Positions 1 through 64,000 of a DNA stretch of 64,000 nt are shown one piece after another. How positions within the stretch are numbered: position 1 is the first letter of the stretch; the number at the start of each line of letters is the position of its first letter. A model generated the notes under the pieces. It had not been told where the DNA came from. It saw only the letters and a program-made list of their open reading frames with translations, and did no database searches. The DNA comes from Candidatus Omnitrophota bacterium. Lineage in GTDB: Bacteria; Omnitrophota; Omnitrophia; Omnitrophales; Aquincolibacteriaceae. The stretch is from positions 109,955 through 173,954 of the forward strand of contig CAISGE010000002.1 of NCBI GenBank assembly GCA_903884815.1, written 5' to 3'. Position numbers and translations under genes: made by a program.

Positions 1-5
1 ACTCG

Positions 6-3000
6 GTGCTTCTCGCGACGGTGGCCGGTAATGTCACGACTTATACGGCGAAGGGGCTTGCGCCGAGTACGGATTATATCTTCACGGTCAAAGCGAAGGA
101 TGCCGCGTCAAACTACTCGGATCCAAGCGACCCGCTCACGGTCAGAACGGCACCGGACACCCAGGCTCCGTCAGCTCCGGCGGGGCTTCATTACTCGAAA
201 TTGAAGCGGGAGACCGTGACGCTCTCCTGGAGCGCTTCGACGGACGATATCGGCGTGACGGGTTATCAGATCTTCGAGAACGGAACATTTCTAGCGGACG
301 TACTGTCCGGCACGACCTACTCGGTCACCGGGCTCACGGCGTCGACGACTTATACCTTCACGGTCAGAGCCAAGGATCTTGCAGCTAACGCCTCCGCCTT
401 TTGCACTCCGGTGACATTTACCACGAAATCACTTACCGATGATGTGGCCGATCCCGTGATCAGCATCGGTTTACCCAGCGTGACATCTGCGGTCGCGACG
501 ATCAACTGGACGACCGACGAAGCCAGCGATTCTCAGGTGGAGTACCGGGTTAAGGGGACCACTGCTTGGATGCCCACAAGCACTGACCCTTCTCTTGTGA
601 CAAGCCATTCGGTGGCGCTTACCGGGCTGACTGCGGGTGTGATCTATGAATACCATGTGAAATCCTCGGATGCTTCGGGCAATCTTGCGGACAGTCTCGA
701 TACCCAGGCGACGCCATCTATCTTGACGACGCCGTCTCCTTCCTTTGGCTTGGATCCCGTGATCAGTGCCCAGCCCGTGGGAGGGCAAATCCAGAACGGC
801 AACGATATGACTTTAGGCGTGGCGGCGAGCGTGCCTGCCGGTTCCACCGTGGCGTATCAATGGCAGAAAGACGGCGTCGACATCAACGGAGCGACGAATA
901 GCAGTTACCTGCTTTCCGGAGCGAGTCCTGCTTTAGCCGGGAGTTACCGTTGCATCGTCAAGCGAATGAGCGGCACAACGGTGCTTAGTCAGGTCCCGAG
1001 CGCTGCGGCCGCGGTGACCGTCTCGCCTCTCTATCCGTTGATCTACGGTATCGCCGTGGCGGCTAAGGCTGCGAGTGCGACCATTACCTGGGGTACCTCC
1101 ACAGCCAGCGATTCTAAGGTGATGTACCGGGCGCAGGGGGCCTCGGCCTGGGAGACGGCCACGAGTTCTGATTCGCTCGTAAAAAATCACTCAGTCATGC
1201 TTACCGGGCTTATGGCGGGCACGCTTTATGAGTACCGAGTGAACTCCACGGACAGCGCGTACCGTTCCGCGGACGAGATGAAGCCCGCTGCTTTTACAAC
1301 GGCCCCTTCCGCAAGTTCCACAGATACGATCGTTCCCACGCTCAAGGTGGCGAGTGAGAATATAAACGGCACCGTGACCGACATTGTGAAACTCTCGGCC
1401 TACAGTAACGATGCCGACGCGCCTTCCATTCGATTCCAGCTGGACGGAAATAATCTGACCATAGGCACTCCCACGAATAATACGTTTGATTGGGATACGA
1501 CCCAAACGACCAACGGCGCCCACGTCATCAGCGCGATAGCGACAGACAGCGCCGGCAACACAACGACGATGTTTTTTAACCTGAGGGTTATGAATTATCC
1601 CATTTACTCGGTCTATTTGGAGAGGAATGCGACGGATGTGACCGTGAACTGGAAAACACTTTCCAATTCGAATACCCAGGTGGAATACGTCCGTGTCGAG
1701 GATAACGGAAGCGTTTCAGCGATCGTTTCTTCCCAGGTGCCGGATGACAACACTCCGACTCGCGAACATTCGATAATGCTCAAGGGTCTGGAGCCGGGCG
1801 CGACCTATTATTACCGCGTGAAGTCCACGAATGACGCGGGCACGGAAGTGTCAAGCGACTACATGTTCACGACCGCACAGCTTCCAACCACGGATGCTCC
1901 GCAAATTAGTAGCGAAGGCGCGACCCCTGTTTCGCTCGAAAAGGATATGACGTGGGTGTTCGCGGGCGATAGCATCACGAGCTTGCATGAATACAACGTG
2001 TACATGGAGGCGTATTACCAGCTGCGCTATCCCGGCATGGATTTTCATTTTCGCGAAGCCGCGGGTAGCGGACAGCAAATTATTGGTTTCACGAACTACG
2101 GCAGATATGACTATTGGGCTTATTCCTGGGACCCGGATATTGTGAGCGCTTCGATCTGCAACGGGCCTGCCGTCCGGGATTTGGTCCGGGGTCAGCTGGA
2201 CGATCTTGCCCATAATTTCATTGAGGGAGAGAGTGGCGCGATCCCGGTAATATTCGGTACTATTCCGGCGCCAAGCGGTCTTAGCAACTGGGCAAATGAG
2301 GTTTTCAACGATGCGTACACTTCGTTTGCAAAAGACAATGGCTATCTCTACACGGATGACTTCGGACCGCTCAATGATCTCTGGACCGCCAATCGCAATT
2401 CGGCGAATCCGATTCCTTTTGAAGAAGCGACCCCGGATCATCCGGGACCCACGCCCCAGGCGAGCATCGCTTATGAAAGACTGAGCCAATTGGGAGCGGA
2501 CCCCTTGGTGAGCTCGGCCACGATCAACGCTGCCGCGACGGGAACCGCGACCGATCCCGTGGTTACGGCGCATAACAAAACGACCATCGACGACAAATCG
2601 ATCTACGTCTCCCCGGGGAAGGACCTCATCGAATTCACGCGGCTTGATGACCGGTTGCCGATGGCGATCCCCACCGACAAATCGCTCTTATTACAGCCGG
2701 ACATTGTAAAGCTCAATCAATATATGCTGCAGGTAAACGGCTTGCAAGCCGGGACCTACAAGGTCTATATCGATGGACAAGAATCGGCCACGGTCACCTC
2801 GGGGCAGCTTGCGAATGGCTGGAACATGGCCGCCATGGCCATGACGCAAGGTCCGATCCACGACCAGTTGCAACGCGTGCTCGACGCCATTTACGCTAAA
2901 GAGGGCCTGGGCCCGAACCCAAATACCGTACCACAAACCTACGGGGTCCAGCTACATACAGGAGTCAATAATTTTCAGAACTATGCCAGTTTATATTATA

Positions 3001-3134
3001 GCCAAGGTTATCGCGGCGAGGACCTGAAGGCCAAGCTCGCCCCCCAGATTGCCGCGCTCGAGGCTTTGGATCAAGCCATCTATGATGCGGCCAAACCCGT
3101 CGAAAGAACGTTCAGGTTGGTCAGAATCAGTTGA
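6..3134 (+). CDS. Large secreted multidomain protein, 5'-truncated at the window edge. It has Fn3 and purple-acid-phosphatase-N-like repeats, an Ig-like domain and a C-terminal SGNH/GDSL-hydrolase-like domain.
   Basis: ORF runs from the window edge. Repeated Fn3 signatures (APSAPAGL...TYTFTVRAKD), an Ig-like block (YQWQKDGVDINGATNSSYLL...YRCIV) and an SGNH block I (WVFAGDSIT). Confidence 0.6.
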   Translation: MLLATVAGNVTTYTAKGLAPSTDYIFTVKAKDAASNYSDPSDPLTVRTAPDTQAPSAPAGLHYSKLKRETVTLSWSASTDDIGVTGYQIFENGTFLADVLSGTTYSVTGLTASTTYTFTVRAKDLAANASAFCTPVTFTTKSLTDDVADPVISIGLPSVTSAVATINWTTDEASDSQVEYRVKGTTAWMPTSTDPSLVTSHSVALTGLTAGVIYEYHVKSSDASGNLADSLDTQATPSILTTPSPSFGLDPVISAQPVGGQIQNGNDMTLGVAASVPAGSTVAYQWQKDGVDINGATNSSYLLSGASPALAGSYRCIVKRMSGTTVLSQVPSAAAAVTVSPLYPLIYGIAVAAKAASATITWGTSTASDSKVMYRAQGASAWETATSSDSLVKNHSVMLTGLMAGTLYEYRVNSTDSAYRSADEMKPAAFTTAPSASSTDTIVPTLKVASENINGTVTDIVKLSAYSNDADAPSIRFQLDGNNLTIGTPTNNTFDWDTTQTTNGAHVISAIATDSAGNTTTMFFNLRVMNYPIYSVYLERNATDVTVNWKTLSNSNTQVEYVRVEDNGSVSAIVSSQVPDDNTPTREHSIMLKGLEPGATYYYRVKSTNDAGTEVSSDYMFTTAQLPTTDAPQISSEGATPVSLEKDMTWVFAGDSITSLHEYNVYMEAYYQLRYPGMDFHFREAAGSGQQIIGFTNYGRYDYWAYSWDPDIVSASICNGPAVRDLVRGQLDDLAHNFIEGESGAIPVIFGTIPAPSGLSNWANEVFNDAYTSFAKDNGYLYTDDFGPLNDLWTANRNSANPIPFEEATPDHPGPTPQASIAYERLSQLGADPLVSSATINAAATGTATDPVVTAHNKTTIDDKSIYVSPGKDLIEFTRLDDRLPMAIPTDKSLLLQPDIVKLNQYMLQVNGLQAGTYKVYIDGQESATVTSGQLANGWNMAAMAMTQGPIHDQLQRVLDAIYAKEGLGPNPNTVPQTYGVQLHTGVNNFQNYASLYYSQGYRGEDLKAKLAPQIAALEALDQAIYDAAKPVERTFRLVRIS

Positions 3135-3243
3135 AGTCCGGGGCGCGCGCAGGCCCGCCGCAAGCTGGCGCTGCCGGAGTGAACGACGAAGACTTTGTCT
3201 TGATCTGGCGAATCGACCACAAAGACTAAGAGTCGCAAAAACG

Positions 3244-3315
3244 GTATGTGGCATGTCGTATGTCACATGAAATAGCGAAGCTGCGTTGTCTTTTCGACAT
3301 ACTACATACGACATA
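3244..3315. repeat. Imperfect inverted repeat of GTATGT motifs (GTATGTGGCATGTCGTATGT ... ACATACTACATACGACATAC) between convergent genes. Possibly a bidirectional terminator or protein-binding site.
   Basis: Read directly from the sequence. Lies between the stop codons of the + strand gene (3134) and the - strand gene (3379). Confidence 0.3.
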
Positions 3316-3378
3316 CGCTGTATGAGATAAATAAAGCAATGGCCCCAGGGTCTAGCAGCGTTCTCGAGAGCCCTGTCT

Positions 3379-5661
3379 TTAGCTGGCGAAAGTCTTGACG
3401 GGTTTGGGCTGCACGAGCGGGAGGACGAAAGAGAAGGTGCTGCCCTTCTTGAATTCCGATTCAATTTCGATCTGGCCGTGATGCTGTTCTACGATCTTCT
3501 TCGAGATCGCAAGTCCCAACCCCGTGCCGCCCGGCGCGACGAGCTTGGCCGATTCCAGCTGGCCGAATTTCCGAAAGAGCTTCGGGATATCTTTTTGCTG
3601 GACGCCGATCCCCGTGTCTTTGACCGAGACCTTGATACCCTCCGGGGTTGCGGCTGTGACGAGCGTGATCTCGCCTTGAAGCGTAAATTTGATGGAATTC
3701 TGGATAAGATTGGTCAGTACCTGGAGGATCTTGTCGCGGTCGAGTTCGGGATGAGGGAGGTGGGGTTGGAGCTCCAGCTTTAAAATAAGATTTTTGTTTT
3801 CCACCAGCGGTCGCATGGCGAGGGCGGCTTCTTCGAGGAGCTTATTAACATTCTCCTTTTTCATGTGGAACTCGATCACGCCGGCTTCCATTTTGTGAAA
3901 GGCGAGAACATCGTTGACGAGCCGCACCAGCCGGTCGACGCAGCGCTTGGAGATATTGAGCACTTCTTTTTGCTCGGCCGTGATCTCGCCTGTCAGCCCC
4001 TCAAGGATGATGCTCAGACCTTCCTTAACAGAGTGAATTGGCGTGCGGAGCTCATGGGAAACCATTTGGATGAGCTCTGCCTTGATCTCAAGGGATTCTT
4101 TGTATTTGTGCTCGGTTACGTCCTTGGCGAAACAGTAAAATCCGTCAAAGTTCCCGTCTTTGTCCAGAGCCCGCACAATACAAACATACTGGTGGAAGAT
4201 CGAGCCGTCCTTCCGGAGGGCTTTCACCTCGGTTTCGGCTTTGCCCGAGCGCTTCATTTCTTCGAACGCCATCCCAGCTTTGCCCGCATCCTCCGGGCAG
4301 ATCGTCGTCATACGATTCAGGCCAACCATTTCGTCCGGGGTGTAACCCATCATGGCGGCGTAGGCCTTATTGACGCTCAGGATCTTTTTCTGGGGGTCCA
4401 TGCGGGCGATGCCGTCAAGCGCGTATTCCATCGCGATAGAAAAATCCCGAAGCTGCTTTTCGGACAGGATCCTTTCGGTGATATCCTCCGAGATACCGAG
4501 CAGGTAAGCGGGTTTTCCCTGAGCGTCAAGGATCGGGATTTTCTTCGTGTGGAGGATCCGCACGCCTTTTTTATTTGTGTGAATGGATTCTTCCCGGATC
4601 TCCAGAAGGGCTCCGCCGAGGAGCGTTTGCCGGTCTTTTTCCACGAAGGCGTCTGCCTCGGGCTTTGGAAAAAAGGAATAGTCGTTTTTCCCGATCAATT
4701 CTTCGCGTTTGTGTCCGACGAGCTCTTCGCCCGCGCGGTTGAAGCGTACAAAGCGCAGCTCGTTCGCCTCCTTGATAAAGACCATGTCGGGAATGTTCTC
4801 GATGATCGAATCCAGAAAGGAGTTCGTCTGACGCAGCTCCTTTTCGATACGGATTCTCTGGTCGATCTGCTCCCGCAGTTCCTCGTTTGAAAGTCCAAGT
4901 TGGCGCGATTTCTGCTCAAGCTCCGAGGTTCTTTCGGCGACCTTCAGCTCCAGGGCTTCATTCATGTGTTTGAATCCCTGAAGGTAGACCCCGAGCTTCT
5001 TAAGCGTTGGCAAGAACACAAGCGCGCCGATCAAGACGAGGCAAAAAAAGTTTAAAACAAAGAGTGCCCGTCCAAGATTTTGAAGCGCGAGGATCTGCAC
5101 GCCGTTGTCTTTCTGGAATTTCTTGATCGATGAGCGCAGTGTGCCAAGAAGGCGGGTGCTTTTCGCCTGGAAAGCTACAAGCTGAAGATTGTCCGCGTGG
5201 ACCCTGACCGGGGAGCTGACCAGGAACTTTTTTAATGACGAAACGTATTCTTCCAGTTCCAGGTTCAGCGGGGCGGAGGAGGAATAATAGAGTCTGCGGA
5301 GGACGTTGATCAGGTGGAGAGGGAGTTGTGTTTTCTCGGAAACAATATCGTTGGAGGTGGTGCTGAAGACCAACAGGGAATTGAGATCGTCGTGGACGCT
5401 TGCCCGCAGGTCGGCGCGTTCCTGGGGATCCATCGATTGCGCGTAGGCGATCGACAAAAAAGACGTTTTTTGGATAAGGCTGTACTGACCTTCCATGAAG
5501 CCGATGATCGCTGCGTCACGTTCCGCGTGGACGATTTGGTGATTCATCACGGAGAAGTTTCCGACCGCAAAACAAGCGAGGAAAATGAATGAGAAAAGGA
5601 ATTTCAGATTGGTCGCGAGGAGGACGGAATCGCGACGGGCTTTCACAGGTTTTTTTTCCAT
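3379..5661 (-). CDS. Sensor histidine kinase with an N-terminal two-TM periplasmic sensor region, two PAS domains, HisKA and HATPase_c.
   Basis: H-box (MVSHELRTPIHSV), a coiled-coil linker, PAS-like segments, and G-box residues near the C-terminus (GGTGLGLAISKKIVEQHHG). I preferred the ATG start at 5661 (MEKKPVKARR); the six-frame track extends to a TTG at 5685 that overlaps the upstream gene's stop. Confidence 0.8.
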   Translation of the reverse strand: MEKKPVKARRDSVLLATNLKFLFSFIFLACFAVGNFSVMNHQIVHAERDAAIIGFMEGQYSLIQKTSFLSIAYAQSMDPQERADLRASVHDDLNSLLVFSTTSNDIVSEKTQLPLHLINVLRRLYYSSSAPLNLELEEYVSSLKKFLVSSPVRVHADNLQLVAFQAKSTRLLGTLRSSIKKFQKDNGVQILALQNLGRALFVLNFFCLVLIGALVFLPTLKKLGVYLQGFKHMNEALELKVAERTSELEQKSRQLGLSNEELREQIDQRIRIEKELRQTNSFLDSIIENIPDMVFIKEANELRFVRFNRAGEELVGHKREELIGKNDYSFFPKPEADAFVEKDRQTLLGGALLEIREESIHTNKKGVRILHTKKIPILDAQGKPAYLLGISEDITERILSEKQLRDFSIAMEYALDGIARMDPQKKILSVNKAYAAMMGYTPDEMVGLNRMTTICPEDAGKAGMAFEEMKRSGKAETEVKALRKDGSIFHQYVCIVRALDKDGNFDGFYCFAKDVTEHKYKESLEIKAELIQMVSHELRTPIHSVKEGLSIILEGLTGEITAEQKEVLNISKRCVDRLVRLVNDVLAFHKMEAGVIEFHMKKENVNKLLEEAALAMRPLVENKNLILKLELQPHLPHPELDRDKILQVLTNLIQNSIKFTLQGEITLVTAATPEGIKVSVKDTGIGVQQKDIPKLFRKFGQLESAKLVAPGGTGLGLAISKKIVEQHHGQIEIESEFKKGSTFSFVLPLVQPKPVKTFAS

Positions 5662-5681
5662 AGCCTTTTCAGGAGCGTGGC

Positions 5682-7373
5682 TCAAGCGGGCATTCCGAGG
5701 TAGAATCCCTGGCCGTATTTTACGCCAAGCTCCTTAAGTTTGTCGAGGTCTTCTAAGGTCTCGATGCCTTCGGCTATCACTTCGGCGTTGAGGTCTGCCG
5801 CGATCTTGAGGGTGCGGCGCAGAGAACGTTCAATGTGAAGGTCCTGGGCGATCCCGCGTATGTATTTTTTATCCAGCTTGATCACGTCGGGCTCCAGCAA
5901 AATGAGACTTTCCAGACAGGTGTTCCCGAACCCCACGTCATCGACGGCGATCGAAATGCCATAACGTTTGAGCTCCTCGACAGGGCCGATCAGATGCGAG
6001 GGCTCACCGAGGATTTGCTGCTCGCTGATCTCAAGGCAGTAGCTTTGGGCCGGGCAATTCGTCACGAGTTTCTGGACAAGGTCCTCCACCGCAAGGTCAA
6101 TGATCGTGGCCGGAAAAAGGTTGATGTGCCGGTGCATGGCGGGAGGTAGAGAGGCCGAAGCCGAGACGCAGGAGCGGAAACAGTGATGATCGACCAAGGT
6201 CAGCATGTTGTTTTCCATTGCGAGCCGGAAAAATTCGTCGGGGGTGTGAACGCCGCTATTTTGAAGGCGCGAAAGGAATTCGTAGCCGATGATCGACAGG
6301 TTGTCCAGACGAAGGATCGGCTGTTTCACCGCGAAGAAATCCGTCCCCCGTCGCATGAGTTCGGTCATATGCCCCGCGTCGGCCCCCAGGATCAGCTCTT
6401 CCGCTTCGCCGGGCGTTTGATACGAAATTCGGTTTTTCCCTTCCTTCTTGCTTTGTCTCAGAAAGGGGTCGGAAATGGCCAGAAGATCATCGACGGAGGT
6501 CACGTGAGACGGCACGGAAGAAAGTCCAAAGCTGGCCGTGATGCGGAGGGACTCTTTGTCTGAAATGACGATGGTGGTGTTCGAAATCGCGAACCGGAGA
6601 CGCTCGGCTAGCTGAAGTCCTTCCTTCAGCGGTGTTTTCGGCAGAAGCAGGATGAACTCATCGCCGCCGATCCGCGCTACGTGATCGGAGATGCGCACCG
6701 AATCCCGGATCTTTTTCGCGGTCTCCTTCAGGAGAAGATCGCCGACGGGATGGCCCAGCGTATCATTGATCCGTTTCAAGTCGTCGATATCCAAAATAAG
6801 GACCATTAATCTTCCGCCCTCGCGGGTCAGGACCTGGGTTTCGCGGCGGAGGACTTGCTGGAGGCCGCGGCGGTTGTAAAGTTCGGTCAGGGGATCAAGA
6901 AGCGCCATTTTTTCAAGACGCAGATTGCTTTCGCGAAGGCGTCCGGTGACTGAAGCGAGCTTCTCTTTGATCCGGTGGCGGTCGATCGCGTGATGCAAAA
7001 TGCGGAGCAGGAGCCTCGAATTGATCTCGCCTTTGATCAGGTAGTCTTCCGCCCCTTTGCGGACAGCGTCGATCGCGAGGGTGTCGCTGTCCAGGCCGCT
7101 CATGATCACGATGGGAGTATGGCGCGCCTGGGCCCGGAGAGAAACAAAGGTCTGGATGCCGGAGGAGTCGGGGAGCATCAGGTCGAGCAGGATCAGGTCC
7201 CAGCCCGTTTCGGCGATGGCTTCCAGGGCTTGCCGCAGAGTGGGAACCCATGTGATATCGAGTGGGGGATTTGCCTCTTTGCTGAGGCGGATCTTCATGA
7301 TCTCCGCGAAATCCTGCTCGTCTTCGACGAGGAGTACCTTCCATCCGGGTTGCGTGAACTTTTCCTGGTCCAT
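5682..7373 (-). CDS. Response regulator with REC, GGDEF and EAL domains (c-di-GMP turnover).
   Basis: N-terminal REC (KVLLVEDEQDFAEIM...LILLDLMLPD). GGDEF motif (RIGGDEFILLL). EAL-type motifs (EFLSRL, DDVGFGNTCLESL). RBS AAGGGAG upstream. Its stop lies 20 nt from the kinase start, or overlaps it if the kinase uses the TTG start. Confidence 0.8.
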   Translation of the reverse strand: MDQEKFTQPGWKVLLVEDEQDFAEIMKIRLSKEANPPLDITWVPTLRQALEAIAETGWDLILLDLMLPDSSGIQTFVSLRAQARHTPIVIMSGLDSDTLAIDAVRKGAEDYLIKGEINSRLLLRILHHAIDRHRIKEKLASVTGRLRESNLRLEKMALLDPLTELYNRRGLQQVLRRETQVLTREGGRLMVLILDIDDLKRINDTLGHPVGDLLLKETAKKIRDSVRISDHVARIGGDEFILLLPKTPLKEGLQLAERLRFAISNTTIVISDKESLRITASFGLSSVPSHVTSVDDLLAISDPFLRQSKKEGKNRISYQTPGEAEELILGADAGHMTELMRRGTDFFAVKQPILRLDNLSIIGYEFLSRLQNSGVHTPDEFFRLAMENNMLTLVDHHCFRSCVSASASLPPAMHRHINLFPATIIDLAVEDLVQKLVTNCPAQSYCLEISEQQILGEPSHLIGPVEELKRYGISIAVDDVGFGNTCLESLILLEPDVIKLDKKYIRGIAQDLHIERSLRRTLKIAADLNAEVIAEGIETLEDLDKLKELGVKYGQGFYLGMPA

Positions 7374-7432
7374 CTCCGCACTCCCTTTTCCGTCCCGGGG
7401 ATCCCTTCCCGGGGCTTCATCCTGCCTAGCGC

Positions 7433-7828
7433 CTAAACATCGGGAAGGATTTTCTTGATCGCGTCAAAGAGATCGCTGAATTCATACGGCTTTGTCAAAT
7501 AAGCGTCGGCCCCGATGACCTTGCCCAGGATCTTATCGACAATGGAATCTTTCCCCGTCAACATAATGATGGGAATTTTCACCAGGTTTTCATCAAAACT
7601 TTCCCGGAGCGCTTTGCAGACTTCCTCGCCGGGGAGTTTGGGGATCATGAGATCAAGAATGATAAGGTCGGGGAGGGTTTCCGTGGCTTCTTTAAGACCG
7701 GTCATGCCGTCAAAGGCTGCTGAGACCGAGTAGCCTAGATTTTTCAGGCGCATGGTCAAAAACTTGCTGGCGCTGTATTCGTCTTCAATGATGAGGATTC
7801 TTTTTTTTGTAACGGATTTTTTTTCCAT
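7433..7828 (-). CDS. Single-domain CheY-like response regulator receiver protein.
   Basis: KKRILIIEDE...DLIILDLMIPKLPGEEV...IIMLTGK REC signature. The six-frame ORF extends to 7900, but no RBS precedes that start. The ATG at 7828 (MEKKSV) follows an A-rich AAAGAG motif. Confidence 0.7.
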   Translation of the reverse strand: MEKKSVTKKRILIIEDEYSASKFLTMRLKNLGYSVSAAFDGMTGLKEATETLPDLIILDLMIPKLPGEEVCKALRESFDENLVKIPIIMLTGKDSIVDKILGKVIGADAYLTKPYEFSDLFDAIKKILPDV

Positions 7829-8199
7829 GGGGCTCTTTTTTTCTGCAGGCAAATTAAATTTAGGGGTGGTGGTCTCTGACGCCATATCAACGATCCTCAT
7901 TTGGAATCAACAGGCCGCGCGAAACCGCAGCGGATCTTTTTCGCGAAAACGTTTCTTTTGAAACGGAACTTTCTTTAACTCGAAAGGAAGTATATCTGGC
8001 GAATGTGGAAAAAGCAAATCACGGGGATCTGAAAAGGGGCTAATTGCTATGGAAAACTCTAAAGAGAGATATCTTGTTTCATCCGTGAGGGCATTGCCAA
8101 TTCGTGCCACAACTTTTTTCTATAAATATGTGGCAAGGATTCTCTGGTTCGCCCTCTTACGAGGGAAGTCCTCTCGCCAAACGACAAGCCAAAATAGTT

Positions 8200-8466
8200 C
8201 TATGTCTTGCCGTTGAAGTCATCCACGGTGCGTTCCAAATCCTGGACCCGGTCGGATAAGGCGCTGACCGTTTCCGTCAGCTCCGCGATGCTCTGCTCCA
8301 TTTCATCCATTCTGTCGCTCCGCAGGGTTTTCTGAAGGTCCGCGACTTCCTGGGGAGTTCCGCTCATTCCGGTTTCTGCCGAATCATTTTCTGCGGCCGG
8401 CGCGACCGGAAGCGCGAACGAAAGAAGTCCTATTCCCAAAATTAAAACAGCCGTGATTTTTTTCAT
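8200..8466 (-). CDS. Small secreted protein with a signal peptide and a coiled-coil region; hypothetical.
   Basis: MKKITAVLILGIGLLSFALPVAPAAE signal peptide. RBS GAGGTGG sits 5 nt upstream of the ATG at 8466, and a TATACT -10-like hexamer lies further upstream. Confidence 0.45.
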   Translation of the reverse strand: MKKITAVLILGIGLLSFALPVAPAAENDSAETGMSGTPQEVADLQKTLRSDRMDEMEQSIAELTETVSALSDRVQDLERTVDDFNGKT

Positions 8467-8724
8467 CGAAGCCACCTCGAACGGGAGTATACCCTATCTT
8501 TGCAGAAAAGCAAAACATGGGAGGTTGTTTGATTTTTCGTCACAAAAATAGAAAGGGCCCACGGAACCCTCCAGGAAGCCTAAGCTTAGGCCTCCTGCAG
8601 AAAAAAAATCTTTACGGTTGTCTTTAGAGCGGGATTGTATGATACTTCCTCAGCAAAAAGGCCGTGAGCCCGGTCCGGAAGTCCGGATGTGAGGACGCGG
8701 TGTAAACCAAAAGGAGAAAGCATC

Positions 8725-9009
8725 ATGGCGAAGGCGAAAGCAAAAACGAAGGCAAAAGGAAAAGCAAACTCAGCGTTCATGAAACCGATGAAGATCAGCG
8801 AGAAACTCGCACCGGTGGTCGGCAAAGGTCCGATGCCCCGCAGCGAAGTCGTCAAGAAGCTCTGGGCCTACATCAAGAAGAATAAGCTCCAGGACACCAA
8901 GAACAAGCGCAACATCAATGCGGATGAGTCGCTCAAGGCCGTGTTCGCAGGCAAGAAGGTCGTCAATATGTTCGAGATGACCAAGCTCGTCAGCAAGCAT
9001 CTCTCTTAA
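8725..9009 (+). CDS. SWIB/MDM2 domain protein.
   Basis: Lysine-rich N-terminus followed by LAPVVGKGPMPRSEVVKKLWAYIKKNKLQDTKNKRNINADESLKAVFAGKKVVNMFEMTKLVSKHL, the canonical bacterial SWIB domain. RBS AAGGAGAAAG precedes the ATG at 8725. Confidence 0.7.
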   Translation: MAKAKAKTKAKGKANSAFMKPMKISEKLAPVVGKGPMPRSEVVKKLWAYIKKNKLQDTKNKRNINADESLKAVFAGKKVVNMFEMTKLVSKHLS

Positions 9010-9028
9010 GAAGCCCCTTTTTTCATTG

Positions 9029-9060
9029 CTCTATCCGCCGTCGTAAGGGGGCGGATAGAG
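9029..9060 (+). terminator. Perfect 11-bp GC-rich hairpin (CTCTATCCGCC-gtcgtaagg-GGCGGATAGAG) directly downstream of the SWIB gene. Putative terminator with no clear U-tract.
   Basis: Inverted repeat read from the sequence, 20 nt after the stop codon. Confidence 0.3.
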
Positions 9061-9329
9061 TCCGTGAAAATCCGGATTGAAAGGGATGGCCCTTCGCGGG
9101 CCATCCCGTTCTCCGAGGATCCTCTGCAAACGAAAACCCATTCCCTCTAACTTAGTAATTTCAGTGTTCGCATTCTGTTAATGTCAGGACCTTCCCCTCG
9201 GCGTTTCGGAAGAACCCTTATCTGAGGCGTGATCCGAAGTCCTCAAGCCGCTCCTTTCCACCGCCGTTCAAGTTTTTGCACCCATGCCATAAAGGGCGAC
9301 TTGGACGGCCCCAAGCCTTAAAGACATGT

Positions 9330-9357
9330 TATAGTTTCTATAGGTAGATGCCGAATC
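9330..9357 (+). promoter_or_regulatory. Weak sigma-28 (FliA)-like promoter candidate upstream of the pilin cluster: TATAGTTT-N12-GCCGAATC, versus the consensus TAAAGTTT-N11-GCCGATAA.
   Basis: Motif read from the sequence about 40 nt upstream of the first pilin ATG. The spacer is 1 nt longer than the consensus. Confidence 0.2.
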
Positions 9358-9397
9358 AATAGGCAACATAATCTTTTCACCTGAATGGGGGAAGGCC

Positions 9398-9862
9398 ATG
9401 AAAAACATGAGAAAAGGTTTCACGCTTGTAGAAGTACTGATTGTCGTTGTCATCATCGCTATTCTCGCCTCGCTTATTGTGCCGCGTATGCTCATGCAGA
9501 CCGAAAAGGCCAAAGCCGCCGAAGCTCTCCAGATGATAGGTGCTATCAAACGCGCTGCGGATAGGTACTACGATTTCCATGGAACTTATATTACCCCCAC
9601 TTACGAAATTTATGCGGACCCTGCAGGAGCTGCATCCGCAGAGGGTGATTGGGCGGATCTCGGCCTTGACGACAGCAATATCAGAAAAACAAAGTACTGG
9701 GCTTATAATTATTCTCCCGGGAATAACATCCTCGACGTGCAGACGCCCGATGGGGTAAAATTCGCAACTTACAATATGCAAACGGAGCTGTGGAGTTGCG
9801 ACGGGATTTTTTTTAAAGAGCTTAAAAATGCCGGTGGCAATGTGACCGGCCGCACGATTTAA
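9398..9862 (+). CDS. Type IV pilin or pseudopilin (prepilin-type N-terminal cleavage/methylation domain protein), paralog 1.
   Basis: Class III signal MKNMRKG|FTLVEVLIVVVIIAILASLIVPRM with Glu at +5. C-terminal Cys pair (WSCDG...). RBS GGGGGAAGG. Confidence 0.8.
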   Translation: MKNMRKGFTLVEVLIVVVIIAILASLIVPRMLMQTEKAKAAEALQMIGAIKRAADRYYDFHGTYITPTYEIYADPAGAASAEGDWADLGLDDSNIRKTKYWAYNYSPGNNILDVQTPDGVKFATYNMQTELWSCDGIFFKELKNAGGNVTGRTI

Positions 9863-9928
9863 AAGCAGAATAGAGTAGGTGGTGTGTTGAAAGGGAGCGC
9901 GGCCTATTTCACGCGGGAAAACAGGGTC

Positions 9929-10438
9929 ATGGAAAACACGAAAAAAGGATTTACGCTTGTTGAAGTGCTGATCGTTGTCGTCATTATTGCCATCCTCGCT
10001 TCGCTCATCGTGCCTCGCATGCTCATGCAGACCGAGAAAGCCAAAGCTGCCGAAGCCTTTCAGATGATGGGGGCCATCAAACGAGCAGCGGAAAGATATT
10101 ACGACTTTGCGGGAAGTTATAATGTTCCTTTTCAGGGAAGTATGATTTTTACGAGACCTGACGGGGGTGCGAATATTGGCGATTGGTCCGAACTTGGCCT
10201 CACAGGTATAGAGAAATCAAAGAATTGGTATTACATTTACCAAGGGACGGGCGCCAGTTACGCCATCATTGCCTATGATGACATAGCTTCCGAAAAACGC
10301 AAGGCGGAGATCCATTACGAGGGCTATGAAGATATCAATGAGGTAAGCTTTTGGGTTTGCGCAGGTACTTTTAAACCGATAGAACCTCCCGCGCCGGGAC
10401 ATGGTATGGAGACATCTGTGAAGGGCTGCACGATTTAA
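9929..10438 (+). CDS. Type IV pilin or pseudopilin, paralog 2.
   Basis: MENTKKG|FTLVEVLIVVVIIAILASLIVPRMLMQTEKAKAAEAFQMMGAIKRA, the same N-terminus as paralog 1. C-terminal Cys pair (WVCAG...KGCTI). The six-frame ORF begins further upstream at 9884. Confidence 0.75.
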   Translation: MENTKKGFTLVEVLIVVVIIAILASLIVPRMLMQTEKAKAAEAFQMMGAIKRAAERYYDFAGSYNVPFQGSMIFTRPDGGANIGDWSELGLTGIEKSKNWYYIYQGTGASYAIIAYDDIASEKRKAEIHYEGYEDINEVSFWVCAGTFKPIEPPAPGHGMETSVKGCTI

Positions 10439-10480
10439 AGATTAAGAAGGGAAACGGGTAGCGGCGAACGGGGAAAGCAT

Positions 10481-10942
10481 ATGAAAAATAGAAAAAAAGG
10501 ATTTACGCTTGTTGAAGTGCTGATCGTTGTCGTCATTATTGCCATCCTTGCATCGCTCATCGTGCCGCGTATGCTGATGCAGACCGAAAAAGCCAAAGCT
10601 GCCGAAGCCCTCCAGATGGTGGGTGCTATGAAAAGGGCCCTCGAGAGATACGTCGATATGTCTGCGACTCGTCCGCAGCTAGATCTGAATTCGGGCCACA
10701 GTTATGGGAATATAGAGACAACTGGCCATTGGTCAGATCTTGGGCTTCCACTCATGGACAAATCGCAATTCTGGAATTATTTTGCCTATGCGGATGACAC
10801 TATGTGGCAAGTCTCTGTTTATGACGCTGCGAGCGACTCAAAATACATAGTTTTCACCGAATACTACGGTCCACCTATTTCAGATATTTGGGGCTGCGAT
10901 GGGGTCCTTTTTAAGTCCGTGAATGGCGTTTGCACGGTTTAA
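10481..10942 (+). CDS. Type IV pilin or pseudopilin, paralog 3.
   Basis: MKNRKKG|FTLVEVLIVVVIIAILASLIVPRMLMQTEKAKAAEALQMVGAMKRA. The 5' 130 nt are nearly identical to paralog 2 at the DNA level. C-terminal Cys pair (WGCDG...GVCTV). Confidence 0.8.
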   Translation: MKNRKKGFTLVEVLIVVVIIAILASLIVPRMLMQTEKAKAAEALQMVGAMKRALERYVDMSATRPQLDLNSGHSYGNIETTGHWSDLGLPLMDKSQFWNYFAYADDTMWQVSVYDAASDSKYIVFTEYYGPPISDIWGCDGVLFKSVNGVCTV

Positions 10943-11021
10943 AAAGGGAATAGTCCGCTGCCTGAAAACCACCGTGTTTTCCGCTAGAATCCTACTGATT
11001 CTGAAACTCGCCCATGGATTT

Positions 11022-11066
11022 TATTCACACCACTGTCTGTCTAACGAACGATGCTGGATTGCCTCA
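11022..11066 (-). repeat. Pseudo-copy of the comM 3' end. The minus strand encodes EAIQHRSLDRQWCE-stop, versus the true comM terminus EAIQYRSLDRQWYG-stop. Att-like direct repeat bounding the ORF6N insertion.
   Basis: A direct repeat of roughly 45 nt at about 75% identity, sharing the 15-nt core ACCACTGTCTGTCTA, with comM 11621-11665. The stop codon is preserved at the equivalent position. Confidence 0.55.
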
Positions 11067-11070
11067 TGCG

Positions 11071-11592
11071 TTATGTCTGAAACCCAATCGGACCTTTGGG
11101 TTTTTTCGAAGTGGAAGCCGGTGGTTCGAGGAGTTCTTTGATGGCCTTGAATACAATCTGAAACTGATGGTCGTATTTTCTCTCCATCGCCTCGATTTTC
11201 TGTCGCAGCTCCTTGTTCCCCGCTAGCATTTCCCGTAATTGGGTAAATGTCCGCATTATCTGGATGTTGACTTGAATTGCTCGTTTGCTGTTAAGAACGC
11301 TGGAAAGCATTAGGATGCCATGCTCTGTGAACGCAAAAGGAGGCTTGCGTGTTCCTCCCCAACTTGTTCCGCCAAAATGGCGGGTCAAGTTTGTAAGCTC
11401 TTCTCTTGTAAGGACTAAGAGAAAGTCATCCGGAAAGCGTTCTGTGTTTCTGCGCACCTGGCGCTTGAGATGCTCGGTTTCGACTCCATAAAGTTCTGCC
11501 AAGCCTCTGTCGAACATGACCTTTTTTCCCCGAAGCAGGAAAATCTTGCTCTGAATTACTTCTTGCGGGACGAGAGCCTTTGATCCTGCCAT
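11071..11592 (-). CDS. ORF6N-domain protein (phage/Bro-N-like DNA-binding family).
   Basis: IFLLRGKKVMFDRGLAELYGVETEHLKRQVRRNTERFPDDFLLVLTREEL matches the ORF6N signature. Start at 11592 (MAGSK) with AAAGGA upstream. The six-frame ORF extends to 11628, overlapping the comM end. Confidence 0.7.
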   Translation of the reverse strand: MAGSKALVPQEVIQSKIFLLRGKKVMFDRGLAELYGVETEHLKRQVRRNTERFPDDFLLVLTREELTNLTRHFGGTSWGGTRKPPFAFTEHGILMLSSVLNSKRAIQVNIQIMRTFTQLREMLAGNKELRQKIEAMERKYDHQFQIVFKAIKELLEPPASTSKKPKGPIGFQT

Positions 11593-11620
11593 GGGTTTGT
11601 TTTCCTTTCTGATGTCACGG

Positions 11621-13138
11621 TTATCCATACCACTGTCTGTCTAGGCTGCGATATTGAATTGCCTCAGCAATATGCTCGCTTTGAATTTGTTCGCACCCCG
11701 CCAGATCACCGATTGTTCGGGCGATTTTGAGAATCTTATAATAAGCCCTCGCCGATAAATGGAGTTCCTTCATCGCCATTTCGATAAGCTTGCGGCCCTG
11801 CATGTCCGGCGTTGCGAATTCCTTGATGTCCCTGGGATTCATCTGGGAATTAGTTTTATAGGACCTCATGCGGTAGCGTGACCTTTGGATCGTTCGGCAC
11901 GCGCAAACTCTCTCCCGTATCACTGACGAACTTTCCGACGGTTCTTGACTCGTCAGCGTCTGGAACGATAAGGCCGGCACTTCAATATGAATATCGATCC
12001 TGTCGAGCACCGGCCCCGAGATCTTAGACTGATATTTATGGATTGCCCCTAGCGAGCACCGGCAGGTCTTGCGTGTATCGCCGAGATAACCACACGGACA
12101 GGGATTCATCGCCGCGACTAATAAAAAATGGGCAGGGAAGGTGATCTGGTTCTTGGCTCTCGAGATCGTGATGTAGCCGTCCTCCAAGGGACCGCGCAAG
12201 GTTTCCAGTGCGTCGCGACGGAATTCCGGAAGTTCATCCAGGAAAAGGACGCCGCCGTGGGAAAGTGACATTTCTCCGGGGCGGGGAGAGGTGCCGCCTC
12301 CGGCGAGAGCAATGGCGGACGCGGTGTAATGGGGCGAGCGGAAGGGGCGCTCGGCGATTAGTCCGCTTCCTTGAGGGATCGACCCCGCCACACTGTGGAT
12401 CTTGGTGATCTCCAGGGCCTCCTCGGTTGTCATGGGAGGGAGGAGGGTCGGGATTCGCTTGGCGAGCATCGTCTTTCCGCTTCCGGGAGGGCCGATGAAA
12501 AGGATCTTGTGATCTCCCGAGACGGCAATCTCCAGGGCGCGCTTAGCGGCCTGCTGGCCGCGCACCTCGGAGAAATCAAGAAGATGGGAGGACGGGTTCA
12601 TGTTCTTATAGGGAATATTCCGGAGAGGCTCGACGCTGCGCTCTCCGGTCAGAAATTCTACGGTTTCACGGAGATTCTTGACGGGATAGACGGAGACGTC
12701 TTTGGCTAATGCCGCTTCCCCCCCGTTTTCGGCTGGGAGGACAAACGAGGATTCCCGAAAGCCCGAAGTGATGGCAATAACGCCTTTCAGAGGGCGCAAG
12801 GCCCCGTCGAGGGCCAGTTCTCCGATAAAGATATGTTTTGCCAGCTTTTCAGGGGGGATGATCCCGTGGCAGGCCAGAATTCCCAAGGCGATAGGGAAGT
12901 CAAAAGAAGCGCCTTCCTTCTTGATGTCCGCTGGGGCGAGACTGATGGTGATCTTATCCGGCGGGATATGGAAACCGCTATTTTTGAGGGCGGTGCGAAC
13001 CCTTTCCCGGGCCTCCTTGATGCTGGTGTCGGCGAGGCCCACCAGGATTAGCTGGGGAAGCCCGTCGCTGATATCGACCTCGATATCCACCGGAAAGGCG
13101 TGGATGCCAATGGCGAAGGCGCTTTTGATGCGTATCAT
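11621..13138 (-). CDS. comM: YifB/ComM family Mg-chelatase-like AAA+ ATPase (competence protein ComM).
   Basis: MIRIKSAFAIGIHAFPVDIEVDISDGLPQLILVGL... ChlI-like N-terminus, a Walker A (GPPGSGKT), an AAA+ core and a C-terminal Mg-chelatase subunit ChlI domain. The ATG at 13138 matches the family N-terminus. Confidence 0.85.
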   Translation of the reverse strand: MIRIKSAFAIGIHAFPVDIEVDISDGLPQLILVGLADTSIKEARERVRTALKNSGFHIPPDKITISLAPADIKKEGASFDFPIALGILACHGIIPPEKLAKHIFIGELALDGALRPLKGVIAITSGFRESSFVLPAENGGEAALAKDVSVYPVKNLRETVEFLTGERSVEPLRNIPYKNMNPSSHLLDFSEVRGQQAAKRALEIAVSGDHKILFIGPPGSGKTMLAKRIPTLLPPMTTEEALEITKIHSVAGSIPQGSGLIAERPFRSPHYTASAIALAGGGTSPRPGEMSLSHGGVLFLDELPEFRRDALETLRGPLEDGYITISRAKNQITFPAHFLLVAAMNPCPCGYLGDTRKTCRCSLGAIHKYQSKISGPVLDRIDIHIEVPALSFQTLTSQEPSESSSVIRERVCACRTIQRSRYRMRSYKTNSQMNPRDIKEFATPDMQGRKLIEMAMKELHLSARAYYKILKIARTIGDLAGCEQIQSEHIAEAIQYRSLDRQWYG

Positions 13139-13316
13139 GGGATCTCCCTTCGTTATAACCCCGAAACAAACACGCTTGCTTTTTAAATAAGCTAAACTTA
13201 TAATGACGCACTTCATGAGGCCGTTGCTCACTGGAAGTGCTTCTTTATCATATTATTAATGATAATAATTCATAAACAAGAAAGGTGTCAACCTTTTTCC
13301 TGTTCACAAATCCCTT

Positions 13317-13781
13317 ATGATCGATGTCTTGAATCCTCCATTTCATAGTGAAAGAGCCTACGCCGCCGTCTTATTGAGCTGGTTCGTCGCCCAGGCTCTT
13401 AAGGTGATACTGGGAGGAGCGAGTCACAAAAAATTTGACGTCCGTTGGCTTTTTGACACGGGCGGGATGCCCAGCGCGCACTCCGCGACCGTGGCTAGTC
13501 TCGCCACTGTGGTGGGGCTCTATTATGGCTTCAACAGCATTCCTGCCTTGATGGGATTGATCATTTGCCTTATCACGATGTTCGATGCCGCAGGCGTCCG
13601 CCGGCATTTGGGCACGCAGGGGAAGATCCTCAATGAGATCGTCGACGAGTTTTACGCGAAGGGCGCGGTCCCGGAGAAGCGTCTCAAGGAACTTTTGGGA
13701 CACACGCCTGTCGAAGTGATCGCCGGCGCGGCTTTAGGAATTTTCATGGCCTATCTTTTTTGTGCATGGACCGTCTCATGA
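13317..13781 (+). CDS. Divergent PAP2 (acid phosphatase/vanadium haloperoxidase-related, YuiD-like) membrane protein.
   Basis: GGMPSAHSATVASLATVVG and MFDAAGVRRHLGTQGKILNEIV motifs typical of DUF212/divergent PAP2. Confidence 0.6.
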   Translation: MIDVLNPPFHSERAYAAVLLSWFVAQALKVILGGASHKKFDVRWLFDTGGMPSAHSATVASLATVVGLYYGFNSIPALMGLIICLITMFDAAGVRRHLGTQGKILNEIVDEFYAKGAVPEKRLKELLGHTPVEVIAGAALGIFMAYLFCAWTVS

Positions 13782-14716
13782 AAAAAAACATCCTTCTGAA
13801 GACCCTGATCGTCGCAATATTTCTTGCGCCTATGATGGCCTATGGGGCCGAGACGCCTGTCAAAGAGGCGGTGGACCACGAGGCTCGCGTGACGGAATCT
13901 CCCAAGAGCGCACCGGGAGGCGCGCTGCAGAAAAACGACCACGATGCTTTTAACGAAAAGCATATGGTGGTCCCTGAATCCCGGCCCGAACCTGTCGCGA
14001 CGGTTTCCGGAGCGGAAAAGAAAAAAAGTCAGGCCGCGGCCGTGAAAAAGGAGAACGATGTTTGGAAGACCTCTTCCAACGTTCCTTCCAGGAAAAAAGC
14101 GCCGGACGTTTCAGCGAAGACCGAGACGGTTTCAAAGCTCAACACGGATGAGATGCAGAAGCGGTGGAAAGCCTTGTTTTCCAAGGACGCTTCCCCCGAC
14201 AGCATTTTCTGCGTTGTAAAGCCCGGCGACAGTCTTTATGTTCTCGCCCAAAAAAACCACACGACAGTCGAGTTCATCAAAAAGATCAACCATCTCACGA
14301 GTGACGACATTTATATCGGGAAAAAGCTCAAAATCCACACCGCTCCTTTTTCGATCGTGGTGGATAAGGCGAAGAACACCCTCGTGCTTTATTCTGGGGA
14401 TCTGCCGGTGAAAAAATATTCCGTAGCAACCGGGAAAAAGAACTGCACGCCGGTTGGCGAGTTCAAGATCACGGACAAACTTACGAATCCGACTTGGTTT
14501 AAGACCGGCGCGATTCTTCCCCCGGGGAGTCCGGAGAATGCGCTCGGGACCCGGTGGATGGGCTTGGACAAGCCGTCCTACGGCATTCATGGAACGATCG
14601 AGCCCAAGAGCATCGGCACGCAGGCCTCCGAAGGCTGCATCCGGATGCTGAACGAAGAGGTCGAAGAACTTTACAGCATTGTGCCGGTAGGTACCAAGGT
14701 CACCATCCAGGATTAA
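13778..14716 (+). CDS. LysM domain plus L,D-transpeptidase (YkuD) protein with a signal peptide.
   Basis: Signal MKKNILLKTLIVAIFLAPMMAYGAE. LysM (VKPGDSLYVLAQKNHTTVEFIKKINHL). L,D-transpeptidase catalytic block (YGIHGT...SEGCIRM). An ATGA overlap with the upstream stop. Confidence 0.75.
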   Translation: MKKNILLKTLIVAIFLAPMMAYGAETPVKEAVDHEARVTESPKSAPGGALQKNDHDAFNEKHMVVPESRPEPVATVSGAEKKKSQAAAVKKENDVWKTSSNVPSRKKAPDVSAKTETVSKLNTDEMQKRWKALFSKDASPDSIFCVVKPGDSLYVLAQKNHTTVEFIKKINHLTSDDIYIGKKLKIHTAPFSIVVDKAKNTLVLYSGDLPVKKYSVATGKKNCTPVGEFKITDKLTNPTWFKTGAILPPGSPENALGTRWMGLDKPSYGIHGTIEPKSIGTQASEGCIRMLNEEVEELYSIVPVGTKVTIQD

Positions 14717-14737
14717 TCAAAAGAGGCCTTCTTTTCT

Positions 14738-15790
14738 ATGACTAAAAAAACGAAGAAGAAAAAAATCGTTAAAAAACAAATCGTGGCGCCTGTCGAGATC
14801 CGGGAAAAGATCAAGCTTGGGACGCGCGATATCTTTGACACGTGCCTCGCGTTCGAACGGCCGGTCGTGGAGATGGAAAAAAAGATCAACGAGCTTCGCA
14901 AGATCAATCATGAAGGGATCGATCTTTCCGGCGAGATCAAAAGCGCCGAGAAAAAGCTTGAGAAGGCCATTCAGGACATCTTCGATCATTTAACGCCGTG
15001 GCAGCGCGTGCAGGTTGCGCGGCATCCGCTTCGCCCTTACACGCTCGACTATGTGAGTTTTCTCACTACCGATTTTTTAGAGTTACACGGTGACCGGCGC
15101 TTTAGCGATGACCGGGCGATCGTGACGGGGATCGCGAAATGGGGCGGCAAGGAACCCGTTTGTATAATCGGGCACCAGAAAGGCCGCGATACCAAAGAAA
15201 ATCTGATGCGGAGTTTCGGGAGCGCCCATCCGGAAGGCTATCGCAAAGCCATGCGCGTGATGACCCTGGCGGAGAAGCATAATATTCCTATTCTTTGTTT
15301 TATCGATACGCCGGGCGCTTATCCCGGGATCGGCGCCGAGGAGCGCGGGCAGGCCGAGGCGATTGCCTACAACCTCAGAGCGATGGGGGAACTCAAGGTT
15401 CCCATTATTTGCGTGGTGATCGGTGAGGGCGGAAGCGGCGGGGCCTTGGGGATCGGGGTCGGCGACAGGATCTATGTCATGGAAAATGCGTACTACTCGG
15501 TGATCTCCCCGGAAGGCTGCGCGGCCATTCTCTGGAAAGAACCCACACGCGCTCCGGATGCCGCGACGGCTTTAAAATTGACCGGCCCGGATCTTCTCGA
15601 GCTTGGCGTGATCGATGGCGTGATCCCGGAGCCGCTCGGCGGCGCTCACCGGGATTTTAACGCGACCGCGGAGAATCTTCGCAAGACGGTCAGCGAAGCT
15701 CTCGAAGAGCTTAACAAGATCCCCCGGAAAGAACTTCCGGACCTGCGTTATCAGAAGTTCCGCAAAATGGGTGTTTTTTCCACGAAGTAG
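14738..15790 (+). CDS. accA: Acetyl-CoA carboxylase carboxyltransferase alpha subunit.
   Basis: Strong family match: PILCFIDTPGAYPGIGAEERGQAEAIAYNLRAMGELKVPIICVVIGEGGSGGALG. Has a Lys-rich N-terminal extension. Confidence 0.9.
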   Translation: MTKKTKKKKIVKKQIVAPVEIREKIKLGTRDIFDTCLAFERPVVEMEKKINELRKINHEGIDLSGEIKSAEKKLEKAIQDIFDHLTPWQRVQVARHPLRPYTLDYVSFLTTDFLELHGDRRFSDDRAIVTGIAKWGGKEPVCIIGHQKGRDTKENLMRSFGSAHPEGYRKAMRVMTLAEKHNIPILCFIDTPGAYPGIGAEERGQAEAIAYNLRAMGELKVPIICVVIGEGGSGGALGIGVGDRIYVMENAYYSVISPEGCAAILWKEPTRAPDAATALKLTGPDLLELGVIDGVIPEPLGGAHRDFNATAENLRKTVSEALEELNKIPRKELPDLRYQKFRKMGVFSTK

Positions 15791-15917
15791 CACGCTGCGC
15801 ACGAAGTTTAAAGTGGATTTATGGTGGAAGAGCGTGTTGCGTTCCTATCTGCGAATCCCGAGCGGTACACGCTAAAAAATACGGCAGTTTTTAAAGCGGA
15901 AAATTCCTCCCGACCCT

Positions 15918-16127
15918 TTAGGCGGCTCCCCAGAGCTGTTTTTTCAAGTTCATCAATCTCTCGAACAATTTCTTTTCCTGCACAACTTCCCGCAGAGTGT
16001 TTTCAGGAATATCCAGCAAGGCTACCTCGCTAACGCGATCAATGTGTTCGGGGAAGCGGTGCGCGAGCTCATAGGTGGGGATGCCCTGCCTGTATTTCAG
16101 ATCGAATAATTTTTCATAGAGTGTCAT
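15918..16127 (-). CDS. Small hypothetical protein (69 aa).
   Basis: Strong RBS GGGAGGT 6 nt upstream of the ATG. No recognisable domain. Confidence 0.4.
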   Translation of the reverse strand: MTLYEKLFDLKYRQGIPTYELAHRFPEHIDRVSEVALLDIPENTLREVVQEKKLFERLMNLKKQLWGAA

Positions 16128-16292
16128 TTTTTACCTCCCGAGTATGTGTATCACTTCGGCATCTTTTGCTGAATCTATCGACTTTGTTGAAGATTTCCTA
16201 AAAAATTAATTATTTTATATCTATATATAGCGTTACTATCCAAAAATGAGCACAATTACTTGTGGAACATTAAAATACCTTCACTTTTTGCG

Positions 16293-16318
16293 TTGACGGG
16301 AAAAAAATTTGTTATAGA
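16293..16318 (+). promoter_or_regulatory. Candidate sigma-70-like promoter (TTGACG ... TATAGA) within an AT-rich region upstream of the TPR-like/MerR/FliA gene group.
   Basis: AT-rich 200-nt region at 16140-16355. The hexamers were read from the sequence and their spacing is suboptimal. Confidence 0.2.
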
Positions 16319-16355
16319 TTGTAAAGTATAAAGTGTAATTTACATTTTATAAACT

Positions 16356-17039
16356 ATGAGAACAATAACGCTAATGACTATTGCGATGTTGGTGCTGACG
16401 CCGATTCAGTCGACGGAGGCTTTTCTCGGGTTTGGAGAAAAAAAAGAAAAGCCGCTCGTTCAGGCCCGGAAAAGTTTTAGTAATCACGAATACTACACCG
16501 CGCGCCGCTTGACCCAGCAAGCCCTCGAAAAAAATCCACAGGATCCCGAAGCGACAAAGATGATGGGCGCCATCCTTGATAAGGAGATCGAGCGCCAGAA
16601 GGAACAGCTCTTGCCCCAGGCCGTTGAAGAAATGAATGCGGATGACAAGCAGGACGCGATCAAGACCTGGCTCGAGCGGAGCCGCTCGCTTTTCGCGGTG
16701 AGCCAATATGATCTGGCGCTTTTCGCGGCGGAAAAGGTTTTTCTTTATGACGCGAATAATGCCGCTGCCTCAGAACTCATCGATGAGATCAAGGGGAAGG
16801 CCCTCAAGGAGGGCAAGGCCGACACGCTTTTTATTCATAAGATGTACAAGGAAGAGATCGCGGACCGTCTGGAACAATATCGTACCCAGGCTGAGGATCT
16901 GGCGTCTCAGGGACTTTTCGGGCAGGCCCAGTTCACTGCCGAAAAGATCCTCATGCTCGAACCCGAGGATCCCAAGGCCCTCGGCGTTCTTCAGAAAGTC
17001 CTTTCACACATGGACAGGACAAGGAGCGAATCGCTATGA
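16356..17039 (+). CDS. Secreted TPR-like, coiled-coil protein; hypothetical.
   Basis: Signal peptide MRTITLMTIAMLVLTPIQSTEA. Helical, TPR-like composition. Confidence 0.5.
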   Translation: MRTITLMTIAMLVLTPIQSTEAFLGFGEKKEKPLVQARKSFSNHEYYTARRLTQQALEKNPQDPEATKMMGAILDKEIERQKEQLLPQAVEEMNADDKQDAIKTWLERSRSLFAVSQYDLALFAAEKVFLYDANNAAASELIDEIKGKALKEGKADTLFIHKMYKEEIADRLEQYRTQAEDLASQGLFGQAQFTAEKILMLEPEDPKALGVLQKVLSHMDRTRSESL

Positions 17040-17278
17040 AGCGCGAAAAACTCTATAAGATCGGGGAAGTAATGCAGTACACAAGTCTTTCGAGGCAAAC
17101 ACTTCATAACTATACGGTTGCCGGGCTGATCCATGAGGCCCGGAGGACCATCTCAGGGCACCGGCTTTATGATGAATCAGCGTTCGACCGTCTGGAACAG
17201 ATCAAGATCTTGCAAGCGAAGAATTATACATTAAGCCAAATCAAAAAGATCCTCGAACAGCAAGAGACACCCAAATGA
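17036..17278 (+). CDS. MerR-family HTH transcriptional regulator (small).
   Basis: YKIGEVMQYTSLSRQTLHNYTVAGLI...GHRLYDESAFDRLEQIKILQ MerR-type HTH. An ATGA overlap with the upstream gene. Confidence 0.65.
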   Translation: MKREKLYKIGEVMQYTSLSRQTLHNYTVAGLIHEARRTISGHRLYDESAFDRLEQIKILQAKNYTLSQIKKILEQQETPK

Positions 17279-17299
17279 AGGGTTCTCGAGCTGGGCGCG

Positions 17300-18097
17300 G
17301 TGAAAAGGAGACCCCCCATGCACGAAGATGAGATCAAGATGTGGAAGAAGTTCAAGAGAAGCAAGAGCCTTCCGTTGCGTGAAGAGATCGTGAAGAAATA
17401 TTTGTATCTCGTGAAGTATGTCGCGGGCCGGGTGGCGATCGGACTTCCGTCGAGCGTCGAGTTCAACGACCTCGTCAGCTACGGGATCCTGGGGCTTTTT
17501 GACGCGATCAATAAATATGACGTCTCCCAGGGCAACAAGTTCGAGACCTATGCCGTCTCCCGCATTCGCGGCTCGATCATGGACGAACTTCGCAAACTCG
17601 ACTGGGCGCCCCGGCTTCTGCGCAAGCGGGCGCGGGAGATCGACCGGAAATGCAAAGAGCTCGAAGAGAAGAACGGCCGCTTGGCCACGGATGATGAAGT
17701 GGCGAAGGCCCTGAAGATCTCCACCGACGATTTGAACTCGATCTACAGCGATCTCAATTCCACGACCTTTCTGTCGCTGGATGAGGTGTGGCAGAACGAT
17801 GACGGCAATAAGCCTATCTCGCGTCTTCAGACGATCGAAGATTCCCTGATCACGGACCAGTTCAATTATGTCCACCAGAACGAAGTGAAGGAGCTGTTGG
17901 CCGAGGCGATCGATCAGCTTCCCGAAAAGGAAAAGCTCGTGATCGTGCTCTACTATTACGAGAATCTGACGCTTCGCGAGATCGGCGAGATCCTGGATGT
18001 TTCCGAGTCCCGAGTTTGCCAGATCCACACGAAAGTCGTCACGCGCCTGCGCGGTCATCTGATGCGTCGCGCCGGTCACTTGACCATGGAAGCCTAA
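17300..18097 (+). CDS. fliA: RNA polymerase sigma factor, FliA/WhiG (sigma-28) subfamily.
   Basis: Region 2 (FNDLVSYGILGLFDAINKYD...FETYAVSRIRGSIMDELRKLDW), region 3 and region 4 (LTLREIGEILDVSESRVCQIHTKVVTRLR). Confidence 0.8.
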   Translation: MKRRPPMHEDEIKMWKKFKRSKSLPLREEIVKKYLYLVKYVAGRVAIGLPSSVEFNDLVSYGILGLFDAINKYDVSQGNKFETYAVSRIRGSIMDELRKLDWAPRLLRKRAREIDRKCKELEEKNGRLATDDEVAKALKISTDDLNSIYSDLNSTTFLSLDEVWQNDDGNKPISRLQTIEDSLITDQFNYVHQNEVKELLAEAIDQLPEKEKLVIVLYYYENLTLREIGEILDVSESRVCQIHTKVVTRLRGHLMRRAGHLTMEA

Positions 18098-18159
18098 GCG
18101 AGAGGGAAGACGAAAAGGAACAGAAGATAAAAAATCCAGCACCTTTGTTACAAAAGTAT

Positions 18160-18186
18160 TAAGTTTTGTCACGCTGCGTCGATATA
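18160..18186 (+). promoter_or_regulatory. Sigma-28-type promoter candidate upstream of flgM: TAAGTTTT-N11-TCGATATA, versus the consensus TAAAGTTT-N11-GCCGATAA.
   Basis: Motif read from the sequence. The spacer is exactly 11 nt. Lies 128 nt upstream of the flgM ATG. Confidence 0.35.
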
Positions 18187-18313
18187 AAGAGAGTCACAGC
18201 GAAGGAAGCCGTGTAGTTGTCTTATCCCAAAACGGCCTGCCGCTCAGGACGAAGCCCGAAGTGAAAAACAGGGCTCGCCAAAAGCGACCGCAAGTGGCTT
18301 AAAGGCAGGAAGA

Positions 18314-18565
18314 ATGCAAAGCGTGGCAGAATCTAAAAGACCCAAATTCAGGATCCAGGCTCCGAGCGAGAGAACGATCGCGCAAAAAGATCGCGAGGAG
18401 GTCCAGAAATATCTTCGCCTTATCCCCACCGAAGCGGAGCCCAATCTGGGGCGCGTCCGCGAGATCAAAGAAGAGATCAAAAAAGGCACTTACCTGACGC
18501 ATGAGATGATCGAAGCCGCTGCGATGCAGCTGGCGCTCAGGCTCCTAAGGAAAGAAAAAGATTAG
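18314..18565 (+). CDS. flgM: Anti-sigma-28 factor FlgM.
   Basis: The C-terminal RVREIKEEIKKGTYLTHEMIEAAAMQLALRLL matches the FlgM sigma-28-binding region. Lies directly downstream of fliA. Confidence 0.6.
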   Translation: MQSVAESKRPKFRIQAPSERTIAQKDREEVQKYLRLIPTEAEPNLGRVREIKEEIKKGTYLTHEMIEAAAMQLALRLLRKEKD

Positions 18566-18618
18566 ACCGGAGTTTCCCCAGTCCCCTTCTGGAAAGGTAG
18601 CTAAGGTTTAAACCTTAG

Positions 18619-19911
18619 CTACAAAGCTCCGGAAGTCGCAACAGCCGTTGAAGCAGATCGCGAGTTGAGACCCGTAAGCTCGATCCACTTTTTGACCGCC
18701 GGAAGCGTCATGAACTTTTTCCAGACGCTCTCGCCATTCAAGTAATTCTCCAACATCAGCAGCGTGATCCCCTGATCGATCCCGAGATATTCCGTAGCCC
18801 ACCAGCCTTTGTCCACGTTGAAGGCATCTTTGAATCCGAAGTTTCCGTAGAGTTCTTGCTGGTAGTGGTCATAGAAGAAGCGCGCGGCTTTGGTGCTGAG
18901 CTCCGGGGTGAAGACGATCGAGGAAAGAGCGGCGTAGGGAGCGATCGTGCCGTCCTGGATGCCGCCTCCGGGTTTTCCGCCGTACGCTTTGTAACCTCCC
19001 GGGCCCACGGACGAGGATAACCCCCAGGAGGACTCGGAGTAACCCTTGTATTTTCCGGCGAAGCTCAGGGAATACTCCCGGTTGGCCAGGGTCGCCTCGC
19101 GGGAATTCTCAAAAAAATTGATGCCGCGGTCGTCCAGCCCCCGGAAGTCGATGTAGGCGTGTGAGAACTGATAAGTAAAAAGCGCGCCGGTGGACGCGTA
19201 AACAACTTTGTGGCCGTTGAAATCCCCCTCAGGGCGAAGCCAACGCTCCCAGGCTCTCGGAGGGACGGGAAAAGTCGGAGAGCCGACGGCGAGAGCCACC
19301 AGGAGCATCAACTCATTGTAGGAATCCCAATAATAGGGGAGGAATTTGGACTCCGGCGTCCAGCCCATGCAAATAAAATCAGAACCGTTCATCATCCACT
19401 TCCAGTTCACACGTTCGTAGATCTCCCGGGCGAGCTTGTCGACCTCCGTCCCCGGATAATACTGAGCGGCCAGGAGCGCGCCCGCGACCGCCAGCGCGGT
19501 GTCGATCGACGAAGCCTCCGAACCCCAAACCCGTTTTCCGGTTTTATTGTCCAGGAAATGATAAAAAAACCCTTCCTGGTGCGCAGCTTTGTGGCGGAGC
19601 ATTTGGAGCGTCGTGAGAATTCTCCCGTAGGCATAATCCCGGGTGATCCATCCGCGGGAAGCTCCGATGGCGTAAGCCGCGAGGGCAAACCCCGTGGCGG
19701 CCACTGAAGTCGGGGAGCCGGCACGGGAAGAATCCTTGGTCAGTCCCGTGAGCTTGTCCGAGAAGCGGGTGAAATACTGGAAGGTGTCTTTTTCGATCTT
19801 GTTCAGGAGCTCGCGGTCTTCGGGGGACGGTTCAAAGGCCCAGAGAGACGCGGGAGAAAAAGAAAACGCGAGCAGAAGTGCGAGAAAAAAACAGGTGAGA
19901 CGCTTAAGCAT
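18619..19911 (-). CDS. Secreted glucoamylase-family (Glycoamylase/DUF3131-like, possible beta-1,2-glucan hydrolase) protein.
   Basis: Signal MLKRLTCFFLALLLAFSFSPASLWA. My recollection of conserved blocks of the bacterial glycoamylase family (SSIDTALAVAGALLAAQYY...). The ORF extends to 19971. Confidence 0.45.
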   Translation of the reverse strand: MLKRLTCFFLALLLAFSFSPASLWAFEPSPEDRELLNKIEKDTFQYFTRFSDKLTGLTKDSSRAGSPTSVAATGFALAAYAIGASRGWITRDYAYGRILTTLQMLRHKAAHQEGFFYHFLDNKTGKRVWGSEASSIDTALAVAGALLAAQYYPGTEVDKLAREIYERVNWKWMMNGSDFICMGWTPESKFLPYYWDSYNELMLLVALAVGSPTFPVPPRAWERWLRPEGDFNGHKVVYASTGALFTYQFSHAYIDFRGLDDRGINFFENSREATLANREYSLSFAGKYKGYSESSWGLSSSVGPGGYKAYGGKPGGGIQDGTIAPYAALSSIVFTPELSTKAARFFYDHYQQELYGNFGFKDAFNVDKGWWATEYLGIDQGITLLMLENYLNGESVWKKFMTLPAVKKWIELTGLNSRSASTAVATSGAL

Positions 19912-20548
19912 CAGCGCTGGTTTTGACTTGGGAAAGCTTTTCTTTGATCCGCGCGACAGCCTGCGTCGCATCCTTTTCCAGGGTCAGAGCTTTAAGGTCG
20001 GAGAGGAAACGATCGGATTTTTCAAGCGCTTCATTGAATTCCTCCGCGGCGGGGATGCCCTCATCCAGCTTTCTTAAAAAAACACGCGCCCGGTAATCGC
20101 CTTTTTCGAGCGTGCCGAAGGCCTGACTGAACCTGAAAAAAGGCCCCGCGATCTTGTGCGAGATAAAAATGGTACCCCACGCGATCAGAACGAGAAGGAG
20201 GGAAAATTTCCAGAAAAGGGACCGGTTCGCTTCATTGAGGATTTCCTTGAAAACTTCACGCTGACGCTCCCCCAGCTTTTCGGTCGACTTAAAAAAGGAG
20301 AGGGAGGAGAAGCTCGGCGTACCGGGGGTGTGGCGCGCCTGCTCGTATTCCACCATCCGAGACGCGGTCACGAGATCGTTCAGCGTTTGCTCATCGGAAA
20401 AAGTATCCAGCACCTTGCTCCAGATGCCGAAATAGAGGCCGCCCATTGCAACGAGGTTGATCAGGAGGAGCGGGACCGTGACGGCCAGCATGAAGCGCGT
20501 TTGGAGCGGTCGATTAATGAAAAACTGCCTACGGCGATTTGGGTTCAT
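19904..20548 (-). CDS. Membrane protein with a HAMP-like region; hypothetical.
   Basis: Two TM helices followed by a HAMP-like segment KIAGPFFRFSQAFGTLEKGDYRARV. Confidence 0.45.
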   Translation of the reverse strand: MNPNRRRQFFINRPLQTRFMLAVTVPLLLINLVAMGGLYFGIWSKVLDTFSDEQTLNDLVTASRMVEYEQARHTPGTPSFSSLSFFKSTEKLGERQREVFKEILNEANRSLFWKFSLLLVLIAWGTIFISHKIAGPFFRFSQAFGTLEKGDYRARVFLRKLDEGIPAAEEFNEALEKSDRFLSDLKALTLEKDATQAVARIKEKLSQVKTSADA

Positions 20549-20620
20549 TGATTTTTCCCTCGATCTTCATACTATTGAAAAGGAAATCATCTGTCAAAAC
20601 GTTATTCCTTGTATATAATA

Positions 20621-20690
20621 GCGTACGGCGTAAGGAGTACGGCGGGAAAAGATGCGCGTTGCGCCGTACCCCGTACGCCTTACTTTTTCC
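20621..20690 (+). promoter_or_regulatory. GC-rich hairpin followed by TTTTT in the glmS 5' leader. Candidate attenuator or regulatory RNA structure.
   Basis: GTACGGCG (20637-44) pairs with CGCCGTAC (20662-69), and GCGTAC (20621-26) pairs with GTACGC (20673-78). Followed by CTTACTTTTTCC, then the RBS GGAGGA and the glmS ATG. A TATAAT hexamer lies at 20615-20620. Confidence 0.3.
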
Positions 20691-20701
20691 GGAGGAAAAT
20701 C

Positions 20702-22546
20702 ATGTGCGGCATTATTGGTTATGTAGGTTATAGGAACACCGTGCCGGTCCTGATCACCGGGCTTGAGCGGCTCGAATACCGGGGCTATGACTCGGCCGGG
20801 ATCGCTTGCGTGGACCATCAGAAGGACGGGCTGATCCTCATTAAGGAAAAGGGGAAGCTCGGGGTCCTGAAGGAAAAACTCGGGGATTTCGCGATCGAGG
20901 CGCATATCGGGATCGGGCATACCCGCTGGGCCACGCACGGGGAACCCTCCCGCGCGAACGCCCACCCGCACGTGGATGCCTCAGGCAAGATCGCCCTCGT
21001 TCATAACGGAATTCTGGAGAATTACGCCGCCGTCAAAAGCATCCTCCAGAAAAAAAGAGTACGCTTTCTCTCCCAGACCGATACCGAGGTCGGTGTCAAT
21101 CTCATCGGCGCCTATTACCGGAAAACCGGCAAGCTTTTTGACGCGGTCAAGCGCGCGGTTCAGGAACTGCACGGCTATTTCGCGTTCGTTCTTTTTTCCA
21201 AAGAGGACCCCGAGACCTTGATCGCCTACAAAAGGTCGAATCCACTCGTGATCGGGCTCGGACAGGGAGAAAATTTCGTCGCGAGTGATGTGACGGCCTT
21301 GATCCCCTACACGCGGCAGGTGATCTACCTCGAAGACGAAGACCTGGCCGTGATCACGGCGCAAAAAATTTCCGTTTATTCCCTCAAGACCAAGACCTGG
21401 GTCAAGCGTCATCCGACCACGGTCCATTGGGATGTCTCGCAGGCCCAGAAGCAGGGGTTCCCGCATTTCATGCTCAAGGAAATGTATGAACAGCCGGAGG
21501 TCCTCAAGAACATTCTCGCCAAACGCACTCCTGGAAGCGGGGAGATCTTTTTTGACACGCTCGACAAGAAATTCCAGAAGCGTCTCCGGGAGATTGAACG
21601 GGTCTCCATGATCAGCTGCGGCACGGCGTATCACGCGGGCTTGGTCGGCGCCATCGCCCTCGAGCAGTACACGCGGCTTCCGTGTCGCACGCAGGTCTCC
21701 AGCGAATTCCGCTACGGGGATCCTATTCTGAACACCAAGGATCTGGTGGTCTTGATCACGCAGTCGGGCGAGACGGCCGATACCTTGGCCGCGCTTCGTG
21801 AAGCAAAAGCCAAAGGGGCCGCCACCTTGGCGGTGGTGAACGTAGTCGGAAGCACGATCGCGCGCGAAGCCGATGCGGTGATTTACACGCATGCCGGGCC
21901 CGAGATCGGCGTGGCTTCGACCAAAGCCTATATCGCCCAGCTGGCCACGCTTCTTTTGCTGGCTTTCTATATGGCGAAGATCCGCAAAACGATCTCTCCC
22001 GCGGATCTCAAGGAACTGCTCCGCGAATTTAAAAAAATGCCCCAGCATTGCGCCCGGGTTCTGAAAGATATCAAGAAATTCGAATCGTGTGCCGAGAAAC
22101 ATTATACCCGGCGCAATTTTCTTTATCTCGGGCGGGGCTGCAACTATCCGACCGCGCTTGAGGGCGCCTTAAAACTAAAAGAAATTTCCTACGCCCACGC
22201 ACACGGCTACGCGGCGGGGGAGATGAAGCACGGGCCGATCGCCTTGATCGATCACGAACAACCCGTGATCTGTATTGCTCCGGAATCCAAGACTTATGAC
22301 AAAATGATCTCGAACGTTCAGGAGATCCTCGCCCGGGACGGCATCGTGATCGCGATCGGAACCGACGGCCAGAAGGACCTTAAAAAAATGGCGGATGATT
22401 TTTTCGCGATCCCCCGGGTTCCGGAAATCCTTTCCGCGATCCTCACCGTTATCCCGCTCCAGTTTCTGGCGTATAAGATCGCCGTGCTGAACGGCAGGGA
22501 TGTGGACCAGCCGAGAAATCTGGCGAAGTCAGTCACCGTAGAATAA
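20702..22546 (+). CDS. glmS: Glutamine--fructose-6-phosphate aminotransferase.
   Basis: MCGIIGYVG N-terminal nucleophile. A GATase class II domain and two SIS domains. Full-length family match. RBS GGAGGA. Confidence 0.95.
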   Translation: MCGIIGYVGYRNTVPVLITGLERLEYRGYDSAGIACVDHQKDGLILIKEKGKLGVLKEKLGDFAIEAHIGIGHTRWATHGEPSRANAHPHVDASGKIALVHNGILENYAAVKSILQKKRVRFLSQTDTEVGVNLIGAYYRKTGKLFDAVKRAVQELHGYFAFVLFSKEDPETLIAYKRSNPLVIGLGQGENFVASDVTALIPYTRQVIYLEDEDLAVITAQKISVYSLKTKTWVKRHPTTVHWDVSQAQKQGFPHFMLKEMYEQPEVLKNILAKRTPGSGEIFFDTLDKKFQKRLREIERVSMISCGTAYHAGLVGAIALEQYTRLPCRTQVSSEFRYGDPILNTKDLVVLITQSGETADTLAALREAKAKGAATLAVVNVVGSTIAREADAVIYTHAGPEIGVASTKAYIAQLATLLLLAFYMAKIRKTISPADLKELLREFKKMPQHCARVLKDIKKFESCAEKHYTRRNFLYLGRGCNYPTALEGALKLKEISYAHAHGYAAGEMKHGPIALIDHEQPVICIAPESKTYDKMISNVQEILARDGIVIAIGTDGQKDLKKMADDFFAIPRVPEILSAILTVIPLQFLAYKIAVLNGRDVDQPRNLAKSVTVE

Positions 22547-22565
22547 AATAAAAAGGAGACCTCTC

Positions 22566-23099
22566 ATGAAATGTCCTCGCACAGGCGCCAACATGAAAGA
22601 AGTCGAGATCAACAAGGTTAAGGTGGATATTTCCGAGGGATGTGGCGGCGTCTGGTTCGACAATCTGGAATTTGAAAAATTCGATGAGGCTCATGAAAAC
22701 GCGGGCGACAAACTGGTTGATTTGATGGCGTCTTTCGCGAAGGGGAAGGGACCGGTCGACCTGGACAAACGGATCAACTGCCCCCGTTGTGCGGACACGG
22801 TGCTGATGCGGCATTTTGAAAGTCCCCTCCGGAAGATCCAGATCGATCAATGTCCGGGATGCGGCGGGATCTGGTTGGATGCCGGGGAGCTGAAGGATTT
22901 CCGGAAGCTTTTTCCGACGGAAGCGGACCGGAAAAAAGCCGGCGACGAATTTATCGCGAAGTCCATCATGCCCATCCTTGAGGCCAAAGCCAAAGAGGGC
23001 CAGGAAGAGCTCGAAAAGGCCCGGCGTGTTGCCCACATGTTCCGCTTCATTTGTCCGAGTTATTACATCCCCGGGAAACAAGCAGGCGCCGCTTTTTAA
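22566..23099 (+). CDS. Double zinc-ribbon (zf-TFIIB-like) protein; hypothetical.
   Basis: Two CPxC...C..CGG(V/I)W(F/L)D modules (CPRTGANM...CGGVWFD and CPRCADTV...CPGCGGIWLD). RBS AAAGGAGA. Confidence 0.55.
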   Translation: MKCPRTGANMKEVEINKVKVDISEGCGGVWFDNLEFEKFDEAHENAGDKLVDLMASFAKGKGPVDLDKRINCPRCADTVLMRHFESPLRKIQIDQCPGCGGIWLDAGELKDFRKLFPTEADRKKAGDEFIAKSIMPILEAKAKEGQEELEKARRVAHMFRFICPSYYIPGKQAGAAF

Positions 23100-23155
23100 A
23101 AACAGCTGGGGGCCTGCGGATGACGGCTCCCTTTTCCTTTGATGGACGAGGGGAA

Positions 23156-23746
23156 ATGCAAAGAAAAACAATAGCGTTCCTTTTTCTCGCCCTCCTGCTT
23201 TATCCCGCCACACTGCTTTTCTCCGAATCACCCCTGACTGTCACCCGCGTGATCGACAGTGATACCCTGGAACTTTCGAGCGGCGAAACCGTGCGCCTGA
23301 TCGGGATCGATTGTGATGAGCAGGAATACAGTCCAGCAGACGCGGCGTATCTTAACCGTGGCAAGAAGTGGGAACGCGGCCCAGATTCACTAAAACACGC
23401 CAAGGAAGCGGCGGAGTTCACTCGCAAGCTGGTGGAAGGCAAGAAGGTCAGACTAGATTACGATGTCCAGCGGAGGGATAAATACGGGCGATTGTTAGCC
23501 TATGTTTATGTCTTGGTATGCAACAACTGCGATGTTCTTAGGGCGGCAGAATATGAATATCTGGATATGATAGATCCGGACGAAAGCAATGCTGTTTGTA
23601 TCTTTCTTAATGCAACCCTCATCAAGGCTGGCTACGCCCAAGTCGTGACCGTCCCGCCGAGTGTGAAGTACGCTGACCTGTTCGTGAAGCTGGAGAAGGA
23701 AGCCAGGGGGAGGAAAAGGGGGTTGCGAAGTGAGGGTAAAATTTGA
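23156..23746 (+). CDS. Secreted thermonuclease (staphylococcal nuclease, SNase)-like protein, copy 1.
   Basis: Signal peptide. SNase motifs RVIDSDTLEL, TVRLIGIDCDE and DKYGRLLAYVYV. The C-terminal tail is conserved with the other copies (KAGYAQ...VKY..LFVKLEKEAR). Confidence 0.75.
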   Translation: MQRKTIAFLFLALLLYPATLLFSESPLTVTRVIDSDTLELSSGETVRLIGIDCDEQEYSPADAAYLNRGKKWERGPDSLKHAKEAAEFTRKLVEGKKVRLDYDVQRRDKYGRLLAYVYVLVCNNCDVLRAAEYEYLDMIDPDESNAVCIFLNATLIKAGYAQVVTVPPSVKYADLFVKLEKEARGRKRGLRSEGKI

Positions 23747-24861
23747 GCGAAGAACATATGCGGAAATACAAGTATGACAACTTCGGCAATGATCTTGCTT
23801 CTGAGCTCGGGCAGAAAGTTCGATGCACCCGATGTTTGGGGCCGTCCAGCATCAGGAAACAGGATGGCGGCGCCGTGAATAAAGAGCTTCCGTATGACAT
23901 GTATATACATTGGCAGTTATTAAGGGAGTGTAATTTTTCATGTGAATATTGTTATTCTTCCCCGCAGACCGGCCCGGCAAAAAAAGCGGATGTTGCGCGG
24001 ATAGTTCACCGGTTAGATGCTTTTGGGAAGACATCTCTTATTTCATTTACAGGAGGGGAACCTTTTCTTGTTCCGAATTTTATCGAGCTGGTGAAGGAAT
24101 TAACAAAAAGACATTATGTTCGCATCGATACGAATCTCAGCCTTTTAGCAGCTTGCGAGAGCTTTATCAAGGAGGTTGATCCGGAAAGGATTTGCGAGAT
24201 AGTTTTTTCGATTCATGCCGGAGAAAGGGAGAAACGCAAGATGCCGCTGCGGGACTTGTGCGCTCTTGTAAGAAAGTTCCGAGATCGCGGATTTATCATG
24301 ACGGGAAATTATGTCGTCTACCCCACGCTGTTGAAGAGGTTCTCGGATGACATGAAAATATTTCGAGAGAATGCGGTCAGTGTTTTGCCTAGTTTGTTTG
24401 TCGGAAGACAGGGCGGTAAAAATTATCCAATGCATGCCGGCAGGTTAGCTTACGAGCAAAACGCCTTTGATTTGATCTCAGGGATAAATCCAAAGGTAAA
24501 TCTCGTTTTAAACAGGAGCGTCGGCGAATTGTGCCCGGCGGGGGTAAATTCATTTTTTGTTAATTCCGATTATAAGGTTTTTGCCTGTGCGGCTATCCGG
24601 AGGGAAATAGGCGACTTTTGGGGGGATTGGAAGATGTTTCCCAAGGTCGTGCGGTGTCCGATGGAGTATTGTTACTGCCCATTTAATAAACCTTTTGTGG
24701 TGGGTCAGAGGACTCAAATACAGACTTCATTGCTGAAAGACGCTCTCCATCGGAACGGCGAGGCATCCGTTTGGCAATCTAGATTCTTAACAAGGGATAT
24801 GCGGAGAGGGGTAAAAAGGTTTGTCGAGCGCCTTGTTGAAAAGTTCTCGCTGCGTGAATAG
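23743..24861 (+). CDS. Radical SAM enzyme with a C-terminal SPASM/twitch-like Cys cluster, copy 1.
   Basis: CNFSCEYC is a CxxxCxxC radical SAM motif. The C-terminus carries CPAG...C...CPMEYCYCP. The track start is a TTG at 23743 overlapping the SNase stop, and an alternative ATG lies at 23758. Confidence 0.75.
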   Translation: MSEEHMRKYKYDNFGNDLASELGQKVRCTRCLGPSSIRKQDGGAVNKELPYDMYIHWQLLRECNFSCEYCYSSPQTGPAKKADVARIVHRLDAFGKTSLISFTGGEPFLVPNFIELVKELTKRHYVRIDTNLSLLAACESFIKEVDPERICEIVFSIHAGEREKRKMPLRDLCALVRKFRDRGFIMTGNYVVYPTLLKRFSDDMKIFRENAVSVLPSLFVGRQGGKNYPMHAGRLAYEQNAFDLISGINPKVNLVLNRSVGELCPAGVNSFFVNSDYKVFACAAIRREIGDFWGDWKMFPKVVRCPMEYCYCPFNKPFVVGQRTQIQTSLLKDALHRNGEASVWQSRFLTRDMRRGVKRFVERLVEKFSLRE

Positions 24862-24910
24862 GCTTTAAATTGCAGAAGGAAGCACGGGAACAGAAAAGGG
24901 GGATTTGGAA

Positions 24911-25384
24911 ATGAAGAAGTACTTGTTCGCGATCGCGGCATTGTGCCTGGCGGCCACCACCATTGCGGCGGAGAGTCGCGCATCAAACGGATCAACAGAG
25001 ACCCTTAAGAAGGTTAGATCGGTTCTGCCTCAAGGCTGGTTCATTGTCAAAGTTGTGAAAGGGCCGTCTTCTCCGAACCATTACGCGGAGGATGCACAAG
25101 AGGCTGTTGTTGTTTTGATCAGCAATCCATCAATCGATGCGAAAATGAAAAGTAAAGCCAAGATCGGGCCGTACGAGCTCTATCTGATGGACCTTCGCTA
25201 TAAAGAGAAAAGCCATACAGTCTCAGCTCTGCATCCGGAGGTCGCGGAACGGCCTGCGCGATACCTCGGCAGAAGTGAGCATTTTAAAATTTATTGGGGT
25301 GGGGGTATGTGGGGACTCGATCCTGTTGAAAAGAAACTTGAGGCTGACGTCAAACAAGCGTTGAGCATTGCTACGGAAAAGTGA
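24911..25384 (+). CDS. Secreted hypothetical protein.
   Basis: Signal MKKYLFAIAALCLAATTIAAESRA. Preceded by the recurring junction element at 24878-24914. Confidence 0.5.
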   Translation: MKKYLFAIAALCLAATTIAAESRASNGSTETLKKVRSVLPQGWFIVKVVKGPSSPNHYAEDAQEAVVVLISNPSIDAKMKSKAKIGPYELYLMDLRYKEKSHTVSALHPEVAERPARYLGRSEHFKIYWGGGMWGLDPVEKKLEADVKQALSIATEK

Positions 25385-25396
25385 GGAGTCGTTAAA

Positions 25397-26356
25397 ATGA
25401 GGAAGCTATTATTCGTGATCACGGCGCTGTGCCTAGCGGCCTCGGCGGGGTATGGGGAGGAATCTTCCGGGAATTTCCCGTTCAGCAAGATCGAGAGGAG
25501 GGGCGGCGTGGTCCGCCTGCAACTTCCTGACCATGGATTCCGGTGGCTCATAGGTGTAAATACGGAAAACCGCGCGAAGCTCAGAAGGTCGAACTATTCG
25601 GAGGTCGTGGAGTTGAAGACCCGCGGGATCTTGGGTGGGGACAAGCTTTATATGATTGAAAAGCATCAACAGATCGTCATCGAACCTATTTTTCAGGGCA
25701 AAGCCCTTTTTTTAAAGCAAACCGTTAAAACGGATTTGCGTAGCATGGGCGGCTCCGTAAAGATTGAAAAATCCTTTATTCCCGTGCCGGACGAGGGAAA
25801 GCAGCTGCAAGCGAGCCTGGCGCCGGAGGGTTCTTTGGTTGTGAAACGCGTGATCGACGGTGATACCCTGGAACTTTCGAGCGGCGAAACTGTGCGTCTG
25901 ATCGGAATCGATTGTGAGGAAAACGAGTACAGTCCTGCCGAGGCGGTCTATCTTAACCAAGGAAAAAAATGGAAGCGCGCGCCGGGATCTCTGATGCACG
26001 CTAAGGCGTCGGCAGATTTCGCCCGCAAGCTGGTCGAGGGCAAGCAGGTTCGGTTGGAGTACGACGTTCAGAAGAAGGATAAGTCCGGCAGGACGCTGGC
26101 GTATGTTTATCTATTGCCAAGGCAGGCAGAGAATCATGACAAGACCGTTCTTGAATTCGGACGTTTTTTGGATGATGGTTATGGCGGGCCGGGAAAATCG
26201 AGCCTCGTCTTTATCAACGCCACCCTCATCAAGGCTGGCTACGCCCAAGGCATGACCTCCTCCAAGGATGCCATCCCGCCGAATGTGAAGTATCAGGAGT
26301 TGTTTGTGAAGCTGGAGCAGGAAGCCAGAGAAAATAAAAGGGGGTTGTGGAAATGA
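25397..26356 (+). CDS. Secreted SNase-like nuclease with an N-terminal extra domain, copy 2.
   Basis: Signal MRKLLFVITALCLAASAGYG. The C-terminal SNase domain (RVIDGDTLELSSGETVRLIGIDCEENEY...) is nearly identical at the DNA level to copy 1 (25852-25940 versus 23260-23345). Ends ...EARENKRGLWK*. Confidence 0.75.
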   Translation: MRKLLFVITALCLAASAGYGEESSGNFPFSKIERRGGVVRLQLPDHGFRWLIGVNTENRAKLRRSNYSEVVELKTRGILGGDKLYMIEKHQQIVIEPIFQGKALFLKQTVKTDLRSMGGSVKIEKSFIPVPDEGKQLQASLAPEGSLVVKRVIDGDTLELSSGETVRLIGIDCEENEYSPAEAVYLNQGKKWKRAPGSLMHAKASADFARKLVEGKQVRLEYDVQKKDKSGRTLAYVYLLPRQAENHDKTVLEFGRFLDDGYGGPGKSSLVFINATLIKAGYAQGMTSSKDAIPPNVKYQELFVKLEQEARENKRGLWK

Positions 26357-26691
26357 AAAAACAGAAAAATCAGAACGTGGTAACACCAAGCAACGTCCTT
26401 TCTTCTTACGACCCAGTTAAAGTTGCCTTGGCAGAAGGAAATATATACGGAGCAGGCGCTTCGGGGAGATTCAAGAAGAGTTGGGTGACAAGGCTGGGTT
26501 TTATTCTTCTGGCGCTACCGTTTCTTGGCTACGCTATCTTTATGTTTCCTATGATTTATAAGAGCTTGTCTGAAGCCATCAACGTCAAAACAACTGAGGT
26601 TACACTGGCGGTCGGCATTGGAGGCATGCTTCTCGACTTATCCTGCCTTTGGCTGGGACTTAAATTAATCGCAGGTGCGTTAAAGAAATAA
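26353..26691 (+). CDS. Small two-TM membrane protein; hypothetical.
   Basis: An ATGA overlap with the SNase-2 stop, inside the junction element. The hydrophobic helices suggest a membrane protein. Confidence 0.5.
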   Translation: MKKQKNQNVVTPSNVLSSYDPVKVALAEGNIYGAGASGRFKKSWVTRLGFILLALPFLGYAIFMFPMIYKSLSEAINVKTTEVTLAVGIGGMLLDLSCLWLGLKLIAGALKK

Positions 26692-26703
26692 TAGGAGGGG
26701 GTT

Positions 26704-27153
26704 GTGGAAAAGAAAAGGTCAATAGGTGTAATGGTCATTTCTATAGTTAATTTGCTGGTAGGTTTGCCCGTGCTTTTTTTATGCCTCCGTTTTTTCATTT
26801 CAAATTATGAAAAGTTCATATCGCAGCTAGGTGATTTGTCTTTTTTCAGCGTTTTCGTTTTTATACTCTATGTTCTTATGGCGCTAACAGCTGTTTGTTT
26901 CCCCGTCCTATTTAGTTATGCGGGAATTTCAACTTATAATCTCAAGCCTGGTTCCGTAGCCCTCAATAAGGCTATCGCTAAATGGACGATTGTTTTCGTG
27001 GGGGGAGGCGAAGTTATTTTTGCGGTTACGCTTGCACCGCATCTAATGATTAGAATGGAATTCAGCCTTCTTGTGACGCTTGCCGCCGTGCTGTATTTTA
27101 TGTGGGTGCAAATGTATTTCACGCATCCCAAAGTTAAGGAGCAGTTCAAGTAA
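26704..27153 (+). CDS. Four-TM membrane protein, paralog family A (C-terminus ...P.VK.QFK).
   Basis: GTG start after GGGGGTTGTGGAAAAG. The C-terminal THPKVKEQFK is shared with the 30507 and 34426 genes. Confidence 0.5.
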   Translation: MEKKRSIGVMVISIVNLLVGLPVLFLCLRFFISNYEKFISQLGDLSFFSVFVFILYVLMALTAVCFPVLFSYAGISTYNLKPGSVALNKAIAKWTIVFVGGGEVIFAVTLAPHLMIRMEFSLLVTLAAVLYFMWVQMYFTHPKVKEQFK

Positions 27154-27214
27154 GGACCCCGAACCGCAAGGGGCCGCGGCAGGGAGCGCGGGAACAGAAA
27201 AGGAGGTTGTGGAG

Positions 27215-27496
27215 ATGAAAAGGATATTTGTAATAATATTAACATTAAGTATCTTGCTTGGAATTTCTGACGTTGCGTTTGCGAAGCACCATCATTCTAA
27301 AAAAGCAGAGGCCCCGAATAACAAAGAGGATCAAGGGAGGAAGGTGACGTGCCTCGTCAAGGGCGTCCCGCAAATGGTGAGGACAGAAGGCGTTTGTAAG
27401 GATTTTAACGGCACCGTGGTGCCCGAAAAAACTCCTCCAGGAGCAACGGCGGTGCCGGAGAAAAAAATAACGGCGCAAAAAATAGAAAGCAAATAG
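27215..27496 (+). CDS. Small secreted protein (93 aa) with a His-rich segment and 2 Cys; hypothetical.
   Basis: Signal MKRIFVIILTLSILLGISDVAFA. Preceded by the junction element GGGAACAGAAAAGGAGGTTGTGGAGATG. Confidence 0.45.
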   Translation: MKRIFVIILTLSILLGISDVAFAKHHHSKKAEAPNNKEDQGRKVTCLVKGVPQMVRTEGVCKDFNGTVVPEKTPPGATAVPEKKITAQKIESK

Positions 27497-27537
27497 ATCC
27501 CTCGTTATGAATTGAAAATGATCAGAAAGGCAACTCT

Positions 27538-27741
27538 ATGACACGCATAATCTTTTTGGCAGCACTGGTTTTGACCTTCAGCGGTTGTTGCACTTCTCAG
27601 TCGGCGGCGGACTTGCAAATCAGCCAGGACGAGGCGAAGCTGACACGGATGTACCGCGAGTGCATTGAGAAGAATCTTGGCCATGGGGAAGCCATGAGGA
27701 AGGATTGCGAGCCGATCCTTGGCCCCTATGTAAGTCATTAG
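27538..27741 (+). CDS. Small lipoprotein (67 aa) ending ...KDCEPILGPYVSH.
   Basis: Lipobox LTFSGC. The 3' end is repeated at 29254-29310. Confidence 0.4.
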   Translation: MTRIIFLAALVLTFSGCCTSQSAADLQISQDEAKLTRMYRECIEKNLGHGEAMRKDCEPILGPYVSH

Positions 27742-27838
27742 AGGCGGGGGCGACGAAGGCGTTTAACCGGTTGGAGGGTGATGTTGAGTTCGGGGAGATG
27801 ATGGAGGATTAAAAGAGTAAGAAAAAAAGGAGGGTTCT

Positions 27839-28006
27839 ATGAACGGAAGTGATATGACAATGATCGTAACGTATATCGTCGGGAGTCTCCTTGTTTTTCT
27901 CGTTTGCAGAGAAATCGTGTGCTGGTATTTTAAAATGAATGAAGTCACGAAGTTGCTTCGGGAGATCAAGGAATGTTTGAAAAGCCATCCCTCCCTTAAG
28001 TCTTGA
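27839..28006 (+). CDS. 55-aa single-TM peptide (MNGSDMTMIVTYIVGSLLVFLVCREIVCWYFKMNEVTKLLREIKECLKSHPSLKS); hypothetical.
   Basis: A strong RBS AAAAAGGAGGG 7 nt upstream. Below the 60-aa cutoff of the ORF track. Confidence 0.35.
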   Translation: MNGSDMTMIVTYIVGSLLVFLVCREIVCWYFKMNEVTKLLREIKECLKSHPSLKS

Positions 28007-28090
28007 TGGGGGGGGGGAAGAGGCTGCTTCGGGATGCGGGCGTGCATCGTAGTTTATTAAAATGATGAGGCAGCTAAAGGAGAAGGCAAA

Positions 28091-28708
28091 ATGAAGCTAA
28101 AAACAATTTCTATTTTAGGATTGTTACTGGCGCTCAACATGGGCACCGTTTGGGCGGGACAGTATGTTTTTTCCGGGTATGGGAAACGAGTCTTGTTTGG
28201 TTCGATCGACAAATCTCGCATGTGTACCGTGAGCTTCTCTGTGGATGAGACGTTGCCATCGAGTGAAATTGTTGCGACCCTTCGGTTTACGAATACAGGC
28301 AATGCTCCGATGAAAGGCGATCCATTCTTCTCTCAAACAACGCAAATTGTTTCCAAGGATGAGAAGACCTATGAGGTGCCATGGGCGACTGGAATGGTGG
28401 AGTTGAAAGACGGAAGTAAATACGAGATTCCCGGCACAGTGACTCCCGAAAAGGTTGAAGATGTCGTGAAAAATCATCCCGAACTAAGAAAGCCGTCACC
28501 TTTTGAGACATTAGTGGCTCCTCTGGAGGATGACTCGGAGGAGGCTTCTAAAAACAAAGAAGTTCGACTTATTAACCCGGGCGGCATAGCGGAGAAGGTG
28601 CTGTATATCAAAGATCCGCTTATTCGGGCTGTGATAACATCAAATAATGTGAAGAGTGTCATTTTAAATTGCGGCATGGGAAAATTCGTTCTTACCCAAC
28701 AGTCTTAA
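28091..28708 (+). CDS. Secreted hypothetical protein (205 aa).
   Basis: Signal MKLKTISILGLLLALNMGTVWA. RBS AAAGGAGAAGG. Confidence 0.5.
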   Translation: MKLKTISILGLLLALNMGTVWAGQYVFSGYGKRVLFGSIDKSRMCTVSFSVDETLPSSEIVATLRFTNTGNAPMKGDPFFSQTTQIVSKDEKTYEVPWATGMVELKDGSKYEIPGTVTPEKVEDVVKNHPELRKPSPFETLVAPLEDDSEEASKNKEVRLINPGGIAEKVLYIKDPLIRAVITSNNVKSVILNCGMGKFVLTQQS

Positions 28709-28791
28709 AACATGAGATGAAAACGGGCGTTTATCAAGAGGATGCGGCGGATTAAAGGAAGAAATAACAGGAGCCGTTGGGGAAGGACATA

Positions 28792-28920
28792 ATGCGCTAT
28801 GCCATTGGCCTGATAAGTAAGTTGGATGGTCCCACGATAATGTTTCTGGGCATTTTCTCCCTTACTATCATTGTCATTTGCATGGTTGGGATATCTTTTC
28901 CAAAGAAGCGGGGAAAATAG
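28792..28920 (+). CDS. 42-aa hydrophobic peptide; hypothetical.
   Basis: RBS GGGGAAGGA upstream. A single TM. Very short, so the confidence is low. Confidence 0.2.
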   Translation: MRYAIGLISKLDGPTIMFLGIFSLTIIVICMVGISFPKKRGK

Positions 28921-28950
28921 GAGAGGGAGAACCTACGAAGGAGAGGATAT

Positions 28951-29253
28951 ATGCTGTTCGGATGTTTCGTGACCAGAGCTGAGGATCAAAGCGGTGCTAT
29001 GATGCGGATAATTCTGTTGTTATCTGGGATTTTGTTTTTGGCGGGCTGTGCGACATCGACATCCCAAACTGCTTTTGTGGATGCCGGGGGGCATGCGTGC
29101 ACGAAAGCCTTTAAAAAAGTCGCGCCTTTTGGAATTGCGATCAGCGAAAGCGTCGAATGCTCGGAGATTGCTACTTTTGCTCCCGCCGAATCGTCCAAGC
29201 CCTCATCCCCGAGGAAAGCAAAACAAAAGAAACATTGGTTCTGGCCATTTTAG
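28951..29253 (+). CDS. Lipoprotein (100 aa). Its stop is immediately followed, in frame, by a remnant EDKDCEPVLGP*.
   Basis: RBS AGGAGAGGA. Lipobox LFLAGC. The in-frame remnant after the stop matches the 27538 gene's C-terminus. Confidence 0.4.
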   Translation: MLFGCFVTRAEDQSGAMMRIILLLSGILFLAGCATSTSQTAFVDAGGHACTKAFKKVAPFGIAISESVECSEIATFAPAESSKPSSPRKAKQKKHWFWPF

Positions 29254-29340
29254 GAGGACAAGGATTGCGAGCCGGTCCTTGGCCCGTAGGGAAGTCATGA
29301 GAGGCAGAGTCGGGGAGCCGTAGAACCAAGCGAGGGGCGT

Positions 29341-30393
29341 ATGAACGCGATCGCGAAGGACGTTTATCAGAAGCTGGTGCGGGAGATCGGCGAGATCTAT
29401 GAGGGTGCGCGTAGGACCCTGGTCGAGGCCTATTGGAAGATCGGACAGAGGATCGTTCGGGTCGAACAGCAGGGCGCGGTCAAAGCCGTTTACGGTTCCG
29501 GTCTCCTTCAAAAAATCTCCGAAGAGCTTACGCGAAAGTGCGGTCCTGGATTTTCCGAATCGAACCTCCGGCGCATGCGGCAGTTCTACCTGAGTTACCC
29601 AATTCGTGCGGCGCCGCACGAATTGACCTGGACCCAATACTCGGAGCTTCTCCCCGTCGGGAATGCCGCAGTTCGGAAACGGCTTGAAAAGCAGGCCCTG
29701 AGGGAAGGACTTTCTCACAAAGCAATCCGCAAGCTTGTCCAGTCCGAACGCGTTCGCGAAGAAGCTCCTTCCCCCTCCGCAAGTCCCGAGTCCCGAGCGA
29801 CGAGTCCCGATCTTTTAATCCCCCTCCGCGGAAAGCTTCACACGCATCAGATCGCCCTCAAAGGGGGCGCGCTTTATCTCGACCTGGGCTTCCGTATTTA
29901 CCGCCCGCTGACGCCAGACCAAGCTGCGGCGGGGTTCAAAGAAGGCGATATTGTCAACGTGGAACCCCTTCAACCTACGCGGTTGAAAAGGTCGGAGTCT
30001 GGCTCCGGAGCCCTTTATACGTATGAAGCGGCGCTTGACCACATCTATGACGGCGACACGCAGTGGTATTTTATTTTTACGGGGCGCGGAGAAGGGCCGG
30101 GAAATAAAAGTGCCGGCTTTATGAAAAACGACAAGCTCCGGCTCCGCGGGATCGACTGTCCGGAGCTTAAGTACGCGGCGGGGAAGGCGGCGAAGCGCTT
30201 CGTGGTGGAGCTTTTCAGCCGGGCGGTGGGGATGACCGTCACGACGACGAAGCCCGACAAGTACGACCGCTACCTTTCCGATATCTTTCTCCGGATGAAG
30301 GACGGGGCGGAGCTTTTCCTCAATAACGAACTTCTCGCGGCCGGCCACGCCTGCTTGTACAGCGATCCCAAGCCCAAGGATTGGGAAGATTAA
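29341..30393 (+). CDS. Fusion protein with an N-terminal YhcG/DUF1016-like domain and a C-terminal SNase-like nuclease domain (no signal peptide).
   Basis: N-terminus LVEAYWKIGQRIVRVEQQGA...GFSESNLRRMRQFYLSYP is DUF1016_N-like. C-terminus HIYDGDTQWYF...LRLRGIDCPELKY...KYDRYLSDIF is SNase-like. Confidence 0.65.
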   Translation: MNAIAKDVYQKLVREIGEIYEGARRTLVEAYWKIGQRIVRVEQQGAVKAVYGSGLLQKISEELTRKCGPGFSESNLRRMRQFYLSYPIRAAPHELTWTQYSELLPVGNAAVRKRLEKQALREGLSHKAIRKLVQSERVREEAPSPSASPESRATSPDLLIPLRGKLHTHQIALKGGALYLDLGFRIYRPLTPDQAAAGFKEGDIVNVEPLQPTRLKRSESGSGALYTYEAALDHIYDGDTQWYFIFTGRGEGPGNKSAGFMKNDKLRLRGIDCPELKYAAGKAAKRFVVELFSRAVGMTVTTTKPDKYDRYLSDIFLRMKDGAELFLNNELLAAGHACLYSDPKPKDWED

Positions 30394-30435
30394 CGCGGGA
30401 AAAAAGAAAATGGGGTTAGGTCTTGTTTTCTTTGG

Positions 30436-30510
30436 GTCGTAAAGTATCTGGAGCTGTTCGTGAAGCTGGAGAAGGAAGCGAGAGAAAACGAAAGGGGGCT
30501 TTGGAAATGA
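30436..30510 (+). repeat. Orphan SNase 3'-end fragment (encodes VVKYLELFVKLEKEARENERGLWK*) carrying the RBS and start of the downstream gene.
   Basis: About 85% DNA identity to 26285-26356, the 3' end of SNase copy 2. No upstream SNase body. Confidence 0.6.
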
Positions 30511-30971
30511 AAACAGGAGCTGTGGTATTTATTAAAAAAGGAGAACAGAAAAAGAAACTACCCAAGGGTGTGAAAATAATTGGCATTTATCACAAGTGGT
30601 TTGGTGGAATTTTGGGTTTCTTCTCATCGCTTGCATATCTTTTTGAGCTTTTTTTTCCAAATTTTCTTCCTCAGTTTATTGGGAGGATGCCGCAACACGG
30701 GGAGAACATATTTTATGTAAAAATTTACTGTATCCTTAGTCTAATACTTTCACCTATCTGCTATATTTTGGGAAGCCAACTTTTGCAATTCAAGGAAAAA
30801 GGAAGGAAAGGCATTTTATATCTTACCGTTTTTTACATATTTCTTACTCCTTGGCTTAATGTGTTAGCGTATAACATAAAATCACCAAGCAGAATCATTT
30901 TGTCAGTATTGTTGCAGTCGTTGGTCATTTGCTATCTTAGCCGTCCCAACGTCAAAGCCCAGTTCCAATAA
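30507..30971 (+). CDS. Multi-pass membrane protein, paralog family A (C-terminus RPNVKAQFQ).
   Basis: An ATGA overlap with the orphan fragment's stop. The C-terminus is shared with 26704 and 34426. Confidence 0.5.
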   Translation: MKTGAVVFIKKGEQKKKLPKGVKIIGIYHKWFGGILGFFSSLAYLFELFFPNFLPQFIGRMPQHGENIFYVKIYCILSLILSPICYILGSQLLQFKEKGRKGILYLTVFYIFLTPWLNVLAYNIKSPSRIILSVLLQSLVICYLSRPNVKAQFQ

Positions 30972-31029
30972 GGACCCCGAACTACATGGGTACGTGGCGG
31001 GGAGCACGAGAACAGAAAAGGGGGTTGTG

Positions 31030-31674
31030 ATGGAGATGAATGATGCGGAAAAGTTGAAGGGAACTGGCGGGTGGTTGGGGCTATACATTCTCTTGGGATT
31101 TTTGGACCTTATATCGGTTCCGGTTATTTGTTTGTTTCCAACCGTTGAAACTGTTTCGCGTGCAGTTCTGATCATATGTAATGCAATAGCCTGCTTTTTG
31201 CTCATAAAGAAAAATAGTAATGCAGTGAAATGGACACGGCTTTTTCTATGGAGCCAAATGGGCGTGGATGCTGCTTTTTTCCTTTTCCATGCGCCTGATT
31301 TTTTATGGACATGGTCTTCCGGCAGGAATTACTACGAAGCTTTTTTTGCAATTAGAGGAACCCTGGGGGGTATTTTTTCGGCATGGATCTGGTTATCATA
31401 TTTTGAAAAATCAGAACGAGTAAAATTGAACTTTCCCGACTCTTTGCTCCCCGCACCCAGTAACCAATCGGTACGATTATGGAATTGGGTGGGTGTGATT
31501 GTGATATTAATTTACCTCCCACTCACAGTTTATGGGCAGGTATTAAAGGCCCAAATAAAACCGATCATAAGGGAATCTATAAAAAAAGGCGGGACATCTG
31601 TGGGCAGCCTGCTGAGAAATCCATTGGCATTACAGAAAGAGGCTCTCCGGAAATTGTGGGAATCGAAACATTGA
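31030..31674 (+). CDS. Multi-pass membrane protein (215 aa), possibly DUF2569-like.
   Basis: N-terminal GTGGWLGLYILLGF and 5-6 hydrophobic helices. Preceded by a conserved spacer GGACCCCGAAC...GAACAGAAAAGGGGGTTGTG. Confidence 0.45.
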   Translation: MEMNDAEKLKGTGGWLGLYILLGFLDLISVPVICLFPTVETVSRAVLIICNAIACFLLIKKNSNAVKWTRLFLWSQMGVDAAFFLFHAPDFLWTWSSGRNYYEAFFAIRGTLGGIFSAWIWLSYFEKSERVKLNFPDSLLPAPSNQSVRLWNWVGVIVILIYLPLTVYGQVLKAQIKPIIRESIKKGGTSVGSLLRNPLALQKEALRKLWESKH

Positions 31675-31681
31675 GAAAACT

Positions 31682-31861
31682 ATGACCGAAGACCCCAGCA
31701 AGAATAAACCCACCAATCTCGACATCCCCGGATCTGAGCCGGAAGCGAATTCTGAGGCGAAGGTCACTTTGCTGAAGCGCGGACTTTTGATCCTGATCTT
31801 TTTCGGCATAGGCATGCTCATCGCGACCGCCTGGTATATGACGAAGCGGTATTGGCGTTGA
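31682..31861 (+). CDS. 59-aa peptide with an acidic N-terminus and a C-terminal TM (…LLKRGLLILIFFGIGMLIATAWYMTKRYWR).
   Basis: Intact ORF. A frameshifted copy lies at 35486-35664. Confidence 0.35.
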   Translation: MTEDPSKNKPTNLDIPGSEPEANSEAKVTLLKRGLLILIFFGIGMLIATAWYMTKRYWR

Positions 31862-31927
31862 AAATGCAAGCACGGGGACAGACAAGGGGATTGTGGAAAT
31901 GAAGCTATTTTTCAAAAGGAGAATGAC

Positions 31928-32989
31928 TTGAGTCATTCCTGCCGCGCCATTTCTTTTTTGCCGATCACCGCTGTTCTTGAAATGACTTATCGGTGTAATC
32001 ACCAGTGCCAGTTCTGTTCCTGTCCTTGGATGACGGAGGAGCATGTCTCCATGAAGGGGAAAGAGCTTTCCACGGTTCAATGGAAGGCCGTTCTTGATCT
32101 TTTGGCGCGGCAGGGCGTTCACCAAATCTGTTTTACGGGCGGTGAAGCGCTATTACGCCCCGATCTTCCCGAGATCATGGCTTACGCTTCACGGCTGAAG
32201 GTTAAAGTGATCAAGGATAAAGACGGTCAACTGGCGGAACACATAGCGTCCCCCAAACTATACCTTTTATCGAATGGTGCGTTGGTCGACGATGCTATTC
32301 TCGACCTCTGCAAGAGAGATGACATCCAGCTGAGCATCAGCATGCCCGGGCTGCGCACTTTTGCCGAATTGACCGGCGGGGGTGACGTGAACAAAATACT
32401 GCGTATCTTCGAGAAAGCCCGGGAGCGCGGCCTTTCAACGGTGGTGGGCATCACTGTGACAAAGAAGAATCTTTTCGAACTCTACGAAACGATTTCAGCG
32501 GCCTTTCTTGCGGGGGCGACCCAGCTTTTATTAAATCGATTTCTTGAAGGCGGTCGCGGGCGCCGCTACGCCCGGGAACTTGCTTTAAGCCGCGCAGAAT
32601 TGATCGAAATGCTCGATGTCGCGGAACAAGCGCTTCATGATGCGGGCCGTTATGGCTCGGTGGGGACCGAGCTGCCGCTGTGCTTGTTCACCTCTGGTAA
32701 ATATAAGAGATTAGAGGTTTCAACGGGATGTTCTGCGGCCAAGGGTTTTTTTGTGATCGGTCCATCGGGAAAAGTGAGGGTTTGCAATCATTCGCCGGTG
32801 GAGCTGGCGCACTATTCGGAGATCGAAACCTTGAAAATGGATCCGTATTGGATGAAATTCGCCCGGAGTGATTACTTACCCGCCATGTGTGCGGGGTGTG
32901 AGGATGCCGGTCGTTGTGCCGGTGGATGCCGGGAAGCCGCGCATATTGTCGCGGGCGCGATCAACGCGCCGGACGCTCTGCTCATTTAA
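31928..32989 (+). CDS. Radical SAM/SPASM-domain enzyme (peptide or protein-modifying maturase, or anSME-like), copy 2.
   Basis: CNHQCQFC radical SAM motif and a full SPASM motif CAGCEDAGRCAGGC (CX2CX5CX3C), plus further upstream Cys. TTG start. Confidence 0.8.
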   Translation: MSHSCRAISFLPITAVLEMTYRCNHQCQFCSCPWMTEEHVSMKGKELSTVQWKAVLDLLARQGVHQICFTGGEALLRPDLPEIMAYASRLKVKVIKDKDGQLAEHIASPKLYLLSNGALVDDAILDLCKRDDIQLSISMPGLRTFAELTGGGDVNKILRIFEKARERGLSTVVGITVTKKNLFELYETISAAFLAGATQLLLNRFLEGGRGRRYARELALSRAELIEMLDVAEQALHDAGRYGSVGTELPLCLFTSGKYKRLEVSTGCSAAKGFFVIGPSGKVRVCNHSPVELAHYSEIETLKMDPYWMKFARSDYLPAMCAGCEDAGRCAGGCREAAHIVAGAINAPDALLI

Positions 32990-33003
32990 AGAAAGGAGAC
33001 AGG

Positions 33004-33645
33004 ATGCTTTTTATTCAAATCGCTTTGGTCACGATGCTTCTTCTTGGGCTCACGGTTTTATCCGCTTGCACAAAGCAGGCAAATCAATCAGATGCCAAGA
33101 GTAAGCAGGCGGTTACGTCCGAGCAAATCCAAGCCATGTCGCGTGAGGATATACAAAGAGCCTTGAAAAGGATCGAATCGAGTCATACGCCAACGTCGCA
33201 AAAGATGGGCGCGATGTGTTATGAACCAGTAGCTCCCGCATCTGGATACTTCGAATATGTTTGCCCCGTTGACGGCGATAAAACAGTTTTTTCGCTAAAA
33301 TCCAATGCATTTGATCAGGCAACCCATTTGCAGGAGCTTAGAGGCTCGGTCGAAAGATTGCGTCCGCTTGCTAAGGGGATCGCCCTATCACTTGATGAAG
33401 GCAGGCTTTGCGCCAAGTGTCATCCGGCGCTTCCTGATGCGGAAAGATTTGTTTCCCTGGTTCTTCAATATGCCGATGGAAGAACGGTCCGTACGGATCG
33501 GGTGACTCCTGAGGACCTCAAATATCTGACGGGGTTCTTTTCCGGCGGATTAAGCTATTTATCTCAAGGTCCGGATCAGGAGCCCCTGAAGCCTAAAGTG
33601 GCTCGCCTCAAGGAGCTGTTGGGTGAGAAAGGAGTAGGCACATGA
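33004..33645 (+). CDS. Lipoprotein (213 aa) with 4 Cys, including a CAKCH (CXXCH) motif.
   Basis: RBS AAAGGAGA. Lipobox LTVLSAC. Paralogous to 33642-34262. Confidence 0.5.
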   Translation: MLFIQIALVTMLLLGLTVLSACTKQANQSDAKSKQAVTSEQIQAMSREDIQRALKRIESSHTPTSQKMGAMCYEPVAPASGYFEYVCPVDGDKTVFSLKSNAFDQATHLQELRGSVERLRPLAKGIALSLDEGRLCAKCHPALPDAERFVSLVLQYADGRTVRTDRVTPEDLKYLTGFFSGGLSYLSQGPDQEPLKPKVARLKELLGEKGVGT

Positions 33646-34262
33646 TGTTCTTGCAAATTGTTTTTGTCGTGATGCTTGTTCTGGGGCTCACGGTTTTATC
33701 GGCTCGTGCGCAGCAGGCGGATCCGCCCGACACCAAGAGTAAGCAGGCGGTGACTTCCGAGAAAATCCAAGCCATGTCGCGTGAGGATATACAAAAAGCC
33801 TTGAAAAGGATCGAGTCGAGTAATCCGCCGGCGAAGAAGATGGGCGCGATGTGTTATAAAATGGGTGAAACACCTGAAAACTTTGAATATGTTTGCCCCG
33901 TTGACGGGGAGAAAACCGTCTATTCACGAGCCCAAGCATCTAAACAGGCAGTAGATTTGCAGGGGCTCAGAAGTTCGATCGAAAAATTGCGCCCGTTTGC
34001 AAAGGGGATCTCCCTATCGCTCGATGAGAGCAAACTCTGCGCCAAGTGTAATCCGGCACTCCCCGATGCGGAAAGATACGTTTCCCTTGTCCTTCAATAT
34101 GCCGACGGGAGAACGGTCCGCACAGACAGGGTGACTCCCGAAGATCTGCGTTATTTGACAGGGTTCTTTTCTGGAGGATTAAGCTATGAAACTTTTAATG
34201 AGGGGCAGGACCCCCTCAAGCCTGTTGAAGGTCGGTTGAAACAGCTTTTGGGGGAGCAGTAA
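33642..34262 (+). CDS. Secreted paralog of the 33004 lipoprotein (CAKCN in place of CAKCH).
   Basis: An ATGA overlap. Long stretches of near-identical DNA with the upstream paralog. Confidence 0.5.
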   Translation: MMFLQIVFVVMLVLGLTVLSARAQQADPPDTKSKQAVTSEKIQAMSREDIQKALKRIESSNPPAKKMGAMCYKMGETPENFEYVCPVDGEKTVYSRAQASKQAVDLQGLRSSIEKLRPFAKGISLSLDESKLCAKCNPALPDAERYVSLVLQYADGRTVRTDRVTPEDLRYLTGFFSGGLSYETFNEGQDPLKPVEGRLKQLLGEQ

Positions 34263-34353
34263 TTCCGCCTTCATAAAATGTCCGCTGTTTTTGGGAAGGT
34301 CCGTATGCGGAAGAGCGGGAACGGAAAAGAAGGCTAGTGCCTGTTTTCTAAGG

Positions 34354-34428
34354 GTCGTAAAGTATCTGGAGCTGTTTCGTGAAGCTGGAGAAGGAAGCGA
34401 GAGAAAATAAAAGGGGGTTGTGGAGATG
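34354..34428 (+). repeat. Second orphan SNase 3'-end fragment (frameshifted) carrying the start of the downstream gene.
   Basis: Near-identical to 30436-30510 apart from a 1-nt insertion (gctgtttcgtg versus gctgttcgtg). Confidence 0.6.
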
Positions 34429-34911
34429 AGAAAAATATCAGCAGGATTGAGGGGGACAGGATGGCTGTTGGTATTATATGGATTGATTTCTTTTTGCGGG
34501 CTTGCGGTTAGCTTCTTTTTAGGTGCTCTCCTTAGTATACGCCAAGCACCAATGTCGGAGTCACAATACCGTACATCTGTGGACCTTGTTACGAGTGTTT
34601 TTATGCCTCTTCCGAATAAATTTGTCGCAATAGGAATGCTTATAGGTGGGATAGGGGTATTAAGGCTAAAGTCATGGGGAAGATGGCTTGTGGTAGGAGC
34701 TATCCTTACCGATTTTATTCAAAAATCATTCTGGATGTACGCCTCTTCACGATTCAACCTAGATTTTATTTTTCAAACCGAATTGACTGTTTTTGTATTT
34801 TATTCTTCTCTTTTCTTGGAGTTGCTGGTTCTTTTGTATTTTATGCGCCCCAATGTAAAGATACAGTTCAAACAAGGAACCACGGGAACAGAAAAGGGGG
34901 TTGTGGTGTGA
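34426..34911 (+). CDS. Multi-pass membrane protein, paralog family A (…RPNVKIQFK then GTTGTEKGVVV encoded by the junction element).
   Basis: N-terminal GTGWLLVLYG. The C-terminal family motif. Its 3' end runs through the GGGAACAGAAAAGGGGGTTGTGG element. Confidence 0.5.
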   Translation: MRKISAGLRGTGWLLVLYGLISFCGLAVSFFLGALLSIRQAPMSESQYRTSVDLVTSVFMPLPNKFVAIGMLIGGIGVLRLKSWGRWLVVGAILTDFIQKSFWMYASSRFNLDFIFQTELTVFVFYSSLFLELLVLLYFMRPNVKIQFKQGTTGTEKGVVV

Positions 34912-35489
34912 ATGCTAAGGTTAGAGCTTTCATTGGCGGGGCACTCGGAGTTGTCGTAATTTTCATAATAACATTCAGTTCTATTGGATACGGGGAGGAA
35001 ACAAAAAGGGCGTACTATGCGAATGGGAAGTTGCAGGGCGAGATGATTTATAAGAACGAAAGTAATGAGTCTCTGTCTAAGGAATATTACGAAAGCGGGG
35101 AATTACAAGGCGAGACGCTTTTCAAGAACGGAATGCTTGAAGGGCCGTATAAACTTTATTACAGAAACGGACATGTGCGGGAAGATGGATCTTATAAAAA
35201 TGGCTATCGTGAAGGGCCGTATAAAGAATATTACGAAAGCGGGCAATTGAAAGAGGCGAAAGCTTATGTGAATGGAAAACCAGAGGGGCCGAGTGAAGAG
35301 TATTACCCGAGCGGGCAATTGCATGTCGAGAGAAATTTCAAGAACGGAATGCAAGAGGGACTGATGAAGTCTTATTACGAAAGCGGGCAATTGCAATCCG
35401 AGGTATCTTACGAGAAGGGAGAGCCTGGCGAGGGAACGATAAAGCTCTATGGTCTAGACGGAAAATTAATGTCCGTGAGAAAACCATGA
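34908..35489 (+). CDS. YwqK/MORN-variant repeat protein with an N-terminal TM anchor.
   Basis: GTG start overlapping the upstream stop. About 8 repeats of the form Y(K/E)NG.(L/R)EGPYKEYYESGQL. Confidence 0.55.
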   Translation: MNAKVRAFIGGALGVVVIFIITFSSIGYGEETKRAYYANGKLQGEMIYKNESNESLSKEYYESGELQGETLFKNGMLEGPYKLYYRNGHVREDGSYKNGYREGPYKEYYESGQLKEAKAYVNGKPEGPSEEYYPSGQLHVERNFKNGMQEGLMKSYYESGQLQSEVSYEKGEPGEGTIKLYGLDGKLMSVRKP

Positions 35490-35664
35490 CTCCAGACCCT
35501 ATCAAAAAGCAACTCTCCGACCCCGCGATCCCAGGATCTGAGACGGAAGCGAATTCTGAGGCGAAGGTCACTCTGCTGAAAGCGGACTTTCGATCCTGAT
35601 CTTCCTCGGCATAGGTATGTTGATTGCAACTGCCTGGTTGATGGCGAAACGGTATTGGCGTTGA
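35486..35664 (+). pseudogene. Frameshifted copy of the 59-aa peptide gene (31682-31861).
   Basis: About 85% DNA identity to 31712-31861, with a 1-nt deletion producing a premature stop (…KVTLLKADFRS*). Confidence 0.4.
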
Positions 35665-35763
35665 AGATTGAATTACGGGAACAAAAAATGCGTCCCCGTG
35701 GGACGCCGTTCCGTCCCGAGGTTATTCAGAGTTTATCGTGGTGTCTCTAAAATGGAGGTGAGT

Positions 35764-36246
35764 ATGAAAATGTTTCTTTGGGCAGTCGTTTTGGGTGCGT
35801 TGTTCACACAGATGCCGACTTGCGTTTATTGCGAAACGAATAGCCTTATCGGAGAGTGGGAAGTCGTGTCGCAAGTTCCTTCGCAAAAGGAGCTGTTATC
35901 ATACACAAAGAAACCTGCGGGATTCGAGGGCGTGAATAATGATGACGTCGTTGTCCCCGAGACTAAACAGACGGTAACCATTACAGAAAACAATCTGATA
36001 AATAAAACGGTCGGAGAAGGCGTAAACATAAACGATGAAGAACCGTATAAATTAGAAGGCGATAAAATCATCATGATCCCGCCTGAGGGCGAAGCTGCGG
36101 AAAGTCCGTTCTATGTTTATGCCAAGCAGTTTATTCCGGCTTATACGTCTTTCAAGTTTGATGGGGAGAATCTCATACTGACGACGAGCGAAATCCCGGG
36201 ATATCAAAATAAAACAATAACCAAGGTGTTAAAACGCATTAAATAA
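35764..36246 (+). CDS. Secreted hypothetical protein.
   Basis: Signal MKMFLWAVVLGALFTQMPTCVYC. RBS GGAGGTG. The start is ambiguous between 35752, 35764 and 35770. Confidence 0.45.
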   Translation: MKMFLWAVVLGALFTQMPTCVYCETNSLIGEWEVVSQVPSQKELLSYTKKPAGFEGVNNDDVVVPETKQTVTITENNLINKTVGEGVNINDEEPYKLEGDKIIMIPPEGEAAESPFYVYAKQFIPAYTSFKFDGENLILTTSEIPGYQNKTITKVLKRIK

Positions 36247-36350
36247 GCACCAGTTTTTATTTTACAGCCCGGCGGTTCTGCGGCCAGTTGGAAAGACCGG
36301 ACGCAGTCTCGTTTTCAGGAAGGACGACTCAACGGCGGGAAGGATGAAAG

Positions 36351-36695
36351 ATGATTAAAAAATCCAAAGGTGCAAGGATGGTTTTAATGTTTGTGGCCGT
36401 TTTGCTATTGGGAGGACTCCTTGCTTTCGCAGTTACGGCCAATAAGAAAGAGACGCCCGCGGAGAGAATTGACCGGCTGGGACGAGAGATGGCGGCCGAC
36501 AAGGCTGAGGCGGTACGCCGCGCAAAAAAACTAGGGATCCCGGTACGCGAGACCTATTCCGACGGGAGAACGATTGAGCTAATGCGGTTCGACGGTGATC
36601 GTCCCGTGTTTTATACGACAGACCAGGTAACCCATCCGAGGCCGTCGGCCCCTCCCGTTGAAGTAAACCAAACTTCGTCTGTGAAGGAGGGGTAA
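36351..36695 (+). CDS. Membrane-anchored or secreted hypothetical protein (114 aa).
   Basis: The N-terminal hydrophobic segment VLMFVAVLLLGGLLAFAV. Confidence 0.4.
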   Translation: MIKKSKGARMVLMFVAVLLLGGLLAFAVTANKKETPAERIDRLGREMAADKAEAVRRAKKLGIPVRETYSDGRTIELMRFDGDRPVFYTTDQVTHPRPSAPPVEVNQTSSVKEG

Positions 36696-36828
36696 GCTAA
36701 CGCTTCCCCGCGCCTGCCCGCCAACGCATTGTGGCGGGGGATGCCGTTGGGTTCACACGGTAGTAGAATGGAACCCTTCGACGCGGATCCGCGGAAAGCA
36801 GGTATGTCAAAACAAGGAGGCGATTGAA

Positions 36829-37938
36829 ATGAAAGAGGACAAATTGTTCGAATCTTTTTCGATCGGGGGCATGCGCCTTAAAAACAGGATCGTCCTTGCT
36901 CCCATGACTCGGGCACGGGCGGGCACAAGCCGCGTCCCCAACGAGCTGATGGCGGAATATTATCTCCAGCGCTCCGGCGCCGGGATGCTGATCACGGAAG
37001 CGACCGTGATCTCGGAGCAGGGGATCGGCTGGGGCGGGACTCCGGGGATCTACACGCAGGCCATGGCGGAGGGATGGAAAAAGATCACTCAAACGGTCCA
37101 GGCGGGCGGGGCGCCGGTCATTCTTCAGCTCTGGCATTGCGGGAGGGTCTCGCACAGTGATTTCTTGGGAGGCGCGCTTCCGGTTTCAGCTTCGGCCGTG
37201 AAGATCGATAACGGCGAGCTGGTCCGTACGCCACTCGGTAAAAAACCTTATGAGGTCCCGCGCGCTTTGACGACAGGTGAAGTCAAGGCGGTGGTGCAGG
37301 ATTTCCGGGCCGCGGCGGTCCACGCGAAATCGGCCGGCTTCTCGGGCATCGAGATCCACGGGGCGAATGGTTATCTGATCAATCAATTTCTCGATCCGAA
37401 AGCGAACCTGCGCACGGATGCTTACGGGGGGGACGTCCTGAACCGCTTCCGTTTCCTGAGAGAGATCCTGGAAGCGGTGCTGGAGGTTTGGCGCCCCGAG
37501 GAAGTGGGCGTACGCATTTCTCCGAACGGGGTCTTTAACGATATGGGCAGTGACGATTTCAGGGAGACCTATCTTTTTGTCGCGAAAGAATTAAATCAGC
37601 TGCGGCTGGGCTATCTGCACGTCATGGACGGTCTGGCCTTTGGTTTTCATGGCAAAGGAGAGCCGATGAAGCTTTCGGAGTTCCGGGGGATCTTTTCCGG
37701 GGCGATCCTCGGTAATTGTGGGTACACGCGTGAACTGGCAGAGCAGCGGGTCGGGCAGGGCGACGCGGACCTGATCGCCTTCGGCCGTCCGTTTATCACC
37801 AACCCGGACCTGGCCGACCGCTTCAAAAACGACTGGCCCCTCAATCCCTTCAGCGATATGTCCCAATGGTACGGCGGGGGAGCGGCCGGGTATACGGATT
37901 ATTTGCCGTTTGCTGCGGCCCAATCGGCTCAGGGGTGA
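36829..37938 (+). CDS. Old Yellow Enzyme family NADH:flavin oxidoreductase (alkene reductase/NemA-like).
   Basis: Full-length OYE match (LKNRIVLAPMTRARA..., HGANGYLINQFLD...). RBS AAGGAGG. Confidence 0.85.
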   Translation: MKEDKLFESFSIGGMRLKNRIVLAPMTRARAGTSRVPNELMAEYYLQRSGAGMLITEATVISEQGIGWGGTPGIYTQAMAEGWKKITQTVQAGGAPVILQLWHCGRVSHSDFLGGALPVSASAVKIDNGELVRTPLGKKPYEVPRALTTGEVKAVVQDFRAAAVHAKSAGFSGIEIHGANGYLINQFLDPKANLRTDAYGGDVLNRFRFLREILEAVLEVWRPEEVGVRISPNGVFNDMGSDDFRETYLFVAKELNQLRLGYLHVMDGLAFGFHGKGEPMKLSEFRGIFSGAILGNCGYTRELAEQRVGQGDADLIAFGRPFITNPDLADRFKNDWPLNPFSDMSQWYGGGAAGYTDYLPFAAAQSAQG

Positions 37939-38077
37939 GTGGGGGACAGACCGGGCGCGTTTCGCTCCATATAGCTTCTAGGTAATATGGCCGAAGTTAA
38001 TAAGGCTTGGCTTTCTTGAGGCTTAGAGGATACAAACGGAAGCGCATATCCATTCAAAAAATGGCGGGTTTGATAAA

Positions 38078-39622
38078 GTGAAAAAGTTTTTTAACGCAAT
38101 CACCGGCTGGATGACTGAAGAAACATTCAGACGCAGCGATCTGTTCGTGCTCGCGCTCTACGGGCTGCTGATCGGGTTCGGGATCCGGTATCACGAGCCG
38201 TGGAGCGACGAGGCGCTGCCCTGGATCATCGCGCGGGATACCGATCTGCGCGGCTTCCTTGGGATGATCCTTCAGAATTGGGACAGGCATCCGGGGCTTT
38301 TCCACGTCCTTCTGCTCCCCTTCGTGAAGCTCGGCTTTCCTTATTTTACCCAGGCCATTCTGAACGCTCTCCTGGCGCTTCTGGCGGCTTTCCTTTTTCT
38401 GACGAAGGCGCCCTTTCCACGGATCTTCCGGTATCTTTTTCTGTTCACCTATTACATGCTCTTTGAATATTCCGTGGTCGTTCGTCCCTACATGCTCACC
38501 GTCGTCCTTCTGTTCATTCTGGCGGTTTTTTATCCCAAGCGCGAGAGCCGGCCGATCACCTACGCGCTTCTGATCACCCTGTTGTTTCACGCGGACTATA
38601 TGAGTTTTGGATTGGGAGTGGGATTGACGGCAGCTTATCTGGTGGAATATGGACGCCTGTTTAAAACGAAGCCACGTTTGGCCGCGGCGTTCGCCTTGAT
38701 GGCGCTGAATGCGCTGTGGATCGGGTGGATGGCCCACGCGCTTCCGGCGGGGCACGGGGAATATGGCAATAAATGGGCGCCGGATATCCTGAACTTCGTG
38801 AAGCCCCTGGCAAACGCCTTTTTTCCGTTCTCGGATCTGGGCCGGCACGCGGCTTTCGCGTTCCCCACGGCCGTGATCGCCGGAAGCTATGTTTTGATCG
38901 CGACGTTCGTCTCTCTGATCCGGCGTCGGATACCCGCCTTGATCCTGGGCGTTTCCTTGGCGTACCTTTTTACGGTTTTTACGTTTTTCCACGGAGGCGA
39001 TTACCGCAATCACGGTTTTATTTTACTCAGCGTTCTCTTTGCTCTCTGGATCGCCCGGGATTCCGCCGGGGAGGCTCCGGCCGCTCCCGGGACCGGAAGA
39101 AGTGCCCGGCCCTGGTTCGGTCAACTTGCGATTGCGATCATGAGCCTTTGCATTCTCCTGGGCCTTCAGAATCTCAGTTTTGTTTATCGCCTGGAATATC
39201 ACCTTCCTTTCTCGGGGAGCCGGGATATGGCCCGGGTGATCGCGGGGATCGAAAAAAAGAACCACATTTTCGAACAGGGATTTGTGATCGTTTCACCGCA
39301 CAAGAATTCCGTGGGGCTGATGCCTTATTTGCCCGGCGTGAGGTTCTGGAATCCCTGCACGGGCAATTACGCGGAATACTACCGGTTGACGCGGGAAACG
39401 TCCCGGTGTAATGATCTTCCCGAGGCGGCGGCCGTTCAGATTGCGAAGGGTTATTTTAGGGATCTAAGCCGTGTCCTGTTCCTTTTCCGGAATCCCTTGC
39501 CGGCAATGACAGATCCGGATTATGAATATCAAGAACTCTACCGGGTCAGTCCCGCTTTCGGACACTGGCAGGAAACGTTTTCTCTTTACCGGGCGCTGCC
39601 CAAGGTTTCTCCGGCGAAATGA
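38078..39622 (+). CDS. Multi-pass membrane protein, putatively a GT-C fold glycosyltransferase (ArnT/PMT_2-like), paralog 1.
   Basis: About 12 predicted TM helices. An early periplasmic loop with YHEPWSDEALPW (DE motif). GTG start with a weak RBS. Confidence 0.4.
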   Translation: MKKFFNAITGWMTEETFRRSDLFVLALYGLLIGFGIRYHEPWSDEALPWIIARDTDLRGFLGMILQNWDRHPGLFHVLLLPFVKLGFPYFTQAILNALLALLAAFLFLTKAPFPRIFRYLFLFTYYMLFEYSVVVRPYMLTVVLLFILAVFYPKRESRPITYALLITLLFHADYMSFGLGVGLTAAYLVEYGRLFKTKPRLAAAFALMALNALWIGWMAHALPAGHGEYGNKWAPDILNFVKPLANAFFPFSDLGRHAAFAFPTAVIAGSYVLIATFVSLIRRRIPALILGVSLAYLFTVFTFFHGGDYRNHGFILLSVLFALWIARDSAGEAPAAPGTGRSARPWFGQLAIAIMSLCILLGLQNLSFVYRLEYHLPFSGSRDMARVIAGIEKKNHIFEQGFVIVSPHKNSVGLMPYLPGVRFWNPCTGNYAEYYRLTRETSRCNDLPEAAAVQIAKGYFRDLSRVLFLFRNPLPAMTDPDYEYQELYRVSPAFGHWQETFSLYRALPKVSPAK

Positions 39623-39647
39623 TGTACGTGGCGAGAAGGAACGATTG

Positions 39648-41234
39648 ATGCAAATAACTTTTAAAAGTAGCCTGGAGCTTGTCCTGTCTTTACCGAAGAA
39701 GGTCATGGGCTGGCTGCTCGACGAAAAATTCCGCAGAACGGACCTCCTGGTGCTGGCTGTTTATGGCGTGATCGTCAGCTTCGGGATCTGGCACCACGAG
39801 CCCTGGGGCGACGAGGCTTATCCCTGGATCATTGCCCGGGACGCGGACTGGCGGACCTTTCTGGAGATCCTCTTCACGAATCGGGACCGGCACCCCGGAC
39901 TTTTCTATCTCGTGATCCTTCCTTGGGTCAAGCTGGGCTTTCCGTATATCGCCCAGGGGATTTTGAATCTCCTCTTTGCGCTTGGAGCGGCGTTTCTCTG
40001 GCTCAAGCGCGCGCCTTTTCCCCGCGTGTTCCGCTACCTTTTCCTGTTCTCCTTTTACATGCTTTACGAGTACGCCGTGATCACGCGGAATTATATGATG
40101 TCGCTTCTGATCCTTTTTGCTATCGCGGCCTTGTATCCCAAGCGAACGGAGCGCCCGATGGTTTACGCGATTCTGGTCGCCCTTCTTTTGCACGCGGATT
40201 TTATGTGCCTGGGCCTCGGGCTCGGATTGACAGCCGTCTTTGCCTGGGAGCACCGGAACAAATTTGCCGGAAACCGTCCGCTCATCATCTCCATGACCTT
40301 GATGACATTCTCAGCCCTGCTCGTCCTCTGGATCGCACACGCGCTTCCTCTGGACCATCCCGCACGCGGCCGGCATCTCGCATTTTCCGTGAGCCAATGC
40401 CTCGTTCCCGTCAGCAAGGCGTTCCTCCCGTTTTTTAACGACAGTCAAACTCCGGGATTGCCTCGGGTGGCGATGCTTGCCAGCTTCACGGCATTTTTTC
40501 TTTCGTGGATCGCGCTCTTGCGAAAGCCCGCGCCTCTTGTGATCTTGGGGTGCGCGCTCGCGCCGCTTTTTTACATCTTTAATTTCGTGGATGTCGGGGA
40601 TTACCGCCACTACGGATTCATTCTGGTCAGTATTATTTTCACGTTTTGGATCGCGGCAAGTTATCCCGCGCCGCTGGGGACTGCGCCCACGGTTTGGCCC
40701 CGTCGCACGCGAGCCGCAGTGATCGCGCTCATGTGCGCGTTCTTTTTTGTGGGCCTCCGTGCGGTCAACTTTATTTATATGATGGAATACAAGTTGCCCT
40801 TTTCGGGGTCGCGTGACGCCGCGGACGCTGTTAAATTATTGGAGAGGCGCTACGGCCTTTTGAGTCAGGGTTTTACGGTCGTGGCCAAGAACGCGAACGC
40901 CATCAGTCTCATGCCGTATTTGCCCGGGGTGAAGTTTTGGAACCCTTGCACGAGAAGCTTTGCCCGTTACTATTACAATAATAAGGCGCTGGCCGCCTGC
41001 ACCGAGGTTCCTTCTTATGAAGCGGTCCTGCGGACGAAAGCTGCTTGGGGAGACATTAGCAAGGCGATCTTCCTCTTCGATGCTCCGCTTCCGGTCCCGG
41101 AGGACGCTGATTACAAGTATGAGAACTTTTTCACTTCCCGGAAAGGGTTTGGCTATACGTACGAGACTTTCTATTTCTATCGCGCGATCCCTAAAGGGGC
41201 TCCGGTATCTCCCGCGGGACAGGCGGCGCGCTAA
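39648..41234 (+). CDS. Paralogous GT-C-like multi-pass membrane protein, paralog 2.
   Basis: Same architecture and motifs (WHHEPWGDEAYPWIIARD..., C-terminal MPYLPGVKFWNPCT...). Confidence 0.4.
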   Translation: MQITFKSSLELVLSLPKKVMGWLLDEKFRRTDLLVLAVYGVIVSFGIWHHEPWGDEAYPWIIARDADWRTFLEILFTNRDRHPGLFYLVILPWVKLGFPYIAQGILNLLFALGAAFLWLKRAPFPRVFRYLFLFSFYMLYEYAVITRNYMMSLLILFAIAALYPKRTERPMVYAILVALLLHADFMCLGLGLGLTAVFAWEHRNKFAGNRPLIISMTLMTFSALLVLWIAHALPLDHPARGRHLAFSVSQCLVPVSKAFLPFFNDSQTPGLPRVAMLASFTAFFLSWIALLRKPAPLVILGCALAPLFYIFNFVDVGDYRHYGFILVSIIFTFWIAASYPAPLGTAPTVWPRRTRAAVIALMCAFFFVGLRAVNFIYMMEYKLPFSGSRDAADAVKLLERRYGLLSQGFTVVAKNANAISLMPYLPGVKFWNPCTRSFARYYYNNKALAACTEVPSYEAVLRTKAAWGDISKAIFLFDAPLPVPEDADYKYENFFTSRKGFGYTYETFYFYRAIPKGAPVSPAGQAAR

Positions 41235-41317
41235 AAGACGGTATCCTGGATCTCGTGATTTGGAATTTGATTTCGCGGAGAAGGGGGAGTATCCTTATCC
41301 GCAAGGAGAACTGATCT

Positions 41318-41764
41318 GTGGCCCAAAAAAAACGCAAGTCTTTCACCCTTCATGAAGCGCACGCGCTTCTGCCGGAACTCGAAAAACGCCTGAAACATCT
41401 CCGCGACAAAAAAGAGACCTACAGCCGCACCCACGATCTTCTTTTCATGCACGAACTTGTTTGCGCGGCCGAACGCTCCCACGGACTTTCGGACGAAACC
41501 GACGACCTGGAGGACGGCATTCACGCGCTCGAAGACGCGATCGAGGATCTTGCCAAGGACGTCGAGGCGATCTTTGCGACAGGGTGCCTGCTCCGCAATA
41601 TCGAAAGAGGACATATCGAGTTCTTCGGTTCCCATGATGGGATGGAGGTTTATTTTTCCTGGCAGCTCGGTGAGCCAGAGATCGGCCACTACCGTCCGAT
41701 CGGGAAAAAGATCCATGAGCGTGTTCCGCTTGATCCCAAACGGCCGGGCAAGAAAAAAACTTAA
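41318..41764 (+). CDS. DUF2203-like hypothetical protein.
   Basis: TLHEAHALLPELE...GCLLRNIERGHIEFF...WQLGEPEIGHYRP. RBS AAGGAG with a GTG start. Confidence 0.4.
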   Translation: MAQKKRKSFTLHEAHALLPELEKRLKHLRDKKETYSRTHDLLFMHELVCAAERSHGLSDETDDLEDGIHALEDAIEDLAKDVEAIFATGCLLRNIERGHIEFFGSHDGMEVYFSWQLGEPEIGHYRPIGKKIHERVPLDPKRPGKKKT

Positions 41765-41798
41765 AGCCGGTTCCATGCAGCTATCCCCAGGAGGCACT

Positions 41799-43232
41799 AT
41801 GAACGTCCGCTCAAGCTTGTCTTTACTACTTCTCATGACACTTCCCCTCGTTTGCTGCTCTGCCGCGACCGGTGCGCCGTCTCAAAGCACTTTGGCGGAC
41901 CAGGCCGCGATCGAGCTCACCGTCTATAACAGCAATATCGCCCTCGTGAAGGACACGCGGCAGGTGACACTTCCGGCCGGGGAAGGGGAGCTCCGCTTCA
42001 TGGACGTGGCCTCCAGCATCAATCCCGTGACGGTGAGCGCGCGGTCGCTTAATTTCCCCAATGATTTTTCGATACTCGACCAGAATTACGAGTATGACCT
42101 GATCAGCGAATCCCGGCTTCTCGATAAATACGTCGGCAAGAAGCTCAAAATCCTCCGTTGGGACGAGACCCTCACCAAAAGAGAAGAGGTCGAGGCGACG
42201 CTTTTGAGTAATAACGACGGGCAGATCTATCAGATCGGGAGTGAAATCTATCTCGGGTACCCCGGCACCAAGGTCGTTCCGACGATCCCGGAAAATCTTA
42301 TCTCCAAGCCGACCCTGACCTGGCTTTTCACGAACAAGAGCACGAAGGCGCATCAGCTCGAGGTTTCCTATCTGACCGGGAATATTAGCTGGAAAGCGGA
42401 CTATGTGGCGACGCTCTCGGGAGATGACAAATCTCTCGGATTGTCCGGATGGGTCACGATCGACAATCAAAGCGGCGCGATGTACAAAGACGCGCGCCTC
42501 AAGCTCGTCGCCGGCGATGTCAATCGCGTCCAAGATAACTTTAGGGAGAAATCCATGATGCCTACCGAATCGATGGCGATGAACGGTGCCGCGGCCCAGC
42601 AGTTCGAGGAGAAGGCCTTCTTTGAATATCATATCTACGATTTGCAGCGAAGGACCACGATCAAGGACAGGCAGACCAAACAGATCAGCCTGCTGGAAGC
42701 CTCTGGAGTTGACGCGAAGAAGGAATTCCTGGTTTCCGGTGACGCTAATTATTATTTTTACGCCATGCCGGGTCAGAAGCAAAAGCAGGATGTGAATGTT
42801 TTTATCGAATTCAGGAACTCCCAGGCCAATCACGTCGGGATGCCGCTTCCCCAGGGGACGGTGCGGATGTACAAGAAAGACACCGACGGTAGCCTCCAGT
42901 TTATCGGTGAGGACAATATCCGCCACACCCCCAAGGATGAGGTCGTGCGTCTCAAGATCGGCAAGGCCTTCGATGTGGTGGCCGAGCGCGTTCAGATGGA
43001 CTACAAGCATATTTCTTCGAACATGCACGAGAGCGAGTGGGAAGTGACGATCCGCAACCACAAGACCTCCGCGATCGACGTGGCGATCCTTGAGCCGCTT
43101 TACTCCGACTGGAAAGTCCTGACGAGTACGCACGAGTATAAGAAGGTGGATGCCAACACTTTACGTTTTGATGTTCCCGTCGGAAAAGACCAGGAAGTCG
43201 TCGTTCGCTACCGCGTTCAGGTCAAATCCTGA
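41799..43232 (+). CDS. Secreted DUF4140/DUF4139 (TIGR02231-like) protein.
   Basis: RBS AGGAGG and a signal peptide. The TVYNSNIALVKDTRQVTLPAGEGELRF and ARLKLVAGDVNRV blocks. Confidence 0.5.
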   Translation: MNVRSSLSLLLLMTLPLVCCSAATGAPSQSTLADQAAIELTVYNSNIALVKDTRQVTLPAGEGELRFMDVASSINPVTVSARSLNFPNDFSILDQNYEYDLISESRLLDKYVGKKLKILRWDETLTKREEVEATLLSNNDGQIYQIGSEIYLGYPGTKVVPTIPENLISKPTLTWLFTNKSTKAHQLEVSYLTGNISWKADYVATLSGDDKSLGLSGWVTIDNQSGAMYKDARLKLVAGDVNRVQDNFREKSMMPTESMAMNGAAAQQFEEKAFFEYHIYDLQRRTTIKDRQTKQISLLEASGVDAKKEFLVSGDANYYFYAMPGQKQKQDVNVFIEFRNSQANHVGMPLPQGTVRMYKKDTDGSLQFIGEDNIRHTPKDEVVRLKIGKAFDVVAERVQMDYKHISSNMHESEWEVTIRNHKTSAIDVAILEPLYSDWKVLTSTHEYKKVDANTLRFDVPVGKDQEVVVRYRVQVKS

Positions 43233-43285
43233 GGGCGAAGCTCCAAGAATCAACTGAAGTAAAACCCGAAAAAAAAGAGGTTCCA

Positions 43286-44740
43286 ATGTTCCGGTGCATT
43301 CATGGTGACTGCCAAAAATATAAAAATCTCCTTAACGGCGAGTGGGTAGCCCCCGCTTCAAAAAAATGGGACAAGATCGTTTCCCCGTCCGATGGTTCTC
43401 TGGTGGGGGAAGTGCCCGCGATGAGCCGGGAAGAGGCGGATGAGTTTCTCAAGTCCGCGGCCGCGGCGCAAAAGGGCTGGGAGGCGGTGCCGGTCAATGA
43501 ACGTGCCGCTCTTTTGCACAAGGCGGCCGATATCCTGGAGAGTGAAAAGGATGTGATCGCGGAAGTACTGATGCGGGAGATCTCCAGGAACCGGAAATCC
43601 TGTGTTTCCGAGGTGGTCCGTACGGCGGATCTGATCCGTTTCACGGCAGAAGAGGGCAAGCGCGTCACCGGGGAAAGTATTTCTTCCGGAGCGTTTCCCG
43701 GCTTTCACGAAACGAAACTCTCGATCGTGAACCGAGTCCCGGTCGGGGTGGTGCTCGCGATCGCGCCTTTCAATTATCCGATCAACCTGGCGGCTTCCAA
43801 GATCACCCCGGCGCTTGTGGCGGGGAATTCCGTGCTTTTTAAACCCCCGACGCAAGGGTCCGTGAGCGCCCTTTATCTCGCGCGCGTTTTCTGCGAGGCA
43901 GGGATCCCGGCGGGGGTTCTGAACGTCATTACGGGACAGGGCCGCGTGATCGGAGACTATTTGGTCAGCCATCCGCTTGTGAATATGGTGGCCTTCACGG
44001 GAAGCAGCAAGGTCGGGAAGCACATTGCTTCGCTTGTCGGGATGAAGCCCCTTCTTTTAGAGCTCGGCGGCAAGGACGCGGCGATTATTCTGGAAGATGC
44101 CGATCTTGTTTTGGCCGCAAAACATATTGTCGGGGGCGCTTTCTCGTATTCCGGCCAGCGTTGCACGGCCGTGAAGCGCATTCTCGTACTGGATTCTGTG
44201 GCCGACAAGCTGATCGAGCAGATCCTGCCTCTGGTCCGGGCTCTGACCGTGGGTCGCCCTGAAGATAACGCGGAAATCACCCCGCTGATCACCACCGAGG
44301 CCGCGGATTTCGTCCAAGAGCTGATCGACGATGCGATTCAGAAAGGCGCCAAGTTGTTGACCGGGAATAAACGCGAAGGGAACATTATTTATCCGACGCT
44401 CTTTGACCAAGTGACCGTGGATATGCGGATCGCCTGGGAGGAGCCTTTCGGGCCGGTGCTTCCCATCCTGCGCGTGAAATCAATCGAGGAAGCGGTCAAG
44501 ATCACGAATGATTCCGAATACGGTCTCCAGGCGTCCATCTTCACAAAAAGTATCGACGAGGCTTTCCGGGTGGCGGCGCGCCTTGATGTCGGGACGATCC
44601 AGGTCAACGGAAAGACAGAGCGCGGACCGGATCATTTCCCGTTCGTCGGGGTCAAGAGCTCCGGAATGGGAACCCAGGGGATCCGTTATTCGATCGAAGC
44701 CATGACGCGCTGCAAGGCCGTCGTTCTTAATTTTAACTAG
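43286..44740 (+). CDS. gapN: NADP-dependent non-phosphorylating glyceraldehyde-3-phosphate dehydrogenase (aldehyde dehydrogenase family).
   Basis: Full-length ALDH match with the GapN-type motifs PFNYPINL, ELGGKD and the catalytic Cys (GQRCTA). Confidence 0.75.
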   Translation: MFRCIHGDCQKYKNLLNGEWVAPASKKWDKIVSPSDGSLVGEVPAMSREEADEFLKSAAAAQKGWEAVPVNERAALLHKAADILESEKDVIAEVLMREISRNRKSCVSEVVRTADLIRFTAEEGKRVTGESISSGAFPGFHETKLSIVNRVPVGVVLAIAPFNYPINLAASKITPALVAGNSVLFKPPTQGSVSALYLARVFCEAGIPAGVLNVITGQGRVIGDYLVSHPLVNMVAFTGSSKVGKHIASLVGMKPLLLELGGKDAAIILEDADLVLAAKHIVGGAFSYSGQRCTAVKRILVLDSVADKLIEQILPLVRALTVGRPEDNAEITPLITTEAADFVQELIDDAIQKGAKLLTGNKREGNIIYPTLFDQVTVDMRIAWEEPFGPVLPILRVKSIEEAVKITNDSEYGLQASIFTKSIDEAFRVAARLDVGTIQVNGKTERGPDHFPFVGVKSSGMGTQGIRYSIEAMTRCKAVVLNFN

Positions 44741-44889
44741 GCTGTTCGGGGGTCTGATTTCCGCGCCGGAAGCGTCTATTTTTCGCTTTACGAGCATCGG
44801 ATGACTCAGTACTATGCGTTCGTGACTTGGGGCGAGCCCCCGCCTTCCTGCGTATTCGAAGCACTATTGAACCGTTAAAGGAGAAAATT

Positions 44890-45522
44890 ATGCCCTTCGG
44901 ATTCCTTCTACCCAAAGAAACCAGCTTTTATGACTATTTTGACAAGCAGGCGGATTACGCCGTTCAGGCGGCGGCCCAATTCGTGAAGATGGTGGCGGAT
45001 TTCAAAGTCGACGAAGCCGAGGTCGGGATCATGAAGGAGATCGAGCACGGCGGGGACGAAGTCACCCACCAGATCATGGACCAGCTCAACAATACGTTCA
45101 TCACGCCGTTCGACCGGGAGGATATTCACGATCTGGCCAAAAGGCTCGATGATATCGTGGACATACTCTACACCCTCACCAAGCGTCTCCGCGTCTATAA
45201 GATCCTGAGCATGGAGCGGAACCTCACGGAATTTGCCCGCGTGATCGAAATGTCCGTCAAAGGCGTTTCTCAGGCCGTCAAAGGCCTCCGGGACATGAAG
45301 AACAGCAAGAATGTCCTCAAAGCCTGCATCGAAGTGAATAACCTCGAGAATCTCGGGGACAGGATGCGGGATGACATGCTGAGCGAGCTTTTCGAAAAAC
45401 ACGGTAAAGATCCCATCGCCGTGATCAAGTGGAAGGATATTTATCAGGACGCGGAAACGGTCCTGGACGTTTGTGAGGATGTGGTCCACGTCGTCGAATC
45501 CATTCTCGTCAAACACGCCTGA
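44890..45522 (+). CDS. DUF47 (PhoU-like/YkaA) protein associated with a Pi transporter.
   Basis: The N-terminal MPFGFLLPKETSFYDYFDKQADY. RBS AAGGAGA. Lies immediately upstream of pitA. Confidence 0.7.
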   Translation: MPFGFLLPKETSFYDYFDKQADYAVQAAAQFVKMVADFKVDEAEVGIMKEIEHGGDEVTHQIMDQLNNTFITPFDREDIHDLAKRLDDIVDILYTLTKRLRVYKILSMERNLTEFARVIEMSVKGVSQAVKGLRDMKNSKNVLKACIEVNNLENLGDRMRDDMLSELFEKHGKDPIAVIKWKDIYQDAETVLDVCEDVVHVVESILVKHA

Positions 45523-45533
45523 GAATTGCCGCG

Positions 45534-46526
45534 ATGACCCTCTGGATCCTCTTCCTGATCGTGCTGGCGCTTTCCTTTGATTTCCTGAACGGTTTTCACG
45601 ATTCCGCGAACTCCATTGCGACGGTCGTTTCCACGCGCGTTCTTTCGCCCCAGCATGCGGTGATCTGGGCCGCCTTCTTCAACTTCATCGCGTTCCTTTT
45701 CTTCGGGCTCCACGTGGCCAATACCATCGGGAAGGGAATCATCGATATCCACATCGTGGACAGCCAGATCATCTTTGGCGCCTTGATGGGTGCGTGTGCT
45801 TGGAACATTATCACCTGGTATTACGGGCTTCCCACGAGCTCTTCCCACGCTTTGATCGGTGGGCTGGTGGGATCGGCGCTTGTGAAGGCCGGGACGGGGG
45901 CTCTCGTTTGGGGCGGGATCATCAAAACGGTGGCTTTCATCATTATCTCCCCCGTCGTGGGTCTTATTCTTGGGGTTGTCTACGGAGTTATTGTCCACTG
46001 GATTGCCCGGAAAAGTTCTCTGGCGGGTGTCGATCATTGGTTCAGAAAAGGGCAGCTGGTTTCCGCGGCGCTTTACAGCCTGGGACATGGCGGCAATGAT
46101 GCGCAAAAGACCATGGGTATCATCGCAAGCCTTCTTTTCAGCGCGGGGCTTCTTGGTAAGGAGTTTCATATCCCGTTCTGGATCGTGATCACCTGTCATT
46201 CCGCGATCGCCCTTGGAACGATGTCGGGGGGATGGCGGATCGTGAAGACCATGGGACAGAAAGTCGCGAAACTTCGCCCCGTGGATGGTTTTTGTGCGGA
46301 GGCAGGAGCGGCGACAAGCCTTTTCGTGGCATCCGCGTTCGGGATCCCGGTCAGCACGACCCATACGATCACCGGCGCCATCATGGGCGTTGGTTCCCTG
46401 AAACGGATGAGCGCGGTACGGTGGGGAGTGGCGGGGAGTATTGTTTGGGCCTGGATCATCACGATCCCGTGTTCGGCGGCGATCTCTGCTATTTCTTACA
46501 GCGCGGCAAAATATTTCATGAAATAG
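45534..46526 (+). CDS. pitA: Inorganic phosphate transporter, PiT family.
   Basis: GFHDSANSIATVVST... PHO4 signature repeated in both halves (GGNDAQKTMGII). Confidence 0.85.
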   Translation: MTLWILFLIVLALSFDFLNGFHDSANSIATVVSTRVLSPQHAVIWAAFFNFIAFLFFGLHVANTIGKGIIDIHIVDSQIIFGALMGACAWNIITWYYGLPTSSSHALIGGLVGSALVKAGTGALVWGGIIKTVAFIIISPVVGLILGVVYGVIVHWIARKSSLAGVDHWFRKGQLVSAALYSLGHGGNDAQKTMGIIASLLFSAGLLGKEFHIPFWIVITCHSAIALGTMSGGWRIVKTMGQKVAKLRPVDGFCAEAGAATSLFVASAFGIPVSTTHTITGAIMGVGSLKRMSAVRWGVAGSIVWAWIITIPCSAAISAISYSAAKYFMK

Positions 46527-46606
46527 GCGCGCCCCGGTTTTCTTTTAGTTTTTACGGGAAACCGGGACAATCCTGATTTGTTGTAGATTCTTTTAATGAA
46601 TGATAA

Positions 46607-48379
46607 TCAGGATGGAAAGAATACCGAGAAGCGCGCCCCTTGGCCGAGGGTGCTTTGGCAGGAGGCGTGGCCGCCATGAGCTTCCATAATGTGCTTCACG
46701 ATCGCAAGCCCCAATCCCGTTCCTCCCAGCTCTTTCGAATGAGACTTATCCGCTCGAAAAAATCGCTCGAAAACCCGTTCTAAGGAGTCCTCGGGGATCC
46801 CGGTCCCCGTATCTTCGATCGTCACCGTGATTCCCTTCGATTCTTGCTCAGACCAAACAGTGATCCGTCCTTCCGGTTTGTTGAATTTGATCGCGTTGTC
46901 GAGAAGGTTCACGAATACCTGATGGATCTTGTCTCTGTCGCCGGACACCTCGAGCGGCTTGCCTGACAGACGGTTTTCCACCGAGATCCTTCTCTCCTGA
47001 AGCCGTAGCTTGAATCTCTCCAGGATCATGGGCAGTTCCGAAGCCAGGTCGACCGTCTCTTTTCTAAGGAGGGCCACGCCCTGCTCAATCTCTCCGAGGG
47101 TCAAGACGTCTTCTACAAGACGCCCAAGACGGCCGGTCTCTTCGGCGACGATCTTGAGGAACTTTTCGCGTGTGGCCGGGTCTTTCGCGGCGCCGTCCAG
47201 CAAGGTTTCGATAAAGCCCTTGATCGTTGTAAGAGGCGTCCGGAGCTCATGGGAGACGTTGGCGACGAATTCCCTGCGGATATTCTCGAGGCGCCGTAGC
47301 TCCGTCATATCATGAAAGACCAGGATGCCGCCGATGTCGCGTACATGGGACTCGAGAACGATGACGTTCACGCGTAGGATCTTTTTGATTTTTCCGGAAA
47401 GCTGGATTTCTCCGGAGACGGTTTTCTGGTCCCGGAAGGCCTGGTCCACGATCTGTTCGAGCAGGGGATGCCGCGTGATCTCGATCAGTCCCTTGCTTTG
47501 TGCGCCGGCGGCAGAGAATTCGAAGATCTTTTCCGCGGCGGGGTTCGCCATGACGCACTGTTTCCGCCGGCTGATCGCGATCACGCCTTCGGTCATATTG
47601 CTCAGGATGACCGAAAGTTTTTCTTTTTCGGTTTCCAGGTCTTCTATCCGCGAACGCAGCGTCGCGGCCATCTGGTTCATCGTGACCGCGAGCATCTTGA
47701 GCTCATCCCGGCCATCCATCAGGATCTTTTCAGACCAGTCCTCCCGGGCGTAGCGCTCAGCCACGGAGGTGATGCGCCGGATACGTTTTGTGAGCTGGTG
47801 GCTGAAGATCATTCCGGCGCCCACGACGACGAGGATGCCGAGAAGCGCGGTGAATATGACGGGCCGGCTGACGGAGGACAGGATCTCATCAACGCGCGTG
47901 ACCGGCATCGACGCGCGCACGACCCCCAGGACTCTTTCACGGTCCAGCACGGGGAGGGCAACATAAAGCATCCGGGTTCTGACGGTCATGCTGTAGCGGA
48001 TGCTTATGCCCGTTTCCTTCCTGAGCGCAGCCGCCACTTCCGGCCGGGTCGCGTGATTGTCCATTTTCGAGAGTCCTTCCACGGTCTCGCTGGAGTCCGC
48101 CAGGATCGCTCCTTCGGGATCTATGACGGTGATGCGCAGCCGGATCACTTCAGATAGTTTTTTGATCTCGGATTGAAGACGGGGCACGTCGCCCAGCAGG
48201 GGCGTCGCGATCTCACGGATCAGTGTCGTCTGATGCGTCAGGGAGCTCTGCAGCTGTTGGAGGTCGCGCTGCTGGAGATAACGGGAAAGCGTCCAGTCGG
48301 TTACGAACAGGACGAGAACGAAAACGATGCCATAAAGCGCGAGAAGGCGCTTGGCGAAACCGGTTTGGAGGAATGCCAT
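46607..48379 (-). CDS. Sensor histidine kinase, PhoR-like (TM, HAMP, PAS, HisKA, HATPase_c).
   Basis: H-box FVANVSHELRTPLTTIKGF and G-boxes (GGTGLGLAIVKHIMEAHGG). Start MAFLQ at 48379. The ORF extends to 48409. Confidence 0.75.
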   Translation of the reverse strand: MAFLQTGFAKRLLALYGIVFVLVLFVTDWTLSRYLQQRDLQQLQSSLTHQTTLIREIATPLLGDVPRLQSEIKKLSEVIRLRITVIDPEGAILADSSETVEGLSKMDNHATRPEVAAALRKETGISIRYSMTVRTRMLYVALPVLDRERVLGVVRASMPVTRVDEILSSVSRPVIFTALLGILVVVGAGMIFSHQLTKRIRRITSVAERYAREDWSEKILMDGRDELKMLAVTMNQMAATLRSRIEDLETEKEKLSVILSNMTEGVIAISRRKQCVMANPAAEKIFEFSAAGAQSKGLIEITRHPLLEQIVDQAFRDQKTVSGEIQLSGKIKKILRVNVIVLESHVRDIGGILVFHDMTELRRLENIRREFVANVSHELRTPLTTIKGFIETLLDGAAKDPATREKFLKIVAEETGRLGRLVEDVLTLGEIEQGVALLRKETVDLASELPMILERFKLRLQERRISVENRLSGKPLEVSGDRDKIHQVFVNLLDNAIKFNKPEGRITVWSEQESKGITVTIEDTGTGIPEDSLERVFERFFRADKSHSKELGGTGLGLAIVKHIMEAHGGHASCQSTLGQGARFSVFFPS

Positions 48380-48380
48380 C

Positions 48381-49070
48381 TTATTCTCCGTCGAAGCGGT
48401 AGCCGACACTTTTTACGGTTACGATACGGGGGGATTCCTTCCCGAGTTTTTTCCGCAACTGCCCAATGTGCATGTCGACGGTCCGGGTTTCGATATTGAC
48501 CGAATTGTCATAACCCCAAACCCGCTCCAGAAGAAATTCCCGGGAAAGCACGCGGCCGCTTGCTTCCATCAGTGTTTTCAGCAGTTCAAACTCTTTGGCG
48601 GTCAGCTCGACAGGTTTCTCTTTGAGGCGGAGCTCGTGCTTGGTGAGGTCGAGTTCGAGCGTGCCGGCCCTCATCATCTCCACCTTGGGCCTATCCTTTG
48701 CCCGGCGCAAGACCGCCTTGACGCGCGCGACAAGTTCCCTCGGGCTGAAAGGCTTTGTCATGTAGTCATCGGCGCCGAGTTCAAGGCCCACGATCTTGTC
48801 GGATTCCGTGCCCTTAGCGGTAAGCATGATGATGGGGATCGTGCGGGTCTTGTCGTTCTGCTTGAGGGCTTTGCACACATCAAGGCCGCTCATTTCCGGA
48901 AGCATGAGATCCAAAACCACAAGCGCCGGTTTATCTTTGAGCGCCGACTCAAGACCCGTTGTGCCCTTGGCGGCCGTGAGAACGCGAAAACCGTCCTGCT
49001 CGAGATTGTATTTTACAAGCTCGGCAATGTTTTTTTCATCTTCAATGAGGAGGATCGTTTCGTTTGCCAT
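48381..49070 (-). CDS. OmpR/PhoB-family response regulator.
   Basis: A REC domain (ILLIEDEKNIAELV...LVVLDLMLPEMSGLDV) and a winged-helix C-terminus (LTAKEFELLKTLMEASGRVLSRE...VDMHIGQLRKKL). Confidence 0.8.
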   Translation of the reverse strand: MANETILLIEDEKNIAELVKYNLEQDGFRVLTAAKGTTGLESALKDKPALVVLDLMLPEMSGLDVCKALKQNDKTRTIPIIMLTAKGTESDKIVGLELGADDYMTKPFSPRELVARVKAVLRRAKDRPKVEMMRAGTLELDLTKHELRLKEKPVELTAKEFELLKTLMEASGRVLSREFLLERVWGYDNSVNIETRTVDMHIGQLRKKLGKESPRIVTVKSVGYRFDGE

Positions 49071-49140
49071 AAGTTTTCGGAAAGCATTCTATCACAAAGA
49101 ATCCAGCCCGAAGAAGACTTAAGGTCCTCCCTCAGATGTT

Positions 49141-49259
49141 TTTACACATCCTTTACATAGCGTGCTTAAGCCGGCTGCGGTTCCGCTCAGGTCGATAGCG
49201 GTGGGAAACACGTCCAGGCCTGTTCCGCGGCAGCGAATCTGTTTTACGTTCAATTTACA
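49141..49259 (+). promoter_or_regulatory. Two pairs of TTTACA/TTTACG direct repeats with 11-bp periodicity (Pho-box/PhoP-box-like) in the divergent phoB - giant-gene intergenic region.
   Basis: TTTACAcatccTTTACAtag at 49141-49160 and TTTACGttcaaTTTACAcc at 49243-49261, both read from the sequence. Confidence 0.25.
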
Positions 49260-49349
49260 CCATCATCAAGGGGTTTTTTCACGGCAAGGATAGCATTGTC
49301 ATAGAAAGAAAAACATTTTTAAAAAGAATTCAGGAAGAGGACTCGGTCG

Positions 49350-52300
49350 ATGAAAAACTTGAGAAGAAAATCCAGGGCTAAACCAAAGGAGATTTTCCAC
49401 TCGTCGGCGATCTCAAAACGGGCTCTCGAGTTTTTTCCACGAATCATCAGTTTTTTTCTGATCCTAGTTTTTGTATGGAGTCAGGTTCTTCCCGCGGATA
49501 CCGCGTGGGCCTTTCAGGAAATGACAGCTGGATTCATGAAAGCCCCGGCGTATGAAAGGATCGTTTTCCCGGATTTTGCCCGCGTGGAATGGGCGAATAC
49601 CTCTGTGAACGTGCCGCGCGGCGTGGTGTATCTTTTCCAGGACGCCCACACCTCTCTCTTGGCGCAGCAAAGAATTACCCAGACGCTTCTCGAACTCCGG
49701 AAGCAAGGCGCGATCGATGCCGTTCTTGTAGAAGGCGCTGCGGGCAGGTTGACCGCTGACCGCTTCGACGCCCACCCCGGGCTCAAAAAAACCCCCGAAC
49801 TGATTGAGAACCTCGAGAAGCAAGGCTATCTCCATGGAGCTGCGGCCTTCTATGTTTTACGTCCCGACACGACCGTGGAAGGTCTCGAAACACCGGGGCT
49901 TTACCGTGAAAACCGCCAGGCCTTCCGCGATGTCTTTGCATTCCGCGACAGGATCGATCCGGTGACGGAGCGCTTCAAAGTGGAATGGCAGCGTTGGCTC
50001 CAAGGTCACATGGATGAAGCGTCCCGGACTTTTTTCCTCAATGCCGCTTCCCGGCACACCGACGCTATCGAGCCGGCGTATTTCCAGCAGCTCCTCCGCA
50101 TGGCTTCCGAGAAAGCCGGGATCTCCTGGAGTATCGGGGATCAGGCCGAGTGGCCGCAGCTGATCCGGGTCCAGCGCATGCTTGAGATCCAACCCAGGCT
50201 CCGGATGGATGAAGCCCGCGCCGCATTCAAGGATCTGAGGAAAATCCTTCCGGGCTCATTCAAGGAAAAGCTCGATTTCATTCAAATGAGGATTGACGGA
50301 GGCCTCAAAGGAACGCTTGTACAGGAAGATGCCACCCTCTACCGTGATTTTGCAGCGCAGCTCATGACGGAACTTGTGAAGCAAAAGCGCCCGATGCTTT
50401 CTTATGGAGCTTTTTATGACTGGCTGGCCTGCGAGACATTCCGCCAGGAGATTCAGGCCGAGGATCTTGCCCTTGAGATCGAAAGGCTCGAGGACAGGAT
50501 CTGGAAGGCCTGGTTCCAGAACCCGGAAGACCGCGGTTGGATGGCGCTTGGAAGGCTCGGAGTTCTGCTTGCGAAGGCCAGCCGCCTGGAGCTTTCACGC
50601 GGAGAGGTTCGTCAATTCTCCAGGGCGCTCGAGGCCAAAGCCTTCGAAGCCTGGATCGGGAAGTTCCTGCCGGAGGAAAAAGAGACTTTTGAGAAATTCA
50701 GCAGCGGAGTTCTGTCCTTCTACAAATTAGCAGAAAGCCGTGAGCAGGGATTTGTCGCGCGCCTTTCGGAAACGCTCGAAGCATTATCCTCAAAGAATGC
50801 CAGAACTCCCCACGTGGCCGTCGTGACCGGCGGCTATCACAAGATCGGGCTCCTTAATAATCTGAAGTCCCAGGGGCTGCGTGTGGCGGTCGTGACTCCG
50901 GTATTAGAGCGGGTGGATCAGAACGTCGCCTATCTGTATAGAATGCTGGAAACCACGCCGGAAGCTTCGACGCTTTCGATAGTTCCTGCCGCGGTGGTAG
51001 GTTCCTCCGAATTGCGCGGGCTGGTAGGCGACGCGAATGCCGAGCGAAGCGAAAGGAGAGTGGCGAAGATCTTGGACGAAGCTTCTACCCCCGGGACTCC
51101 TGCTGCTACGGTTCGCAAAGCCGTTCCCACAGAGTTCCGGTGGAAATCCTGGATCCGCTGGATACTTACGGCTTTCATTCTGTTGTTTTCTTCTCGAGGC
51201 CTGAGTCAGGAAGCTCCGGCATCTCATAAGGCCGAACTGGCGGAGTTGAACCGGATCGCCGGACAGGGTTTTAACGTCAATAGGCCCCCGGTAGCGGAGC
51301 GGCCTGCCATGCTTTTTACTTCGGGACGACTCAATTCCCAGAGTTTTGTTTGGGGAAAAGGACTCGGTGCTGGCGGGAAGAACCTTGGAGAATTGGCGCG
51401 TATGAATCCGGAAGCGCGCCGGGTTGCGATCCAGGCACTTTTACAGAACGAGCTACGCGGCCGGTATCTGTCGATCGGATTGGATATTAAGACTTCTTCG
51501 AGCAGCACTAAAGCTACCGATCTGATCCATCCCAGCCCTCTCATGCTTGGATTTTTAAAACTGAGGGCGGCTACGGAGGCTTTGGAATGGCTTTTGTCGG
51601 CGGCTCCCCAGAATGCCGCGGATGAGGCCTACGCCCAAGGGTGGCGGCTGGAGTGGGAAGCGCAAGTCAAGAATCTCGAAGCTCAGGCCTATGCGACAGT
51701 GATCCAGATCCAGAAACTTGGCGCCAAGATCGATTTGAATACAAGAATCCTGAAATTGCTGGAGATATCCTTACCGCAGGCCCGGGTCCGGGAAGATCCC
51801 AAAAACAGGCTGGAAAGTCCCGGGACGGCTTTAAACGTCGAGATGAAGCTCCGTATGCTCCAGGTCAGAACAAGAGATCTGATGCGGCAGCGGCAGACCC
51901 TCCGGGCGGAGCTAGGATTTTTGCTCGGGGTTTCGGCTGAAGCGATCAGCCTTGACAGTGTGGGACGTCTCCCGGTTCCTCTTCTTCCTATCTCATGGAA
52001 AAACAATCAGCGGGAAAATTTTTCAAATGCCGTTCTCGGATCTATTCCGGCAAGTTTGCGTCTGAGGTCCCGTGAAATGTTGGCTCTCGGGGCCAGCGAG
52101 GCAGCGACGGCGGAAGGACGCCGGGGTTGGTTCCATCTTCCGCAGGTCAGGATCTCCGGTCTTACGGCGGAGCAAGCCGGTGGAGAGGCTGTCCCGGGAT
52201 GGACCCCGGAGCGAAGAAAAGCCAATTTGGAGGGGGCCGATCAAGAGGCAGCCTTGGAGGTTGCTCAGGCTCAAGTAGCGCTTCAAGCCAGAAAAGGACT

Positions 52301-55300
52301 CGATGGAATATGGATGGGGCTCGACCAGGAACAAGCCTCGGAAGAGATGCTCGCGAAGTACTGGGCGGATTGGCAACAGAACTCGCTCACATTTCATTCC
52401 TCCAATGCCGTGCAAATGAATCTCCTGGGGAATATGCAGGAACTCGGCGGGCAGCTGATCGATGCCCGGGTCAGCGTCAGCGAAACTGTCGTAGGGTTTG
52501 TGGGCCTGGGGATCCTGGACCCCGCTACACTCGGGGCCGCCCCGATCAGTCCGAATCTCTATTCCCGTGGTTCTTCGCCGCGGTCCGAGGTCCGGACATG
52601 GATCAAGACGGTTTTTCAGAAGCTGCCGCTCCTTTTCATGGCAGGATTCGCCTTGTTTCTGGCGTCTTGCGCGACGGGGCCCCGGAATGTTATGCCGCCT
52701 CACGCGGCCAAGATGGAGTGGAAAGCCCCCGCGGCCCCGCGGCACATGAATATCGAGAAGTATAAGGAGCCCGCGCTTCCCTTGACCGGGGGTGTTTCTG
52801 ACGGCTTTTATGGGGACTTGCTTCCGCCCAAAGCTGACGCCGAAACGAAAGCCAGGATCCTGGCATCAACACCCCTCGCGGAAACCTCAAAGCAGGCGAA
52901 GCAAGACGCTCCAAAAGAAATTAAAGTGGAGGGGCCCGGGAAAAACGCTTGGGATGCATCGGATACGGTGAAGACGGCTCCGGAGAAACCCGCCGCGGCT
53001 CCGAAGAGCGAAACGGCCGAAAATGCGGCCCTTATCAAGACCCTCCTCGATACCGCGAAGGTGCTGGATGCCTATCATTTCCAGCCCGGAGAAACGCGTG
53101 ACGCGCTGCTTCAGGGAGAGCCGATCAAGAAATTCCAGGACGCCCTCGTCGCTGCGGCGCCTCTCCTGGCAGGACTGGACTTCGTCGACGATCCACTCCA
53201 CACGAAAAATCGCGGCAGCTTTGGAAAATACACCTACGTCTGGCTGAAGAAGGTTATGGGAGACGCACCTCAGATTCTGGCGCTCACGAGCGGAACACCT
53301 GCTGAGACAAAGACGGCGCAAGCTCCCGCTCCGAAGGCGGAGGAGCATCTTTCAAAAGGGAAGACCCACGAAACAGAGGCTCAGCGCGATGAGGCCATTA
53401 ACAAGGCCGTCGCGGCGGCCGCTTCGCCCTCCACCGTGAATCCTCCGGCGATGCCTGAAAAAATCAAGACGGAAAAAACTTCTCCGGCCGGAATTCCCGC
53501 GGTGGCGGAAACTCCGACTCCATCCGCCCAGCGTAAAACGCCCCTGGCTCAAACGCCTCCCAAGGCGGAAGATCTTTCCGGGGATTCCGACAGTGATTTT
53601 GTTTTTGAGATGCCCGAAATAAAAATGCATTCGGCCAAACTGGGGGACGGCCCCTCCGGAGGCTTTGTCATCAAAGCTTTTTCGGCGGGAGAAGTCAGGA
53701 CAAGTGACAGCGGGGGGACGCAGACCTGGAGCATCGAAGATCCCATTCGGGCCAACGCGATCAAGAATCTTTTCGATCTTCTCAAAACCGATCTGGGGCA
53801 ATTGGCCGGCATGGATTCTCAATCCTGGGCTCCATATGAATTGCTTATGCAAAAGCTGAAAGCTGCAGAGGAGAAAATACAGCTGGCGCGCGCGCTGCAG
53901 AACGACGAAGAACTCGGGCATCTTGAAACGGGCCGCTTCGTGGAGACCGGGCATGTCTATGCCGAGGCGGGTTCGGTCAATGCCGGGGACCCTGTCATCG
54001 AGGCATTCCCGGATAGCGTGGTGGGCGTTGAAACAACGGTGCCTCTTTGGACGTTGATCGGCCACCAGCTCCATCCTCTGATCAATGAAAAGCCGGCGGC
54101 GATCCTTGGCTCCATCCAGGTGCTGAAGATTGATCCGACGGGGAACCCGGAGATCGATCCGAAAGGCGGCCCGACGGCCGTCATTCACTTTGCAGCTCAA
54201 CCCGCTGACGGGGGCTCGATTGAAAAAGATGCGGAATTCAACGTGGAATTGCGCTTTGCTAAAACCGGCGGGATCCAGGAAGGTGAGCCTGTTAATGTGG
54301 AGCTCGGCGATTCCGGCACGCTGACTCCGGCCGCAAGAGCCCAAAAGGATGTGCCCGCACCCGAGGATGGTTTTTTTAAGGTAGAAGGTCCCGGCCATTA
54401 TCAGGGAAATGTCCATCTGGCTTCCCGGCGCGACGGGGCCCAGGTGCTGGCGAATGAAAGCTGGCAGTCTCTTTTAAGCGACGCGCAGAGTCTTGTCAAC
54501 GGGGCCGCAGAGATGTTGCAGCGTATGAGCGATTCAGGCGTCGGGTCCGATAAAGTGCAGGCGTTTCAAAATCGTGTGCATGATCTTTCCCAGATTTTGA
54601 CAGGCATCGGACAATCGACTGTCAGGGGTGGCAACGGATTTTTTTCGCCGGACCCGCAGGCGACAGCCCTTCCCGCTGCAAAAGGCGCCTCTCTCGGAAC
54701 AGTTTATTCCGACAGCGTTTTTATAGGTTCGAAGACGGATCCGGGGGAGATGTTCATGGTTCCCAAGGGCTCCGCCAAGGTGGGCGATCTTGTGAGGGTC
54801 ACCGGAGGCGGCGAGGTATTAACGGGGAAAGTTTCGAAGATCATTGAGGAGATCCCTGCCGAGCCGAGAGATGCCTACAAGGATCTGGACGCGGTGGTTG
54901 TTGAGGTCGAGTCGCCGGCTTCGCAGATCATCGTCTGGCCGAAAGGATTGGACCTGCCGCTTTTCGGCGAAATTCTCCGGAAGATCCGCGAACAGTCTCA
55001 GGAAACCTCCCAATATTCTCCGGAAGGGGCAGGGTTCCATTGGATCGCGGGGCCTGCGGGATTCGGGGAGGAATGCTTGCTGGCCTCGGTGGGCAAGAAG
55101 GCTACGGGAACACCTTCAGTCGCACCTTCTATCGGACCCAGGTCCGCCCAGTTGGCTTCAACGGATTCAAGGCCTATCGTCACTCTTCCGGATCCTTCAA
55201 GCCCCCGAGTTCGCGAGATTACGGCGGAACACAGTCCCGGACGGCAGATTGAAAAGTTTAATAAAGAGAAAGGATCCATGACGGACCCGGAATTCAGGGA

Positions 55301-58300
55301 GCTATTTGAACGGGGCTCGGTGCCGCTGGTCTTTGAAATGAGCCGGTTCTTGCTTGCTGAAAAACATGATTGGGCTCCGGCGATGGACTCGCTCCGTGCG
55401 CTAAGCGGACATGCCGGGAAAGACGGTGCCGATGTCCAGCGGGCGGGTGCCATTGAACTAGCGATCGTTTCGGTTCTCTATCAGCGGCCGGCGAATCTTT
55501 CTTCGGATCTCATGCGTCTCAAAGTACAATCCCGGGAATATCCGGAAGCCCAGGCGTTCATCGATTCCGTTTTCCTGTATATTCTTCAAAAAGAGGGGAT
55601 TCATTCCCAGGCATCACAAGCTTTCCTGGGTTCCGGATATTTCACTCTCGAGGATATGAAGCCCGTTGCGCGCGCAGCGCGGCATTCCGCCGATCCTCTT
55701 TATAAAACCTTGGGAGCGCAGCTGGATACCTTCCGGAGGCATGAAGCTGCCGCGCGGGAAATTTTAGATCTTAAACTTACGCCGGATGTTGCGGCTGCCA
55801 CGAGCAGCGTGGATCCCACCAATCCTTTCAAAAACCTTTCTCCTGAAAAGAAACGCGCCGCGCATTTTACCCAGGCGGTCCGGAGGGACGATGTCCTTAT
55901 GCTTCAATCGGGCCGGCTGACCTCCGACGCGGGATTGGGCGCTGCCCAGATCGATCCCTCGACGGCCGCTCAGTTGAAGCAGACAAACACAAACGAAGCC
56001 TCCTCCGGTTCGGAATTCAAATTATATCCGGGCAGTTCCGCGACGGGCGCGACGCTTGGCGAATGGGACACCGTGGGATTATTGCAACGGCAGGAAATGG
56101 TCCGCGAATGGGCGTCCCAGGGCCGGTTTTATGATCTCACACAAGCCTTGCGAGGGCTTGGTTCCAGGCAGCCGGTCCTGACAGACATGATCCTCAAGAC
56201 GCTTTCAGCTTCCCCGGAAGGCCGGCTGGCGCTCTATGCCGCAGTTTTAAACGGAACCGTCACCCTTCCGTTCAGTCAGGCCTACCTTTCCAATTTGATC
56301 AAAGATGCCGCGCAGTTCACGGATCTGAATCAGTCCGGGACATCGGAGGAAAAGAAAGACGGAACTCTTTCCCCTCGCTCCCCCAGGTTCATTTACATAG
56401 AGGCATTGCTGCAATCGCTTAAAAAGAACAGTGCGGATAGTGCGAACAGTGCGGGCAGCGCGGACCGTAATGCCGTCTTGAGAGCTTTGGCGGGACTTGT
56501 TCCGCACGGTCATTCCCTTAGAGCTTTGGAAGGAAATCTGAAGGGTGTTTCCGCGGATACAGACCGTATCCTCCAAGGGGTTCCGGAAGAAGACCGCGAA
56601 GGACTACGAAAGGCTGCCATAAATGAAGAAGGGCGCCGCGCGGTGAGGGCCGGAGCCAATGCCGTTTTTAAAAGCAAACATTCCGAAGCTTTGGGCGAGG
56701 CGCGTCTCGGATCGATACAGACGGATCTTGGCATCTTGCTTGCGGATCTTGAGCTTTCGCGTGCTGGGGTTGGGTCTGTGACGGCTTCGTCGGCCGGAGA
56801 GTTCATCGAAACGTCCCTTTCGAAATGGAGAGCTTCCGAGAGTCTCAAAGACGATGTCCGGAAAGCGTCGGGGGAAGCGTTGGGATACATGAACGGGCAG
56901 GCGCGTCCGGACTTTGACCCCAAGAAAGATTACTACATGGGGGCTAATTTTATGGCCTGGCTCAGCTGGGGATTGGGCGGTCTCGGATTTTATTTCGTCG
57001 GATGGCTTATGAACATGTACCGGTTAGCGCACAAGCGCGAGAAATTGCTGGATAGTCGCGTCGAGAAGGGCCTTCCTGTGCACTCTTTCCCGTCGCTTGA
57101 GGAGTGGCGCCTGGAATTTCAAGGGCAGATCAACTCCTCTGAATTTGTCGGGTATGAAAACCTCAAGGACGCACTTCAGCGGTGGATGAATATGCTGGCG
57201 ACGGAAGGCCCTTTGTCCGCGGAAAATCTGGCAGGGATGCGCGTGGAAGCCGAGCGGATCTCCAGGGACCATAAACTGAAACTTGGTGAAACCATGCTTC
57301 GTCGTTACTGGCACAATGACCGCATCCATAACAGGAACATGATGCATATGGTCGCAGAGCTTTCGATGCTGACTATGGAGCGGTTGATTCATGAGGGAGC
57401 GGGTCGTTCCCGGAATTCGGATTTCATTTTTCACAGAGATCTTGCGCTCAAGATGCTTTTCCTGAAAAGGCTTCTTTTCACGATGAAAAATCTCCGATCG
57501 AACCGGGCTCTGAATGTTATTGAACCGCTTCTAGTTAATGACAAGGAGATCGACCGGATCTCAAGAAAATTACTCAAACATGAAAGAAGAGGCTGGAAAT
57601 ATATCGTTCGCCCCCAATGGGCGCTCAATTGGATGAGAGGAAAACATAATGAGCTCGCTTTTCAGTCCCTGGATGAATACGCGAGGGTTGCAGAGCGGCT
57701 GGGGGAACGGGTGGATCTTCCGGGGCTGAGAACGATTCTCGGGGAGGTCCTGGATACAGAGAAGCCTATGCAGGAGACCCGGCTGACGACAGATGACAAT
57801 GATGCTTTTAATGTTCACCGAAGGCTGAAATCAAGAATGCTTAATCTTGTGTCCCGCATTATGGGGATTCCCGGACTTTTGGCTTTGGGGATCAGTATTC
57901 ATACCCTGGGCTTCGGAGTTTTGACCTGCATGTTGTTCGTGGTGAACATCGGTCTTTTATTGCCCTGGATCAACTATCTCGCTCACGTCATTGGCAATAT
58001 GAGCGGTGCGGAAGGGCGTCACTTCACCGAAGGGATCCTGAAGCTTCAAAGACTGAAGATGGCATTTGACGCTGCTTCGCCGGAGGAAGATGACGCTACC
58101 GAAGTCGATGGCGATGAGTTTCTTCCTGACAATATTTTCCAGTTTGAACCGGATCCGTCAGGAATGGTCCCGGCGCTGGCCCGGGTCCAAAATTCATCCG
58201 AAACCGGAGATCCTGGCCGCGCAGAATCCCGCGTGCCGGTCACGCTTATGGCCAATTCGATCAAGACGGAAATGAAAGGGAAAAAAGAATATTGGGTGGC

Positions 58301-59435
58301 GGTTTTCTCCAGAGCTGGCCAGGAAGAGGCCTTTGACGCATTAATGAGAGGGATCGGCTCTTTTGCCTTGAAGGAGCTTTCCGCTTCCGCCGGCGGTGGG
58401 GAAGATGTGAAAAAGGGGAAAGAAAACCGCCTTCGCGAAACTCTTGCGGCTGTGAAAGAACAGGGAAATGTTCGTCTTCATATAGACAAGGAGAGCGGGC
58501 GCCTTGCGGTGGCTGACCTTGGCATAATGCCGTTAAGAGAAAAAAAGCGGGCGCTCATTTTTGGTTTGGGGATCGCCACACAACTCTATGGACAGGTCAC
58601 TAGCGGCGGCACTGTCTTTAACCACTTTCCCGGTTTCTCCGGCCTCGCGTTTCAAGTGGATGCCGAAAGTTCCCGGGTCATCTTCAGCGATCTCCCCATT
58701 GCCGAAAAAACTGCCCTTCCTTCGGGAAACGCCAAGCCCTCGCCAAAGCCGGCGCTCACCGCGGCAGTGGTGGCCGCGACGTTGATTATCTTTCTCGGAA
58801 TATTGCCGTTGGGGGCAGGAGCTTATGCCGCAACGCTTGCCAGGAAAGCCTTCGAAGCGCGAGAAGCCCTGCTCCAGCCGGACCTAAATGCTTTGGTAGC
58901 CCGCGCGCCGAAAGAATCTTTGGCGTTGCTGGCCCCCAAAGCGGATGCGAACTACACGCTCTTTCTGGAGGCGGCTCTGCTGAAGGGGCAGGAGACGATC
59001 GAGCCACTGACTCGTTTGCCTTACAAAGTGGTAGTGGTTTTCAATGAGGTGCAGAAAAAAGAATACATGAATTTCGTTGCTCGGCTTGGCGGCACCAAAA
59101 AGGGATCGTTTGAAATCAGGCTAGGGAAAGTCGAAGAAGTCGTTCGCTTGAGCGTCGGGCGCCCTGTCCAGGAAGACAATGAAGAAAAAATGCAGTTCGC
59201 GTTCGCGGGCTCTGACGAAAAGGTGCTTCGCCATCTAAGGCCGTATGTCGGCAATTTGATTCACGTCGACGGCGAGACCCTCGTTCCGGGAGAATGGCTT
59301 CTGGACGCGTTCCAGAGCCTGTATGTCTTCAATTTAGGGAAAATCCGGAAGGATTTTATCTGGTCGATCGATACCGCGTTGCCGATTCTGCTGGAACAGA
59401 CCCTGGCGATCCAGCGCATCGCTCATGCGGCGTAA
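49350..59435 (+). CDS. Giant protein (3361 aa) of unknown function with an N-terminal signal anchor and at least 6 further internal TM segments.
   Basis: An uninterrupted 10,086-nt ORF in DNA of roughly 56% GC. RBS AGGAAGAGGA. Hydrophobic segments (FFLILVFVW, WIRWILTAFILLF, LLFMAGFALFLASC, FMAWLSWGLGGLGFYFVGWLM, LLALGISIHTLGFGVLTCMLFVVNIGLLLPWI, LTAAVVAATLIIFLGILPLGAGAYAA). I recognise no domain in it. Confidence 0.8.
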   Translation: MKNLRRKSRAKPKEIFHSSAISKRALEFFPRIISFFLILVFVWSQVLPADTAWAFQEMTAGFMKAPAYERIVFPDFARVEWANTSVNVPRGVVYLFQDAHTSLLAQQRITQTLLELRKQGAIDAVLVEGAAGRLTADRFDAHPGLKKTPELIENLEKQGYLHGAAAFYVLRPDTTVEGLETPGLYRENRQAFRDVFAFRDRIDPVTERFKVEWQRWLQGHMDEASRTFFLNAASRHTDAIEPAYFQQLLRMASEKAGISWSIGDQAEWPQLIRVQRMLEIQPRLRMDEARAAFKDLRKILPGSFKEKLDFIQMRIDGGLKGTLVQEDATLYRDFAAQLMTELVKQKRPMLSYGAFYDWLACETFRQEIQAEDLALEIERLEDRIWKAWFQNPEDRGWMALGRLGVLLAKASRLELSRGEVRQFSRALEAKAFEAWIGKFLPEEKETFEKFSSGVLSFYKLAESREQGFVARLSETLEALSSKNARTPHVAVVTGGYHKIGLLNNLKSQGLRVAVVTPVLERVDQNVAYLYRMLETTPEASTLSIVPAAVVGSSELRGLVGDANAERSERRVAKILDEASTPGTPAATVRKAVPTEFRWKSWIRWILTAFILLFSSRGLSQEAPASHKAELAELNRIAGQGFNVNRPPVAERPAMLFTSGRLNSQSFVWGKGLGAGGKNLGELARMNPEARRVAIQALLQNELRGRYLSIGLDIKTSSSSTKATDLIHPSPLMLGFLKLRAATEALEWLLSAAPQNAADEAYAQGWRLEWEAQVKNLEAQAYATVIQIQKLGAKIDLNTRILKLLEISLPQARVREDPKNRLESPGTALNVEMKLRMLQVRTRDLMRQRQTLRAELGFLLGVSAEAISLDSVGRLPVPLLPISWKNNQRENFSNAVLGSIPASLRLRSREMLALGASEAATAEGRRGWFHLPQVRISGLTAEQAGGEAVPGWTPERRKANLEGADQEAALEVAQAQVALQARKGLDGIWMGLDQEQASEEMLAKYWADWQQNSLTFHSSNAVQMNLLGNMQELGGQLIDARVSVSETVVGFVGLGILDPATLGAAPISPNLYSRGSSPRSEVRTWIKTVFQKLPLLFMAGFALFLASCATGPRNVMPPHAAKMEWKAPAAPRHMNIEKYKEPALPLTGGVSDGFYGDLLPPKADAETKARILASTPLAETSKQAKQDAPKEIKVEGPGKNAWDASDTVKTAPEKPAAAPKSETAENAALIKTLLDTAKVLDAYHFQPGETRDALLQGEPIKKFQDALVAAAPLLAGLDFVDDPLHTKNRGSFGKYTYVWLKKVMGDAPQILALTSGTPAETKTAQAPAPKAEEHLSKGKTHETEAQRDEAINKAVAAAASPSTVNPPAMPEKIKTEKTSPAGIPAVAETPTPSAQRKTPLAQTPPKAEDLSGDSDSDFVFEMPEIKMHSAKLGDGPSGGFVIKAFSAGEVRTSDSGGTQTWSIEDPIRANAIKNLFDLLKTDLGQLAGMDSQSWAPYELLMQKLKAAEEKIQLARALQNDEELGHLETGRFVETGHVYAEAGSVNAGDPVIEAFPDSVVGVETTVPLWTLIGHQLHPLINEKPAAILGSIQVLKIDPTGNPEIDPKGGPTAVIHFAAQPADGGSIEKDAEFNVELRFAKTGGIQEGEPVNVELGDSGTLTPAARAQKDVPAPEDGFFKVEGPGHYQGNVHLASRRDGAQVLANESWQSLLSDAQSLVNGAAEMLQRMSDSGVGSDKVQAFQNRVHDLSQILTGIGQSTVRGGNGFFSPDPQATALPAAKGASLGTVYSDSVFIGSKTDPGEMFMVPKGSAKVGDLVRVTGGGEVLTGKVSKIIEEIPAEPRDAYKDLDAVVVEVESPASQIIVWPKGLDLPLFGEILRKIREQSQETSQYSPEGAGFHWIAGPAGFGEECLLASVGKKATGTPSVAPSIGPRSAQLASTDSRPIVTLPDPSSPRVREITAEHSPGRQIEKFNKEKGSMTDPEFRELFERGSVPLVFEMSRFLLAEKHDWAPAMDSLRALSGHAGKDGADVQRAGAIELAIVSVLYQRPANLSSDLMRLKVQSREYPEAQAFIDSVFLYILQKEGIHSQASQAFLGSGYFTLEDMKPVARAARHSADPLYKTLGAQLDTFRRHEAAAREILDLKLTPDVAAATSSVDPTNPFKNLSPEKKRAAHFTQAVRRDDVLMLQSGRLTSDAGLGAAQIDPSTAAQLKQTNTNEASSGSEFKLYPGSSATGATLGEWDTVGLLQRQEMVREWASQGRFYDLTQALRGLGSRQPVLTDMILKTLSASPEGRLALYAAVLNGTVTLPFSQAYLSNLIKDAAQFTDLNQSGTSEEKKDGTLSPRSPRFIYIEALLQSLKKNSADSANSAGSADRNAVLRALAGLVPHGHSLRALEGNLKGVSADTDRILQGVPEEDREGLRKAAINEEGRRAVRAGANAVFKSKHSEALGEARLGSIQTDLGILLADLELSRAGVGSVTASSAGEFIETSLSKWRASESLKDDVRKASGEALGYMNGQARPDFDPKKDYYMGANFMAWLSWGLGGLGFYFVGWLMNMYRLAHKREKLLDSRVEKGLPVHSFPSLEEWRLEFQGQINSSEFVGYENLKDALQRWMNMLATEGPLSAENLAGMRVEAERISRDHKLKLGETMLRRYWHNDRIHNRNMMHMVAELSMLTMERLIHEGAGRSRNSDFIFHRDLALKMLFLKRLLFTMKNLRSNRALNVIEPLLVNDKEIDRISRKLLKHERRGWKYIVRPQWALNWMRGKHNELAFQSLDEYARVAERLGERVDLPGLRTILGEVLDTEKPMQETRLTTDDNDAFNVHRRLKSRMLNLVSRIMGIPGLLALGISIHTLGFGVLTCMLFVVNIGLLLPWINYLAHVIGNMSGAEGRHFTEGILKLQRLKMAFDAASPEEDDATEVDGDEFLPDNIFQFEPDPSGMVPALARVQNSSETGDPGRAESRVPVTLMANSIKTEMKGKKEYWVAVFSRAGQEEAFDALMRGIGSFALKELSASAGGGEDVKKGKENRLRETLAAVKEQGNVRLHIDKESGRLAVADLGIMPLREKKRALIFGLGIATQLYGQVTSGGTVFNHFPGFSGLAFQVDAESSRVIFSDLPIAEKTALPSGNAKPSPKPALTAAVVAATLIIFLGILPLGAGAYAATLARKAFEAREALLQPDLNALVARAPKESLALLAPKADANYTLFLEAALLKGQETIEPLTRLPYKVVVVFNEVQKKEYMNFVARLGGTKKGSFEIRLGKVEEVVRLSVGRPVQEDNEEKMQFAFAGSDEKVLRHLRPYVGNLIHVDGETLVPGEWLLDAFQSLYVFNLGKIRKDFIWSIDTALPILLEQTLAIQRIAHAA

Positions 59436-59495
59436 GGTTTCAGCAGCCCTTCTGGGCAAGAACTTTAAACGCAATTCACAAAAGGAGCCAAGCTT

Positions 59496-59720
59496 ATGAG
59501 CGAAAATGAAAAGATGGTCGTTTTGTTGAGGAATCAAGTGGAGCTGCTCGAAGATCTCGTGGAGGAACTCGAAAAGAAAGAAGCTCTCAGTGTTGAGGAC
59601 TTCTCTTATTGCGAGAGCCGCACAGATGAGATCACCAAGAATCTCCTGAGGGTCAGGCGCTGGGCCTTGGCCGAGATGATCTGCGGAACTCAGTGGCGCC
59701 AGCCCGTCGCAGCGGCGTAG
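59496..59720 (+). CDS. Small hypothetical protein (74 aa), coiled-coil.
   Basis: RBS AAAGGAG upstream. No recognised domain. Confidence 0.4.
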   Translation: MSENEKMVVLLRNQVELLEDLVEELEKKEALSVEDFSYCESRTDEITKNLLRVRRWALAEMICGTQWRQPVAAA

Positions 59721-59834
59721 CAGCGGACTCCCCGGGCTATTTTTCGCTGTCCTAACCCACCCCCTCATTTTCTCTGCGTTAGACTGGAGGAAATTCCCAC
59801 CACACACGTCCAAGCCAAAGTCTTTGAGGTTGCC

Positions 59835-62537
59835 CTAGCGGGGGTGAATTGTTCGGAGGTGTTTGGTGAGGGTGGTTTTTTTGAGCATCGGGTCGTCCAG
59901 GGGTTCCTGGGTCAGGAGCACTGAACTGAGCTCGAACTCTCCGGCGGCGTCGGACACGGCCAGATAGTTGAAGGTTTGTCCCGTGTCCTTGGGAATCTTG
60001 ATCTCGAAGACAGACCAGTCGCTATCCGTGGAAAGCACGACGGGCACTTTCGTCGTGAGCAGCTGATTATCCTCGTATTTGAATTCGATAAAAAAATTGT
60101 TGTTCTTTCCCGACACGTTCCTGGCCCGCAGGTAGATGTAGTTGAATTTTTTTAAATTCGTGTAAGGGATATACCCGCCCCGCCATCCTTGGCCTCCGGA
60201 GAACCGGTAAGAACCCTTTCCCGGATATTTTAAGAACGGAATGCTGCCGTGGCTTAAGCGCCAGTAGCGGATCACTTCGAATTCTTCCGGTCTTTGGAGA
60301 ATATTATCGGTGGGAGCCATCTCGGCTTCCTTGAAGGGATCGGTTCGGGTGAGGAGGATCTTTTCGAGCCGGATTTCTCCCTCCCGTCCGCCGCGCACCA
60401 TGGCGTTGAGAAGATACCTCGGGTCGTGAAGGACCACCGAAATGTAATTCAGGGGCTTGTCGTCCGACTCCGGGATGGGTTTGATGGGCAGTATGAATGT
60501 CTTGGAAAGTCCGTCTTTGGAAAGGACTCCAGGTTGCACGGTATTGACCACGACCGTGGCGAGCGTGATGTCATCGCTTTTGAGTTCGATCTCAAAAATG
60601 CTCGGCGAACTCCGGACGGGGAGCGTGACGGATAAATAACGCATATCCGCGATCCGGACGGCTTTGTCAATATAGGTGCCCCGGAATGCCCACTGGTCAA
60701 AATAGGAGGCGTAGGCGGGGATGTTGTAATAAAAAGTGAAGGGTTTGCCCGGGGCGATATCCATTTCCAGGGTCGGGCGGTCGATAGAATAGACGTTTTT
60801 CCCGTGAAGATGCCCGCTTTGAAGATGTTCCGTGATATTGAAAAAAGGACCCGGGTCGGGCGGCTTTTGAAAGTGGACTTCGAAGGTTCCGGACGTGGGA
60901 GCCGGAAAAGGCTGTGTCGGGAAATAAAGCGGCACGCCCTTTCTTTCGGCGATTATCTGTCGGTATTTAGAATGCAGAAGTTCGGCCAGCTTGATGTCCA
61001 TCGGAATACCTGAATGAGGCACGGTGCGCCGGTGAAGATACTCTTTAATCTCGTCGAGAACGCCGCCGCTTGCGGCCAAAAGGGTCATGCCCTTGGCGTC
61101 CGCCGTGAAAATGTCGGCATAGCCATCGCGCCCTACGGACTCCAGAGCTCCGAACGGAGTAACCATCTTCGGGACTTGATAGAAACGTTCCATCCATGCG
61201 GCTCCCACCGTGGGATTGATCAGCATGCCCATGGAGGTCGCGAAAAAAACCGCCACATCCTCCCGGTCGACCGCCTCTTCGGCGATCGAAGGAAGGCCCA
61301 TCTGGCGATAGATCCCCTTGGGATCATACGCGGTGCTGGAAAAACCCGGGAGTCCAAGGCGGCGGGCATGGTCGGCCTGGGCGTAAAGATAATTTTGATA
61401 AAGCGGGGCGAGGGCGGTTTCCATGAAAGGAATGAAAGCGAGTGCCCAGCTTTCGTGAAAGGAAGCGCGGAAACCTTTCAGGACAGTGATCTTTTCTCCG
61501 GATCCGGTCAGGTATTCGGTGGTCGGAATCCTGAGGCGCTGCCAGGCTTCTTCGGGGATCTGGCCGTGGAGGACGCCCCAGAGCACGGCGAGGGTTCCCT
61601 CGAACATGTCATTCAGATAATAGGTGTCGTCGCCGGTCCACTGCCCGGTTTCAGGATCAAACTGGATCGTTCCGTGGAGCACGCCTTTTTTAGCGTTATA
61701 GAATTTCCTGTAATTTTGGGCGTCCAAGATGATCTGCGCCTCTCTTGCGAGCTCCCGGTCGGGACGGTCCGAGGCGTTCTCAAAAGCGGCGACGATCGCG
61801 GCGAGAGCCCAGGTCATCTGGCCGTTATCAAGCGACGGGATCTTCGTGTTTGCGGGGGCAATGGTTCCGTTCGGGCGGATATCGACCCAAGGAAAGAAGC
61901 CGGCCTGTTCGGGATATTTTTTCTGATAGACCCGGAGGACGTGAAGGCTCAGGTTCAAAAGCCTGCGTGCTTCTTTCGGGGTGATGGAGAGTTTTTGGAA
62001 CCCCTTTTTCTTTTGGATGATCTTCAGAAGAAAAGGGATAGAAAGAGATAGCTTCGAGGCGGCCGTGTAGTGGCCTACCTCGCTTAGCATATTCTCGTCC
62101 AGGCGTATCCGGATATGGTCGTAAGGCAGTCCGGTCTTAGCGTCCAGTCCCGTGCCGGGCTGAAAGTAAAGGGCTTCTGTGGGGATCAGTGTCCCGTTCA
62201 GGAACGAGGCCAAAGCCTCCGGGATTTCTTCCTGTCCTGGATAGCGAAAGAATTCGGGAGGCTCCTGGAGCCGCGCTTCCGGAGAGACCGTTGTTATCGG
62301 GCCCCGCACGACGCGTGCGGCGTCCCGGAGAAGGTCGCGAGGCTCGGGCTGAGTTTTTTGTGGCGGCAGGGGGATCTCCTGAGGGAGCTCAGTCGCGGTG
62401 AAGACGGGTGAAGAGCCTGGATCTGCCGACAGGGGATTCGCGGTCAAAAGAACCAGCGAACACAGTGTTGTCAGGAATACCGACCGGCGCTTTCCGTTCA
62501 CGCGCGGGCTCAGGCATTCTTTCATATAGAGGATCAT
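59835..62537 (-). CDS. Large secreted protein (900 aa) with an N-terminal glucoamylase/DUF3131-like domain and a C-terminal beta-rich region.
   Basis: A signal peptide (…LCSLVLLTANPLSA). The block SLDNGQMTWALAAIVAAFENA resembles the 18619 protein and the glycoamylase family. Confidence 0.5.
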   Translation of the reverse strand: MILYMKECLSPRVNGKRRSVFLTTLCSLVLLTANPLSADPGSSPVFTATELPQEIPLPPQKTQPEPRDLLRDAARVVRGPITTVSPEARLQEPPEFFRYPGQEEIPEALASFLNGTLIPTEALYFQPGTGLDAKTGLPYDHIRIRLDENMLSEVGHYTAASKLSLSIPFLLKIIQKKKGFQKLSITPKEARRLLNLSLHVLRVYQKKYPEQAGFFPWVDIRPNGTIAPANTKIPSLDNGQMTWALAAIVAAFENASDRPDRELAREAQIILDAQNYRKFYNAKKGVLHGTIQFDPETGQWTGDDTYYLNDMFEGTLAVLWGVLHGQIPEEAWQRLRIPTTEYLTGSGEKITVLKGFRASFHESWALAFIPFMETALAPLYQNYLYAQADHARRLGLPGFSSTAYDPKGIYRQMGLPSIAEEAVDREDVAVFFATSMGMLINPTVGAAWMERFYQVPKMVTPFGALESVGRDGYADIFTADAKGMTLLAASGGVLDEIKEYLHRRTVPHSGIPMDIKLAELLHSKYRQIIAERKGVPLYFPTQPFPAPTSGTFEVHFQKPPDPGPFFNITEHLQSGHLHGKNVYSIDRPTLEMDIAPGKPFTFYYNIPAYASYFDQWAFRGTYIDKAVRIADMRYLSVTLPVRSSPSIFEIELKSDDITLATVVVNTVQPGVLSKDGLSKTFILPIKPIPESDDKPLNYISVVLHDPRYLLNAMVRGGREGEIRLEKILLTRTDPFKEAEMAPTDNILQRPEEFEVIRYWRLSHGSIPFLKYPGKGSYRFSGGQGWRGGYIPYTNLKKFNYIYLRARNVSGKNNNFFIEFKYEDNQLLTTKVPVVLSTDSDWSVFEIKIPKDTGQTFNYLAVSDAAGEFELSSVLLTQEPLDDPMLKKTTLTKHLRTIHPR

Positions 62538-62708
62538 GGAGGAGTCTAGCGCTGTGATGTAATGCTTCCGTAATACAGGCGTAAGTGTTTGGAAAATTCC
62601 CTGTAAGCTCCCCTTGTCTCTCTTTTCGGAAAAGAGAAATAGTCGTTCGAATCTTCAGAACAACGTAATAGAATAAACCCATTATGTGATCCAACGAGGG
62701 GCTTTGCT

Positions 62709-63218
62709 ATGAAACTGTATTTTTTACGTCACGGGATGGCTGCCGAGAAAAGCGACAGCGATTATCCTGATGATTCCAAGCGCCCGCTCACGCCGGGAGG
62801 GAAGCGTGAGATGAGGACCATCGCAAGGGGGATGCACCATATGAAGTTCCGGATCGACCGGATTCTTTCCAGTCCCTATCTCCGAGCGAGACAGACCGCG
62901 GAAATCGTCTCCCAGGAAATGAAGACGCCTCTTAAGGTGGAATTTTCGGATCATCTGATCCCCGGCGCTTCATTCCGGGAACTTCTCAAGGAGCTCCGTG
63001 TTTCAGGAAAAGAATTTTCCCGCGTTCTTCTGGTGGGACATGAGCCTTTTCTGAGGCAGAGTTTGTCCCTGATCCTTTCCGGGACCGCGAACGCTTTTCT
63101 CCCGATGAAAAAAGGCGGGGTTTGCAAAGTCAGCATCGACCGCTGGGACGAAATCCCTTGCGCCACTATGAAATGGTTCCTGACCCCTAAGCAGCTCATG
63201 GCGCTCGCGCCGCACTGA
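62709..63218 (+). CDS. sixA: Phosphohistidine phosphatase SixA (histidine phosphatase superfamily).
   Basis: MKLYFLRHGMA...RPLTPGGKREM...LLVGHEPFL. The RHG and H catalytic motifs. Confidence 0.7.
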   Translation: MKLYFLRHGMAAEKSDSDYPDDSKRPLTPGGKREMRTIARGMHHMKFRIDRILSSPYLRARQTAEIVSQEMKTPLKVEFSDHLIPGASFRELLKELRVSGKEFSRVLLVGHEPFLRQSLSLILSGTANAFLPMKKGGVCKVSIDRWDEIPCATMKWFLTPKQLMALAPH

Positions 63219-63374
63219 GAGCCTTTGGCGCGCGAAGTTTTTTATAACTTGTTTGTTTCAAAAGATTTAAAGGTGTTTATCCGAGGGCCAGTTTACCTAG
63301 GTTTTACATGAATTCTCGCGGGATTCGGATTAGAATACGGCCTTAAAGCGTCTCTTCAGGCGTAGGAGAAATCT

Positions 63375-64000
63375 ATGGGGAACAACAAGAAAAGATACCT
63401 GCTTGGGATCGACCTCGGCGGGACCAAGGTTCTGATCGGGATCATGGACAAGAAATTCCGGATCCTGAAACGGGTCAAGCTCGAGATGGACGGGAACAAG
63501 GGCGAAAAATTCTTCTTCAATAATCTCGTGGACGGCATTGAAGAGGTTTTGGAGGAGGCCGGCACGGGACTGAACAATATCTCCATGATCGGGATCGGCT
63601 GTCCCGGGATCATCGATGTTTTTAACGGGGTGGTCAAGATCTCCTCGAACGTCTCTTTCTTCAAGAATTATCCTCTCGTCAAAAAGCTTAAAGCCAAACT
63701 GAAGGTGCCGATCCTTCTTGAGAATGATGCCAACGCGGCACTCTACGGGGAGCAGCAATTCGGAGCCGCTCACGGGTACCGGCAGGTCGTGGGAGCTTTT
63801 CTCGGTACCGGCGTGGGCGGCGCGTTGATACTGAACGGCCATCTTTACAGAGGCATTTCCGGGGGTGCTGGCGAGATCGGGCAGATGCTTGTTTCGATGC
63901 CCTCTTTTTCTGATTTCGAGATTTCCCGCCAAAAGGTCGGCGCCTTGATCGGGCGGAACGCGATCGCGTCAGAGGCCGGATTTCTTTTATTGCGACAAAA
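63375..64000 (+). CDS. ROK family sugar kinase or regulator (glucokinase-like), 3'-truncated at the window edge.
   Basis: RBS AGGAGA. LLGIDLGGTK, ENDANAALYGE and GTGVGGALILNGHLYRGISGGAGEIG ROK signatures. No stop before the window end, so it is absent from the ORF track. Confidence 0.75.
   Translation, partial: MGNNKKRYLLGIDLGGTKVLIGIMDKKFRILKRVKLEMDGNKGEKFFFNNLVDGIEEVLEEAGTGLNNISMIGIGCPGIIDVFNGVVKISSNVSFFKNYPLVKKLKAKLKVPILLENDANAALYGEQQFGAAHGYRQVVGAFLGTGVGGALILNGHLYRGISGGAGEIGQMLVSMPSFSDFEISRQKVGALIGRNAIASEAGFLLLRQ

Follow-up and report, generated by a model that had tools for sequence, protein, structure and literature searches.

What would a bacterium of a phylum suspected of living on other cells do with three type IV pilin genes in tandem, whose products are alike at the end by which they are assembled and different at the globular end? 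The Omnitrophota are uncultured and mostly ultra-small, and no attachment device has been reported for them more widely than type IV pili (PMC10066038). We address the question with a stretch of Omnitrophota DNA of 64 kb, here called the window, by which we mean the whole stretch that was analyzed.

Three tandem prepilin genes with a constant N terminus

The three genes (pil1, pil2, and pil3) are complete ORFs on one strand, separated by spacers of 66 nt and 42 nt (Table 1), as expected from the initial annotation, which had described them as three tandem type IV pilin paralogs. They carry the only prepilin motifs found in a six-frame translation of the window. All three exceed the cutoffs of PF07963 (N_methyl; 33.3 to 37.6 bits versus a cutoff of 21.2) and TIGR02532 (32.6 to 33.0 bits versus a cutoff of 16.3). 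Their N termini have the T4a form, namely, a basic leader of 7 residues ending in Gly, followed by FTLVEVLIVVVIIAILASLIVP, with F+1, E+5, and P22, and the mature proteins are 146 to 162 aa long. In profile searches of the PDB, the alpha-1 segment matched T4a pilins (Geobacter PilA, Neisseria PilE, Pseudomonas PilA, and Thermus PilA4/5). Judged by these sequence features, the products of the trio are type IVa-style prepilins. For pil2, the gene callers give two starts (P0015, 184 aa; P0123, 169 aa), of which the ATG at 9929, with the leader MENTKKG, is most likely the actual one, in preference to a GTG farther upstream, at 9884. The pil1 protein is identical to P0008, which occurs on 27 contigs.

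TABLE 1 Features of the 64-kb window that are discussed in the text
Feature	Position	Strand	Details
Conserved promoter of the pilin locus	9326..9363	+	ATGTTATAGTTT-CTATAGGTAGAT-GCCGAATC-AATAGG; TATAG is 68 nt upstream of the pil1 ATG
pil1, prepilin, 154 aa (mature, 147 aa)	9398..9862	+	Leader MKNMRKG; sole Cys, C134
pil2, prepilin, 169 aa	9929..10438	+	Leader MENTKKG; Cys pair C144/C167; C-terminal part with the longest insertions of the trio
pil3, prepilin, 153 aa	10481..10942	+	Leader MKNRKKG; Cys pair C135/C151
Constant-module DNA (G7-A43, GFTLVEVLIVVVIIAILASLIVPRMLMQTEKAKAAEA)	9416..9526 (pil1); 9947..10057 (pil2); 10499..10609 (pil3)	+	
YifB/ComM gene	11621..13231	-	Convergent with the pilin genes; ORF6N gene between comM and pil3
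FliA/WhiG-family (sigma-28-type) sigma factor	17300..18097	+	TIGR02479, 277 bits (cutoff, 189.6); Pfam Sigma70 r2, r3, and r4
83-aa ORF right after the sigma factor gene	18314..18565	+	PF04316 (FlgM), 15.8 bits (cutoff, 25), E = 0.016
Second promoter core	37966..38003	+	TATAGCTT-CTAGGTAATATG-GCCGAAGT-TAATAAGG; 108 nt before the glycosyltransferase gene pair
Polytopic membrane protein, 514 aa, predicted GT-C fold	38078..39622	+	AlphaFold2 pLDDT, 92; pTM, 0.91
Tandem GT-C-like paralog, 44% identical to the first	39645..41234	+	Start uncertain: ATG 39645 or ATG 39522

The N-terminal part that the three proteins have in common had been put at 45 identical residues; the invariant block is shorter, extending from K6 to A43 (38 aa, or 37 aa counted from G7), with variation at positions 44, 47, and 50. 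Within it lie the site of prepilin cleavage, the helix that anchors the protein in the membrane, and the initial portion of alpha-1. The C-terminal parts, previously called unrelated in sequence, align with each other at 27 to 32% identity and are hence homologous; the alignment of these halves shows W85, LGL88-90, W101, Y103, W132, C134, G136, F139, and K140 in all three. A C-terminal Cys pair, which had been ascribed to all copies, is present in pil2 and pil3, whereas pil1 has one Cys only. In pil2 numbering, C144 is invariant in the family and C167 is retained in 36 of 37 members. The penultimate family Cys has been replaced by Arg in pil1 (CGC for TGC), uniquely among the 37 aligned members and identically in every strain variant on record. 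As pil1 thus lacks the putative disulfide that is kept by the rest of the family, it may be impaired.

The AlphaFold2 model of pil2 (pLDDT, 92) consists of a helix (residues 10 to 61) and a four-stranded sheet (strands 101 to 106, 110 to 116, 127 to 133, and 141 to 145). Foldseek searches of the PDB and BFVD with this model gave no match at an E value of ≤0.001, Acinetobacter PilA being recovered only at an E value of ~5, and the pilin fold class is for that reason assigned by secondary-structure topology alone. Among 1.84 billion representative proteins, no more than 8 are related to the globular domain at an E value of ≤1e-3. We also considered, and rejected, conductive "e-pilins": aromatic residues make up 12 to 14% of the mature proteins, but these have aromatic-free gaps of 36 to 49 residues, and the criteria for e-pilins permit only shorter ones.

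A dispersed family with a constant module maintained by protein-level selection

The three genes are members of a pilin family restricted to an Omnitrophota lineage, of which we recovered at least 11 full-length paralogs, in addition to truncated ones, arranged as singletons, pairs, and this trio on contigs similar in composition to the window. The assignment of the paralogs to one genome is based on composition, co-occurrence in samples, and similar contig counts rather than on a closed assembly, and their number is a lower bound, since the metagenome pattern scan (5 stretches) undersamples and missed one matching contig. The tetranucleotide composition of the loci L001, L088, L089, L090, and L096 correlates with that of the window at 0.96 to 0.97; the window's own thirds correlate at 0.95 to 0.98, and other Omnitrophota loci do so at 0.27 to 0.93. 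Furthermore, eight family genes lie on four contigs of one JGI sample.

In pairwise comparisons of nine paralogs, the constant block (G7 to A43) shows 0 to 2 amino acid differences in 37 residues and nucleotide identities of 0.75 to 0.95, with 0.79 being expected if synonymous sites were randomized. Its third-codon identity averages 0.51, compared with the 0.425 expected at saturation. The synonymous sites of the block are nearly saturated, and its identity is therefore kept by purifying selection at the level of the protein. The globular domains of the family (~100 aa) have diverged to ~30 to 45% identity, and each of the window pilins is nearer to a distant paralog (35 to 47%) than to its own neighbors (27 to 32%).

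These features bear on the earlier proposal of a "pilin variation or minor-pilin set," of which the first part is supported by the constant assembly end and the variable globular ends. The second would make the trio a minor-pilin or priming set responsible for the tip or the initiation complex of a pilus, the major subunit of which would come from a gene at another site; tandem small pilin genes lying apart from the machinery are indeed reminiscent of some minor-pilin operons, and the machinery operons of related genomes (L029 and L091; see below) have pilins of their own. However, known minor pilins differ among themselves in size, N terminus, and fold family, whereas the trio has one invariant alpha-1 and one fold and is part of a family of at least 11 copies. 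Likewise, the GspH, GspI, GspJ, GspK, PilV, and ComGD-F models remained far below their cutoffs, with the matches of PilV and GspH to GspK being confined to the N terminus (GspH, 28 to 29 versus 80 bits; PilV, 14 to 16 versus 52 bits). We therefore consider a minor-pilin function very unlikely.

Gene conversion and putative hybrid genes

The near identity of the 5' DNA of pil2 and pil3 that was apparent at the outset is confirmed by alignment: 94.6% over the 111 nt encoding G7 to A43 and 89.5% over 153 nt, with an exact run of 56 nt. Third-codon identity between the two is 0.84, versus the family mean of 0.51. By this measure, recent gene conversion, with homogenization of the 5' end, is evident for pil2 and pil3 and for no other pair.

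The conversion tract is one of several observations that would favor programmed pilin switching, wherein recombination via the constant 5' module moves bodies behind promoters or deletes copies, resulting in antigenic or phase variation. We further recovered three hybrids, which combine the 5' part of pil2 with the body of pil3, with pil2 being deleted (L007); the leader of P0002 with the body of pil1, with flanking genes from both loci (P0122); and the leader of pil3 with the body of the L096 paralog (P0005). It is between the partners of these hybrids that the longest stretches of exact identity occur (56, 29, and 41 nt). Nevertheless, each hybrid is known from one contig only, of 1.3 to 1.9 kb, as against 24 to 39 contigs with the canonical arrangement. 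Compared base by base, L007 has 0 mismatches to the window on either side of the crossover, which falls inside the exact 56-nt repeat and gives it the look of a de Bruijn graph chimera. Exact runs of ≥29 nt are, with the exception of the 56-nt run, about as frequent as expected by chance, and our searches found no recombinase, invertible element, G4-type initiator, or notable inverted repeats. On balance, programmed switching appears unlikely. Silent-cassette variation of the pilE/pilS type, which relies on 5'-truncated, promoterless donors, was likewise considered and rejected: all three window copies and every full-length paralog whose DNA was read begin with a start codon and a leader and have an SD-like sequence, and 10 of the 11 loci examined have a conserved promoter of their own.

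A common promoter, a candidate sigma factor, and a predicted glycosyltransferase pair

The promoter of the family has the consensus TATAGTTT-N12-G(a/c)CGAAgc, with TGcTATAGTTT as the first block, and, at 10 of the 11 loci examined, lies 66 to 71 nt upstream of the codon with which the first pilin gene starts. At L096, the promoter and its pilin gene are separated by an inserted IS256 element. Its core (TATAGYT-N13-GNCGA) has two matches in the window, where 0.03 is expected and where none of 100 shuffles reached two. The exact core matches in 97 fetched loci are all in front of pilin genes, which leaves the second core of the window (Table 1) as the sole exact match in the window and these loci that does not precede one.

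A gene for a FliA/WhiG-family sigma factor lies 6.4 kb downstream of the pilins; its product scores 327 bits with the WhiG equivalog model, for which the cutoff is 343. The short ORF that follows it possibly encodes a FlgM-like anti-sigma factor, as suggested by a weak, subthreshold match (Table 1). Sigma-28 elements have been published as TCTAAAG and GCCGATAA (PMC12784957). When compared with the sigma-28 consensus, TAAAG(TTT)-N11/12-GCCGATAA, the promoter blocks match at 11 to 14 of 16 positions with a spacer of 12 nt, the copies before P0033 and P0020 matching at 14 and that of pil1 at 12. The -35-like block has a T where sigma-28 has an A, and in most copies no more than 5 of the 8 positions of the -10-like block match. 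The same bases can also be read as a near-perfect extended -10 sigma-70 element, TGnTATAGT. The sequence can hence be interpreted in two ways, namely, as -35 and -10 elements of the sigma-28 type or as an extended -10 promoter for sigma-70 with a conserved leader behind it. The two readings predict different transcription starts: 6 to 9 nt after GCCGAAGC, ~30 nt before the ATG, in the sigma-28 case, and ~7 nt after TATAGT, ~55 nt before the ATG, in the extended -10 case. Given the match of the blocks to sigma-28 and the proximity of the FliA/WhiG gene, the pilin family is probably an alternative-sigma regulon, and we infer that this factor is a candidate regulator of the pilin promoters. A search of positions 8900 to 11700 with Rfam matched no RNA family, indicating that the leader contains no known riboswitch. 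Control by sigma-54 was rejected, as a scan upstream of all paralogs gave no convincing GG-N10-GC sites.

The first gene of the pair behind the second core encodes a polytopic membrane protein, which has no sequence match in Pfam or the PDB. In Foldseek searches, its model recovered PglB, AftA, ArnT, STT3, and EmbA/B as top hits (probability, 0.98 to 1.0; E = 1.4e-3 to 6e-2), with the arabinosyltransferase AftB also among its neighbors. The best of these E values is just above 0.001. The multihelix fold and the acidic motif in the first external loop by which GT-C enzymes are recognized are thus predicted for the pair, with H39, W42, D44, and E45 being invariant. From the common promoter core, which is their sole connection to the pilins, we infer that these GT-C proteins are candidate pilin-modifying enzymes.

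Gene neighborhood and the question of DNA uptake

The trio had been described as adjacent to comM, and this was taken to suggest a DNA-uptake or adhesion pilus. The proximity is real, comM being within 700 nt of the pilins, but the gene is on the opposite strand, is convergent with them, and is separated from them by an ORF6N gene. The latter is part of an insertion of ~600 bp that is accompanied by a duplicated comM 3' end. ORF6N was examined as a conserved neighbor of the pilins and set aside as coincidental: it is present at 2 of the 6 loci with neighbors examined, and whereas the copy in the window has inserted into comM, the one in L001 is not flanked by a repeat of this kind. The comM product is a member of the widespread YifB family, which is near-universal and includes representatives from bacteria that are not known to be competent. 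Elsewhere in the neighborhood, three SNase-family nuclease genes are found 12 to 20 kb from the pilins, an RR-GGDEF-EAL protein is encoded at 5682 to 7373, and an RR-GGDEF-MshEN protein is encoded in L090, so that c-di-GMP enzymes occur nearby.

Type IV pili serve in DNA uptake in many bacteria, and a competence pilus working with the adjoining ComM would accommodate both the short distance to comM and the presence of the nuclease genes. Apart from the arrangement of comM itself, this is contradicted by its absence from all of the other five pilin loci with neighbors examined, as well as by the scores of the competence pilin models: ComGC (NF040999) reaches 34 to 35 bits, against a cutoff of 75, and ComGD, ComGE, and ComGF are also below their cutoffs. 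The step from comM to DNA uptake is accordingly not upheld, and we regard a competence pilus as exceedingly improbable.

Assembly machinery and the pseudopilin alternative

Pfam scans of the larger ORFs of the window and the Pfam matches for its first 20 kb gave no PilB, PilC, or PilD, as had been noted before, no secretin of this genome was located either, and no Peptidase_A24 was found in any locus examined. In related Omnitrophota, the loci L029 and L091 contain operons of the order PilM-PilO-secretin-PilB(MshEN)-PilC-pilins, comprising PilM_2 and PilO, T2SSE with MshEN, and T2SSF domains. Their tetranucleotide correlation with the window (0.90 to 0.93) indicates that they are from other species. 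The pilins linked to operons of this type could be the true major pilins. A search for the PilB of this genome with that of a relative gave two candidates, P0158, whose locus correlates with the window at only 0.90, and P0195. A scan with the patterns GFTL[VI]EVLI and VVVIIAILA, which are too generic, gave, among the matches listed, N-terminal look-alikes from other phyla and the L029 operon.

These operons are also relevant to the alternative that the trio consists of GspG-like pseudopilins of the T2SS type, as expanded in PVC relatives, which would form a short periplasmic pseudopilus or a secretion accessory. GspG (TIGR01710) is the best NCBIfam model for the trio, at 47.5 bits, and GspG-annotated proteins are among the lower-ranked homologs. 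This score is, however, well short of the cutoff of 88.85, the match of pil1 and pil3 covers only residues 6 to 57-58, and the trio lacks the T2SSG domain (PF08334). Moreover, the putative C-terminal disulfide that the family keeps is typical of T4a pilins. The L029 and L091 operons are themselves ambiguous to a degree, in that their ATPase with MshEN is GspE-like, their platform protein is GspF-like, and no PilT was seen there; against this, they contain PilM_2 and PilO, not GspC/L/M plus GspH-K. T4aP have been reported in all classes of Omnitrophota, and it is as T4aP that the systems of the phylum are termed in the literature (PMC10066038). Taken together, these observations make the pseudopilin alternative quite unlikely.

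A model for a variable attachment surface

We consider it reasonably probable that the family consists of type IV pilins of the major type that can replace one another and that belong to a single alternative-sigma regulon. In such a system, the trio would be transcribed as one unit from the promoter at 9326 to 9363, and a prepilin peptidase would cleave the products, after which every paralog would fit one assembly machine and one filament core. The PilM-PilO-secretin-PilB-PilC operons of the related genomes exemplify the kind of machine that might be used. With the same machine and core for every paralog, choosing or mixing paralogs would alter the surface of the pilus while leaving its assembly untouched, and such a change could serve adhesion, host range, or evasion. 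The regulon would include the two GT-C glycosyltransferases, which may glycosylate the pilins.

A bolder version of this model is doubtful. Here, the FliA/WhiG factor would have been recruited (the Omnitrophota survey mentions no flagella) to run, for surface variation, a dozen or more dispersed pilin loci, mostly with one promoter, together with GT-C decoration of the pilins, the constant module would also be a recombination substrate through which variable modules are reshuffled behind promoters, the hybrids would be real, and the nanobacterium would thereby retarget its pilus to hosts.

The preferred reading, that of interchangeable major-type pilins, offers a testable model for varying an attachment surface, in which many pilin genes, one assembly module, and a common promoter are combined with candidates for the sigma factor and for the modifying enzymes. 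It also provides targets for metatranscriptomics and metaproteomics of stratified-lake samples rich in this freshwater population.

Comparison with known systems

The closest parallels to the trio are PilE1/PilE2 of Streptococcus sanguinis (PDB code 8pfb) and PilA4/PilA5 of Thermus thermophilus (PDB codes 6xxd, 6xxe, and 8qqj), fully expressed paralogs of the major type that, like the trio, combine N-terminal helices that are nearly the same with globular parts that differ; their alpha-1 segments match the profile of the Omnitrophota family. The PilE1 and PilE2 genes of S. sanguinis are in tandem, and their subunits coassemble. In contrast to these two-copy systems with one machine, the Omnitrophota family has at least 11 dispersed copies with globular domains that are ~30% identical, and no solved pilin was matched by this domain, either in sequence or in Foldseek searches. 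The pilE/pilS system of Neisseria is comparable in its constant N-terminal part and in its variable C-terminal part with a disulfide-bounded end, which is putative in the Omnitrophota family, and conversion has occurred once here (pil2/pil3). The pilS copies are, however, silent, with neither the constant 5' part nor a promoter, whereas the Omnitrophota copies have a start, a leader, an SD-like sequence, and, mostly, a promoter; in addition, no dedicated recombination initiator was found in the Omnitrophota family.

Expanded prepilin-like families are also known from the PVC group, namely, the Planctomycetes DUF1559 (PF07596) proteins, HX9DG, and the Verru_Chthon cassette proteins, which have many paralogs and a GspG-like N terminus. 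One weak DUF1559 hit (P0120) is among the homologs of the trio, and TIGR02596 and TIGR02599 gave weak N-terminal matches. The Omnitrophota pilins differ from these families in reaching the level of none of their domain models and in being short (146 to 162 aa when mature), putatively disulfide bonded, and T4a-like. As for modification, TfpW of Pseudomonas aeruginosa, an arabinosyltransferase of the GT-C type, glycosylates group IV pilins, and O-oligosaccharyltransferases acting on pilins are also known. Like the Omnitrophota pair, TfpW is a polytopic enzyme of the GT-C fold associated with pilin genes; unlike TfpW, the Omnitrophota enzymes are encoded at a distance of 27 kb from the pilins, with the promoter core as the only link.

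With regard to regulation, type IV pilus genes driven by WhiG/FliA have been described in Rubrobacter radiotolerans and Actinoplanes missouriensis (PMC12871210). The points of agreement are a sigma-28-family factor outside any flagellar context, predicted or confirmed sites before pilus genes, and c-di-GMP enzymes nearby. The phylum is a different one, and the putative sites described here precede many dispersed pilin genes instead of one assembly cluster. RsiG is not known from outside the Actinomycetota. Multiple major pilins, control of pili by alternative sigma factors, and pilin glycosylation are therefore each already known in kind; what this locus adds is not a new principle but a new lineage and a clean example.

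Three tandem prepilins with a family-specific globular domain

The prepilin genes pil1, pil2 and pil3 are arranged head to tail with spacers of 66 and 42 nt, in neither of which a simple scan detected a terminator-like hairpin. A six-frame motif scan of the 64-kb window recovered prepilin N-termini at exactly these three genes, and all three products match the PF07963 (33-38 bits versus a curated cutoff of 21.2) and TIGR02532 (~33 bits versus 16.3) profiles. An alternative pil2 start, a GTG at 9884 that would add 15 residues, is unlikely. The leader comprises 7 residues ending in Gly, and the mature proteins (146-162 residues) open with FTLVEV and have Pro at position 22; in all these respects, including size, they display the type IVa pattern.

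The initial annotation described an identical 45-aa N-terminus followed by unrelated C-terminal parts that all keep a Cys pair. The invariant stretch is in fact K6-A43 (38 aa), and the C-terminal parts are 27-32% identical, with common motifs (W-x2-LGL, W-x-Y, W-x-C-x-G-x2-FK, and a C-terminal G-C-T-[IV]). The Cys pair holds for pil2 and pil3, and pil1 has a single Cys. Among 37 aligned family members, all have the first Cys and 36 have the second, the sole exception being pil1, whose codon reads CGC (Arg) in place of TGC, with the same residue in every recorded strain variant. Lacking the disulfide, pil1 may be a less stable or a specialized subunit.

Structure prediction, proposed in the same annotation, was run for pil2 (AlphaFold2 with the family alignment as input; pLDDT 92) and yielded a pilin topology, in which a helix spanning residues 10-61 leads through a short loop region to an antiparallel sheet of four strands. 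Foldseek searches with this model recovered no significant match in PDB or BFVD, and matches of the family profile to solved structures are limited to the alpha-1 helix of T4a pilins and GspG. The GspG and ComGC identities were rejected, as their models score far below the cutoffs and match the N-terminus alone; the same is true of the minor-pilin and minor-pseudopilin models, which argues against the earlier minor-pilin reading. Thus, pil1-pil3 are best viewed as major-pilin-like subunits of type IVa style whose globular domain is specific to the family. This domain is rare: the C-terminal 112 residues of pil2 retrieved 8 matches at E <= 1e-3 from 1.84 billion representative proteins. Separately, 15 stretches of a 1,952-aa protein (P0300) match residues 35-71 of this query (E = 3.7e-12), so that a giant protein may carry a short motif of the domain in repeated form.

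Features of the window and of loci bearing related pilins
Feature	Locus	Coordinates	Strand	Remarks
Giant fn3/cadherin/Big_9 protein (4,193 aa), end	window	6-3134	+	~6 kb upstream of pilins
Receiver-domain protein	window			upstream of pilins, divergent
Receiver-GGDEF-EAL protein	window	5682-7373		upstream of pilins, divergent
PAS histidine kinase	window			upstream of pilins, divergent
SWIB-domain gene	window			upstream of pilins, same strand
pil1	window	9398-9862	+	154 aa
pil2	window	9929-10438	+	169 aa from the ATG giving leader MENTKKG
pil3	window	10481-10942	+	153 aa
ORF6N gene	window	11071-11628	-	downstream of pilins
YifB/ComM gene	window	11621-13231	-	beyond ORF6N; TIGR00368, 591 bits
MerR-family gene	window	17036-17278	+	heads sigma factor cluster, 17036-18565
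FliA/WhiG-family sigma factor	window	17300-18097	+	TIGR02479, 277 bits (cutoff 189.6)
83-aa ORF	window	18314-18565	+	follows sigma gene; subthreshold FlgM match
SNase-family nuclease genes	window	23051-23746, 25397-26356, 29341-30393		last with DUF1016 N-terminal domain
Radical-SAM genes	window	23743-24861, 31928-32989		in 23051-33000 module
Polytopic membrane protein	window	38078-39622	+	predicted GT-C fold
Tandem paralogue of the preceding	window	39645-41234	+	44% identity between the two
P0003	L001			singleton; three more diverged pilins 3 kb off
P0010	L088			singleton
P0017 + P0012	L089			pair
P0033 + P0020	L090/L093			pair
P0005-like gene + P0002	L096			pair
Pilin gene behind IS256 insertion	L096	starts near 3633	-	
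IS256-family transposase gene	L096	3768-5063	+	NF033543, 288 bits
P0038	L094			truncated

A dispersed paralogue family with a constant N-terminal module

A protein search yielded some 40 relatives of full length, at 42-67% identity, and those few with names are assigned to Candidatus Omnitrophota. The exact sequences of pil1, pil2 and pil3 recur on 24-33 lake-metagenome contigs; several relatives are found on equally many contigs and co-occur with each other on long ones. Tetranucleotide correlations with the window are 0.96-0.97 for L001, L088, L089, L090 and L096, and 0.95 and 0.92 for the short stretches L093 and L094, as compared to 0.95-0.98 among the window's own thirds and 0.27-0.93 for other Omnitrophota loci. 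Moreover, eight family genes lie on four contigs of a single JGI sample. Judged from composition, sample co-occurrence and similar contig counts rather than from a closed genome, at least 11 full-length paralogues, along with truncated ones, probably belong to one genome. The globular domains of the window copies are 35-47% identical to those of paralogues elsewhere, exceeding their identity to tandem neighbors, which argues that the trio is not a recent local amplification. A second, more diverged tandem subfamily (L001 13674-15913, +; three genes, 165-173 aa) has Ser-rich globular parts with their own Cys pair and an interleaved 75-aa ORF.

Pairwise comparison of nine paralogues over the 37 residues G7 to A43 showed 0-2 differing positions. 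Third-codon identity over this module averages 0.51 (0.32-0.68 in all pairs except one), close to the 0.425 expected if synonymous sites were randomized under this genome's codon usage. A near-random third position beside a constant protein shows that protein-level selection, and not ongoing homogenization, maintains the module. The outlier is pil2/pil3, with a third-position identity of 0.84. The near-identity of their DNA, earlier put at ~130 nt, was borne out as 94.6% over the 111 nt of G7-A43 with an exact run of 56 nt, as against only about 82% between pil1 and either gene; this pattern indicates a recent gene-conversion tract between neighbors.

The pil2-pil3 spacer (10439-10480) is ~80% identical to the P0017-P0012 spacer (L089 9958-10000), the common sequence being …TTTAAAxAxTAAxAAGGGxAACGGGTAxCGxCxAACGGGGAAxGxATATG; synonymous sites in the adjoining coding 5' ends, by contrast, are close to saturated. 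The spacer may contain a functional element, e.g., a translation signal or an internal start/processing site.

In three contigs, all short (1.3-1.9 kb), the constant 5' part of one paralogue is joined to the body of another, and the flanking genes of each fit both parental loci. One of them, L007, matches the window at 100% identity on either side of the crossover. Either real homologous recombination or a de Bruijn-graph chimera formed at a short repeat would give such hybrids; the longest exact runs are between the hybrid partners (56, 29 and 41 nt). Since each hybrid is a single short contig versus 24-39 contigs with the canonical arrangement, we consider an assembly artifact the probable explanation.

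A shared promoter and its candidate regulon

Upstream alignment revealed two conserved blocks before the first pilin gene in 10 of the 11 loci examined (consensus TGcTATAGTTT, 12 nt, G(a/c)CGAAgcAATA), with TATAG at a fixed 66-71 nt before the start codon and a C-rich block, CCCCAA, further upstream. A position weight matrix of ten sites, run on the same-genome loci, recovered three further sites. Two, both weaker versions, lie ahead of two members of the diverged L001 subfamily; the other (L096 5191-5219, -) is separated from its pilin gene by the IS256 transposase gene, which presumably uncouples this paralogue from its promoter in this population. The motif is missing before pil2, pil3, P0012 and P0002, the second or third genes of tandem sets, which suggests that these sets are operons. 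Two copies of the core TATAGYT-N13-GNCGA are present in the window versus 0.03 expected; among all 97 fetched loci, the core is found solely before pilin genes of this family.

The two blocks resemble those of sigma-28 promoters, for which the published elements are TCTAAAG (-35) and GCCGATAA (-10) (PMC12784957). The promoters before P0033 and P0020 match TAAAGTTT-N12-GCCGATAA at 14 of 16 positions and that of pil1 at 12, and the window encodes a FliA/WhiG-family sigma factor. In Actinomycetota, type IV pilus genes are documented to be under WhiG/FliA control (PMC12871210); a survey paper on Omnitrophota makes no mention of flagella. The first block fits equally well an extended -10 sigma-70 promoter (TGnTATAGT), with the remainder as a conserved leader or operator, and we hold the sigma-28 assignment to be about evenly balanced. 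In strain variant L003, the 83-aa ORF carries 5 SNPs in 43 nt (18382-18424).

The second exact core in the window (37970-37994, +) lies 108 nt before a pair of membrane-protein genes of an unannotated, mostly Omnitrophota family with no Pfam or PDB sequence match. The model (pLDDT 92, pTM 0.91) has solely GT-C glycosyltransferases as consistent top Foldseek neighbors (PglB, AftA, ArnT, STT3, EmbA/B; probability 0.98-1.0 but E-values of 1.4e-3 or weaker); H39, W42, D44 and E45 are invariant, with D44 and E45 in the first loop. Pilin glycosylation by a GT-C enzyme has a precedent in TfpW. The pair is a possible further regulon member, the common promoter being its one tie to the pilins.

Gene neighborhood and assembly machinery

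The initial annotation tied the pilins functionally to comM. This link is unsupported, as comM is convergent with the pilins and absent from the five other family loci whose neighbors were examined. ORF6N is flanked by a 46-nt direct repeat (11021-11066 and 11621-11666, 78% identical), both copies of which code for the ComM C-terminus (EAIQYRSLDRQWYG and a relic, EAIQHRSLDRQWCE, each ending in a stop). Hence, ORF6N looks like a ~600-bp insertion in the comM 3' end that supplied a new gene end, which would make it a minimal mobile element, or what is left of one, at a classic hot spot for integration.

At L090, a 75-aa protein (9667-9894, -) that consists of MshEN alone, a domain that binds c-di-GMP, sits between two pilin genes, and a receiver-GGDEF-MshEN protein (10636-12141, -) lies beside them, which hints at c-di-GMP control of that locus; the trio in the window, too, is preceded by a receiver-GGDEF-EAL protein. 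Elsewhere in the window, a second giant gene is a 3,361-aa ORF (49350-59435, +); recent preprints report that secretion or pilus genes tend to lie beside those for giant Omnitrophota proteins (10.64898/2026.06.07.730766). The repeated nuclease/radical-SAM module (23051-33000), which also includes several ORFs without a family match, lies in a region (24-36 kb) where GC content is lower and GC skew strongly positive.

Pfam scans of the larger window ORFs found no PilB, PilC or PilD, as had been noted, and likewise no PilM-Q or Gsp genes. T4aP genes are reported from nearly all Omnitrophota classes (PMC10066038). In an Omnitrophota MAG of fairly similar composition (L029), a PilM-PilO-x-secretin-PilB(MshEN-T2SSE)-PilC operon is followed by three pilins and a response regulator, and L091 has the same PilM-PilO-secretin-PilB-PilC operon. 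Their composition correlation with the window (0.90-0.93) points to other species, and hence these are probably not the window genome's own machinery. The operon-linked pilins share the motif PR[MF]L-x3-EKA-x-[AV]AEA with the window family, which fits with both being handled by one kind of machine.

Proposed mechanism and comparison with known systems

These data document a family of complete prepilin genes whose constant assembly module experiences strong purifying selection and whose surface domains have diverged, together with a common promoter and one local conversion. We propose that, after cleavage by a prepilin peptidase, the subunits would be interchangeable in one T4a-type machine, building one filament core, and that their differential expression would change or mix the pilus surface. 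Transcription would be driven by the FliA/WhiG sigma factor, perhaps modulated by the receiver/GGDEF/EAL/MshEN proteins adjoining three pilin loci, and the GT-C enzymes may decorate the pilins.

Type IV pili have already been reported as near-universal in Omnitrophota (PMC10066038). Several major pilins per machine, prepilin-like paralogue expansions in PVC relatives, alternative-sigma control of pili and pilin glycosylation are likewise known in kind. What is new is this pilin family, with a clean demonstration that selection keeps its constant module, and the common pilin promoter with a candidate sigma factor.

What the first reader, a model, noticed from the sequence alone, without database searches (positions are those of the whole stretch)
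11022..11668. ORF6N-domain gene inserted at the 3' end of comM, flanked by a duplicated comM terminus (att-like direct repeats)
The true comM C-terminus and stop (11621-11668, encoding EAIQYRSLDRQWYG*) is duplicated as a degenerate copy 554 bp away (11022-11066, encoding EAIQHRSLDRQWCE* with the stop at the same place). Between the two copies lies only the ORF6N gene (11071-11592). Duplication of a target gene's 3' end is the hallmark of site-specific integration, and comM is a known integration hotspot for genomic islands. No integrase is present, so this may be a decayed or minimal element, or a cargo left after the rest of an island was deleted. It sits right next to the pilin cluster.
Basis: partly seen in the sequence, partly recalled or inferred. 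Interest (0 to 1): 0.7.

Follow-up and report, generated by a model that had tools for sequence, protein, structure and literature searches.

The report
Stacked gene cassettes at comM's end
A small defence-type gene was spliced into the last codons of the conserved gene comM, pushing the gene's old end downstream; related genomes show that this spot collects such cassettes one after another, a known style of gene capture seen here in an uncultured phylum without the usual integrase.

Summary
The repeat is real. Window 11021-11066 is a 46-nt, 78%-identical copy of the end of comM (11621-11666), in the same frame with the same stop, and 7 of its 10 differences are synonymous.

Relatives show what it is:
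- Three Omnitrophota lineages with 86-87% identical ComM have an empty site. There comM runs straight into the response-regulator operon that lies 3.5 kb away in the window.
- Eight further lineages, like the window, carry different insertions at the same place. Each is bounded by displaced comM ends of 14-171 codons, often stacked, and none has an integrase.
- The ORF6N gene (PADLOC candidate defence gene PDC-S05) plus its trailing comM remnant recurs as a ~600-bp unit. In one genome pair the unit is 92% identical, while the adjoining comM ends are 61% identical and the downstream DNA is unrelated.

So the finding is one layer of a cassette stack at a comM-end insertion hot spot, and the neighbouring pilin cluster is an older layer. 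It works like e14/phage 21 at icd or SCC/pseudo-SCC at rlmH. The recombinase is not in the cassettes and remains unidentified, and homology-driven insertion is not excluded.

In passing: ORF6N genes from at least five bacterial phyla carry an unexplained, covarying 11-17-bp palindrome in mid-gene.

The parts
11621..13138 (-). comM (YifB-family Mg-chelatase-like AAA ATPase), intact, 505 aa
   Evidence: Pfam ChlI, Mg_chelatase and Mg_chelatase_C. TIGR00368 at 591 bits, cutoff 362. The identical protein P0121 is seen on 16 contigs. Start and stop checked.
11621..11666 (-). Tail A: the present 3' end of comM (EAIQYRSLDRQWYG*). It is the proximal copy of the repeat, and under the model the part after the crossover was supplied by the incoming cassette.
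11629..11643 (.). 15-nt stretch identical in both copies (codons L-D-R-Q-W); the likely crossover region. The second copy is at 11029-11043.
   Evidence: 2 matches against 0.04 expected; in WIN, L003 (first pair), L172 and L126 the longest exact run (10-15 nt) between a tail and the remnant behind its ORF6N lies at these same codons, although the sequence differs between loci.
11593..11620 (-). 28-nt spacer with a ribosome-binding site (CCGTGACATCAGAAAGGAAAACAAACCC) between the comM stop and the ORF6N start; the left end of the cassette.
   Evidence: Relatives have spacers of 15-100 nt, some carrying short palindromes.
11071..11592 (-). ORF6N-domain gene, 173 aa: an N-terminal DNA-binding-type domain, a helical C-terminal part, and a conserved C-terminal IGF motif. 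It matches the PADLOC candidate single-gene defence system PDC-S05.
   Evidence: Pfam PF10543 at 2e-28. PADLOC PDC-S05 at 1.4e-54 over the full-length profile. PHROG anti-repressor at 6e-26. AF2 model: pLDDT 85-90 for residues 10-125, no enzymatic fold; the best PDB matches are weak winged-helix-like domains at E 0.3.
11363..11389 (.). Palindrome inside ORF6N (minus strand CTTGACCCGCCA-TTT-TGGCGGAACAAG, coding LTRHFGGTS). It is the family-wide covarying hairpin; function unknown.
11021..11066 (-). Tail B: a displaced former comM 3' end (EAIQHRSLDRQWCE*), starting 4 nt after the ORF6N stop; the distal copy of the repeat.
   Evidence: The same junction (ORF6N stop, 4 nt, then (A)EAI...) is seen in L193, with a similarly short remnant in L126 and longer versions in L003 and L172.
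8087..11020 (.). Older inserted block, absent from empty-site relatives: three type-IV-pilin-like genes (9398-9862, 9884-10438, 10481-10942, all +), a SWIB-domain gene (8689-9009, +), and a 91-aa ORF (8200-8475, -).
   Evidence: Pfam N_methyl and SWIB. In L176-L179 and L192 comM is followed directly by the response regulator. Alignment A3.
7901..8086 (-). The last 8 nt of an original comM end (ACGGATGA, 8086-8079) plus the native comM-to-response-regulator intergenic region. This is the outer border of all inserted DNA.
   Evidence: 73.8% identical over 172 aligned nt to the empty site of L178; alignment A3. A longer third remnant upstream of it is not statistically supported.
7433..7900 (-). 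Response-regulator gene, the first native gene downstream of comM. It is followed by GGDEF/EAL (5682-7373) and a PAS histidine kinase.
   Evidence: Same gene order directly after comM in L176, L178 and L192; window ORFs; gene list of L001.

Best explanation
The 46-nt copy is a former end of comM.

Shown:
- In this Omnitrophota lineage the last codons of comM are an insertion hot spot.
- Incoming DNA carries its own comM-like 3' end.
- After insertion comM is complete, reading into the incoming end, and the resident end lies downstream of the insert, where it decays.
- Repeating this stacks cassettes between comM and its native neighbour, the response-regulator operon.

The window holds two layers. 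The older is a ~2.9-kb block with three pilin genes and a SWIB gene. The newer is a 600-bp cassette made only of a spacer, the ORF6N gene (a DNA-binding, candidate anti-phage gene, PDC-S05) and tail B.

Inferred:
- The crossover lay in the D-R-Q-W codons, the 15-nt identical core.
- The reaction is a conservative, site-directed recombination catalysed by a recombinase encoded elsewhere, in trans. Integrase-less SCC-like cassettes and cis-mobilisable elements are handled this way.
- The cassette is no longer mobile in this genome, because the two copies are only 78% identical.
For: Repeat and coding-type divergence:
- Real repeat, in frame, same stop.
- 7 of 10 differences are synonymous, so the copies diverged as coding sequence in different comM lineages rather than after a local duplication.
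- Tail B is closer to the intact comM ends of relatives L003 and L007 than to tail A, by my reading of the sequences.

Empty sites:
- L176/L177, L178/L179 and L192 (ComM 86-87% identical) have no remnant and no ORF6N.
- They are nested among occupied lineages in the ComM tree.

Eight other insertions at the same place, each followed by a displaced comM end:
- L003: three remnants and two ORF6N genes.
- L007: ORF6N plus a 101-aa ORF.
- The 37-kb contig: ORF6N plus a histidine kinase.
- L096.
- L171: polyamine and glycosyltransferase genes, with a 171-codon remnant.
- L172.
- L174: an arsenic-resistance island.
- L193: PTPS and Fur genes.

Direct evidence that the incoming DNA brings the new end:
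- The intact comM of L174 ends in a foreign tail (TVADLDNSETIRPEH...), while the native-type tail (95% identical to the window's) sits behind the ars island.

Horizontal movement of the ORF6N unit:
- L135 against L150: comM end 60.6% nt identity, cassette 91.6%, downstream 36%, with sharp borders.
- The ComM and ORF6N trees disagree. The ORF6N genes of L091-L093 are 73-81% identical to those of the window's group, while their ComM C-terminal parts (the 142-177 residues available) are ~54% identical. The two ORF6N genes of L003 belong to different branches.

Specificity: none of 80 comM loci from other phyla has a tail remnant or an adjacent ORF6N.

In trans: no integrase family lies between comM and the outermost remnant in any of the nine islands, nor in the window ORFs scanned.

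Crossover region: in WIN, L003 (first pair), L172 and L126 the tail and the remnant behind its ORF6N share their longest exact run (10-15 nt) at the same D-R-Q-W codons, even though the sequence there differs between loci.
Against: - No recombinase was identified anywhere, so the central mechanistic step is inferred.
- No nucleotide core is common to all loci beyond what the amino-acid conservation imposes.
- Remnant lengths differ widely: 14-15, 25-28, 33, 37-42, 47, 53 and 171 codons. This needs several element families, or a homology-driven process.
- Among the window's closest relatives, comM and ORF6N are about equally diverged at the nucleotide level. This particular cassette may therefore be old and vertically inherited since its insertion, and the empty sites could be secondary precise losses.
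- In L135/L150 no cassette-borne comM-like arm is visible after the ORF6N stop, which does not fit a simple attP model.
Confidence: 0.55

Rival explanations
1. Homology-driven insertion without any dedicated recombinase. DNA from a relative, taken up for example by natural transformation, recombines through RecA. Either a double crossover uses the comM body on one side and an older comM remnant on the other, or a circularised fragment carrying a comM tail enters by a single Campbell-type crossover. Direct repeats of the tail then also allow precise loss.
For: - Remnant lengths vary from 14 to 171 codons and no universal nucleotide core exists.
- No recombinase is found in nine islands.
- The locus itself encodes ComM and type-IV-pilin-like proteins, which are components of competence machinery in other bacteria (the function is from general knowledge).
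- Empty sites without scars are what recombination between the tails would leave.
- Close relatives show similar divergence in comM and ORF6N.
Against: - The L135/L150 cassette is 92% identical while the flanking comM ends are 61% identical and the downstream flanks are unrelated. Homologous recombination has nothing to act on at either border.
- The right junction (ORF6N stop followed at once by the remnant) recurs at the same nucleotide position in ORF6N lineages that are only 62-70% identical to the window's (WIN, L126, L193).
- The first duplication of each kind still needs a non-homologous event.
Confidence: 0.3
2. ORF6N is an ancestral partner gene of comM. The second tail arose locally, by tandem duplication or slippage of the comM-end/ORF6N region followed by decay, and no foreign DNA was involved.
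For: ORF6N lies next to a comM end across a wide range of ComM divergence (52-88% identity). comM and ORF6N show similar nucleotide divergence among the window's close relatives.
Against: - Empty sites lie nested within occupied lineages.
- 7 of 10 differences between the copies are synonymous, including a three-nucleotide Ser codon switch, which a decaying pseudo-copy would not show.
- Remnants in L003 carry the DLDNSE signature of a different comM lineage, the one that forms the intact tail in L174.
- The trees are incongruent and the L135/L150 cassette has sharp borders.
- Islands without any ORF6N use the same site (L171).
Confidence: 0.07
3. The element is the stump of a larger integrase-bearing island or prophage whose integrase module was later deleted.
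For: Integrases that target gene 3' ends and supply a replacement end are common (general knowledge). IMG/VR contigs from other lineages carry C-terminal comM fragments at their ends.
Against: - The same minimal unit (spacer, ORF6N, remnant) recurs in many lineages with nothing else in it.
- Nine different islands at the site all lack an integrase. That would require nine independent deletions of the same module.
- Only one distant ORF6N relative was found in viral contigs.
Confidence: 0.06
4. Chance similarity, or a diversity-generating-retroelement template/variable repeat pair.
For: The repeat is short (46 nt) and lies at the 3' end of a gene, where DGR variable repeats sit.
Against: - The core is expected 0.04 times per window.
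- Frame and stop are conserved.
- The same arrangement occurs in many relatives.
- The differences are not adenine-specific, and no reverse transcriptase was found in the window ORFs scanned.
Confidence: 0.01

Closest known systems
e14 element / phage 21 integrated in icd of E. coli (from my own knowledge, not tested here)
   Same: Insertion occurs within the 3' end of a conserved housekeeping gene. The element supplies an alternative 3' end that differs mostly at synonymous sites, so the gene stays intact. The displaced host end remains as a pseudo-copy at the far junction.
   Different: e14 and phage 21 encode their own tyrosine integrase and are 15-40 kb. Here the unit is 600 bp with one gene and no recombinase, and several layers are stacked.
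SCCmec / pseudo-SCC composite islands at the 3' end of rlmH (orfX) in staphylococci (own knowledge)
   Same: Cassettes accrete in tandem at the end of one conserved gene, each bounded by direct repeats that contain the gene's last codons. Some members (pseudo-SCC) lack recombinase genes and depend on CcrAB supplied in trans. The cargo is adaptive (resistance or defence).
   Different: SCC repeats share a defined ~15-nt integration-site sequence, and Ccr serine recombinases are present in part of the array. Here no recombinase was found in nine islands, no common nucleotide core exists, and remnants range from 14 to 171 codons.
CIMEs (cis-mobilisable elements), as described beside ICESt1/ICESt3 at the 3' end of fda in Streptococcus thermophilus (own knowledge)
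   Same: They are flanked by att-type repeats derived from a gene's 3' end, carry no integration or transfer genes of their own, and accumulate by accretion.
   Different: CIMEs are thought to derive from ICEs and sit beside one. No ICE or integrase-bearing partner was seen at any comM locus examined here.
Integron gene cassettes and CALIN arrays (own knowledge)
   Same: Small, often single-gene, promoter-poor units are stacked in one orientation at one site and inserted by a recombinase not encoded in the cassette.
   Different: Integron cassettes end in a structured attC site with a GTTRRRY core and insert at attI next to intI. Here the boundaries are copies of a coding sequence (the comM tail), nothing attC-like lies at the borders, and no intI is present.
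AbaR-type islands (Tn6019/Tn6022 family) in comM of Acinetobacter baumannii (own knowledge)
   Same: The same target gene, which is why comM is called an island hot spot.
   Different: Those are Tn7-like transposons. They interrupt comM, make a 5-bp target duplication and encode their own transposition genes. Here comM stays intact and tens to hundreds of bases of its end are duplicated.
PDC-S05, a candidate single-gene anti-phage system of PADLOC-DB. Candidates of this kind were found as genes 'embedded' in other defence systems (bioRxiv 10.1101/2024.01.29.577857, which does not name PDC-S05).
   Same: The window protein matches a PDC-S05 profile end to end at 1.4e-54. A Treponema homologue sits between the methylase and specificity genes of a type I restriction system. 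One PDC-S05 representative reduced T7/T5 plating ~1000-fold (bioRxiv 10.1101/2024.09.26.614923, read).
   Different: The tested representative was described as having a RhuM domain, so it may be a different branch of PDC-S05. Nothing is known about how such genes come to be embedded, and the comM-end arrangement has not, to my knowledge, been described.

Membership tests
Integrase-encoding integrative element (genomic island or prophage at a gene's 3' end) | Direct repeats at both borders that duplicate the target gene's 3' end, with the gene kept intact | tested here: met
Integrase-encoding integrative element (genomic island or prophage at a gene's 3' end) | Tyrosine or serine recombinase gene inside the element | tested here: not met
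   The only gene between the repeats is ORF6N. No recombinase family in the window ORFs scanned or in eight other islands at the site.
Integrase-encoding integrative element (genomic island or prophage at a gene's 3' end) | Unoccupied target site in related genomes | tested here: met
   L176/L177, L178/L179 and L192.
Integrase-encoding integrative element (genomic island or prophage at a gene's 3' end) | Excision to a circular form with a reconstituted attP | not testable with these tools
   Needs read-level or experimental data.
SCC / pseudo-SCC-like composite cassette array | Tandem accretion of cassettes at the 3' end of one conserved gene, each bounded by a copy of the gene's end | tested here: met
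   L003 has three remnants, L174 and L193 have two or three, and the window has two layers.
SCC / pseudo-SCC-like composite cassette array | A dedicated recombinase (Ccr-like) in at least some cassettes of the array | tested here: not met
   None in nine islands. The sampling is limited.
SCC / pseudo-SCC-like composite cassette array | One conserved integration-site core sequence in all repeats | tested here: inconclusive
   Within four loci the two copies share 10-15 exact nt at the D-R-Q-W codons, but the sequence there differs between loci.
CIME (cis-mobilisable element) | att-type flanking repeats with no recombination or transfer genes | tested here: met
   (a descriptive criterion only).
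CIME (cis-mobilisable element) | Derivation from, and mobilisation by, an ICE using the same att site | tested here: not met
   No ICE or integrase-bearing element at the comM end in about 12 lineages examined. Absence in a limited sample.
Integron cassette | attC hairpin with a GTTRRRY core at the cassette end, and an intI/attI platform | tested here: not met
   The borders are comM coding sequence, and no intI is present.
Diversity-generating retroelement (VR/TR pair) | Differences confined to adenines of the template repeat, and a reverse transcriptase nearby | tested here: not met
   The substitutions are of all kinds. No RT among the Pfam hits.
ORF6N domain family (PF10543) / PADLOC PDC-S05 | Profile match above threshold over the whole domain or protein | tested here: met
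   PF10543 at 98.9 bits against a cutoff of 27.8. PDC-S05 at 182.5 bits over positions 4-171 of a 177-position profile.
ORF6N domain family (PF10543) / PADLOC PDC-S05 | Protection against phage | not testable with these tools
   Only one preprint tested one representative.
ComM / YifB family | Full-length match to TIGR00368 above its cutoff, with the ChlI, AAA and C-terminal domains | tested here: met

The most novel reading that the evidence does not exclude
ORF6N (PDC-S05) genes are themselves a class of very small, recombinase-less mobile cassettes. Their conserved, covarying mid-gene palindrome would be the cis-acting site, for example a hairpin in single-stranded DNA or a cruciform recognised by a host- or helper-encoded enzyme. 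This would explain how the gene comes to sit precisely at the ends of other genes, with a duplicated piece of the neighbour:
- at the comM 3' end here;
- behind a C-terminal integrase fragment in Bacteroides;
- between hsdM and hsdS in Treponema;
- in tandem arrays with a repeated boundary motif in other Omnitrophota.
That would be a new kind of mobile element, and a mechanism for 'embedding' defence genes.
Probability: 0.15. Interest if true: 0.85.

Novelty: new variant of a known kind. Interest (0 to 1): 0.6.

Why it matters
- It shows, in an uncultured phylum (Omnitrophota), a well-delimited place where adaptive genes are added and removed in layers without any recombinase in the cargo. The cargo includes a candidate phage-defence gene, pilins, arsenic resistance and cell-surface enzymes. 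Occupied and empty sites exist for the same locus, which makes the insertion mechanism directly testable.
- It gives a concrete example of how a single-gene defence candidate (PDC-S05) travels. That question is open for 'embedded' defence genes in general.
- ComM is kept intact at every step. This separates the case from the comM-disrupting AbaR islands and suggests selection for, or mechanistic coupling to, a working comM.
- The palindrome found inside ORF6N genes of at least five phyla is a nucleic-acid-level constraint strong enough to shape the protein sequence. If it proves functional, it affects how this widespread gene family is interpreted.

Tried and rejected
- **Genome-contig scan with ComM.** It was useless for empty sites and was reused as a negative control.
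- **A third, older comM remnant next to the native intergenic region (window ~8087-8208).** MAFFT suggested it, but local alignment scores are no better than shuffles. Only the last 8 nt, ACGGATGA, are kept.
- **DGR reading.** Rejected.
- **Integron/attC reading.** Rejected on border sequences.
- **Rfam.** Nothing in 10900-11800 at E<=1.
- **Recombinase hunt.** Pfam on about 40 window ORFs, motif regexes, and tblastn with a Bacteroides integrase and an IS200-like TnpA found nothing convincing. Two extra look-ups of ComM relatives meant to find an integrase-bearing island gave another empty site and another integrase-less island.
- **Structure of the ORF6N protein.** The model is moderate (pLDDT 72). 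PDB matches are weak winged-helix-like domains only (E>=0.3), with no catalytic fold.
- **Origin of the conserved 'Z' segment at the right end of cargo islands.** The protein search found only the same small ORFs.
- **ORF6N in viruses.** One IMG/VR hit at 43% identity and five unannotated gut 'Bacteriophage sp.' records at <=44%, so there is no support for a prophage origin of this clade.
- **Literature.** No paper in the library links ORF6N to comM or describes a palindrome in ORF6N or KilA-N genes.
Full report
**1.

On the + strand, 11021-11066 and 11621-11666 form a 46-nt direct repeat. It is 36/46 identical, with a start-to-start spacing of 600. The 15-nt exact core ACCACTGTCTGTCTA occurs nowhere else in the 64 kb even with two mismatches, and shuffles expect 0.04 matches.

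Read on the minus strand, both copies are in frame and end in TAA at the same position. Five codons differ synonymously (7 nt, including AGC/TCG for Ser) and three non-synonymously. A tblastn of the last 60 ComM residues against the whole window finds only the true end and this copy.

- comM is 11621-13138(-). It hits ChlI, Mg_chelatase and Mg_chelatase_C in Pfam and TIGR00368 above its cutoff.
- The only gene between the copies is 11071-11592(-), an ORF6N-domain protein of 173 aa. It starts 28 nt after the comM stop and ends 4 nt before the distal copy.

The excess of synonymous differences is what the sequence itself says about origin. The two tails diverged while both were coding, that is, in different comM genes. 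They did not diverge after a local duplication.

**2. The organism, and the window's locus in its own species**

The ORF6N protein has thousands of relatives, and the named ones are Omnitrophota. The identical protein occurs on many contigs that all show the window's arrangement.

**3. Relatives show an insertion hot spot**

ComM homologues 72-88% identical were looked up on their contigs.

Three lineages have an empty site: L176/L177, L178/L179 and L192. There comM is followed after 176-232 nt by a response regulator, a GGDEF/EAL protein and a PAS histidine kinase. No ORF6N and no tail remnant is present (L192).

The same three genes are in the window at 7900 downwards. Window 8086-7901 is 73.8% identical to the empty-site sequence, from the last 8 nt of comM (ACGGATGA) to the regulator's start. 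Everything from 8087 to 11620 is therefore inserted relative to the empty site. That covers the ORF6N gene, tail B, the three pilin-like genes, a SWIB gene and a small ORF.

A longer third remnant at the outer border is not supported statistically.

Other lineages carry other insertions at the same place, each followed by a displaced comM end:

| Locus | Content after comM |
|---|---|
| L003 | ORF6N, 27-codon remnant, 213-aa gene, 38-codon remnant, second ORF6N, decayed 27-codon remnant |
| L007 | ORF6N, 101-aa ORF, 53-codon remnant |
| 37-kb contig | ORF6N, histidine kinase, 50-aa Mg_chelatase_C fragment |
| L096 | ORF6N, then a 33-codon remnant |
| L171 | spermine-synthase, TPR and glycosyltransferase genes, 171-codon remnant, no ORF6N |
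| L172 | ORF6N, 28-codon remnant, then an IS200-like gene |
| L174 | 4.5-kb arsenic-resistance island, 38-codon remnant, ORF6N, further remnant |
| L193 | PTPS and Fur genes, 37-codon remnant, ORF6N, 15-codon remnant |

None of these islands has a recombinase family between comM and the outermost remnant.

As a control, 80 comM loci from other phyla have no remnant and no adjacent ORF6N.

In the ComM tree the empty sites are nested among occupied lineages. For example, L176 is closest to L003.

**4. The incoming DNA brings the new comM end**

L174 shows this directly. Its intact comM ends in a divergent tail (…TVADLDNSETIRPEH…QWWA), about 77% identical to the others over the last 53 residues. 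The tail of the type normal for this clade (95% identical to the window's) sits behind the arsenic island.

The DLDNSE signature reappears in the remnants that follow ORF6N in L003, where the nucleotides GGACAATAG also hold the ORF6N stop codon. Those remnants therefore descend from another comM lineage than the resident one.

In the window, tail B resembles the intact tails of L003 and L007 more than it resembles tail A. This is my reading. It fits tail B being the older end and tail A the imported one.

**5. The ORF6N unit behaves as a discrete cassette**

The junction 'ORF6N stop codon, then immediately a comM remnant' recurs in WIN, L003 (twice), L126, L172 and L193. In WIN and L193 it is at the same nucleotide position: stop, 4 nt, then (A)EAI…. 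The ORF6N genes of L126 and L193 are only 62-70% identical to the window's.

The clearest case of movement is L135 against L150. The last 128 nt of comM are 60.6% identical. The ~600 nt from a few bases after the comM stop to the ORF6N stop are 91.6% identical. The DNA after that is unrelated, at 36%.

The ORF6N and ComM trees disagree in several places:
- The two ORF6N copies of L003 fall on different branches.
- The L174 copy groups with L126.
- The L091-L093 copies group with the window's clade, although their ComM C-terminal parts (the 142-177 residues available on those contigs) are only ~54% identical.

For the window's own cassette, comM and ORF6N are about equally diverged from their counterparts in L003, L007 and L172. 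This copy is therefore old. With its repeats at 78% identity, it is probably immobile now.

**6. Mechanism**

Shown:
- Insertion happens into the last codons of comM.
- The inserted DNA supplies a replacement end.
- The old end is displaced and decays.
- Layers stack.
- Gain or loss occurs among close relatives.
- At least some ORF6N cassettes have transferred horizontally.
- The cargo contains no recombinase.

Inferred: the crossover region. In WIN, L003 (first pair), L172 and L126, the longest exact run (10-15 nt) between a tail and the remnant behind its ORF6N lies at the D-R-Q-W codons, 5-20 nt before the stop, although the sequence there differs between loci.

Also inferred: the enzyme. 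I favour a recombinase acting in trans, with confidence about 0.55 for the whole statement. My reasons are that the L135/L150 borders are sharp and flanked by DNA too diverged for homologous recombination, and that junction positions recur.

The main rival (0.3) is RecA-dependent insertion using the tail copies as homology arms, for instance after natural transformation. In its favour:
- Remnant lengths are variable, from 14 to 171 codons.
- There is no universal core.
- No recombinase is found.
- Scar-free empty sites are what recombination between the tails would leave.

Different element families carrying different lengths of comM could also explain the variable lengths. Phage 21 and e14 carry 165 nt of icd (own knowledge).

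**7. The ORF6N protein**

- Pfam ORF6N.
- PHROG 'anti-repressor' families.
- An end-to-end match to the PADLOC candidate single-gene defence system PDC-S05 at 1.4e-54.

One preprint reports ~1000-fold reduced plating of T7 and T5 for one PDC-S05 representative, described there as having a RhuM domain (10.1101/2024.09.26.614923).

The AlphaFold model has pLDDT 85-90 for residues 10-125. It shows a small alpha/beta DNA-binding-type domain followed by long helices, and no PDB match is better than E 0.3. Nothing suggests that the protein itself is a recombinase.

**8. Comparison with known systems** (own knowledge unless a call is cited)

- *What it works like.* It resembles e14/phage 21 at icd in the replacement 3' end with synonymous differences and the displaced pseudo-end. 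It resembles SCCmec/pseudo-SCC arrays at rlmH and CIMEs at fda in the tandem accretion and in members without recombinase genes.
- *Membership.* It fails the defining feature 'own integrase' of integrative islands. It fails 'Ccr recombinase in the array' and 'one conserved core' for SCC. It fails 'attC/intI' for integrons.
- *AbaR.* It is unlike the AbaR transposons, which disrupt comM.

I therefore class it as a new variant of a known kind, not a member of any of these families.

**9. Seen on the way: a palindrome inside ORF6N**

Inside the ORF6N gene lies a palindrome (window 11363-11389). In 101 distinct ORF6N genes from the fetched loci, the median helix is 14 bp and is always centred on the same codons.
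- 96% reach a score that only 3.7% of synonymous-codon-randomised versions reach.
- 90% of positions are Watson-Crick paired, against 21-33% when the partner is slid.
- Nearly every one of 13 positions shows three or four pair types.

The palindrome is present in homologues from Bacteroidota, Campylobacterota, Legionella, Treponema, Butyrivibrio and a viral contig. The peptide it encodes is the one low-confidence loop of the model. Rfam has no family for it, and I found no mention in the library. Its role is unexplained, and it is the basis of the 'novel case'.

**10. Verdict**

The interpretation as an att-like duplication from integration at comM is right in substance, but it needs three corrections:
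- The unit is a recurring minimal cassette, not a stump.
- The pilin cluster is part of the same stack.
- The recombinase is unknown, so site-specific recombination is not proven.

Interest is 0.6. The style of gene capture is known, but this is a clean, testable, recombinase-less example in Omnitrophota carrying a candidate defence gene, with an unexpected structured element inside that gene.

Noticed in passing
window 11363-11389 (inside ORF6N); also L066 ~13560-13600, L092, L186-L190: A mid-gene palindrome (stem 11-17 bp, loop 1 or 3 nt) is conserved by covariation in ORF6N genes of at least five bacterial phyla plus a viral contig. 90% of positions are paired against 21-33% in slid controls, and 3.7% of synonymous-randomised controls reach the score that 96% of real genes reach. 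A:C mismatches (26) outnumber G:T mismatches (12), hinting that the antisense strand folds. Function unknown; no Rfam family.
   Followed up: partly
L003 6311-6436; L094 1197-1448; L174 15971-16216; L092 12-160; L193 ~12790-12880; proteins P0241-P0252: A conserved ~95-nt segment is fused to comM codon ~469 at the left edge of the 37-47-codon remnants, at the right end of cargo islands. Read on the reverse strand it encodes KYPNKDLLYTTYEYPEFVPVVTIKWDELAGI. Gene callers make a 52-65-aa ORF whose first ~20 codons are antisense to the comM remnant. The substitution pattern looks like purifying selection. It lies divergent to the ORF6N gene that follows the remnant.
   Followed up: partly
L174 10001-11518 versus 16064-16177: Chimeric comM: the intact gene ends in a foreign tail (TVADLDNSETIRPEH…QWWA), while the clade-typical tail lies behind a 4.5-kb arsenic-resistance island (ArsC-like, Acr3/SBF, ArsP, thioredoxin, DsbD_2, DUF134).
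   Followed up: partly
L117 1-4841; L168 10000-14430; L145; L123: More distant ORF6N genes (<=65% identity) are not at comM. They form tandem arrays (five copies in 4.8 kb in L117) mixed with DUF1016-like and AlbA_2-like genes. Every gene is followed by the same 35-56-nt motif (…TGAAAAATGAATAAATTAACCGAAAGCAGAAC…), which is also the start of the 478-aa gene in L117. This may be another cassette-boundary repeat.
   Followed up: partly
L186 (Bacteroides ovatus plasmid NZ_CP081918.1) 1121-3564: A full integrase gene is followed by a 191-aa C-terminal integrase fragment (37% identical to the C-terminal half of the first) and then, 12 nt later, an ORF6N gene. The layout 'C-terminal fragment of the neighbouring gene type + ORF6N' is the same as at comM. 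ArdA and a JAB-domain gene follow.
   Followed up: partly
L135 9903-10000, L143, L150; L193 12990-13020: The spacers between the comM end and ORF6N carry short perfect palindromes (GGTCGCAATTTGCGACC in L135; GTGACTGTCAC twice in L193). The first resembles the mid-gene palindrome. They may be operators.
   Followed up: no
L172 12407-12709 / L173 6498-6974: An IS200/IS605-type Y1 transposase gene lies directly behind the ORF6N remnant in one relative. It is the only mobility gene seen near any comM-end array.
   Followed up: no
L180-L185 (IMG/VR contigs): Viral contigs from other lineages carry C-terminal comM fragments (130-300 residues) near a contig end. In L183/L184 the fragment lies 2.8 kb upstream of the start of a full comM. 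This suggests prophages that integrate inside comM and carry a replacement part.
   Followed up: partly
window 9398-10942: Three tandem paralogous type-IV-pilin-like genes. The second and third share a 98-nt stretch of their 5' coding region at 83% identity (10001-10098 against 10553-10650).
   Followed up: no
window 22566-30393: A cluster of genes with staphylococcal-nuclease domains (three of them), DUF1016_N fused to SNase, a radical-SAM protein and a zinc-ribbon protein. It may be a defence or nuclease island.
   Followed up: no
window 49350-59435: A single ORF of 3361 aa; not examined.
   Followed up: no
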